From: Chloroflexota bacterium | Lineage (GTDB): Bacteria; Chloroflexota; Dehalococcoidia; UBA2979 | Reading direction: 5' to 3' | DNA: 29,437 bases | NCBI GenBank assembly: GCA_009843585.1 | Contig: VYDC01000247.1 | Span: 1 to 29,437 of the forward strand | Shown here: positions 1-29,437 of the stretch, piece after piece | Numbering within the stretch: the stretch's first letter is position 1 | Layout: the number at the start of each line of letters is the position of its first letter | The notes under the pieces: model-generated | Seen by the model: the letters and a program-made list of their open reading frames with translations, nothing else | The model's database searches: none | Told to the model about the DNA's origin: nothing | Made by a program: the position numbers and the translations under genes

Positions 1-25
1 TCCGCTCAAACCTGTCCTTCGCCAT
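1..25 (-). CDS. tuf: Elongation factor Tu, 5' end only (runs off the window)
   Basis: Minus strand ATG GCG AAG GAC AGG TTT GAG CGG = MAKDRFER, matching the EF-Tu N-terminus. GAGGG RBS just upstream. Sits directly after fusA, as in the str operon. Not in the ORF track. Confidence 0.9.
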
Positions 26-59
26 CCCTCAGTCTCCCTCGTCCGCTCCCGACGATTCC

Positions 60-2156
<2,097 letters not shown>

Positions 2157-2229
2157 CTCGCGCGTCTTCCTCGACGCCTGATAGCCGCCGCCCCCACCTG
2201 GTGGGGCGGGGGCGGGGTGCAGGCGGCTG

Positions 2230-2700
2230 CTACCAGCGATAGTGAACAAAGGCTCGGTTCGCCTCCGCCATTCGGTGGACCTCTTCCTTGCGTCGCACGG
2301 CGGCGCCGGCATTGTTGGCAGCGTCGAGCAGTTCGGCGGCGAGCTTCTCAGCCATCGACCGCCCGGCGCGGCGGCGGGCGCCGTCGACGAGCCAGCGCAG
2401 GGAGAGGCTGAGCCGGCGGTCGGGGCGGACATCGACCGGCACCTGGTAGGTCGCTCCCCCGACGCGGCGCGGCTTGACCTCGATCACAGGGCTGGCGTTG
2501 CGGACCGCCTGCTCGAAGATGTCGACGCCACGGCGCCCGGTCTGCGTCTCCACGGTGTCGAAGGCCGAGTAGACGATGCGCTCGGCGAGGCTCTTCTTCC
2601 CGCTGTACATGATCCGGTGCGTCAGCCGCGTGACGAGCGTGGACTGATAGCGCGGATCGGGCGAGACATGGCGCCGGGGAGAGCGGTTGCGCCTCGCCAT
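2230..2700 (-). CDS. rpsG: 30S ribosomal protein S7 (156 aa)
   Basis: [46 protein letters not shown]. Start at ATG 2700, just after the rpsL stop. Confidence 0.98.
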
Positions 2701-2704
2701 CGCG

Positions 2705-3118
2705 CTAGCCCTTCCGGGTGCCGTACTTGCTGCGGCTGCGCTTTCGATCGCTGACGCCCTGCGAGTCGAGGGCGCCGCGGATGATGTGGTAGCGGACGCC
2801 GGGCAGATCCTTGACGCGCCCCCCGCGGACCAGCACGACGGAGTGCTCCTGCAGCGTGTGACCCTCGCCCGGGATGTAGGCCGTGACCTCGATGCCGTTG
2901 GTGAGCCGGACGCGCGCAACCTTCCGGAGCGCCGAGTTCGGCTTCTTCGGCGTGACCGTCCGCACCTGGGTGCAGACGCCGCGCTTCTGCGGCGAGCCTC
3001 GCCCCTCGCGGTTAACGCGGTTACGGAGCGTGTTCAGCCGGTAGCGCAGCGCGGGCGCCTTCATCTTGCGGCCCGTGGAGGTCCGCCCCTTGCGTACCAA
3101 CTGGTTGATGGTCGGCAC
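2705..3118 (-). CDS. rpsL: 30S ribosomal protein S12 (137 aa)
   Basis: (M)[35 protein letters not shown] start at 3118 with GGAGG RBS. Carries the N-terminal insertion ([16 protein letters not shown]) of long-type S12. Confidence 0.98.
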
Positions 3119-3331
3119 CGCGCCTCCCGGCACTCACCCCACGCCGGCTCGGCGGCCGCCCGCCGCCGGCCTCGTCCCTCATCACCGCGCTGTTTCGGGC
3201 ATCAAGAACGGCCGAGTGGCGAAGCGGGGAGCCAGCCGCGACGCCCCTTCCGGGGGTTGCCGTCGCCGGTCCTCGCCGCTCCACGGCCAAACGGCCGCTC
3301 CGCAATACATCCGCGATGAGCGCGACCACCG

Positions 3332-3360
3332 ATGCTAGGGCTCGCCCCGTGCAGTGTCAA
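3332..3360 (-). promoter_or_regulatory. Sigma70-type promoter of the str operon
   Basis: TTGACA (3360-3355), 17-bp spacer, TAGCAT (3337-3332); implies a leader of about 205 nt before rpsL. Confidence 0.85.
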
Positions 3361-3549
3361 TGCGCGGGGCGCCTCTCGGGCTGCGCGGACGAGGCTCGCC
3401 GGGTGGGGCCCGGAGCGGGCTCGTCGCGAGCGGCATCGGGGCTGCCGTCCCGCAGGAACACGACATACGGCGATGCACCCCGGCCGCCGCCACCGAAGCG
3501 GGACGGCCGCCGAGAGGCGCCGACCTCCGGGAGGAGCGAGACCGGAGGC

Positions 3550-4335
3550 TCAGCGCCTCAGGATCACGCGACGAAAGGACTCGCGGAACGGGGGATCGAC
3601 CTCCTGCTCGCCGGCCGAAGCGCCGGCCGCGGCGGCCTGACGCCGCTGCTCGCGGGCGCGCTCGCGCCACAGCCGCATCAGGTCCTGGACCGATCGCCCA
3701 CCCATCTGCGAGCTGTGCGCGAGCACGGCGCGCACCTTCGTCCTGAGGACCGGCTCGATGTCGACGTGGAAGTCGGGTGCGTCGCTCCCGACGAGCAGGA
3801 GCACGGCCGGCCGGTGGGGCTCGAGCTCCTCCTCCTTGTGGTGCGGGTAGTAGAGGTGATCGTCCGCCGCCGGGTAGATCGCGTCGTAGGTCGCGCGCCC
3901 GACGCGCCGGTGATCGCGGTGGTTGAAGCCGGGACGGAAGCCGTCCCAGGTGACGACGAGCTCCGGACGGCGGATGCGGACCTGACGGACGACGAGGCCG
4001 CGGAGCTCGTCGTCGTTGCGCAGAGCGCCGTCCGGGAAACCGAGGAAGACCGGCTCGCGGGCTCCGAGGATCGCGGCGGCCCGGCGCTGTTCCTCCTCGC
4101 GTACGCCGGCGAGGTACTGCGGCGTGACCCGGGGATCTTTGGTGCCTTTGTTGCCGCTCGTCGCAACGACAATGTCGACCTCCCACCCCTGCCGTGTGAG
4201 CGTCGCAACCGTCCCGCCGCAGGCGAACTCGCTGTCGTCGGGGTGCGCCATCACCACCATGGCGCGCGCTGGCCCGCGAGCAGCGAGCGCGGCGAAGAGA
4301 TCGGGCGCCTCGGCGAGTGGTGCAGCGGCGACCAC
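3550..4335 (-). CDS. PIG-L/LmbE family metal-dependent deacetylase (MshB/BshB/Mca superfamily)
   Basis: AHPDD metal motif, T.G.KG, LGFPDG and HRDH motifs. Confidence 0.88.
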   Translation of the reverse strand: MVAAAPLAEAPDLFAALAARGPARAMVVMAHPDDSEFACGGTVATLTRQGWEVDIVVATSGNKGTKDPRVTPQYLAGVREEEQRRAAAILGAREPVFLGFPDGALRNDDELRGLVVRQVRIRRPELVVTWDGFRPGFNHRDHRRVGRATYDAIYPAADDHLYYPHHKEEELEPHRPAVLLLVGSDAPDFHVDIEPVLRTKVRAVLAHSSQMGGRSVQDLMRLWRERAREQRRQAAAAGASAGEQEVDPPFRESFRRVILRR

Positions 4336-4339
4336 GGGC

Positions 4340-5662
4340 TCAGCAGCCCCCGGCAGCCGCCGGTCGCGCGTGCTCCCGCATCAGCTCCGCGTAGAGCGCG
4401 GCGAGCTCCCTGGCGACGGCGCCCCAGGCGTAGCGGCGCATCGAGCGCGAGGCCGCCTCCCCCATCGAGCGGCGGAGGGGCTCGTTGCGGAGCAGCAGCT
4501 CGATGCGCTCGGCGAAGGGCTCGGGACAGTGCCAGGGGACGAGGTAGCCGGTGCGCCCGTCCTCGATGGTCGTCTGGAGTCCGCCGACGCGCGAGGCGAC
4601 CACCGGCACGCCGGTCGCCATCGCCTCGACGGCAGCCAGGCCGAACGACTCGTAGAGGGACGGCACGGCGACCACGTCGGCTGAGGCGTAGTAGAGGGGG
4701 AGGCGCTCGTGCGGAACCGATCCCATGAAGCGCACGGCGCCGCCCACCCCGAGCTCCGCCGCGAGCGCCTGCAGCCGGCCCACCTCCTCCGAAGCCTGCT
4801 CCACTCCACCCGCGATCAGGAGCTCGACGCCGGACACGCCCCCCGGCCGCCGGAGCTGCGCGACGGCACGAACCAGGATGTCGAGTCCCTTCAGGGGCTG
4901 GATGCGGCAGACCGCGAGCACGAGACGCGACGTCTGGGGCAGGCCGAGCTCCGCGCGGGCCCGCTGCGCCTCCCGCCGGCGGAAGCGGCCGAGGTCGACG
5001 CCCAGGGGGACGACGCGCGTACGGCCGGGCGCGACGCCGTAGATGCGGCGCAGCAGCCCCACTTCGTGCTCGGTCGCCACCACGATGCGGTCGGCGGCGT
5101 GCACGAGACGCCGCTCCGAGACGAGCCTCACGGACGGCTCGTGCTGCGCGGCGAGCGCGCGCCGCTTCACCTCGCCGAGGGTGTGGAACATCGCGATGTG
5201 CGGCACCCGCCAGCGCTCGGCGAGGTGCTCCGCGGCGAGCGCGGAGAGCCAGTAGTGCGCGTGCACGACGTCGTAGCAGCGGCCGTCGCGCTCCGCGAAG
5301 GCGGCGACAGCACCGGAGAACGCGCCGACGTGTTCGCTGAGCGCCGCCGGGAGCAGCGGGACGGCCGGGCCCGCCTCGATCTGGATCAGGCGCACACCCG
5401 GCGCGATCCGCTGGACCTCGGGCGTCCGCTCGTGCTCGCGGCGCGTGAAGACATCGATGGCGATCCCGGCGCGGCCGAGCTCCCTCGCGACCTCGCGGAC
5501 GTAGACGTTCATCCCTCCCGAGACCGGTCCCCCCGGCGGGGCGAGCGGCGAGGTATGCAGAGAGAGCATCGCGACGCGGCGGACGGTGCCGCCCGCGACG
5601 TCGGCCGCGACGCGGCGGGGGTGCAACGGCGCCGGAGCGCGGTCGAGCAGCGAGTACGTCAC
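4340..5662 (-). CDS. GT4 glycosyltransferase, MshA-like
   Basis: VAMLSLHTSPL..GGMNVYVRE, YDVVHAHYWLS, HTLGEVK, RIQPLKG, ESFGLAAVEA. Start uncertain; GTG 5662 follows the folE stop. Confidence 0.88.
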   Translation of the reverse strand: MTYSLLDRAPAPLHPRRVAADVAGGTVRRVAMLSLHTSPLAPPGGPVSGGMNVYVREVARELGRAGIAIDVFTRREHERTPEVQRIAPGVRLIQIEAGPAVPLLPAALSEHVGAFSGAVAAFAERDGRCYDVVHAHYWLSALAAEHLAERWRVPHIAMFHTLGEVKRRALAAQHEPSVRLVSERRLVHAADRIVVATEHEVGLLRRIYGVAPGRTRVVPLGVDLGRFRRREAQRARAELGLPQTSRLVLAVCRIQPLKGLDILVRAVAQLRRPGGVSGVELLIAGGVEQASEEVGRLQALAAELGVGGAVRFMGSVPHERLPLYYASADVVAVPSLYESFGLAAVEAMATGVPVVASRVGGLQTTIEDGRTGYLVPWHCPEPFAERIELLLRNEPLRRSMGEAASRSMRRYAWGAVARELAALYAELMREHARPAAAGGC

Positions 5663-5669
5663 CAGACTG

Positions 5670-6272
5670 CTACGACTGCGCGCGGATGAGCTGCAGGAAC
5701 TCGGCACGGCTCTCCGGGTCGCGACGGAAGACGCCGCGCATCGCCGAGGTCACCATCCGCGACCCGGGCTTGCGGATGCCGCGCGCCGTCATGCAGAGGT
5801 GTTCCGCCTCGATCACCACCCCGACGCCGCGCGCGCCGAGCACGCGCTCGATGCACTCGGCGATCTGCGTGGTGAGTCGCTCCTGCACCTGCGGGCGCTT
5901 CGCGAATATCTCAACGGCGCGCGCGAGCTTGGAGAGACCGACGATGCGCCCGTCCGGAAGGTAGCCGACGTGCGCCTGTCCGTGGAACGGGAGGAGGTGG
6001 TGCTCGCACATCGAGTAGAACGGGATCTCGCGCAGGATGACCATCTCGTCGTGGTCCTCCTCGAAGCTCACCGCGAGCACCTCCTCCGGGTCGAGGAAGA
6101 GACCCTCGAAGAGCTCCTGGTACATGCGCGCCATTCGCCCGGGCGTGTCGACGAGACCCCGGCGGTCGGGATCCTCGCCGACGGCGACGAGCAGTTCGCG
6201 CAGGAGACCCGTCAGACCGGGGGCGTCGAAGGCCCGCGGCGTCGGGGCGCCGCGCAGGGGCGACAGGGTCAT
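5670..6272 (-). CDS. folE: GTP cyclohydrolase I
   Basis: [59 protein letters not shown]. Confidence 0.97.
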
Positions 6273-6341
6273 CTCTCGCGTCCTCCCGGGCCGGCGTGCG
6301 GGCGGTGCTCCGCTCTGAGGCGCGGCGCGGTCCGGTGCCGG

Positions 6342-6350
6342 ATCGTAGCA
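6342..6350 (-). promoter_or_regulatory. Possible extended -10 promoter for folE-GT4-PIG-L
   Basis: TGCTACGAT (TGn-TAnnnT) about 70 nt upstream of the folE start; no clear -35. Confidence 0.4.
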
Positions 6351-6391
6351 CGAGCCCCCGCGCCCCCGGCGCTCCGACCGGGAGGCGCCCG

Positions 6392-7480
6392 CTAGCTCCA
6401 GCCGAGGGCGCGTGCCACGGACCCGACCTCCGCCGGCACCTCACGGCGCACGGTCGGGACGCGGAGCGCCGTCTCCGGATCCTTCAGGCCCGATCCCGTG
6501 ATCACGCAGACGGCCGTGAGGCCACGGAGGCTCTCCCCCGCCTCGGCCATCGAGATCAGGCCGGCGACCGAGGCCGCCGAGGCCGGCTCGCAGAAGATGC
6601 CCTCGTCCTGGGCGAGCCGCCGGTAGGCATCGAGGATGCGCTCGTCGCTCACCGCCTCGATGCGGCCCGCCGAGTCGTCCCGCGCAGCGACGGCGCCCCG
6701 CCACGACGCCGGGTTCCCAATGCGAATGGCGGTGGCCACGGTCTCGGGATCCTCGACCGGCGCCCCCCGCACCAGCGGCGCCGCCCCCGCCGCCTGGAAG
6801 CCCCACATGCGCGGCGTCCTGAGCGAGCGCTCTCGGTGCCGGTACTCAACGAAGCCCGCCCAGTAGGCCGTGATGTTCCCGGCGTTACCGACGGGGATCG
6901 CGAGCAGGTCGGGGGCGTCGCCGAGATCGTCGGCGATCTCGAAGGCGGCCGTCTTCTGGCCAGCGATCCGGTACGGATTCACCGAGTTCACGAGCGCGAC
7001 CGCCTCGCGAGCGGCGAGCTGGCGCGCGATCTGCAGGCAGCGGTCGAAGGAGCCGTCGACCGCGATCACCTGCGCGCCGTGCGCCACCGCCTGCGCCAGC
7101 TTCCCCATCGCCACATGGCCGCCCGGCACGAGCACGTAGGCCGGAAGCCCGTGGCGGGCGGCGTAGGCGGCGGCGGCGGCGGAGGTGTTTCCGGTCGAGG
7201 CGCAGAGCACCGCCCGGGCGCCCTCCTCCACTGCCTTGGCAACGGCCACGACCATGCCGCGGTCCTTGAAGGAGCCGGTGGGGTTGGTCGACTCGAGCTT
7301 GAACCAGAGCTCGCCGAGGCCGAGCTCCGCCTCGAGGGCACGCGAGCGGACGAGAGGCGTGCCACCCTCCCCCAGCGTGACCATCGGAGTGCGGTCGGTG
7401 AGGGGCAGCAGGTCGCGGTAGCGCTCCATGATGAAGCGTCCGGGCGCCCCCTCCACCCGCTCGCGGCGCTCGATCGTCAC
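6392..7480 (-). CDS. thrC: Threonine synthase
   Basis: [18 protein letters not shown] (PLP lysine), [37 protein letters not shown]. Lies downstream of hom. Confidence 0.96.
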
Positions 7481-8580
7481 CGCCCAGCCTCCGCGGCGCC
7501 CTCGTCGGATGCCTGACCCTCCTGCTCCTCGCGGGCGGTGAGCGGGGCCTCGGCGAGGCGGGCGAGCAGTTCGTTCGCCACGCGCACCTCGCGATCCAGT
7601 TCGGCGGACCGACGGCCGGCGGCCTGCTCCTGCGCGCGCGCACTGCGGCGAACGTGCTCGATCATCGACTCGCGCTGCCCCTCCACGGTGTCATCGAGCG
7701 CCCGCAGGCGCTCCGCGAGCCCGGTGGCATCCCCGCGCAGCAGCGAGACCGCCTCGTGCTGCGCATCGAGCCGGGCGCTCTCCGCGGCCAGGCGCTCCTC
7801 CAGGTCGGCGAGGCGAGCCTCGAGGCGGTGCCGCTGAACGCGCTGCTGTTCAAGCGCGTCGACCAGCGCCGCCTCCTCGCGCTGGATGGCACGCAGCGAC
7901 CCGACTTCCTCACCGAGCTGGCGGTAGTCGGCCGCGAGGACACCGAGGCGCGTCGCCATCTCGTCGACGGCGGTGCGCAGCGAGTCGGTGGCGGCGACGA
8001 GGCGGGAGAGCTGCTCGGCGGCTCGGCGCTGCACCTCGCTCCCCGCCGCCATGTCGCGCTCGACCCCCGCGAGCCGCTCCTCGGCGCCGAGGGCCGCGGA
8101 CTCGCGGGCCGCGGACTCGTCCTGCAGCCGGCGGAGATGGCCCCCCTCGACCTCGTTCCTCTCCGTCAGGCTCTGGACGCGATCGGCGAGCGCCTGCTGC
8201 TGCGCCTCACGCTCGGCCGTGCCGGCCCGCTCGTTCTCGATGAACGCGAGCAAACGCTGCGCGAGTTCGCGGCGCTGCGCCGATTCCGTCTCCATGCGCT
8301 CCCTGAGCGCCTCCAGTTCGCGAGTGGCGTCGCGCGCGAGCTGCTGTCCCGTCTCGTGGCGCTCGGTACGGCCGGAGAGGACCTGTATCTGCTGCTGCGC
8401 ACCGTCGAGCTCGCCCCGCTGCGCGTCGAGCTCCGTGCGCAGCACCGTCAGCATTCGCTGGTGCTCGGCGTGGAGCTGGCGCACAACCTCCGTCTGCTGG
8501 GCGATAAGCTCGCGGGCGGCCGCCACCTGCGGGGCGGCGGGGGCCGTGGTGGCGTCCGTCGCGGTGCCGTCGGCCGTCAC
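7477..8580 (-). CDS. Hypothetical long coiled-coil protein (367 aa)
   Basis: E/Q/R/A/L-rich heptad-like sequence with no enzyme motif. GTGA overlaps with both hom and thrC. Confidence 0.8.
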
Positions 8581-9893
8581 CTGGCACCTCCGTCGCCGTA
8601 GATCGGCAGCACGCTTCCCACCTCCGGCACGTCGCCCTCGAGCGCGGCGATCTCCGTCAGCGCCCCGTCGAGCCGCCCGGTCACCGCCGGATGCGTGGTG
8701 ATCACGATCTCCGCGGTGCGCGCCCGGGAATCCGCCTCCACCTGGATCACCGAGGCGAGACTGATCTCGTGCCGCCCGAGAATACCGGCGATCCCTGCCA
8801 GCACGCCCGCTCGGTCGGCGACGGTGAGCCGGAGGTAGTGCCGGGCGACGACCCGCTCCCGGGGTCGGACCTGCGCCCGTGCGTAGGGCGCGGCCTCCGG
8901 GGGAAGCCGTCCGGTGGCGACGTCGCGCGCGACATCGAGCACGTCGGCGAGCACCGCGCTCGCGGTCGGGCGCGCGCCGGCGCCGGCACCCTCGAAGAGG
9001 ACGCGACCCACGAGGTCGCCCTCGACCTGTACGGCGTTGCGCACGCCGTCCACCGTCGCAAGCGGCTCGTGGCGCGCGATCAGCGTGGGCGAGACGGTCG
9101 CGACCAGTTCGGCGCCGGTCGGACCGGGCAGGAGGGAGCCCTGTGCCAGGAGCTTGATCGCGTAGCCGAGATCCTGCGCGTAGGCGAAGTCGCGCGCGGC
9201 GAGCCCGCGGATCCCCTGACGCGAGACCGCCTCCGGCGAGACGACGACGTGGAAGGCGAGCCCGCAGAGGATCGCGAGCTTGTAGGCGGCGTCACCCCCG
9301 TCGACGTCGGCTGCCGGGTCGGCCTCGGCGTAACCCAGGCGCTGTGCCTCAGCGAGGACATCGCCGTATTCGGCGCCACGCTTCGCCATCGCGGTGAGCA
9401 TGAAGTTCGTGGTGCCGTTGATGATGGCCGTCACGTCGGTGATCTCGTTCGCGAGCAGATCGCGCGAGAGCGGGCTGATGATCGGAATGCCGCCCCCGAC
9501 CGCCGCCTCGTAGAGCAGCCGCACGCCGCGCTCGGCGGCGAGGGCGAGCAGCTCGGGACCGTGCTTCGCCATCACCTCCTTGTTCGCGGTGACGACGTGG
9601 CGGCCCGAGCGTAGCGCGCTCTCGATATGCTGGCGCGCTGGCTCCTCACCCCCCATCAGCTCGACGACGACGTGCGTGCCCTCGTCGGCGAGTATCGAGC
9701 CGACCTCGGAGGTCAGGTGGTCGGATGGCACGCCCTCGCGCGGGCGGCCCGCATCGCGCACCAGCACCCCGCGCAGCGCGAGTGGCCGGCCAACGCGGGA
9801 GGAGTAGCGCTCCGCCCCGGTCTCGATGGCGCGCGCCACCCCGGCCCCGACGGTCCCGGCGCCCAGGAGCGCGATCCCGATCGCGTCTGCCAT
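8577..9893 (-). CDS. hom: Homoserine dehydrogenase with C-terminal ACT domain (438 aa)
   Basis: LLGAGTVG, VVTANK, YEAAVGGGIP, INGTTNF, GYAEADP..DVDG, GAGARPTASAV, ACT-like DRAGVLAGI. ATG 9893 overlaps the upstream TGA. Confidence 0.96.
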   Translation of the reverse strand: MADAIGIALLGAGTVGAGVARAIETGAERYSSRVGRPLALRGVLVRDAGRPREGVPSDHLTSEVGSILADEGTHVVVELMGGEEPARQHIESALRSGRHVVTANKEVMAKHGPELLALAAERGVRLLYEAAVGGGIPIISPLSRDLLANEITDVTAIINGTTNFMLTAMAKRGAEYGDVLAEAQRLGYAEADPAADVDGGDAAYKLAILCGLAFHVVVSPEAVSRQGIRGLAARDFAYAQDLGYAIKLLAQGSLLPGPTGAELVATVSPTLIARHEPLATVDGVRNAVQVEGDLVGRVLFEGAGAGARPTASAVLADVLDVARDVATGRLPPEAAPYARAQVRPRERVVARHYLRLTVADRAGVLAGIAGILGRHEISLASVIQVEADSRARTAEIVITTHPAVTGRLDGALTEIAALEGDVPEVGSVLPIYGDGGAR

Positions 9894-10888
9894 CAGGGCC
9901 TCCCGGCGTGATCGGCGAGACGGCGCACGAACCGTTCGGTGACCCACGCCGCCTCGCCGGGCGAGAGGTCGTTCTCGAACCCGATCGCCGCGCGCTCCGA
10001 GGCGAGCCACGCCGCGAGTCGCTCCCCCACGAGTTCCGCGACCTGTCCGGGCTCGAGGGCACGTCGCTCGGCGCGCTCCTCCAGGAGGTAGAGCTCGACG
10101 AAGGGCCCGACTGCGAGCGGCTCGGTGACCTCGCCGAGCTCGAGGGTCGCGACCGCCCCGGCGACGGCGGCGTCGACGGCGTCGAGGAGCATCCAGCCGA
10201 GATCGCCGCCCGGCAGCGAGAGTGCCTCGACGGAGGCCTCGTCCGCGAGAGCGGAGAAGGGCTCCCCCGCGAGCGCCCGCCCGCGCAACTCGGAGGCGCG
10301 GGCCTCGTCGCCCACGCGGATCCGCCGCAGGCGCAGCTGGGGGGCGGCTTCGGGCAGCTCCTGCTCGAAGCGCGCCCGCAGCGCGGCCTCCTGGATGCGC
10401 GCATCCACGAGAGCCTCGAAGGTCCGCACCGAGTCCGGGCTCCACAGCAGGTCGGCCAGTGCCTGGGCGAGCGACGCCTCGTCCGCCTCCGCCGGGAGCC
10501 CGAGCAGCGCGCGCATCTCGGCCGCCCGCTGGTGGTCGGTCGGAGCGCCGAACGCGGCGGCGCCCCCGCTGCGCAGCGCCGCCTCGTCGGCGAGGCGCTC
10601 GAGAGCGAAGGCGGCGAACTCGTCGATCGGCGGCGCCTGAACGGCCGGCTCGAGAATGGAGATCAGCGCTGCGCGGTCGACGAGCGCCTGAGCGGAGACC
10701 GACTCGGCACCGACGGTGCCGACACGGGCGCGGGGCGGGAGGTACTGCGTGATCACCAGTCCGACGACCACGACCAGAAGCGCCGCGAGCAGGACGCCCG
10801 CAGCCGCAAAGACGATGCGACGCTCGCGACGCGCGTCGCGCTCGCGCTGCTCGCGCGCGCTGATCCGGACCGCGCGGCTACCGGCCAC
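9893..10888 (-). CDS. Membrane-anchored SurA/PrsA-like foldase with PpiC (parvulin)-type domain
   Basis: Basic N-terminus plus one TM helix; GEPFSALA.EAS..GGDLGW and EVTEPL..G motifs. The usual H-I-L histidine appears replaced (RRIRV). Confidence 0.75.
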   Translation of the reverse strand: MAGSRAVRISAREQRERDARRERRIVFAAAGVLLAALLVVVVGLVITQYLPPRARVGTVGAESVSAQALVDRAALISILEPAVQAPPIDEFAAFALERLADEAALRSGGAAAFGAPTDHQRAAEMRALLGLPAEADEASLAQALADLLWSPDSVRTFEALVDARIQEAALRARFEQELPEAAPQLRLRRIRVGDEARASELRGRALAGEPFSALADEASVEALSLPGGDLGWMLLDAVDAAVAGAVATLELGEVTEPLAVGPFVELYLLEERAERRALEPGQVAELVGERLAAWLASERAAIGFENDLSPGEAAWVTERFVRRLADHAGRP

Positions 10889-10948
10889 CGGCTCGCGCCC
10901 CCTGTCCCACGCCGGCCGAGCGAGCCGTCACCCCCCGGGATCGCGGGG

Positions 10949-11275
10949 CTAGCGCCGGACCGGGTTCACGCCCGAGAGGCGCACGTGCTCCGACGTGTAG
11001 GGGAGAAGCGCGAGGAAGCGGGCCCGCTTGATCGCCCGGGCGACGACGCGCTGGTGCTTGGCGCAGGCGCCGCCCTTGCGCCGGGCGTCCATCTTGGCGC
11101 GTTCGGTGAGATAGCGGGCGAGCATGGCCGTGTCCTTGTAGTCGACCCGTCGTGCGTCCTCGCCGCAGAACTCGCAGCCGCGCCGCCGGGGTCGGCGCCC
11201 GCCGCCGCGACCACCACGGCCGCCTCGGTCGGGGCGCTCGGAGCGGCTGCCCGCCCTCTCTCTCTCGTTCGTCAC
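10949..11275 (-). CDS. rpsR: 30S ribosomal protein S18 (Zn-binding CxxC..C..H form, Gly/Arg-rich N-terminal extension)
   Basis: CEFC..VDYKD..L.RYLTERAK..R..G.CAKHQR....AIKRARFLALLPY. Confidence 0.97.
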   Translation of the reverse strand: MTNERERAGSRSERPDRGGRGGRGGGRRPRRRGCEFCGEDARRVDYKDTAMLARYLTERAKMDARRKGGACAKHQRVVARAIKRARFLALLPYTSEHVRLSGVNPVRR

Positions 11276-11347
11276 CGCCGCTCCCTACTTCCGCCGGCGG
11301 GTCCCGCCGGGCCGCCGCGTCGCTCGCCGTGGCGACCGTCACCGCCC

Positions 11348-11764
11348 CTAGAAGGGGAGGTCGTCCGGGTCGACATCGCCGTCCCCATCCCGGCCCACCG
11401 GCACGCCGCCGAGACGCTCCTGCGCGCCAGCGCCGGCGTCACGGCCGCCGAGGAACTTCACGTTCTCCGCGATCAGCTCGGTCCGGTAGCGCGTCCTGCC
11501 CTCCTGGTCCTCCCACGAGCGGGTCCGCATGCGGCCCTCGACGAAGACCTGTCGGCCCTTCGAGAGGTACTGGCTGCAGGTCTCCGCGAGGCGGGCCCAG
11601 GTCACCACGGAGAACCACTCCGTCTCCTCGCGCCGCTCCCCGTCGGTGCCGTAGTACTGCCTGGAGGTCGAAACGAGGAACGTCTTCATGTACGTCCCGT
11701 TCTCCGTGTAGCGCATCTCCGGGTCGACCCCGAGGTTTCCGATAATCATGCACTTGTTCAGCAT
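11348..11764 (-). CDS. ssb: Single-stranded DNA-binding protein
   Basis: LNKCMIIGNLG.DPEMRYT, ETEWF.VV.W, YLSKGRQVFVEGR, C-terminal DDLPF; located between rpsF and rpsR. Confidence 0.97.
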   Translation of the reverse strand: MLNKCMIIGNLGVDPEMRYTENGTYMKTFLVSTSRQYYGTDGERREETEWFSVVTWARLAETCSQYLSKGRQVFVEGRMRTRSWEDQEGRTRYRTELIAENVKFLGGRDAGAGAQERLGGVPVGRDGDGDVDPDDLPF

Positions 11765-11823
11765 CGGCGATCTCCCGCGGGGAGCTCCTGCTCGTCGACG
11801 CCGCGGGCGTCCGCGTGCGTCAC

Positions 11824-12540
11824 CTACTCGACACCGGCCGGCTCCGGCTCCGCCTCGGGCTCGGACTCGGACGCGGACTCCGCCCGGGGGTCGGCGGGAT
11901 CCGTCGTGCCATCGTCATCCGGCGCCTCGCCGTCCGCAGCGGCGGTCGCCTCCGCCGCCGGTTGGCCTGCGTCCTCCGCATGGGGATCGGAGACGGCGGC
12001 CGGTTCGGCAGCGTCCGGCGTCTCGCCGTCCGCGGCGGCGGTCGCCTCCCCCTCCAGCGCGGCCGCGTCCTCCGCCCGGGGGTCGGAGGGGGCCGTCGTG
12101 TCGCCGTCGTCCGGCGCCTCGTCGCTCGCGGCGGGGGCCTCCTCCGCCCCCGGCGCGGCCGCGTCCTCCGGCTGGAGGGGCTGCGGCCTGACGGCGGCGG
12201 TCTGCCGCCCCGCCGCCATCACGCGCGCCGACTGCGCCTCCGGCTTCCCGCCCTCGACGATGCCGCGGATCATCAGGTGCCGGAGCACGCTCTCGGAGAG
12301 GGACAACTCGGACTCGATGCGTCGCGTCGCCTGAGGCTCGAGGCGAAACGTGCTGTAGACGTAGGTGCCCTCGAACTGGTGCTTGATGGGGTAGGCGAGG
12401 CGCCTGCGACCCCAGACGTCGGTGGAGAGAAGCTCGCCGCCGCCGTCGCGGATGAGGCCGTCGACCCACGCCGTGGCCCGCTCCGCCTCCTCCGAGGAGA
12501 GGCGCGGGCTCACGATGTACACCATCTCGTAGTCGTTCAC
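11824..12540 (-). CDS. rpsF: 30S ribosomal protein S6 with long acidic repeat tail (238 aa)
   Basis: MNDYEMVYIV, WGRRRLAYPIK, E.VLRHLMIR, followed by a ~140-aa Ala/Asp/Glu/Pro-rich tail. Confidence 0.96.
   Translation of the reverse strand: MNDYEMVYIVSPRLSSEEAERATAWVDGLIRDGGGELLSTDVWGRRRLAYPIKHQFEGTYVYSTFRLEPQATRRIESELSLSESVLRHLMIRGIVEGGKPEAQSARVMAAGRQTAAVRPQPLQPEDAAAPGAEEAPAASDEAPDDGDTTAPSDPRAEDAAALEGEATAAADGETPDAAEPAAVSDPHAEDAGQPAAEATAAADGEAPDDDGTTDPADPRAESASESEPEAEPEPAGVE
11881..12168 (-). repeat. Three in-frame 96-bp (32-aa) degenerate tandem repeats in the rpsF tail
   Basis: Units at 12168-12073, 12072-11977 and 11976-11881: EDAAAPGAEEAPAASDEAPDDGDTTAPSDPRA / EDAAALEGEATAAADGETPDAAEPAAVSDPHA / EDAGQPAAEATAAADGEAPDDDGTTDPADPRA. 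Confidence 0.9.
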
Positions 12541-12660
12541 CGGGACTCCCTACACGCGGAGCGGGCACAGCAGGCACGCCCCGCAGCGTACCCGCCCAAC
12601 ACAACGCTGCCCGGCGCCGCGTCGCAGCAGCCGGGCAGGCGCACGGAGCGAGAGACGCCC
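12541..12660 (-). ncRNA. Candidate S6:S18 autoregulatory leader
   Basis: CUCUC (12654-12650) can pair with the GGGAG SD; an adjacent loop holds CCG (CCR motif); GUGCGC/GCGUGU stem plus a 9-bp and a 10-bp internal stem. Folded by eye only. Confidence 0.45.
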
Positions 12661-12672
12661 GCCGCGACAGTC

Positions 12673-12702
12673 AGTCTAGGACCGGCATTTCTCCCCGGTC
12701 AA
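12673..12702 (-). promoter_or_regulatory. Sigma70-type promoter for rpsF-ssb-rpsR
   Basis: TTGACC (12702-12697), 18-bp spacer, TAGACT (12678-12673). Confidence 0.75.
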
Positions 12703-12712
12703 CGGCGACCAG

Positions 12713-12739
12713 CCGCCGCATCGGCGCACGATGCGGCGG
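12713..12739 (-). terminator. Perfect 11-bp GC hairpin after the acyl-CoA dehydrogenase gene
   Basis: CCGCCGCATCG-N5-CGATGCGGCGG, 40 nt after the stop and just before the rpsF -35. No U-tract, so terminator function is uncertain. Confidence 0.5.
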
Positions 12740-12779
12740 GACGAGGCGCGGAGCGGGTGGCGACGCGGCCGGCGCGCTC

Positions 12780-14006
12780 CTACCCGCGCGGGAGGCCGAG
12801 ACCCCTGGTCGCTATCACGTTGCGCTGGATCTCGGAGCTGCCGGCGGCGATGGTGCCGGGGACCGAGCGCACGTAGCTGCGGGTGAACGAGGCCTCCATC
12901 GGGGCCAGCCCATCCTCGTGGTCCCAGAGGTTCGCGTAGAGCCCGAACGCCTTCATGCCGGTGCGGGCCATGCGCTGCCCCGCCTCCGAGCCGAACATCT
13001 TCGCGACCGAGGCCTCGTAGTTCGGCACCTGGTTCGCGGCCTGGATGGTGATGATGCGGAGCGAGAAGTTCATCATCACGCCCGCCTCGACGAAGCGCTC
13101 CGCGATCTCCTGGCGGAGGGCGTCGTAGCGGTCGACGCGCGACCGACCCGCTCCCGTGCCGCGAACGTCGCCGATGAGACGACGGATCTGGCGCTCCATC
13201 ATGATCGCCCCGGTGACGTTCGAGCGCTCGTTGTCGAGCAGGGTCATCGCGACGTACCAGCCGCGGTTCTCCTCGCCCACCATCTGGTCGACCGGCACGC
13301 GCACGTCCTCATAGAAGGTCTCGTTCACCTCATGGCCCCAGGCCATGTCGATGATCGGGCGGACCGAGACGCCGGGTGAGCGTATGTCGAGCAGGAGGAA
13401 CGAGATGCCCCGGTGCTTCGGAGCCTCCGGGTCGGTGCGGGTGAGCAGGAGCACCCAGTCCGCGTAGTGGGCGTGGCTGGTCCAGATCTTCTGGCCGTTC
13501 ACCACGTACTCGTCGCCGTCGCGCACCGCCCGCGTCTGCAGCGAGGCGAGGTCGGAACCGGCCGCCGGCTCGGAGAACCCCTGCGACCAGACGACCTCCC
13601 CCCTCAGGATCGGGGGCAGGAAGCGCTCCTTCTGCTCGTCCGTGCCGTGGACGATCAGCGCCGGCCCGAGCATGCCGATGCCCACGTTGGAGCCGGGCGC
13701 CGGGACGTTCGCCGTCGCCAGCTCCGCGTTGTAGATGTACTGCTCCATCGGCGTGAAGCCCCCGCCGCCGTACTCTTTCGGCCAGTGCGGCGCGATCCAC
13801 CCCTTGTCGGAGATCGCCTCGAACCACTCCCGTGCGGACTGCTCGCGCTCCGGCTCGCCAGAGGCGCGGTCCTGCGCCCACGGGTAGCCCATCTCGCGGT
13901 GGTTGCGCTGCGCCATCGCCCGGTAGCGAGCAGGCACCTTCTCCTCGATGAGCCCACGTACCTCGCTGCGAAACGCCGCCTGATCCTGAGTGTCGTCCCA
14001 GTCCAT
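12780..14006 (-). CDS. Acyl-CoA dehydrogenase family protein (408 aa)
   Basis: WSQGFSEPAAGSDLASL.TRA, NGQKIWTS, GEENRGW, TIAAGSSEIQRNVIA..LGLPR. ATG 14006 with GGAGG RBS. Confidence 0.95.
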   Translation of the reverse strand: MDWDDTQDQAAFRSEVRGLIEEKVPARYRAMAQRNHREMGYPWAQDRASGEPEREQSAREWFEAISDKGWIAPHWPKEYGGGGFTPMEQYIYNAELATANVPAPGSNVGIGMLGPALIVHGTDEQKERFLPPILRGEVVWSQGFSEPAAGSDLASLQTRAVRDGDEYVVNGQKIWTSHAHYADWVLLLTRTDPEAPKHRGISFLLLDIRSPGVSVRPIIDMAWGHEVNETFYEDVRVPVDQMVGEENRGWYVAMTLLDNERSNVTGAIMMERQIRRLIGDVRGTGAGRSRVDRYDALRQEIAERFVEAGVMMNFSLRIITIQAANQVPNYEASVAKMFGSEAGQRMARTGMKAFGLYANLWDHEDGLAPMEASFTRSYVRSVPGTIAAGSSEIQRNVIATRGLGLPRG

Positions 14007-14146
14007 CCGAGTCCTCCGTGAGCGAGCCCGTGCGCGGATACGAGCGCTGGCTCCTGCGCTCCCCCACGCGGGGAGGCGACCCATCATGCCGCGCGAGCGC
14101 ACCGCGCCGCAAACGGCGGCGACCGGTGCCGTCCGGGACGGCGCCT

Positions 14147-15442
14147 CTACGGCGCGGGGAGCCCCGGCGCCGGGTGCCGCTGGCAAATCTCCGAGACCTC
14201 GCCGCGGACGCGCCCGGCGAGGGACTCGTCTGCGGGCGCCTCCAGCACCGACGCGATCAGCTCGCCGACGCGGCTCATCTCCTGTGGTCCGAGGCCGCGC
14301 GAGGTGAGCGCCGGCGTGCCGATCCGCAGGCCCGAGGTGACCGCGGGGGGGAGAGGGTCGTAGGGGATCGCGTTCTTGTTGACGATGATGCCGCAGCGGT
14401 CGAGCGCGCTCTCCGCCTCCTGGCCGGTCAGCCCCTTGGGGCGCACGTCGACCAGGATGAGGTGGTTGTCGGTGCCGCCCGAGACGAGGCGCAGCCCCGC
14501 CTCCGAGAGCGTCTCCGCCAGCGCGCGGGCGTTCTCCACGGTCTGGTGCTGGTAGGCGGCGAACTGCGGCGTCGCCGCCTCTCCGAGCGCGACCGCCTTC
14601 CCGGCCACGACGTGCATCAGCGGGCCGCCCTGGTGCCCGGGGAAGACGCCGCGGTCGACGCGCCGCCGCAGCTCCCGCTCGCAGAGGATGAGCCCGCCGC
14701 GGGGGCCACGGAGCGTCTTGTGCGTGGAGCTCGTGAGCACCTGCGCGTGACCTGCCGGCGAGGGATGTGCACCCGCGGCGACGAGACCGGCGATGTGCGC
14801 CATGTCGGCCATGAGGACGGCGCCGACCTCGTCGGCGATCTCCCGTGCGCGCGCGAAGTCGATGATGCGCGGGTAGGCCGTCGCGCCCACCACCACGATC
14901 TTCGGGCGCAGCTCCTGGGCCGCGTGTCGCATCGCCTCGTAGTCGATGGTCTCGCTCTCGCGGTCGACGCCGTAGGAGCCGAAGCGATAGAGCTTGCCCG
15001 AGGCGTTGACATGGTGGCCGTGCGTGAGGTGGCCGCCCTGATCGAGCGCCATCCCGAGCACCGGGTCGCCGGGGTCGAGCAGGCCCTCGTAGACGGCGAG
15101 GTTCGCCTGCGCGCCCGAGTGCGGCTGCACGTTCGCGTGCTCCATGGAGAAGAGCGCCTGCGCTCGGTCGCGCGCGAGCGTCTCCACCTCGTCGATGAAC
15201 TGGCAGCCGCCGTAGTAGCGGCGTCCCGGGTAGCCCTCCGCGTACTTGTTGGTGAGAACGCTCCCGACCGCCTCCAGCACGGCCCTCGAGGTGAAGTTCT
15301 CCGACGCGATCATCTCGAGCGTCGTCCGCTGTCGCTCCTCTTCGCGGGAGATCGCCTGAGCCACCGCCGGGTCGGCGTCGACGAGCGCGGGCTCGCGTGG
15401 AGTGGCTCCGCCCCGGACCTGCTGACTGGACGTGGCTGTCAT
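14147..15442 (-). CDS. glyA: Serine hydroxymethyltransferase
   Basis: [69 protein letters not shown]. Confidence 0.98.
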
Positions 15443-15456
15443 GAGATCACCCTTAT

Positions 15457-15587
15457 CCCCGGCCTCGTCGGCGGCTCGGTCGAGCCCCGGCGCCCCTTTT
15501 CACACGGTACCGCAGCGCGGCGTCGCGGTCGCGCTCAGGGGCGGCCGTGAGGGGCGCCGTGATGAGTCCCCGGCGGCGGCCGCGGGG
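15457..15587. ncRNA. Putative structured RNA (long irregular hairpin) between divergent glyA and moaDE
   Basis: Nested perfect stems GGCGCCCCT/AGGGGCGCC, CACGG/CCGTG, CCGC/GCGG, AGCGCG/CGCGCT (15489-15558), a side hairpin GGCTC/GAGCC, and outer CCCC-GGCC/GGCC-GC-GGGG pairing. Confidence 0.45.
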
Positions 15588-15621
15588 CCGGAGAGCGCGC
15601 GGCCCCGCGCCCCCGCGCTCC

Positions 15622-15627
15622 TATACT
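15622..15627 (+). promoter_or_regulatory. -10 hexamer for moaD-moaE
   Basis: TATACT 25 nt upstream of the TTG start; no clear -35. Confidence 0.5.
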
Positions 15628-15651
15628 GGAGGCGGTGCCGGGAGGGACGAG

Positions 15652-16353
15652 TTGCAGGTCACGATCCGTCTCTTCGCAGCGCTGCGCGAGCTGGCGGGGG
15701 CCGAGCTGGTCGAGGCCTTCGAGGGGCCGACCGTTCCGCTCGACGAGCTGCGCGCCCGCCTGGCGGAGCGCCACCCCGCGCTCGCGCCGCATCTGGACGG
15801 GGTCGCGGTCGCGGTCAACGAGGAATATGCGCGAGGCGGAACGACCCTCCTCCACGACGGCGACCGCGTCGCCCTGATCCCGCCGGTCGCCGGCGGCGGT
15901 GCGGAGACGGCACCGCCCCGGGTGCTGGTCACGCCCGAGCCCCTCGACACCCTCTCGCTCCGAGACCTCGTCCGGAGCGACGCCTCCGGGGCGGTGGTGA
16001 TCTTCGAGGGGATCGTCCGCGACCACCACGAAGGGCGTGCCGTCGAGCGGCTGGAGTACGAGGCATACCGGGAGATGGCCGAGCGTGAGATCGCCCGCGT
16101 CGTTGCGGAGGTGCGCAGCGAGGCGGAGACGGCCGGCAGTCCCCTGCACGGCGTCGCCGTGCATCACCGGGTCGGCATGCTGCAGGTCGGCGAGATCGCG
16201 ATCGTGGCGGCGGTCTCGGCGGTGCACCGCGAGGAAGCGTTCCGAGCGGCCTCCCACCTCGTCGACCGCGTCAAGGAGAGCGCGCCCATCTGGAAGCGGG
16301 AGTGGGGCCCCGGGGGGGCCAGCTGGCAGGAGGGCACAGCCGTCCGCCCGTAG
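15652..16353 (+). CDS. moaE: Molybdopterin synthase MoaD-MoaE fusion (233 aa)
   Basis: N-terminal ubiquitin-like MoaD (V.IRLFAALRE..AVNEEY..GDRVALIPPVAGG), then MoaE (GAVVIFEGIVRD, LEYEAY, HRVG.L..GE, HREEAF, K..APIWKRE). TTG start with GGAGG RBS. Confidence 0.93.
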   Translation: MQVTIRLFAALRELAGAELVEAFEGPTVPLDELRARLAERHPALAPHLDGVAVAVNEEYARGGTTLLHDGDRVALIPPVAGGGAETAPPRVLVTPEPLDTLSLRDLVRSDASGAVVIFEGIVRDHHEGRAVERLEYEAYREMAEREIARVVAEVRSEAETAGSPLHGVAVHHRVGMLQVGEIAIVAAVSAVHREEAFRAASHLVDRVKESAPIWKREWGPGGASWQEGTAVRP

Positions 16354-16368
16354 GCGCGTCTCCCTCGC

Positions 16369-17808
16369 TCAGCCGATGCCGTCCGCCACGCGATAGTCGG
16401 GGGCCAGGATCTCGTAGTTGGTGGCGACCTTCAGATCCGACAGCCGGGAGAGGATGCGCGGCTCCAGGTCCCCGCCCTCGCGCGCGGCCCCTGTGCGCGG
16501 GGCCGTGCGGCGGCCCCGGCTGCGGCGCGGCTCGGCGGAGGGCTCGGAGGGGGCGGGCTCGCTGTTGCGGGTGACGACCGTCGCCATGCGGCCGAGGTAG
16601 CGGTGGTTCAAGAGCTGGTAGAGCTTCTCCTCTGCCCACGGGCTTGAGTGGTGCGCGCCCAGGTCGTCGAGCACCAGCAGCGTCACGTCCTGGAGGCGGC
16701 GGAAGATCTGGGCGGAGCTCTCGCCGGCCTCGGGCGCGTAGCCCGCGCGCAGCTCGTCGAGCAGGTCGGGCACGGTCGCGAAGCAGACGCTGTCGCCCGC
16801 GGCGATGCGGTCGTTGGCGATCGCCGCGGCGAGGTGGGTCTTGCCGCATCCGGGCCCGCCCTGCAGCACCAGCCAGCCCTCGGGTCGCTCGGCCCACTGG
16901 CGCGCGAGCCGGAAGGCCCCCTCGAGGTTGCTGCGTTGCTGGCCCCGGAGACCGTGACCCCCCGGCCGGAAACTCTCGAAGGTCATGGGGGCGAGGCGGT
17001 CGGCCGACATCCCGCCCACCGCGACGTAGCGCGGGAGCGCGGACTGCTCGAGGTCGAGCACCTGCGCGTGCTGGGGGTCGGTGAGGCGCGCCCCGATGCG
17101 GGGGTCGATCTCGGCGGGCGGGCCGACGCAGGTGAAGATCGTCGGCGCGAGCGCGTTGAAGCGGTGCGCGACCACCTGGAAGAACTTCTCGCGGGCCCAG
17201 GGCGTGCCGGCGTAGGAGTCGAGATCGTCGAGCACGAGCAGCGGGGCGCCCTGCACCTCGGCGAGGAGAGCGTCGTAGCCCAGCTCCGCATCGTCAGCGT
17301 AGGCGGCTCGCAGCCGGTCAAGCAGGTCGGCGACGGTGAGGAAGAGCGCGGGGCGCCCCTCCTCGATGGCGTGCATGGCGATCGCGGCGGCGAGATGCGT
17401 CTTGCCGCAGCCCGGCGCGCCCGTGAGCACCAGCCAGCCCTCCGGGCGCTCCGCGTAGCGTCTCGCCGCCTCGACCGCCGCCCGGTAGCGTTCACGCGCC
17501 ACCGGATCCGAGGCGCGGCCACCCTCAAGCAGCGTGCCGAAGGTGAAGCGGGCGAGAGAGCCGAGCCGCGAGTACCGCAGGAGCCGCTCCCGCCGGGCGC
17601 GCTCGTCCTCGCGCGCGGTGCACGGGCAGGGCTGCGCGCGCCCGAAGGCGGGGTGTGCGGGATCGGCGGTCACCCGCACGAAGCGCGCGCCGTCGCAGAG
17701 CGCGCAGACCGGAGTGCCGGTGTTGCCCTCCGGGTCGGCGTCAGGGCCAGGAGCGGCGGACGACTCGCCGGTACGGGTCGCCCCCAGGATCTCGCTCAGC
17801 GCCCGCAT
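16369..17808 (-). CDS. DnaC/DnaI/IstB-like ATPase with N-terminal Cys motif and two tandem AAA+ domains; probable helicase loader
   Basis: CALC..CPC; Walker A GAPGCGKT (17421-17398) and GGPGCGKT (16860-16837); Walker B LLVLDDL twice; RIGARL/RILSRL. AGGAGG RBS. Downstream of dnaB and the DnaD-like gene. Confidence 0.88.
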   Translation of the reverse strand: MRALSEILGATRTGESSAAPGPDADPEGNTGTPVCALCDGARFVRVTADPAHPAFGRAQPCPCTAREDERARRERLLRYSRLGSLARFTFGTLLEGGRASDPVARERYRAAVEAARRYAERPEGWLVLTGAPGCGKTHLAAAIAMHAIEEGRPALFLTVADLLDRLRAAYADDAELGYDALLAEVQGAPLLVLDDLDSYAGTPWAREKFFQVVAHRFNALAPTIFTCVGPPAEIDPRIGARLTDPQHAQVLDLEQSALPRYVAVGGMSADRLAPMTFESFRPGGHGLRGQQRSNLEGAFRLARQWAERPEGWLVLQGGPGCGKTHLAAAIANDRIAAGDSVCFATVPDLLDELRAGYAPEAGESSAQIFRRLQDVTLLVLDDLGAHHSSPWAEEKLYQLLNHRYLGRMATVVTRNSEPAPSEPSAEPRRSRGRRTAPRTGAAREGGDLEPRILSRLSDLKVATNYEILAPDYRVADGIG

Positions 17809-18511
17809 CGGTCCCCTCCTCTCCGCGCCCCTCGACCTCCCAGCGCCTCAGCACCGCCTCCGCGTACGCCCACGAGCGCGCGTTGTGGAGCGCCGCCAGG
17901 CGAAGGGCGTCCTCGATCCAGCCTTCCGGGTAGCGAGCCTCGGCCTCGGCCAGCGCCGCCGCCACCGCCGGGGTGATGAGCCCGATCTCGGGCTCGTAGA
18001 CCGCAACCGCGCCTGCGGGATCCGCCGGGTGCTCCGGGCCGGCGGCGACCCCGGCTCCGGCGCGCCATCCGCTCGGAGCGGGCGGGGGGGTGAGCGCGCC
18101 CGCGAGCAGGCGATCGCGCTGCCTGCGCCCGGCCGGCGAGTTCATCAGGTAAAGCAAGTCGCCGTCCGGGAGCTCCACGGCAAGCATCGAGCCGCGGTCG
18201 GCAACCCGCGAGAGCGCGGCGCCGGCGGCGCTCTCGGCCTCGCCGGGCGCGAGACGCTCGAACTGCCGGAGAAGCGGTCGCTCCCGGAGCAGCTGCGACC
18301 GCCTCACGCCGAGCACGGGTCCCGGCCGCACGGCTGCGGCCAGCGCGTAGAGCGTCGCGCGCAGCTCGCCCTCCTCCTCGATCCGGGGCAGGAGCGCAAC
18401 GAAGAGCTCGCGCGGCAGCGCCACCGCCGGCGCCCCGGCCTGGAAGCCCGGGAAGCGCGGCGTCGGCGGCGCGGCGCCCGGGGCGGCCGAGCGCGCGCGG
18501 CGCGCGTTCAC
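17741..18511 (-). CDS. DnaD-domain (DnaB_2) replication protein (256 aa)
   Basis: N-terminal FPGF..LPRELF..LLPRI...ELRATLY; C-terminal YEPEIGLITP..YPEGWIEDALRLA...NARSWAYAEAVLRRW. GTG 18511 overlaps the dnaB TGA. The 3' end overlaps the next gene by 68 bp. Confidence 0.82.
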   Translation of the reverse strand: MNARRARSAAPGAAPPTPRFPGFQAGAPAVALPRELFVALLPRIEEEGELRATLYALAAAVRPGPVLGVRRSQLLRERPLLRQFERLAPGEAESAAGAALSRVADRGSMLAVELPDGDLLYLMNSPAGRRQRDRLLAGALTPPPAPSGWRAGAGVAAGPEHPADPAGAVAVYEPEIGLITPAVAAALAEAEARYPEGWIEDALRLAALHNARSWAYAEAVLRRWEVEGRGEEGTDAGAERDPGGDPYRRVVRRSWP

Positions 18512-19944
18512 CACCCGTCGCCGCCGGAGGTCGGCTCCTCCGCCCGCAGCAGCAGGTCCTGGAAGGAGGCAGTGCTGCTGACGAAGCGCACCGACACCGA
18601 CCCCGTCGGCCCGTTGCGATGCTTCGCCACGATGACCTGGGCGATGCCCGTGGGGTGCTGGCTCCCGGGGGCCTCCGGGTGCTGGCGCTGCCACTCCTCG
18701 GGCTTGAGGTAGACGTCCTCGCGGTAGATGAACATCACGACGTCCGCGTCCTGCTCGATGGAGCCCGACTCACGGAGGTCGGAGAGCATCGGGATGTGCG
18801 GGGTGCGCTGCTCGACCGCGCGCGAGAGCTGCGCCGCCGCGATCACCGGCACCTGCAGCTCGCGCGCCATCTCCTTGAGCGACCGGGAGATCTGGCTGAT
18901 CTCGCCGGCTCGCGTGTCGGCGCGGCCGCTGCCGTGCAGCAGCTGCAGGTAGTCGACGACGATGAGGTCGAGCCCGACGTCGGCCTGCAGCCGCCGTGCC
19001 TTCGCGCGGATCCCGGGGACGGAGAGGACCGGCGAGTCGTCGATGTAGACGGCGGCGCCGCCGAGCACGCCGATGGCGTGCATGATCTGCCCCTCCTCGC
19101 GCTTCGTGTGCGTGCCGAGCCGGAGCCGGCTGGACGTCACGTCGGCCTCGGCGGAGAGCAGCCGCGCCGCGAGCTGCTCTCCGGACATCTCGAGCGAGAA
19201 GAGCGCCACCGTCGCGTGCTGCCCGACGGCGGCGTTGCGCGCGAAGTTCAGGAGGAGCGCCGACTTCCCCACGCCGGTCCGGGCGGCGAGGATGAGCAGG
19301 TCGCCGCGCTTGAAGCCGCCGAGCAGCCCGTCGAGATCCATGAAGCCGGAGCGCACGCCCTCGACGAGCTGGCCCTCAACCTCCTCGCCGGGGTCCTCCA
19401 GGAAGTGCTCGATCAGCTCACGCAGGCGGTGAAAGTCGCCCGCTGCCTCCGCCGACCGCACCCCGAGCAGGAGCGTCTCCGCCTCGGCCAGGACGCGGGA
19501 GACGTCGGGCCCCCCCTCGAAGGCCCGCTGTGCGATCTGCGAGGCGGCCTGGATCAGCCGGCGATAGAGCGCGTCGCGGGCGACGATGCGCGCGTGCGCC
19601 TCCACGCCGAGCGCCGTGAAGTGCTTCCCCTGAATCTCGGCGAGGTAGGGCTCGCCGCCCGCGGCGTCGAGGCGTCCGTCGCGCTCGAGCTCGTGCGCGA
19701 GCGTGGTTAGCGTGACGGGTTCGGAGCGCCCGCTGAGCGCCTGCGCCGCCTCGTAGCACCAGCGATTCTGCTCGCGGAAGAAGTCCTCCGGCTGCACGAT
19801 CGGGAGCACGCGGGCGAGGGCGCTGTCGTCCAGCAGGAGCGCCGCGATGACGGCCTCCTCGGCGTCGATGTCATGCGGCGGCAGCCCGCTTGAGCGGGCT
19901 TGTGCGTCCGGCCACAGAGCGGGCGGACGCCTCTCCGTGACCAC
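18508..19944 (-). CDS. dnaB: Replicative DNA helicase
   Basis: PPHDIDAEEAVI, SGFMDLD.LLGG, AARTGVGKS, FSLEMS, VDYLQL, AQLSRAVE, SDLRESGSIEQDAD, KHRNGPTG. No intein. Confidence 0.97.
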   Translation of the reverse strand: MVTERRPPALWPDAQARSSGLPPHDIDAEEAVIAALLLDDSALARVLPIVQPEDFFREQNRWCYEAAQALSGRSEPVTLTTLAHELERDGRLDAAGGEPYLAEIQGKHFTALGVEAHARIVARDALYRRLIQAASQIAQRAFEGGPDVSRVLAEAETLLLGVRSAEAAGDFHRLRELIEHFLEDPGEEVEGQLVEGVRSGFMDLDGLLGGFKRGDLLILAARTGVGKSALLLNFARNAAVGQHATVALFSLEMSGEQLAARLLSAEADVTSSRLRLGTHTKREEGQIMHAIGVLGGAAVYIDDSPVLSVPGIRAKARRLQADVGLDLIVVDYLQLLHGSGRADTRAGEISQISRSLKEMARELQVPVIAAAQLSRAVEQRTPHIPMLSDLRESGSIEQDADVVMFIYREDVYLKPEEWQRQHPEAPGSQHPTGIAQVIVAKHRNGPTGSVSVRFVSSTASFQDLLLRAEEPTSGGDGW

Positions 19945-19947
19945 GGG

Positions 19948-20580
19948 TCAGCTCGAATCGCTCTCCGCCGCCGCAGGCGCGGCGTCGTCTGAGGTCCCCG
20001 ACTCCGATACGCCGTCGGTGCTCGGCGCCTCCACGGAGGGCTCTTCCTGGTCGGCGACGGCTTCGTCCTCCTCGGCCGCCCCCGAGGCGACGTGGAGCAT
20101 CGCCTCAGCGGCGGCCTCAACGCCTTCCGGCGCCTCGGAGTCCACCACCACCACCTGCACGTCCGGCACCACGTTGCGTGAGAGCCGGAGCGGCACGGAA
20201 TACACCCCCACGCTCCGAATCACCTCGGGCAGAAGGACGCGACGGCGGTCCAGTTCCTCGCCGAGAATCTCCCCAGCCTTCTCGGCGAGGTCGGCACTGG
20301 TAACCGATCCGTACAGACGCCCCTGCTCGCCGACGCGGACGGCCATTACGAGCGCGTGCCCCCTGAGCCGGCTAGCCAGCTCCTCAGCACCCTCGTCCTG
20401 GGCCCGTTGGCGCCTCTCCTCCTCGCGGGCGAGCTCTTCGGCTCGCTCGAGAAGGGAGGCGGTCGCCGGTGCGGCCAGGCCGCGCGGCAACAGGAAGTTC
20501 CGGGCGTACCCATTGGCGACGTTCTTCACCTCGCCCATGGTGCCGGACCCCTCCACGGTCTCCAGGAAAACGACCTTCAC
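19948..20580 (-). CDS. rplI: 50S ribosomal protein L9 with ~60-aa acidic tail (210 aa)
   Basis: (M)KVVFLE.V.G.G..GEVKNVANGYARNFLLPRGLA, GRLYGSVT. GTG start at 20580. Confidence 0.96.
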   Translation of the reverse strand: MKVVFLETVEGSGTMGEVKNVANGYARNFLLPRGLAAPATASLLERAEELAREEERRQRAQDEGAEELASRLRGHALVMAVRVGEQGRLYGSVTSADLAEKAGEILGEELDRRRVLLPEVIRSVGVYSVPLRLSRNVVPDVQVVVVDSEAPEGVEAAAEAMLHVASGAAEEDEAVADQEEPSVEAPSTDGVSESGTSDDAAPAAAESDSS

Positions 20581-20667
20581 CTCGACGCACCCTCTCGGCG
20601 TATCGAAGCCGGGACGCCGCCCACGGTAAGGCGGGAGTCCGGCACCCTGCGCCCCTTTGGCGCCCTC

Positions 20668-20743
20668 TTGTCCACGCTCGCGTCCACAATCGGCGGGAGT
20701 GGAAACGCCCGCACCGTGCCCGGCGTGGATGTCCGGTGGAAGA
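20668..20743. promoter_or_regulatory. Cluster of five DnaA-box-like TCCAC 9-mers
   Basis: Plus strand: TTGTCCACG (20668), GCGTCCACA (20680). Minus strand: GTTTCCACT (20706-20698), ACATCCACG (20732-20724), TCTTCCACC (20743-20735). Confidence 0.4.
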
Positions 20744-20749
20744 GCGATC

Positions 20750-20778
20750 AGCGTAGCGCCGAGCCGTGGCCCGAGCAA
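20750..20778 (-). promoter_or_regulatory. Candidate proximal sigma70 promoter (P2) of the rplI-dnaB operon
   Basis: TTGCTC (20778-20773), 17-bp spacer, TACGCT (20755-20750). Confidence 0.5.
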
Positions 20779-20835
20779 CGCGCCGCTCGCCCTGGTGCCG
20801 CACCTCCTCCGTTTCCGGGGGCAGTCGTGCAAACC

Positions 20836-20864
20836 ATGCTAGAACGTGTGTTCTACACCGTCAA
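20836..20864 (-). promoter_or_regulatory. Distal sigma70 promoter (P1) of the rplI-dnaB operon
   Basis: TTGACG (20864-20859), 17-bp spacer, TAGCAT (20841-20836). Confidence 0.8.
20840..20855. promoter_or_regulatory. LexA (SOS) box, GAAC-N4-GTTC type
   Basis: Perfect palindrome TAGAAC-GTGT-GTTCTA filling the P1 spacer and touching the -10. It matches the Gram-positive/Dehalococcoides LexA motif. Confidence 0.8.
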
Positions 20865-20890
20865 CCCCGTCGCCCGCGGTGACCTGCACC

Positions 20891-20985
20891 GGCCGTCGAG
20901 CGGGGGTGGCGGCGATTGTCCGATCGGAGGCGTGCGGCCGTGACAGAAGAACGGGTACAGGGGGAGGCACCCCCGCTCGACGGCC
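20891..20985. repeat. 95-bp element bounded by perfect 18-bp inverted repeats
   Basis: GGCCGTCGAGCGGGGGTG (20891-20908) and CACCCCCGCTCGACGGCC (20968-20985), 59-nt spacer. Confidence 0.85.
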
Positions 20986-21034
20986 TAGACTCGCTCCTCC
21001 CCGCCCTAGAGGCCCCCGACCTCGAATGCGGGAG

Positions 21035-23323
21035 CTACTCACCGAGCGCGCGCGGCAACCCCTTCTCGTAGCCGTCGCGGAGCGAGTCGCACGCGACGTC
21101 GAGCGGGCCGAGCCGCAGGCGCGGCTCCTCCTCGACGACGACCTCGCCGAGGGACACGGCCGTCACGTCGGCCTCGCGCGCGAGGGCGAGCACCGCCGCG
21201 AGGGCCTCCGCGTCCGCGACGCCCACCAGTAAGCGCGAGGGCGCCTCTCCGAAGAGCGCGGCGTCGAGCCGGGGGCCGAGATCGAGCGCGGGATCGGGCA
21301 CAAAGCCCGCCCCCGGCGCAGAGTGGCCGGTGGCGGCGAGCAGGCACTCGGCGAGCGCGACGGCGAGGCCGCCCTCGGAGAGATCGTGTGCGGCGGTGAG
21401 GAGGCCGCGCCGGTGCGCGTCGAGCACCACCCGCTGCACTGCGCGCTCGCGCGCGAGGTCCAGCTGCGGACGGCCCGCGAGGCGGGCGTGCGCCCGCGCG
21501 AGGTACTCGCTCCCGGCGAGCGTCGCCGCCTCCTGCGCGGGCGGAGCTCCGAGAAGCACCAGCAGATCGCCGGGGCCCGGGCCGATGGTGAGGTGGCGCT
21601 CGACATCGGCGAGAAGTCCGAGCATTCCGATGGTCGGCGTCGGCGGCACGCCGCCCCGCGGCGTCTCGTTGTAGAGCGAGGCGTTGCCGGAGACGACCGG
21701 CGTCCCGAGCGCACGCGCCGCCTCCGAGAGCCCGATCACCGACTGCTCGAGCTGATACGCCACCTCCGGACGCTCCGGGTTGCCGAAGTTCAGGCAGTCG
21801 GTGAGCGCGACCGGCTCGGCGCCCGTCGCGACGACGTTGCGCGCCGCCTCGGCAACGGCCATCTGCGCGCCGGTGCGCGGATCGAGCGCCACGAAGCGCG
21901 CGTTGCAGTCGGTCGCCACGGCGATCCCGGCGCGCATCCCCGGGACGCGGATCACGGCGGCGTCGCCGCCGGGAAGGACGACCGTGCCGTTGAGCACCTG
22001 ATGATCGTACTGCCGGTAGATCCAGGCCCGGCTCGCGATGTTGGGCGCGGCGAGAAGCGCGAGCAGCCACTCGCCGGCGGCCGCCGCGCCGGATGCCGCG
22101 AGGTCGGGGAGCGCCGCGAGATCCTCGGCCCACAGCCGATCCAGCTCCGCGGGGCGACGCGCCTCCGGCGGATAGAGCGGCGGATCCGTCAGCACGGAGA
22201 CGGGAATGCGCGCCTCGGCGCCACCGTCGGCGTAGACCGTCGCGCGCCCGTCCGCGGTCACCTCGCCGACGACGTCGGCGCGCAGCTCCCACCGGCGCAT
22301 CAGCGCGAGCACGTCGTCCAGGTGCTCGCGCTTCGGAATGACGAGCATCCGCTCCTGCGACTCCGAGAGCATCACCTCGTAGGCGCTCATGCCGCGCTCG
22401 CGCCGCGGGACCCGACCGACGTCGATGACGACGCCGGTCCCGGCGCGCGCGGCCGCCTCCACACTGCTGGAGGTGAGACCGGCGGCGCCGAGGTCCTGCA
22501 GGCCTTCGATCCAGTCGGCGTGCCGCTCGGCGAGTTCGACGCAAGCCTCCATCAGGAGCTTCTCCATGAAGGGATTGCCGACCTGGACCGCCGGCCGCTG
22601 TGCGCCGGCGTCCTCGTCGAGCTCGACCGAGGCGAAGGTCGCACCGTGGATCCCGTCGCGGCCGGTATCGGCGCCGACCAGGACCAGCGGGTTCCCGACG
22701 CCCCGAGCCGAGGCGGAGAGCAGCTGCTCGCGGCGGCCGACGCCGACGCACATGACGTTGACCAGCGGATTCCCGTCGTAGCCGGGGTCGAACTGCACCT
22801 CACCCCCGACGGTCGGCACGCCGACGCAGTTGCCGTAGCCGCCGACGCCCGCGACGACGCCCTGGAAGAGGTGACGGTTGCGGGCGTCGTCGAGCTCGCC
22901 GAAGCGGAGCGAGTCGAGCAGGGCGACGGGACGCATCCCCATCGCGAAGATGTCGCGGAGAATGCCGCCGACGCCGGTCGCCGCGCCCTGGTAGGGCTCC
23001 ACGGCGGAGGGGTGGTTGTGGGACTCCATCTTGAAAACCGCGACCCAGCCCTCGCCGAGATCGATGGCCCCGGCGTTCTCCTCGCCCGCACGGGTGAGAA
23101 CGCGCGGCCCCTCGGTCGGGAAGTGGTGGAAGAGCGGGCGCGAGTGTTTGTACCCGCAGTGCTCGGACCAGAGCGCGGCGGCCATCCCGAGCTCGACGGG
23201 AGAGGGGTCGCGGTCGAGCAGGCGGCAGAGCCGCTCGTACTCGCCGCGCGACATCGCGACGCGCCGGAGCGTCTCGTCGCTCACCTCGCCCGGGGCTGCG
23301 CGGCGCGGGCCGTCCTCGCTCAT
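21035..23323 (-). CDS. purL: Phosphoribosylformylglycinamidine synthase subunit PurL (762 aa)
   Basis: WSEHCGYK, GEENAG, FKMESHNHPSAVEPYQGAATGVGGI.RD, TGRDGIHGATFAS, DLGAAGL, SESQERM, QYDHQV, LNFGNPE, HDLSEGGL. Start at MSEDG (ATG 23323). Confidence 0.97.
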   Translation of the reverse strand: MSEDGPRRAAPGEVSDETLRRVAMSRGEYERLCRLLDRDPSPVELGMAAALWSEHCGYKHSRPLFHHFPTEGPRVLTRAGEENAGAIDLGEGWVAVFKMESHNHPSAVEPYQGAATGVGGILRDIFAMGMRPVALLDSLRFGELDDARNRHLFQGVVAGVGGYGNCVGVPTVGGEVQFDPGYDGNPLVNVMCVGVGRREQLLSASARGVGNPLVLVGADTGRDGIHGATFASVELDEDAGAQRPAVQVGNPFMEKLLMEACVELAERHADWIEGLQDLGAAGLTSSSVEAAARAGTGVVIDVGRVPRRERGMSAYEVMLSESQERMLVIPKREHLDDVLALMRRWELRADVVGEVTADGRATVYADGGAEARIPVSVLTDPPLYPPEARRPAELDRLWAEDLAALPDLAASGAAAAGEWLLALLAAPNIASRAWIYRQYDHQVLNGTVVLPGGDAAVIRVPGMRAGIAVATDCNARFVALDPRTGAQMAVAEAARNVVATGAEPVALTDCLNFGNPERPEVAYQLEQSVIGLSEAARALGTPVVSGNASLYNETPRGGVPPTPTIGMLGLLADVERHLTIGPGPGDLLVLLGAPPAQEAATLAGSEYLARAHARLAGRPQLDLARERAVQRVVLDAHRRGLLTAAHDLSEGGLAVALAECLLAATGHSAPGAGFVPDPALDLGPRLDAALFGEAPSRLLVGVADAEALAAVLALAREADVTAVSLGEVVVEEEPRLRLGPLDVACDSLRDGYEKGLPRALGE

Positions 23324-23372
23324 CGGCCCTCCCGGCTCGTGGCCGGGGCTTCGGCGACGGCACCGCGCGCCC

Positions 23373-24092
23373 TCATGAGACGGCCGCACCGGTCGCGCGG
23401 CCGGTCGGGGCGGCGAGCAGCGATCGCCAGATCGCATTCCCGTCGTCGCCCCCCAGCAGCGCCTCGCAGGCGCGCTCCGGGTGGGGCATCATCCCGAGCA
23501 CGTTCCCGGCCTCGTTGAGGACGCCCGCGATGTTTCGAAGCGAGCCGTTGGGGTTTGCCTCCCGCGTCGCGCGCCCCCCGGCGTCGACGTAGCGGAAGGC
23601 GATGCGCTCCTCCGCCTCCAGCCGGTCCAGGGTTGAGCGGTCGGCGTAGTAGTTCCCCTCGCCGTGGGAGATCGGCATGCGCAGCGGGCGCTCGGGATCG
23701 AGCTCCCTGGTGAAGGACGAGCGGGCGCTGCCCGGCCGGAGGTGGACCTCCTGGCAACGGAAGAGGAGCGAGTCGTTGCACATCAGCGCGCCGGGCAGCA
23801 TCCCTGCCTCGCAGAGCACCTGGAAGCCGTTGCAGATCCCGATCACGAGGCCGCCCGCGTCGGCGTGGCGGCGCACCGCCGCCATCACAGGCGAAAACCG
23901 AGCGATCGCCCCGCAGCGGAGGTAGTCGCCGTAAGAGAAGCCACCTGGAAGCACGACCAGCTCGTCCGGCTCGATCCGTGTCTCCCGGTGCCAGAGACGG
24001 CGGGACTCAATGCCCACCGTGCCCAGGGCGTGGACGCAATCGCGGTCGCTCCACGTGCCGGGAAAGACCACGACGGCGGCTCGCACGACCAC
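23373..24092 (-). CDS. purQ: FGAM synthase glutaminase subunit PurQ
   Basis: VFPG..D.D, LPGGFSYGDYLR, GICNGFQ (catalytic Cys), SHGEGNY, NPNGS, MMPHPER. The start may be GTG 24086. Confidence 0.97.
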   Translation of the reverse strand: MVVRAAVVVFPGTWSDRDCVHALGTVGIESRRLWHRETRIEPDELVVLPGGFSYGDYLRCGAIARFSPVMAAVRRHADAGGLVIGICNGFQVLCEAGMLPGALMCNDSLLFRCQEVHLRPGSARSSFTRELDPERPLRMPISHGEGNYYADRSTLDRLEAEERIAFRYVDAGGRATREANPNGSLRNIAGVLNEAGNVLGMMPHPERACEALLGGDDGNAIWRSLLAAPTGRATGAAVS

Positions 24093-24205
24093 TCCCGCCC
24101 AGTGCCCCCGGCCGCCCGGAAGCGGCCATCGGGGCGGCTCGACGCGATCATAGCGAGGGGCGCGTCTAGCAGCGCGCCCCGGCGCGGCGGGCGGCGCGCT
24201 GGAGC

Positions 24206-26389
24206 CTAGCGGCGCGACGACTCGGCGGCGCCGTCGGGCTGCTCGGGCGGGCCGCCGCGCCCGTCACCGTCGCCGGTGCCGAGACGATCGGAGCGCTCGC
24301 GCTCGGTGGGCTCGGGGTACTCGACGCGGGGGTGGAAGACCGCCGCGAGCGCCGAGACGAACGAGTCGGAGGCGACTCGGAGATCGCGGAGCGAGATCGG
24401 ACAGTCATCGAACTGCCGCTCGTCGATTCGCTCCCGAATCACGCCGTCGACGATCGTGCGGATCTGCTCGGGGGAGTAGTCCGAGCTCGCCCGGACCGCC
24501 GCCTCGCAGCCGTCGGCCAGCATCACGAGCGCCGCCTCGCGCGAGCGCGGTCGCGGCCCGGGGTAGCGGAAGAGCTCGGGATCGATGCTCGGGTTCTGCT
24601 CGGCGGCGCGGCGATAGAAGAAGGCGACCAGCCGCGTCCCGTGGTGCTGCGGAATGAACTGGACGATCGCCTCGGGCAGCCCGCTCCGGCGGGCGATCTC
24701 GATTCCGGCCGTCACGTGCTGCTGGATGACGCGGGTGCTCTGCAGGGGATCGAGCCCCCCGTGCGGACTCTCGCCGCTCTGGTTCTCGACAAAGAAGGCG
24801 GGGGCGACCAGCTTCCCGACGTCGTGGTAGTAGGCGCCAACGCGGGCGACGAGCGGGTTCGCGCCGATGCGATCGGCGGCGCGCTCGGCGAGCGTGCCGA
24901 CGAGGACAGAGTGCTGGAAGGTGCCCGGTGCCTCGTCCTGCAGGCGCCTGAGCAGCGGGTGGTTGAGCTGCGCCAGCTCCATCAGCTCGACGCGCGTGAT
25001 GATGCCGAACGGGCGCGAGAGGACGATGAAGGCGCCGACCGCGATCATCGCCGCCAGGAAGCCGCCGACGGTCGTCGTGGCCGCGATCCAGAGCAGATCG
25101 ACGCCGGAGCGCTCAGCGTCCAGCATCCAGGTGGCGAGCGCCGCGGCCGCGCCGGCTGCCGCGGCTCCGATGCCCGCGAGCAGGTAGCGCTGCTGCCGCT
25201 CGGCGCGCGCGGCCGGGAGTATGCCCCCGAGCGAGGCGGCGAGGACGACCAGGGCGATGCGCACCGCCTCGATCGGCGTCGAGACGCCGACCCCGTCGGT
25301 CCCCGGGACCTCCAGGGCGACGAACGAGGCAATAGCGGCGACGAGCACGGCGAGCAGCAGCGCAACCGGGACGTCGAGCAGAACGGCCGCCGCCACCGGC
25401 GTCGCCGCGAGCGGCAGCGCGTGCGCCAGGAAGCGCCGCTCCTCATCGGGGAGCGTGAGCGGGAGTCCGAACTTGGCGACTATCGCCGGGGCGAGCAGGA
25501 GCAGTCCGAGCAGCAGCAGGCGGCGGAGGCCGGCGACGCTCGGCGGCTGCTCGACGAAGAGGTAGCCGGCGATCGCCGCCGCGGCGAGCAGCGCCACCAG
25601 CACGGTCGCGAGGATCGACTCGAGGCGCACATCCGCCTCGACGAGGTCGAGCATCTGAAGCGCCTCGGCCTGCACGGCCGTGATCGGCTCGTCGCGGGTC
25701 ACTACCGGGTCGCCGGCCTCCACGACCACCTCGACCGGGCGCTGCGCCACGCGCGCCTCCTCCCGGACGAACTCGGTGCGCTCGCGGTCGACGACGAGCG
25801 TGGGCACGACCAGGGGGTCGAGCACCTCGGTGAGGGCACGCCGCTGCGCCCCGTCCAGCTCGGGCGAGAGGAAGCCCGCCGTCCGCTGCCTCGTGCTCGG
25901 CAGGTCGTCCGCCGAGACGGCGCCCGTGAGCGCACGCCCGAGCGCGTTGCGCGCCTCGGCGGCGAGCTGCTGCCAGGTCGCGTCGTCGGCCGCCGCGAGC
26001 ACGGCGGCGGCGGCGGTGGAGAGCTCGACCCCGTCGATGCCGCGGATTGCCGACTCGCGCGCCGAGGCGGCGAGCGACGTATCGCGGCGCGCCGCGTCGA
26101 TCATCGCGAGCTGGCGATCGAGCGAGCGCAGCTGCGTGTCGCGGACGCCGGGGTCGAGCACGTAGACGTCGGGGACGGCGGCGGCGGCGTCTGAGCGCAG
26201 CGCCTCGGTCAGCACCGCCGACTCGTAGGTGGCGGCCCGCGGCGCGGTGATGGTGCGCGTGGCGAGGCTTCCCTCCGAGACGGCGTCGGTGCCGGGGAAC
26301 CAGGGGAAGAGCGCCGCCACGAGCGCGGCCGCGAGTACGCCGCCCAGCAGGGCGGCGCGACGCCCGGTGAAGGTGCGCCCGTGACTCAC
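24206..26389 (-). CDS. 7TM-HD (HDIG) phosphohydrolase, PgpH-like cyclic dinucleotide phosphodiesterase
   Basis: N-terminal TM, large extracytoplasmic domain, multi-TM block, then APGTFQHS, YYHDVGK, F.ENQ, QHHGT, GPRP.SRE, LADGCEAA. Confidence 0.88.
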   Translation of the reverse strand: MSHGRTFTGRRAALLGGVLAAALVAALFPWFPGTDAVSEGSLATRTITAPRAATYESAVLTEALRSDAAAAVPDVYVLDPGVRDTQLRSLDRQLAMIDAARRDTSLAASARESAIRGIDGVELSTAAAAVLAAADDATWQQLAAEARNALGRALTGAVSADDLPSTRQRTAGFLSPELDGAQRRALTEVLDPLVVPTLVVDRERTEFVREEARVAQRPVEVVVEAGDPVVTRDEPITAVQAEALQMLDLVEADVRLESILATVLVALLAAAAIAGYLFVEQPPSVAGLRRLLLLGLLLLAPAIVAKFGLPLTLPDEERRFLAHALPLAATPVAAAVLLDVPVALLLAVLVAAIASFVALEVPGTDGVGVSTPIEAVRIALVVLAASLGGILPAARAERQQRYLLAGIGAAAAGAAAALATWMLDAERSGVDLLWIAATTTVGGFLAAMIAVGAFIVLSRPFGIITRVELMELAQLNHPLLRRLQDEAPGTFQHSVLVGTLAERAADRIGANPLVARVGAYYHDVGKLVAPAFFVENQSGESPHGGLDPLQSTRVIQQHVTAGIEIARRSGLPEAIVQFIPQHHGTRLVAFFYRRAAEQNPSIDPELFRYPGPRPRSREAALVMLADGCEAAVRASSDYSPEQIRTIVDGVIRERIDERQFDDCPISLRDLRVASDSFVSALAAVFHPRVEYPEPTERERSDRLGTGDGDGRGGPPEQPDGAAESSRR

Positions 26390-26456
26390 CGGGGCCGCGC
26401 CCGGACGCCGGGGGTGCTCGACGCGCCGAGGCGAGCCGGCCGGCTCCGCTGCCGCA

Positions 26457-26906
26457 TCAGGCGCCGCCGAGCAGCCCCCGCACGATCTCGTTCGCGCGCC
26501 GGCCGTCGGCGCGCCCGGCGACGCGCTCCATCAACGGGCGCATCACGCGGCCGAGATCGCCGGGTGCCGACGCGCCCACCTCGGCGACGACCTGGCGCGC
26601 CAGCTCGGCGAGCTCCTCCTCGGCGAGCGGCTGCGGCAGGAATCCCTCGATGAGGCGAAGCTCGGTCCGCTCGCGCTCGGCCAGGTCCTCCCGTTGCGCG
26701 CGCTCGTACTCGGCGATGGACTCGCGACGCTGCTTCGCCTCGCGCTGCAGGACACGCGTCGCCTCGTCGTCCGAGAGCTCGTGCCCCGCGGCGATGCGGG
26801 CGTTCTGGAAGGCGGCGATGAGGAGTCGGAGCGCGTCGCGGCGCGTCGTGTCCCCGGCGCGCATCGCGGCGGTCATCTGCTGCTGGACGTCACGGGTCAG
26901 CACCAT
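26457..26906 (-). CDS. GatB/YqeY domain protein
   Basis: AMRAGD..RRDALRLL, REAKQRRESI..Y, R.DLAERE..E...IEGFLPQPL, GRVM, GRADG. Follows rpsU as usual. GGAGG RBS. Confidence 0.93.
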   Translation of the reverse strand: MVLTRDVQQQMTAAMRAGDTTRRDALRLLIAAFQNARIAAGHELSDDEATRVLQREAKQRRESIAEYERAQREDLAERERTELRLIEGFLPQPLAEEELAELARQVVAEVGASAPGDLGRVMRPLMERVAGRADGRRANEIVRGLLGGA

Positions 26907-26952
26907 GCGCCTCCGGTGACCAGTGACCCCGGATCGCTCCGGGGCCCGACGC

Positions 26953-27165
26953 CTAGGGCCGAAGCTCGGTGCCGCCTTTTCGCCTCAGGAGCTTGCGCAG
27001 CTTGCGGCGACGCGCCGCCTCCTTCTTCTTGCGGCGCTCGGAGGGCTTCTCGTAGTACTCGTGCCTGCGGGCGTCGGTGAGGATGCCGTCGGCCTGCACG
27101 CGCTTGTTGAAGCGCTTGAGCGCGACGTCCAGCGACTCGGACTCGCCAACCTGCACTTCCGCCAC
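26953..27165 (-). CDS. rpsU: 30S ribosomal protein S21 (70 aa)
   Basis: (M)[21 protein letters not shown]...GIL...[22 protein letters not shown] start at 27165. Confidence 0.96.
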
Positions 27166-27201
27166 CGGCCTCGCCACCCTTCGCACGACCCCCGGGCCGC
27201 G

Positions 27202-27231
27202 ATCGTAGGCCGCGCCGATTTGGGGCGTCAA
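27202..27231 (-). promoter_or_regulatory. Sigma70-type promoter for rpsU-yqeY
   Basis: TTGACG (27231-27226), 18-bp spacer, TACGAT (27207-27202). Confidence 0.75.
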
Positions 27232-27253
27232 TTGAGCCCGCGGGCGCCGGCGC

Positions 27254-27397
27254 CTAGTCGGCCGAGGGCAGGACCTTCGGCTGGAGCTCCTCCATGCCTC
27301 GACCATCGACGTTCAGGTTGCACTCGCCCGGCTTGATGCAGAGCACCTCGATGCCGGTCGACTCGTCCTGGTAGCGCTTCCCCAGCTGTACTGCCAT
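27254..27397 (-). CDS. Small hypothetical protein, 47 aa, GKRY motif
   Basis: Hand-translated [57 protein letters not shown]3-biased codons. Absent from the ORF track. Confidence 0.85.
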
Positions 27398-27416
27398 CGG
27401 GTCAGTCCTCCCCGCG

Positions 27417-27536
27417 CTAGATCTGCTCCAGCGGCTCCGCGCCGCAGCGCAGCTCCCCGTCCTGCGACCCGCGCGTGACGATGAACTCCGCCCCGCACTC
27501 CTTGCAGCGGTAGCGCTTTCCCGTCTCGGCTGCCAT
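27417..27536 (-). CDS. Small hypothetical protein, 39 aa, GKRY-CxxC motif (desulforedoxin/zinc-ribbon-like)
   Basis: MAAETGKRYRCKECGAEFIVTRGSQDGELRCGAEPLEQI*. Purine-rich RBS; ATG 27536. Confidence 0.85.
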   Translation of the reverse strand: MAAETGKRYRCKECGAEFIVTRGSQDGELRCGAEPLEQI

Positions 27537-27552
27537 CTGCCTCTCCCCTCGC

Positions 27553-27568
27553 CCCCGCCGCGGCGGGG
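27553..27568. other. 16-bp perfect GC palindrome between cytochrome c and the small ORFs
   Basis: CCCCGCCGCGGCGGGG; hairpin or operator, function unknown. Confidence 0.4.
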
Positions 27569-27607
27569 CGGGCGCCGTCGCCCATACCGCCGCGCAGGCC
27601 CCGATCG

Positions 27608-28540
27608 CTACGGCGGTGTGCTCCGGATGAAGTCCACCAGCAGGCGGATGTCGTCGTCGGTGAGGCCCTGCTGGCCCCACGCCGGCATGACCGTGCCCTC
27701 GCGGCCGTTCTTGATGGTATCGAAGTAGAAGTCGTCAGACTCCGTCAGGACGTCCGGCAGGAGCGGCAGCCCGAGATCCGGGAGGCCCTCCCGGTCGGGG
27801 CCGTGGCAGGTGGCGCAGGTCGCCTGGTAGAAGACGTCGACCGCCACGCCCTGGATCGCGGGGCCGGTCGGCGCCGCCGCCGACGGCGCGTCGGGCGCCA
27901 CCACGTCCCCCTCGGGCGTCACCTGGACGGTGCGCGGGTCGACGCGGTTGCGGTAGCGCAGCGCCTCGATCGCGTTGTACTGGCCGCAGTTCTCGCCGGT
28001 GATCTTGAGGCCGTCGGAGCTCACGAAGACGATCTCCTCCGGCGTGAAGCCCGTCTCGGCGTCGCTCTCGTGGCCGTACTCCTCCACAAGGTCCCAGCGG
28101 CCCGTGGTGATGAGCGTGACGAGCTGGCCGACCTGGGTGGCGGAGAGCGTGCCCCCGAACTCCTCGCCCCACGCCGGCATGAAGGTGCCCGCACGACCGC
28201 AGCTGATGGTGTTGGCGAGGAAGGCCGTGATCTCGTCGGCGCCCGGGTTGTCCGGCGTCCCGAGATCGGGCGTCGCCGGCGCCCCGAACGCGTTCTCCTC
28301 ACCGAGTATCAGGAAGGCCGGCCTGTTCAGCGCCTGGCCGATCCCACCGTCGCCCAGTAGCCCGTGGCAGCTGCGGCAGTTGTCGACGAAGATGCGCGCC
28401 CCGCGCTCGGCGACCCGCTCCGTCTGGTGCTCGAGCGCCGCCGCCTGCCGGCTCTCCTCATTCAGGAAGTAGAACGCGAGCACGGCCACCGTGAGGAAGA
28501 GCAGGCCGATCATCACGTTGACCTGCTTGCTGGTATTCAT
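27608..28540 (-). CDS. Membrane-anchored di-haem c-type cytochrome
   Basis: N-terminal TM helix; CRSCH and CATCH haem motifs, each followed by a MPAWG distal-Met motif. ATGA overlap with the Rieske gene. Confidence 0.93.
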   Translation of the reverse strand: MNTSKQVNVMIGLLFLTVAVLAFYFLNEESRQAAALEHQTERVAERGARIFVDNCRSCHGLLGDGGIGQALNRPAFLILGEENAFGAPATPDLGTPDNPGADEITAFLANTISCGRAGTFMPAWGEEFGGTLSATQVGQLVTLITTGRWDLVEEYGHESDAETGFTPEEIVFVSSDGLKITGENCGQYNAIEALRYRNRVDPRTVQVTPEGDVVAPDAPSAAAPTGPAIQGVAVDVFYQATCATCHGPDREGLPDLGLPLLPDVLTESDDFYFDTIKNGREGTVMPAWGQQGLTDDDIRLLVDFIRSTPP

Positions 28541-29250
28541 CCGGAGGCCTGCGCCTCGCGCAGCTGCTCGACGGTCATGGCGCGCTCGGCGTTATCCGGG
28601 CCGCCGGGGGTGACGCGGTCGGTGTGCACGGTGAGGTTCCCGGCATCGTCGACCGTGAGCTCGAAGGTGTCCATCGAGCGCGGCGCCGGCCCGAAGACGC
28701 GGATGCCGGACTTGGTGTAGGTCGAGCCGTGGCAGGGGCAGCGGAACCATCCCGTCTGCCCCTCGAAGGCGAAGGAGGGGTTCCACGGCACCGAGCAGCC
28801 AAGGTGCGGGCACTTCCGCCACAGCGCGAGGTAGCCCGCGCCGCCGTCCGATCCGCCGTAGCGCGTGTCACCGGGATCGAGGTTGACGACCCAAGTCTGC
28901 GCGGCCGCGGTGAACAGCGGCACGCCCCCCTGCTCGTAGTCGTCGACGTGCCCGACAGCGTAGGGCCCGCCGAACCTCTTGATACCGCGGGGCCAGAAGA
29001 AGTCGAGGAAGCCGCCGAGCGAGCCGGCGAGCGTGACGCCGAGCCCCGTCCAGAAGGCGCCCAGGATGAAGCGGGCGACCTCCGCGTCGGGCGGAGCGTG
29101 CGCCTGCGCCGGGGGGACGACGACCTCGGCGGAGACCTCGGTGCGCCGCGCGGTGAGGGCGGCGCGCCACGCATCGGCGCTCGACCCCGCGGCCGGCGAG
29201 GCACCGATCGAGGGCGTCGCCGCCCCGCTGCGCTCGCTCTCGTTCGCCAC
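28537..29250 (-). CDS. Rieske [2Fe-2S] protein of a cytochrome bc-type complex
   Basis: TM helix (FILGAFWTGLG..FFWP), CPHLGC and CPCHGSTY boxes, GPAPRSMD. Confidence 0.94.
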   Translation of the reverse strand: MANESERSGAATPSIGASPAAGSSADAWRAALTARRTEVSAEVVVPPAQAHAPPDAEVARFILGAFWTGLGVTLAGSLGGFLDFFWPRGIKRFGGPYAVGHVDDYEQGGVPLFTAAAQTWVVNLDPGDTRYGGSDGGAGYLALWRKCPHLGCSVPWNPSFAFEGQTGWFRCPCHGSTYTKSGIRVFGPAPRSMDTFELTVDDAGNLTVHTDRVTPGGPDNAERAMTVEQLREAQASG

Positions 29251-29311
29251 TACGCCCGCTCGCTTCCCTCGCCCGACCCCCAGCGGGCCGGACCGAATGG
29301 TCCCGTCCGCA

Positions 29312-29437
29312 CTAGCTCTCGGCGGGGCGGACCTCCCACGGCCAGTAGATCTCCTTCCCCTGGCGGCGGAGCGCCGTCCCGCTGATCGTGAGCGCTATGT
29401 AGAAGGCGATGAAGCAGGAGAACTGGAGTATCATGGG
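29312..29437 (-). CDS. 3' end of a membrane protein, probably cytochrome b subunit IV (PetD/QcrC-like); partial
   Basis: Hand-translated PMILQFSCFIAFYIALTISGTALRRQGKEIYWPWEVRPAES*. The TM helix plus LTI.GT..R..G...WPW resembles the C-terminus of such subunits as I recall them; context next to the Rieske gene agrees. Confidence 0.6.
   Translation of the reverse strand, partial: PMILQFSCFIAFYIALTISGTALRRQGKEIYWPWEVRPAES

Follow-up and report, generated by a model that had tools for sequence, protein, structure and literature searches.

Introduction

What does a Chloroflexota bacterium make with a glycosyltransferase that resembles MshA and a PIG-L family deacetylase, both encoded directly next to folE? 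The redox chemistry of a cell and its capacity to detoxify depend on its low-molecular-weight thiols. In Actinomycetota, the thiol mycothiol is made by a pathway comprising MshA, the MshA2 phosphatase, MshB, MshC and MshD, and MshC itself has no anticodon-binding domain. Chloroflexota are highly abundant, and most members of the phylum are uncultured. The initial annotation suggested that the locus could produce a different glucosaminyl conjugate or a low-molecular-weight thiol in a non-actinobacterial host, or possibly a pterin glycoside. Our analysis of the locus, its host genome and related loci indicates that the two pathway genes of the cassette, together with a cysteine-ligase-like gene, probably make an undescribed protective thiol.

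The cassette and its genomic context

The window, which is the whole 29,437-nucleotide stretch of DNA analyzed, belongs to a MAG with 73% GC from the class Dehalococcoidia. The nearest sequences come from Dehalococcoidia or Chloroflexi, consistent with the non-actinobacterial host proposed earlier. The completeness of this genome is 74%. Translation of the open reading frames located folE, the MshA-like glycosyltransferase (GT) gene and the PIG-L gene at 3550-6272, all on the minus strand. The main features are listed below.

2705-3133, rpsL
3332..3360, minus strand, sigma-70-like promoter TTGACA-17-TAGCAT (10/12 consensus matches, 0.1 expected in shuffles)
3550..4335, minus strand, PIG-L/LmbE-type zinc deacetylase, 261 aa (PF02585, 107 bits)
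4340..5662, minus strand, MshA-like GT4, 440 aa with the GTG at 5662 as start (TIGR03449, 380 bits, below cut-off)
5339..5356, minus strand, codons of LLPAAL in the GT (residues 118-123), with P120 aligned to K78 of CgMshA
5513..5536, minus strand, codons of the loop PGGPVSGG in the GT (residues 58-65), with V62 aligned to D20 of CgMshA
5670..6272, minus strand, folE, GTP cyclohydrolase I, 200 aa (TIGR00063, 245 bits; PF01227, 255 bits)
6392..7480, minus strand, thrC-like PLP enzyme, upstream of folE (PF00291, 264 bits)
Elsewhere in the genome (G000:C55, about 14624-15844), truncated CysRS paralogue without CysS_C, ending after DALR_2

The three genes are co-directional and as tightly spaced as first described. 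The folE stop codon (5672-5670) is separated by 7 nt from the GTG start of the GT at 5662. This start is the one found in 440-aa database homologues, and the open frame extends to 5707. The GT stop codon (4342-4340) is followed after 4 nt by the GTG start of the PIG-L gene at 4335. All three frames have the GC3 pattern expected for real genes at 73% GC. The sigma-70-like promoter is located downstream of the PIG-L gene and upstream of rpsL, and is a probable mark of the end of the cassette's transcription unit. No terminator-like sites were found in the scanned stretch 2400-8000, and the window contains no tRNA genes.

Linkage of the three genes holds in relatives, where the three-gene order recurs. 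Among 99 related GT loci, folE is located upstream of the GT in 39 and a PIG-L gene downstream of it in 39, the latter in several Chloroflexota classes. A relative's locus (L059) has the order hom-thrC-folE-Fem-GT-DUF502-PIG-L, and a DUF502 membrane protein is encoded between GT and PIG-L in many relatives. The thrC-like gene in the window is context from the conserved hom-thrC-folE order and stands outside the pathway.

The glycosyltransferase and its acceptor site

The GT contains Glycos_transf_1 and Glyco_trans_4 domains and has no membrane segment. The MshA hallmarks recognized earlier are all present in its translation (HTSP, GGMNVY, HYWLS, FHTLG, RIQPLKG, together with PGGPVSGG and LLPAAL), and MshA (TIGR03449) is its top NCBIfam match. 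Its 380 bits are nevertheless below the curated equivalog cut-off of 462.5, which places it outside the MshA equivalog. Ten other GT homologues from Chloroflexota and Rokubacteria score 336-399 bits on this model, all under the cut-off. Matches to BshA (TIGR03999, 100 bits, cut-off 274) and to the NCBIfam GlcN-PG synthase model (86 bits) are weaker. The models for mshA, mshB, bshA and bshB all gave scores under their respective cut-offs.

The closest solved relatives are CgMshA (3c48, 290 bits) and the sucrose-phosphate synthase Tll1590 (TeSPS, 6kih, 230 bits). Tll1590 is likewise a GT4 enzyme acting on a sugar phosphate acceptor. It differs in using UDP-glucose and in having no deacetylase partner, and it scores below MshA. 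Alignment to 3c48 and 3c4q indicated that the CgMshA residues for donor binding and catalysis (H109, R231, K236, E316, S317 and E324) are all conserved. Roles of H109, E316 and S317 in MshA have been described (PMC8231724). Within the genus the GT gene has a dN/dS ratio of 0.20-0.28 and evolves under purifying selection.

The initial annotation proposed that the acceptor site is altered. Two replacements are real: D20 of CgMshA corresponds to V62, and K78 to P120. They characterize the genus and are not general to the non-actinobacterial clade. At the loop, other Chloroflexota have LGG[RK][DE]TGG, and PGGPV occurs only in the four aligned sequences of this genus (the window, L011, L013 and L014). 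The lysine at the K78 position is kept by most Chloroflexota homologues, and is lost in some lineages together with the gain of a lysine at loop position 20. In these alignments the V62 and P120 substitutions are confined to this genus, and most other Chloroflexota homologues keep both an acidic residue and the lysine.

We take the phosphate ligands of the MshA acceptor to be K78, Y110, T134 and R154 (CgMshA numbering). Their identities reportedly come from the MshA structure of Vetting et al. 2008, and the positions were checked only by residue letters in the PDB alignment. Three of these four presumed ligands are retained, with Y152, T176 and R194 in place of Y110, T134 and R154, and N25 of CgMshA is also retained; the fourth, K78, is the one replaced by P120. 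In this genus the acceptor pocket appears remodelled at two positions, so the GT may use another acceptor than its relatives do, or bind it in another way.

The deacetylase

The PIG-L gene matches PF02585 with 107 bits against a gathering score of 28, and its product contains the zinc-site motifs AHPDD and HxDH (MAHPDDSE and NHRDH in the translation). Its top NCBIfam match is BshB1 (TIGR04001), at 95 bits and below the cut-off of 182, and the scores for MshB (TIGR03445, 47 bits, cut-off 224) and Mca (53 bits, cut-off 277) are lower. Among PDB entries the top match is LnmX with 96 bits; those of MshB reach 35 bits. These results agree with the earlier view of a generic LmbE type rather than a true MshB. 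The gene is single-copy, with no second PIG-L gene found in this genome, and its dN/dS is 0.10-0.19.

A truncated CysRS paralogue is a candidate cysteine ligase

Two CysRS-like genes are found in the genome. One is canonical with a CysS_C domain, and the other is truncated after DALR_2. The truncated paralogue can be aligned over its full length to M. smegmatis MshC (residues 12-413 of 414) and is co-terminal with 3c8z; its alignment to E. coli CysRS covers only residues 1-393 of 461. It keeps HxGH, KMSKS and two invariant Cys aligned to zinc ligands. All truncated copies have a stop codon directly after the aligned region.

The paralogue (L004:1333-2724) scores 338 bits against MshC (TIGR03447, cut-off 485) and 357 bits against cysS (TIGR00435), which is above the cut-off of 340 and slightly more than its MshC score. 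Its similarity to M. smegmatis MshC is equalled by that to many canonical CysRS. The truncated paralogues that were checked, including those of Chloroflexus and Herpetosiphon, form one clade with support of 99/98; the Chloroflexus copy is at L174:4242-5444. In a set of 1.84 billion proteins, the best 150 representatives go down to 283 bits, which is about where true MshC would begin. Ten short matches were looked up. Most are nameless; the names given are all of CysRS or MshC type, and the organisms named are only Chloroflexota.

No pathway genes are located beside the truncated paralogue here, in Chloroflexus or in Herpetosiphon. Its neighbors in this genome are a CNNM transporter, an FAA hydrolase and a flavin reductase, and the neighborhoods are uninformative in all three. 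The presence of an MshC-like paralogue elsewhere in the genome adds support to the proposal of a low-molecular-weight thiol.

Among the other known thiol genes, Ino1 is present, the MshC-like paralogue scores below the MshC cut-off, and neither mshD nor bshC was found. The best matches to MshD (TIGR03448) reach 32 and 21 bits against a cut-off of 163 in this 74% complete genome, and BshC (TIGR03998) has no match in it. GshB was found neither in this genome nor in 19 of 20 relatives. Two proteins of ~300 aa with a C-terminal GNAT domain were considered as MshD candidates and rejected, being linked to the GT in no fetched locus. Ino1 occurs in 120 of 121 genomes of the class, and is uninformative about the acceptor because it is near-universal there. 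A PI/PIM-like cluster surrounds ino1. Models for MDMPI_N/DinB and mycoredoxin gave only weak or sub-threshold matches.

Phyletic distribution of the ligase candidates

In most other Chloroflexota, a Fem-type transferase is encoded between folE and the GT. The GT and PIG-L genes of this Fem-GT4-PIG-L module are orthologous to those in the window, and a folE neighbor is often common to both. The window's family differs in having no Fem gene (0/19 genomes in one set, 0/6 in another), in folE abutting the GT and in having the MshC-like CysRS as the only candidate ligase. A tblastn search of this genome found no homologue of the Fem-type, DUF502 and DUF885 neighbors seen in other families. We found no publication on the module.

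Co-occurrence was tabulated in 121 genomes of the class. Of the 19 genomes that contain the GT and lack Fem, 18 carry an extra CysRS-like gene, and the exception, G123, has only a weak GT match (32% identity). The extra gene is thus present in each of the 18 Fem-less genomes whose GT match is strong. When both GT and Fem are present, it is found in 19 of 76 genomes, five of which have it only as a CysRS-GT2 fusion; in genomes lacking both it is found in 0 of 21. Overall, the extra paralogue occurs in 37/95 GT-positive genomes versus 1/26 GT-negative ones. Twelve genomes from outside the class that carry the GT, among them Chloroflexus islandicus and Herpetosiphon, show the same trend. Fem and the CysRS paralogue are not strict alternatives, since at least 12 Fem-bearing genomes also have a non-fusion extra copy.

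A proposed pathway

We lean, somewhat beyond an even chance, towards a mycothiol-like pathway to Cys-GlcN-X that would be formed by the GT, the PIG-L deacetylase and the truncated CysRS, with folE as a housekeeping gene and Fem lost in the lineage. Homology and gene pairing suggest the first two steps. The GT would transfer GlcNAc from UDP-GlcNAc, most likely to a phosphorylated polyol or acid acceptor, for which inositol phosphate is the default candidate. The deacetylase would then remove the acetyl group and free the glucosamine amine. The phyletic pattern and the domain architecture suggest the third step, in which the truncated CysRS paralogue would ligate cysteine to the freed amine to give the mycothiol-like thiol. 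This lineage may have lost the Fem-type transferase and come to rely on the MshC-like ligase instead.

A wider reading can be put forward only tentatively. Chloroflexota and some Rokubacteria/Methylomirabilia might make an undescribed mycothiol-like thiol, maybe the Chloroflexus thiol, with cysteine added by either of two ligases that would partly stand in for each other, an MshC-like truncated CysRS or a Fem-type transferase that is probably tRNA-dependent. The acceptor site would have been re-tooled in this genus, and the aglycone may differ. An unidentified novel thiol has been reported in Chloroflexus aurantiacus (PMC6336425).

Alternative products

An unlikely alternative is that the product bears glucosamine and is not a thiol, being a GlcN-phosphatidylinositol-like glycolipid, a GlcN-PG-type lipid or a GlcN-polyol solute, and that the truncated CysRS is unrelated. 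GPI anchors are likewise initiated by a GT4 paired with a PIG-L enzyme (PIG-A, PIG-L). The weak GlcN-PG synthase match, the DUF502 membrane protein in relatives and the PI/PIM-like cluster around ino1 would fit such a product, and the candidate ligase never adjoins the cassette. However, the extra CysRS tracks the GT across genomes, most strictly in the Fem-less ones, and the Fem-type transferase within the relatives' operon points to aminoacylation of the freed amine. A GT without a membrane segment, whose closest solved relatives use soluble sugar phosphates, also argues against this alternative.

We consider it improbable that the three enzymes other than folE are true MshA, MshB and MshC orthologues producing mycothiol itself. 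MshA is the top match of the GT, and JGI pipelines label its homologues D-inositol-3-phosphate glycosyltransferase and one truncated CysRS MshC ligase. Like the mycothiol pathway, the present system combines a GT4, a PIG-L family deacetylase and an anticodon-domain-less CysRS-derived protein, with Ino1 to supply inositol phosphate. Ordinary mycothiol is disfavored because the equivalog cut-offs are missed by all three proteins (380 versus 462.5, 47 versus 224 and 338 versus 485) and because MshD was not found. The deacetylase resembles BshB and LnmX more than MshB, this genus has replacements at two positions that align with the MshA acceptor site (D20 and K78), and the host belongs to Chloroflexota. 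In many relatives the operon includes a Fem-type transferase, which is not known from actinobacterial mycothiol clusters. Complete mshA-D sets were found only in Actinobacteria (Hiras et al. 2018, PMC6282198).

The order of steps also resembles that of bacillithiol synthesis by BshA, BshB and BshC, in which a GT4 and a PIG-L deacetylase precede cysteine addition, and BshB1 is the deacetylase's top NCBIfam match. Bacillithiol was rejected because the genome gave no BshC match and because the scores for BshA (100 bits against 274) and BshB1 (95 bits against 182) are under the cut-offs.

The folE gene is well supported as GTP cyclohydrolase I (245 bits, cut-off 181.6 for TIGR00063). It is probably a housekeeping neighbor with an ordinary folate role, because folP and a PTPS gene are present in the genome and 60 of the 99 GT loci lack folE. 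It is absent from all loci labelled Anaerolineae, Chloroflexus, Herpetosiphon, Ktedonobacterales and Rokubacteria, where the GT, Fem and PIG-L genes stand without it. That the GT instead glycosylates a GTP-derived pterin and PIG-L trims the resulting N-acetylglucosaminide or glucosaminide, as the initial annotation considered, is very improbable: folE is only 7 nt upstream and remains a neighbor in 39/99 loci at GT identities down to about 42%, but those other loci dispense with it, hom and thrC belong to that conserved order too without being functionally tied to it, folP and PTPS give folE a folate role, and the GT retains three of the four presumed phosphate-binding residues of the inositol-phosphate enzyme. 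In the mycothiol-like pathway that we favor, folE would serve folate synthesis and owe its place beside the GT to a conserved gene order and to probable co-transcription.

Implications

The window shows what the Chloroflexota module looks like without Fem and directs attention to a specific candidate for its ligase. The family of this ligase also has members in cultured Chloroflexus and Herpetosiphon, which opens the question to direct testing. The distributions of the MshC-like ligase and the Fem-type transferase, which partly complement each other, would make a clear example of non-orthologous displacement in cofactor synthesis. The acceptor-site change specific to this genus is a natural experiment on the acceptor specificity of GT4 enzymes.

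Organization of the cassette

Three minus-strand ORFs fill the interval noted beforehand. They form the tight, co-directional cassette of folE, MshA-like GT4 glycosyltransferase (GT) and PIG-L deacetylase described in the initial annotation. The folE stop codon lies 7 nt from the GT start, and the GT stop codon lies 4 nt from the PIG-L start. The GC3 of the ORFs (0.88-0.92) matches that of real genes in the same genome. The window corresponds to contig C229 in a 2.09 Mb MAG (283 contigs, 74% complete, about 73% GC).

3550-4335, minus: PIG-L deacetylase ORF
4340-5707, minus: GT open frame; likely start GTG at 5662, giving 440 aa as in database homologues
5670-6272, minus: folE ORF
7654-8601, plus: 315-aa ORF between hom and thrC; coding-like GC3, no Pfam match

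Housekeeping genes flank the cassette: thrC, the unassigned plus-strand ORF, hom, a PPIase gene, rpsR, ssb and rpsF lie upstream, and rpsL-rpsG-fusA lies downstream, preceded by a strong promoter-like site (3360-3332). The nearest public loci carry titles of Dehalococcoidia or Chloroflexi MAGs. The 315-aa ORF splits the hom-thrC pair that relatives keep.

Several other features are found in the window. A 492-aa protein with two tandem P-loop ATPase modules of the DnaC/IstB/DnaA type (16369-17847, minus) is encoded directly downstream of the replicative helicase gene dnaB (18508-19947, minus), and may be a duplicated helicase loader. One ORF (15445-16353, plus) contains ThiS/MoaD-like and MoaE domains, a fused molybdopterin synthase, and is divergent from glyA (SHMT, 14147-15499). 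At 24206-26530 and 26457-27312 (both minus), YqeY and rpsU are followed by a 7TM-HD (PgpH-like) hydrolase; the interval 27608-29394 encodes a Rieske protein together with a c-type cytochrome.

Family assignment

FolE passes its equivalog cut-off (245 versus 181.6 bits). The top model for the GT is MshA (TIGR03449), at 380 bits and below the cut-off of 462.5, and the BshA model gives only 100 bits. Its best solved relatives are Corynebacterium glutamicum MshA (CgMshA, 290 bits), then sucrose-phosphate synthase Tll1590 (230 bits). Scores of 336-399 bits on MshA were obtained for ten homologues drawn from Rokubacteria and other classes of Chloroflexota, and no other model fell below E = 1e-50. 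Because these homologues score in this range and best on MshA, the GT clade as a whole is assigned as an MshA-like sister group outside the curated equivalog.

The deacetylase is a generic LmbE/PIG-L enzyme rather than a true MshB, as had been proposed. Its BshB1 (95 bits) and MshB (47 bits) scores are each under the respective cut-off, and among solved structures it matches LnmX and archaeal diacetylchitobiose deacetylases best. Its gene is the sole PIG-L gene detected in the 74% complete genome.

The acceptor site

Inositol phosphate is reportedly bound by MshA K78, Y110, T134 and R154, in work of Vetting and colleagues from 2008, and the amino acids at these positions of the CgMshA PDB entry agree with this assignment. 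In a gap-free alignment, CgMshA D20 and K78 correspond to V62 and P120 in the window GT. N25, H109, Y110, H133, T134, R154 and the donor-side residues are kept.

Alignment of 90 GT homologues indicated that the altered site proposed earlier is real but confined to the genus. The majority of Chloroflexota GTs have an LGG[RK][DE]TGGMNVY loop, with its acidic residue, and Lys at the K78 position. PGGPVSGG and LLPAAL occur in only four sequences, all from the window's genus. Some lineages without the K78 Lys carry Lys at loop position 20 (GQGKSGG, GGKKTGG; for example loci L059, L062, L087, L054, L088 and L091). This looks like a compensating swap, a correlated relocation of positive charge in the acceptor pocket. 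Ten genus-specific changes are found at otherwise conserved GT sites, two of them within the PGGPVSGG loop. Within the genus, dN/dS is 0.20-0.28 for the GT versus 0.10-0.19 for PIG-L; the altered GT is therefore kept by selection and is not decaying. We read these changes as a genus-specific remodelling of the acceptor pocket.

Gene order in relatives

The GT is present in all 31 relatives searched. Among 99 related loci, 39 have folE immediately ahead of the GT, 39 have PIG-L downstream, and 60 have the GT without folE. The 39 folE-GT loci belong to class relatives or to records titled Dehalococcoidia or unclassified Chloroflexi, with a single exception titled Chloroflexia. The window genome also contains folP and a PTPS gene, which give folE an ordinary folate role. 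We conclude that folE is probably a housekeeping neighbor of GT/PIG-L with an incidental link, as the initial annotation had allowed.

More distant Dehalococcoidia have the order hom-thrC-folE-[PF13480 Fem/CelD-type GNAT]-GT-[DUF502]-PIG-L. In 34 of the 99 loci, among them Anaerolineae-type, Rokubacteria and Methylomirabilia records, the gene immediately before the GT is the Fem-type one. The family of the window has folE and the GT as direct neighbors and has no Fem gene. Fem was not found by tblastn of the window genome, in any of 19 genomes of the family, or in any of its six genomes in the class sample.

The DUF502 membrane protein between GT and PIG-L is conserved in the folE-Fem-GT-DUF502-PIG-L arrangement (L059:7226-7963, plus, and 10 other loci); tblastn did not find it in the window genome. 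Locus L043 (7866-8783, minus) encodes a GNAT-family protein of about 305 aa, comparable in size to MshD, which is located between DUF502 and PIG-L and runs opposite to them. Homologues in L089 and L102 bring this to three Dehalococcoidia loci; the window genome gives only a weak match (contig C71).

A candidate ligase

In the window genome, BshC was not found, nothing exceeds the MshD cut-off, and two CysRS-like genes are present. The copy on contig C108 is canonical, with 441 bits over the full length of the cysS model and a CysS_C anticodon domain. The copy on contig C55 matches cysS over 1-373/466 only and MshC over 14-410/411, and stops right behind DALR_2. Its alignment with M. smegmatis MshC runs end to end (residues 12-413/414, 284 bits), whereas that with E. 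coli CysRS reaches residues 1-393/461 only. It retains HxGH and KMSKS as well as two invariant Cys at zinc-ligand positions, and its segment behind KMSKS is visibly nearer MshC than E. coli CysRS. Because the C55 copy is below the MshC cut-off (338 versus 485 bits) and narrowly above that of cysS (357 versus 340), we rank it as MshC-like in architecture and not as a demonstrated MshC.

Ino1, also sought in the earlier plan together with mshC, mshD and bshC, is present. Its cluster (locus L133 from contig C86, 3763-9471, minus) encodes Ino1, two Lip_A_acyltrans proteins (HtrB/PatA-like), a PHP_C protein, a GT4 and a CDP-alcohol phosphatidyltransferase, and looks like a phosphatidylinositol/PIM-type glycolipid operon. 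Ino1 makes the acceptor available, but almost every genome of the class has it (120 of 121), so its presence proves nothing specific. Searches for GshB found none in the window genome, and none in 19 of the 20 relatives.

Distribution of the paralogue

Canonical CysRS, the Fem protein and the GT served as queries against 121 class genomes, and presence was cross-tabulated.

Extra CysRS-like genes in class genomes (relatedness makes the genomes non-independent as samples, and those lacking the GT tend to be small)
GT present, Fem absent: 18 of 19 genomes
GT present, Fem present: 19 of 76 genomes
GT absent, Fem absent: 0 of 21 genomes
GT absent, Fem present: 1 of 5 genomes

The single exception in the first row has a weak GT match (32% identity). 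Extra copies checked directly, in families f1, f2, f4, f5, f8, f11, f16 and f28, end at once behind the aligned region. Five of the 19 genomes in the second row have only a CysRS-GT2 fusion (about 750 aa) of a separate clade.

In some Dehalococcoidia families (f26, f43, f51, f53) a full CysRS module is found within larger proteins of about 750-800 aa. Three form their own long-branched clade (support 100/100):
L152:1188-3464, minus: C-terminal GT2 glycosyltransferase domain fused
L154:1796-4123, plus: C-terminal GT2 glycosyltransferase domain fused
L155:1482-3884, plus: no GT2 domain by Pfam
The L152/L154 type would be an aminoacyl-tRNA synthetase-glycosyltransferase fusion.

Outside the class, 12 GT-bearing genomes follow the same trend. 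Of the five without Fem, four have the truncated paralogue, namely Chloroflexus islandicus, Herpetosiphon and one MAG each of Chloroflexales and Ktedonobacterales, and a Thermoflexus MAG is the exception. Of the seven with Fem, five have just one CysRS. Phylogenetic trees place the truncated paralogues of all groups in one clade apart from canonical CysRS (support 99/98). The association with the GT extends over many families and ties the paralogue to the GT pathway. The pattern fits the paralogue and Fem being partly interchangeable, or acting together where both are present.

Discussion

Complete mshA-D sets were found only in Actinobacteria (Hiras et al., 2018; PMC6282198), and Chloroflexus aurantiacus is among bacteria with unidentified novel thiols (Newton and Rawat, 2019; PMC6336425). 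MshC has been discussed as a CysRS paralogue working as a tRNA-independent ligase, and Fem-type ligases as enzymes that use aminoacyl-tRNA (Aravind and colleagues; PMC2922099). No description of the Chloroflexota GT/PIG-L module was found in the literature searched.

The initial interpretation is partly supported. GT and PIG-L most likely catalyse steps one and two of a pathway to a mycothiol-like Cys-GlcN-X thiol, every biochemical step of which we infer. The MshC-like CysRS paralogue encoded elsewhere in the genome would complete it. Lineages without Fem, including that of the window, carry this MshC-like candidate ligase in its place.

Follow-up and report, generated by a model that had tools for sequence, protein, structure and literature searches.

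A predicted LexA operator within a conserved promoter of the replicative helicase operon in sponge-associated Dehalococcoidia

The replicative helicase operon of an uncultured, sponge-associated Dehalococcoidia bacterium is preceded by a promoter, P1, whose spacer holds a perfect palindrome (positions 20856-20841) that is very probably a LexA operator. Judging from the sequence, we consider it likely that this operator is functional and that it lies in a strong sigma70-type promoter driving the genes of the ribosomal protein L9 (rplI), the helicase (dnaB), a DnaD-like protein and a tandem DnaC-like protein. Three things that can be read in the genomes compared here appear to carry this interpretation: the anatomy of the region, the association of the motif with SOS genes in the same genome, and its deep conservation. 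From them we infer the binding of LexA, the repression and induction of P1, and a benefit for fork restart.

The window, i.e., the whole stretch of DNA analysed, is an entire 29.4-kb contig of a metagenome-assembled genome (MAG) of 2.09 Mb, with 73% G+C and 74% completeness. The bacterium is a high-GC member of the Dehalococcoidia distinct from Dehalococcoides itself, and the sequencing runs that contain the stretch are for the most part sponge metagenomes.

The operon and its distal promoter

On the minus strand, purL is followed by a terminator-like hairpin, P1, a leader of ~250 nt, rplI, dnaB, a DnaD-like open reading frame (ORF) and a gene for a tandem IstB/DnaC protein:

Ending at 21035, minus strand: purL (Pfam).
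20953-20972, minus strand: terminator-like hairpin past purL, with a 6-bp stem and a T-rich tail.
20859-20864, minus strand: -35 element of P1, TTGACG, from the promoter scan; its TTGAC is invariant in the 23-member family alignment.
20841-20856: predicted LexA operator (SOS box), TAGAAC-N4-GTTCTA, TAGAACACACGTTCTA, a perfect 16-bp palindrome.
20836-20841, minus strand: -10 element of P1, TAGCAT, from the promoter scan, with a 17-nt spacer and a predicted start near 20829.
19948-20580, minus strand: rplI, ribosomal protein L9, with a GTG start at 20580 (Pfam L9_N and L9_C).
18508-19944, minus strand: dnaB, replicative helicase (Pfam DnaB and DnaB_C, E 5e-94), 3 nt past the rplI stop.
17741-18511, minus strand: weak DnaD-like ORF (PF07261, E 0.0026, 17.8 bits, below the cut-off of 22 bits), overlapping the dnaB stop by 4 nt.
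16369-17808, minus strand: putative helicase loader with two tandem IstB/DnaC-type AAA+ domains (PF01695 in two stretches, E 2.3e-34).

The hairpin at 20972-20953 divides purL from the control region of rplI. Downstream, dnaB lies immediately 3' of rplI in all 24 of the other relatives' loci matching dnaB, and the two genes that come after it (16369-18511) are probably carried on the same SOS-/DnaA-controlled transcript, since stop and start codons overlap. The GTG start of rplI was set by the alignment of relatives. A longer L9, corresponding to a 294-aa ORF from a TTG at 20832, was rejected: the Pfam L9 domain begins only at residue 85 of this ORF, the open frames of relatives end just before the conserved GTG, and the conservation upstream of the GTG shows no codon pattern. 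At the other end of the protein, past L9_C, L9 carries an acidic, low-complexity tail of ~60 aa, rich in Ala, Glu, Asp and Ser (19948-20140, minus strand); RNA contigs of other strains cease aligning there, which suggests that the tail is variable.

The promoter scan of positions 20300-21300 called P1 as the only promoter-like sigma70 site, against a mean of 0.0 in shuffled sequences, and a scan of the same interval found nothing resembling a terminator between P1 and rplI. An earlier note on this DNA had placed the palindrome exactly between the TTGACG and TAGCAT hexamers, with a second promoter-like element devoid of a box 86 bp further downstream. The palindrome and both hexamers are indeed present where it had put them, on the minus strand, and so is the second element. 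The palindrome does sit inside the spacer, beginning 3 nt past the -35; the word 'exactly' is slightly loose, since its final two bases are also the first two of the -10. It covers approximately -27 to -12 of P1 and thereby overlaps core promoter elements, as exclusion of the RNA polymerase by LexA would need. Within the window, AGAAC-N4-GTTCT occurs once at up to one mismatch, against 0.16 expected occurrences. From the operator to the start codon of rplI there are ~260 nt, and another putative promoter (P2, see below) lies in between.

LexA and its motif in this genome and in its relatives

The earlier note presupposed a LexA protein, and the genome encodes one (contig C33), composed of a wHTH domain (PF01726) and an S24 domain (PF00717). 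The residues for self-cleavage can all be recognized, namely the AIA-AG (Ala-Gly) site, the serine of a GDSM motif and the lysine of an LKR motif, and the closest solved relative of the protein is the LexA structure 3k2z (PDB). The gene is cut at the end of its contig, whereby the first ~20 residues and the promoter of lexA itself have been lost. In Dehalococcoides ethenogenes, which belongs to the same class as our MAG and differs from it in G+C content (~47-49% versus 73%), LexA reportedly binds GAAC-N4-GTTC.

We searched the whole assembly for this GAAC-N4-GTTC motif. The nine sites found are not an argument by their number, which we discarded as evidence: ~12 were expected from base composition, and palindromes with permuted half-sites, used as controls, occurred from 1 to 55 times. 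Since the bare 12-mer is not over-represented, the case rests on flanks, position and conservation. A/T flanks are present on five of the nine sites, as compared with zero to two for each of 11 control palindromes with permuted half-sites. As for position, seven sites precede gene starts; of the other two, one falls within a cadherin-like gene and one is either inside a KhpB/Jag gene or immediately 5' of it. Among the genes preceded by a site are recA, uvrA and ruvB, as well as one of two PolIII-alpha genes, the one with the weaker score, probably of the dnaE2 type. The scan proposed in the earlier note had been expected to recover recA, lexA and uvrA; it returned recA and uvrA and, in addition, ruvB and this dnaE2-like gene. 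When the -35 was included in the pattern (TTGAC-N3-8-GAAC-N4-GTTC), only recA and rplI were retrieved genome-wide. We also trained a weight matrix (PWM) on the operators of recA in 27 relatives, excluding the genome under study. Of all sites in the assembly, that of rplI scored highest with it (29.2 bits), and behind it came recA (21.5 bits) as well as uvrA and ruvB.

Other SOS boxes with high scores (25.1, 20.2 and 22.8 bits, at C173:705, C69:11224 and C208:3528 of this assembly, G000) were located, respectively, upstream of an RCC1-repeat gene, upstream of a glycerate kinase gene, and at the KhpB/Jag (KH-R3H) gene just mentioned. These three genes may be non-canonical members of the SOS regulon.

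Conservation was assessed upstream of rplI in relatives. Of 25 family genomes, 23, representing 21 genera, have a TTGAC, a box and a TAnnnT 237-296 nt before rplI, such that the box inside P1 on which the earlier note relied has been kept across the family. The core of the box is exact in 15 of these 23 genomes and has one mismatch in the other eight. All eight genomes with a one-mismatch core possess another box, AGAACAnnnGTTTGACA, which overlaps the -35 and occurs in 16 genomes in total, and the same two boxes stand before rplI in a further set of named MAGs that overlaps with the family genomes. Over the first ~95 columns of the family alignment, the only conserved positions are TTGAC, the G.AC and GTTCTA half-sites, and the final T of the -10. 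RNA polymerase makes no sequence demands on a promoter spacer, which is where the half-sites are located, and their conservation therefore points to a bound factor. In 27 family genomes, the recA promoter exhibits the same layout as P1, TTGAC-N-GAAC-N4-GTTCTA.

Outside the family, four of ~16 genomes from other families of the class have such a box in a promoter upstream of rplI. The arrangement is absent from two low-GC members of the family (L033 and L036) and from most of these other families, and no box was found upstream of rplI in the sampled low-GC members of the class L100, L101 and L105.

The upstream box (box 1), present in most members of the family (loci L015-L035 and L042-L058), lies ~20 nt upstream of the spacer box (box 2), and its right half-site, GTTT, runs into the -35 TTGACA. 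In the genus of the window, four of the five sampled members, including the window itself, do not have box 1, and their single box 2 is more perfect; going by the aligned promoters, this loss suggests that operators have turned over while the regulatory link as such was conserved. The lexA promoters of the family (L107-L135) have their own arrangement, with two adjacent, slightly degenerate boxes, G(T/A)AC-N4-GTTC followed by GAAC-ATAT-GTGC/GTAC, and no single perfect one.

The leader between P1 and rplI

Three further elements were recognized in the leader:

20750-20778, minus strand: P2, TTGCTC-N17-TACGCT, read from the sequence, with a predicted start near 20743 and no LexA box.
20668-20732, minus strand: DnaA-box cluster, with conserved columns TGTCCACG, TGTGGAC and TGGAYAAGT.
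20589-20615, minus strand: nearly invariant 27-nt 5'UTR element, including the ribosome-binding site GAGAGGG.

The -10 of P2 is 86 bp downstream of that of P1. The match of P2 to consensus is poor (three of six positions in each hexamer), and the promoter scan did not call it. In the family alignment, 22 of 23 members have TTGC-N17/18-TA(C/A)(G/C)CT at the corresponding place, and the element claimed in the earlier note is thus also kept in relatives. We accepted it as a conserved element because the relaxed pattern used in the search, TTG[CT]-N18-21-[TC]A-NN-[CT]T, has a low chance rate of ~0.014 per sequence. Its sequence is most simply read as that of a promoter.

RNA-library contigs from four sponge or marine studies map to rplI and its leader. 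Two of them, from different sponge studies, span 20590-20810 and 20647-20812 and bridge both the -35 and the -10 of P2, so that the transcripts from which they derive would start upstream of P2; they stop ~20 nt before reaching position 20829, at which transcription from P1 is predicted to start. The beginning of rplI is itself bridged by a third contig (20261-20726). These contigs are a weak hint that P1 is in use, with transcripts running toward rplI, as assembled contigs carry no information on start, strand or level and may include DNA carry-over. They do not cover the end of purL, the positions upstream of 20812 or dnaB, a lack of cover that is not readable as absence or end of a transcript.

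P1 and its box might govern only a short leader transcript, such as a small RNA or an attenuated leader, in which case the operon would depend on P2, or on a start closer to rplI, and would not be SOS-inducible. We regard this as unlikely. The length of the leader (~250 nt) would suit such a transcript, as would the GC-rich hairpins of varying sequence that occur past the predicted P1 start (20779-20829, minus strand) in most relatives; these are predicted folds in GC-rich DNA, and they may otherwise act as a 5' stabilising stem-loop. Moreover, none of the RNA contigs connects 20812 with the body of rplI on its own: in X17 the pieces overlap by only 10 nt, and in X18 a gap is left between them. 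Against this, terminator-like sites are absent from the interval between P1 and rplI, and an Rfam scan of 20300-21300 with E values up to 1 detected no family, meaning that the interval has no known leader or riboswitch. The sequence between P1 and P2 is not conserved in the family. The spacing of P1 and rplI has been kept over 21 genera, jointly with the linkage of rplI to dnaB.

The DnaA boxes between P2 and rplI are ACATCCACG at 20732-20724, TTGTGGACG at 20689-20681 and CGTGGACAA at 20676-20668 (reverse complement TTGTCCACG); the conserved TGTCCACG is in forward orientation and TGTGGAC and TGGAYAAGT are in reverse. When up to one mismatch to TT(G/A)TCCACA was allowed, a single box was retained in the leader, as compared with one box per 26 kb over the genome. 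These sequences suggest control or titration by DnaA at the helicase operon. We discarded an origin of replication (oriC), given that the boxes are few, that the stretch read has no AT-rich segment, and that dnaA is 44-96 kb from the rplI locus in four near-complete relatives; this distance indicates that the boxes are regulatory or titrating.

It is very unlikely, in our opinion, that the region is mainly DnaA-controlled, as a promoter, titrating cluster or origin, with a LexA box that is secondary or non-functional. Such a role would agree with the three box positions conserved in the family downstream of P2, with the helicase and loaders encoded by the operon, and with the origin-proximal location implied by the 44-96 kb to dnaA. 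However, dnaA is not adjacent and has boxes in its own flanks, the leader keeps a single box at up to one mismatch, and no AT-rich unwinding segment accompanies it in the stretch read. DnaA control leaves unexplained both the conservation of GAAC and GTTC in the P1 spacer and the top rank of the site with the recA-derived matrix, and it is, in any case, compatible with control by LexA. That the palindrome is a chance sequence or the site of another regulator, merely resembling an SOS box, is highly improbable: the bare 12-mer is about as frequent as base composition predicts and some high-scoring sites precede non-repair genes (RCC1-repeat protein, glycerate kinase), but against this stand the excess of A/T-flanked sites over controls (five versus zero to two), the placement of seven of nine sites upstream of a gene start, the four canonical SOS genes among the targets, the layout identical to the recA promoters of 27 relatives, and the conservation of the site in the family.

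Just 5' of the rplI start, the 27-nt element reads GTCCCGGCT(C/T)CGA(C/T)ACGCCGAGAGGGT. It is nearly invariant over 21 genera, the L9 proteins of which are only 51-75% identical to that of the window, and is a possible L9 or translational operator. RNAalifold, applied to the last 80 nt of the leader, yielded only a 4-bp hairpin with unconvincing covariation.

Proposed regulation and comparison with known SOS systems

Taking the palindrome as a LexA operator, a scheme for the regulation of the operon can be proposed, which follows the suggestion of the earlier note that P2 would serve basal and P1 damage-induced expression. In undamaged cells, a LexA dimer at approximately -27 to -12 would block the access of RNA polymerase to P1, and the basal supply of the operon would come from the weaker, box-free P2 and perhaps also from a gene-proximal start. 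Upon DNA damage, RecA would stimulate the self-cleavage of LexA, whose cleavage residues are all present, and P1 would be freed. Reading through from P1 would then provide more helicase and loader proteins, with L9 being co-transcribed, and might favour the restart of forks. Through the DnaA boxes downstream of P2, the replication initiator would probably act as a second input. The genome also encodes PriA. It is possible, if on the doubtful side, that the whole control region works as a conserved hub with three inputs, i.e., LexA on P1, the DnaA boxes behind P2, and the 27-nt 5'UTR element. If so, the supply of DnaB, the DnaD-like protein, the tandem-AAA+ loader and L9 would be tied to damage, to the status of the initiator and to a third signal.

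Textbook SOS regulons comprise functions in repair, recombination, translesion synthesis and cell-division arrest, and the replicative helicase is not normally included. Promoters combining basal and regulated starts are known from Escherichia coli: uvrB has tandem promoters, with LexA occluding P2 and a DnaA box acting on P3, and dnaA has the tandem promoters p1 and p2 with a DnaA box between them. The likeness of these E. coli promoters to the region described here is functional only, as the genes, the phylum and the LexA motif (CTGT-N8-ACAG in E. coli) are different.

A closer precedent is found in Mycobacterium tuberculosis, where dnaB (Rv0058) has an SOS box in its promoter and is damage-inducible in a partly RecA-dependent manner; this box is weak, narrowly below a stringent ChIP-seq threshold, and dnaB also responds to PafBC (PMC3381160, PMC8151990). 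In both cases, the promoter region of the helicase gene contains a LexA motif of the GAAC-N4-GTTC type. In contrast with the mycobacterial site, the one described here is a perfect palindrome, the best of its genome, and occupies the promoter spacer exactly as in recA; in addition, its predicted target is rplI-dnaB together with putative loaders, from a position ~260 nt upstream and with a second promoter-like element and DnaA boxes in between. In the LexA regulon as given by the Streptomyces venezuelae LexA regulon paper, dnaB is not included.

The Gram-positive-type SOS (Cheo) box is TCGAAC-N4-GTTCGA in mycobacteria and similar in Bacillus subtilis (PMC3381160). P1 resembles the recA and lexA promoters of this type in its core motif and in having the operator between -35 and -10. 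It differs from them in its target, an operon for a ribosomal protein, helicase and loader instead of a repair gene, in the A/T flanks of the box (AGAAC...GTTCT as opposed to TCGAAC...GTTCGA), and in the presence, in most relatives, of a tandem pair of boxes, one covering the -35 and the other the -10.

The earlier note had considered the arrangement its best candidate for an undescribed system. We cannot follow it on this point: P1 has the features of an ordinary LexA-operator promoter with an unusual target, for which M. tuberculosis dnaB offers a precedent (PMC3381160, PMC8151990). This is the extension of a known mechanism and not a new one, and what is noteworthy is the target and the strength of its conservation. 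The best predicted LexA operator of the genome belongs to the helicase operon and has been kept in 21 genera, which argues that an increased supply of helicase and loaders after damage is a selected trait in these bacteria. Seen beside this family, the weak and disputed signal of M. tuberculosis dnaB looks less of an oddity. For a group without genetics, the putative combination of a LexA-gated P1, a box-free P2 and DnaA boxes would constitute a concrete and testable promoter architecture.
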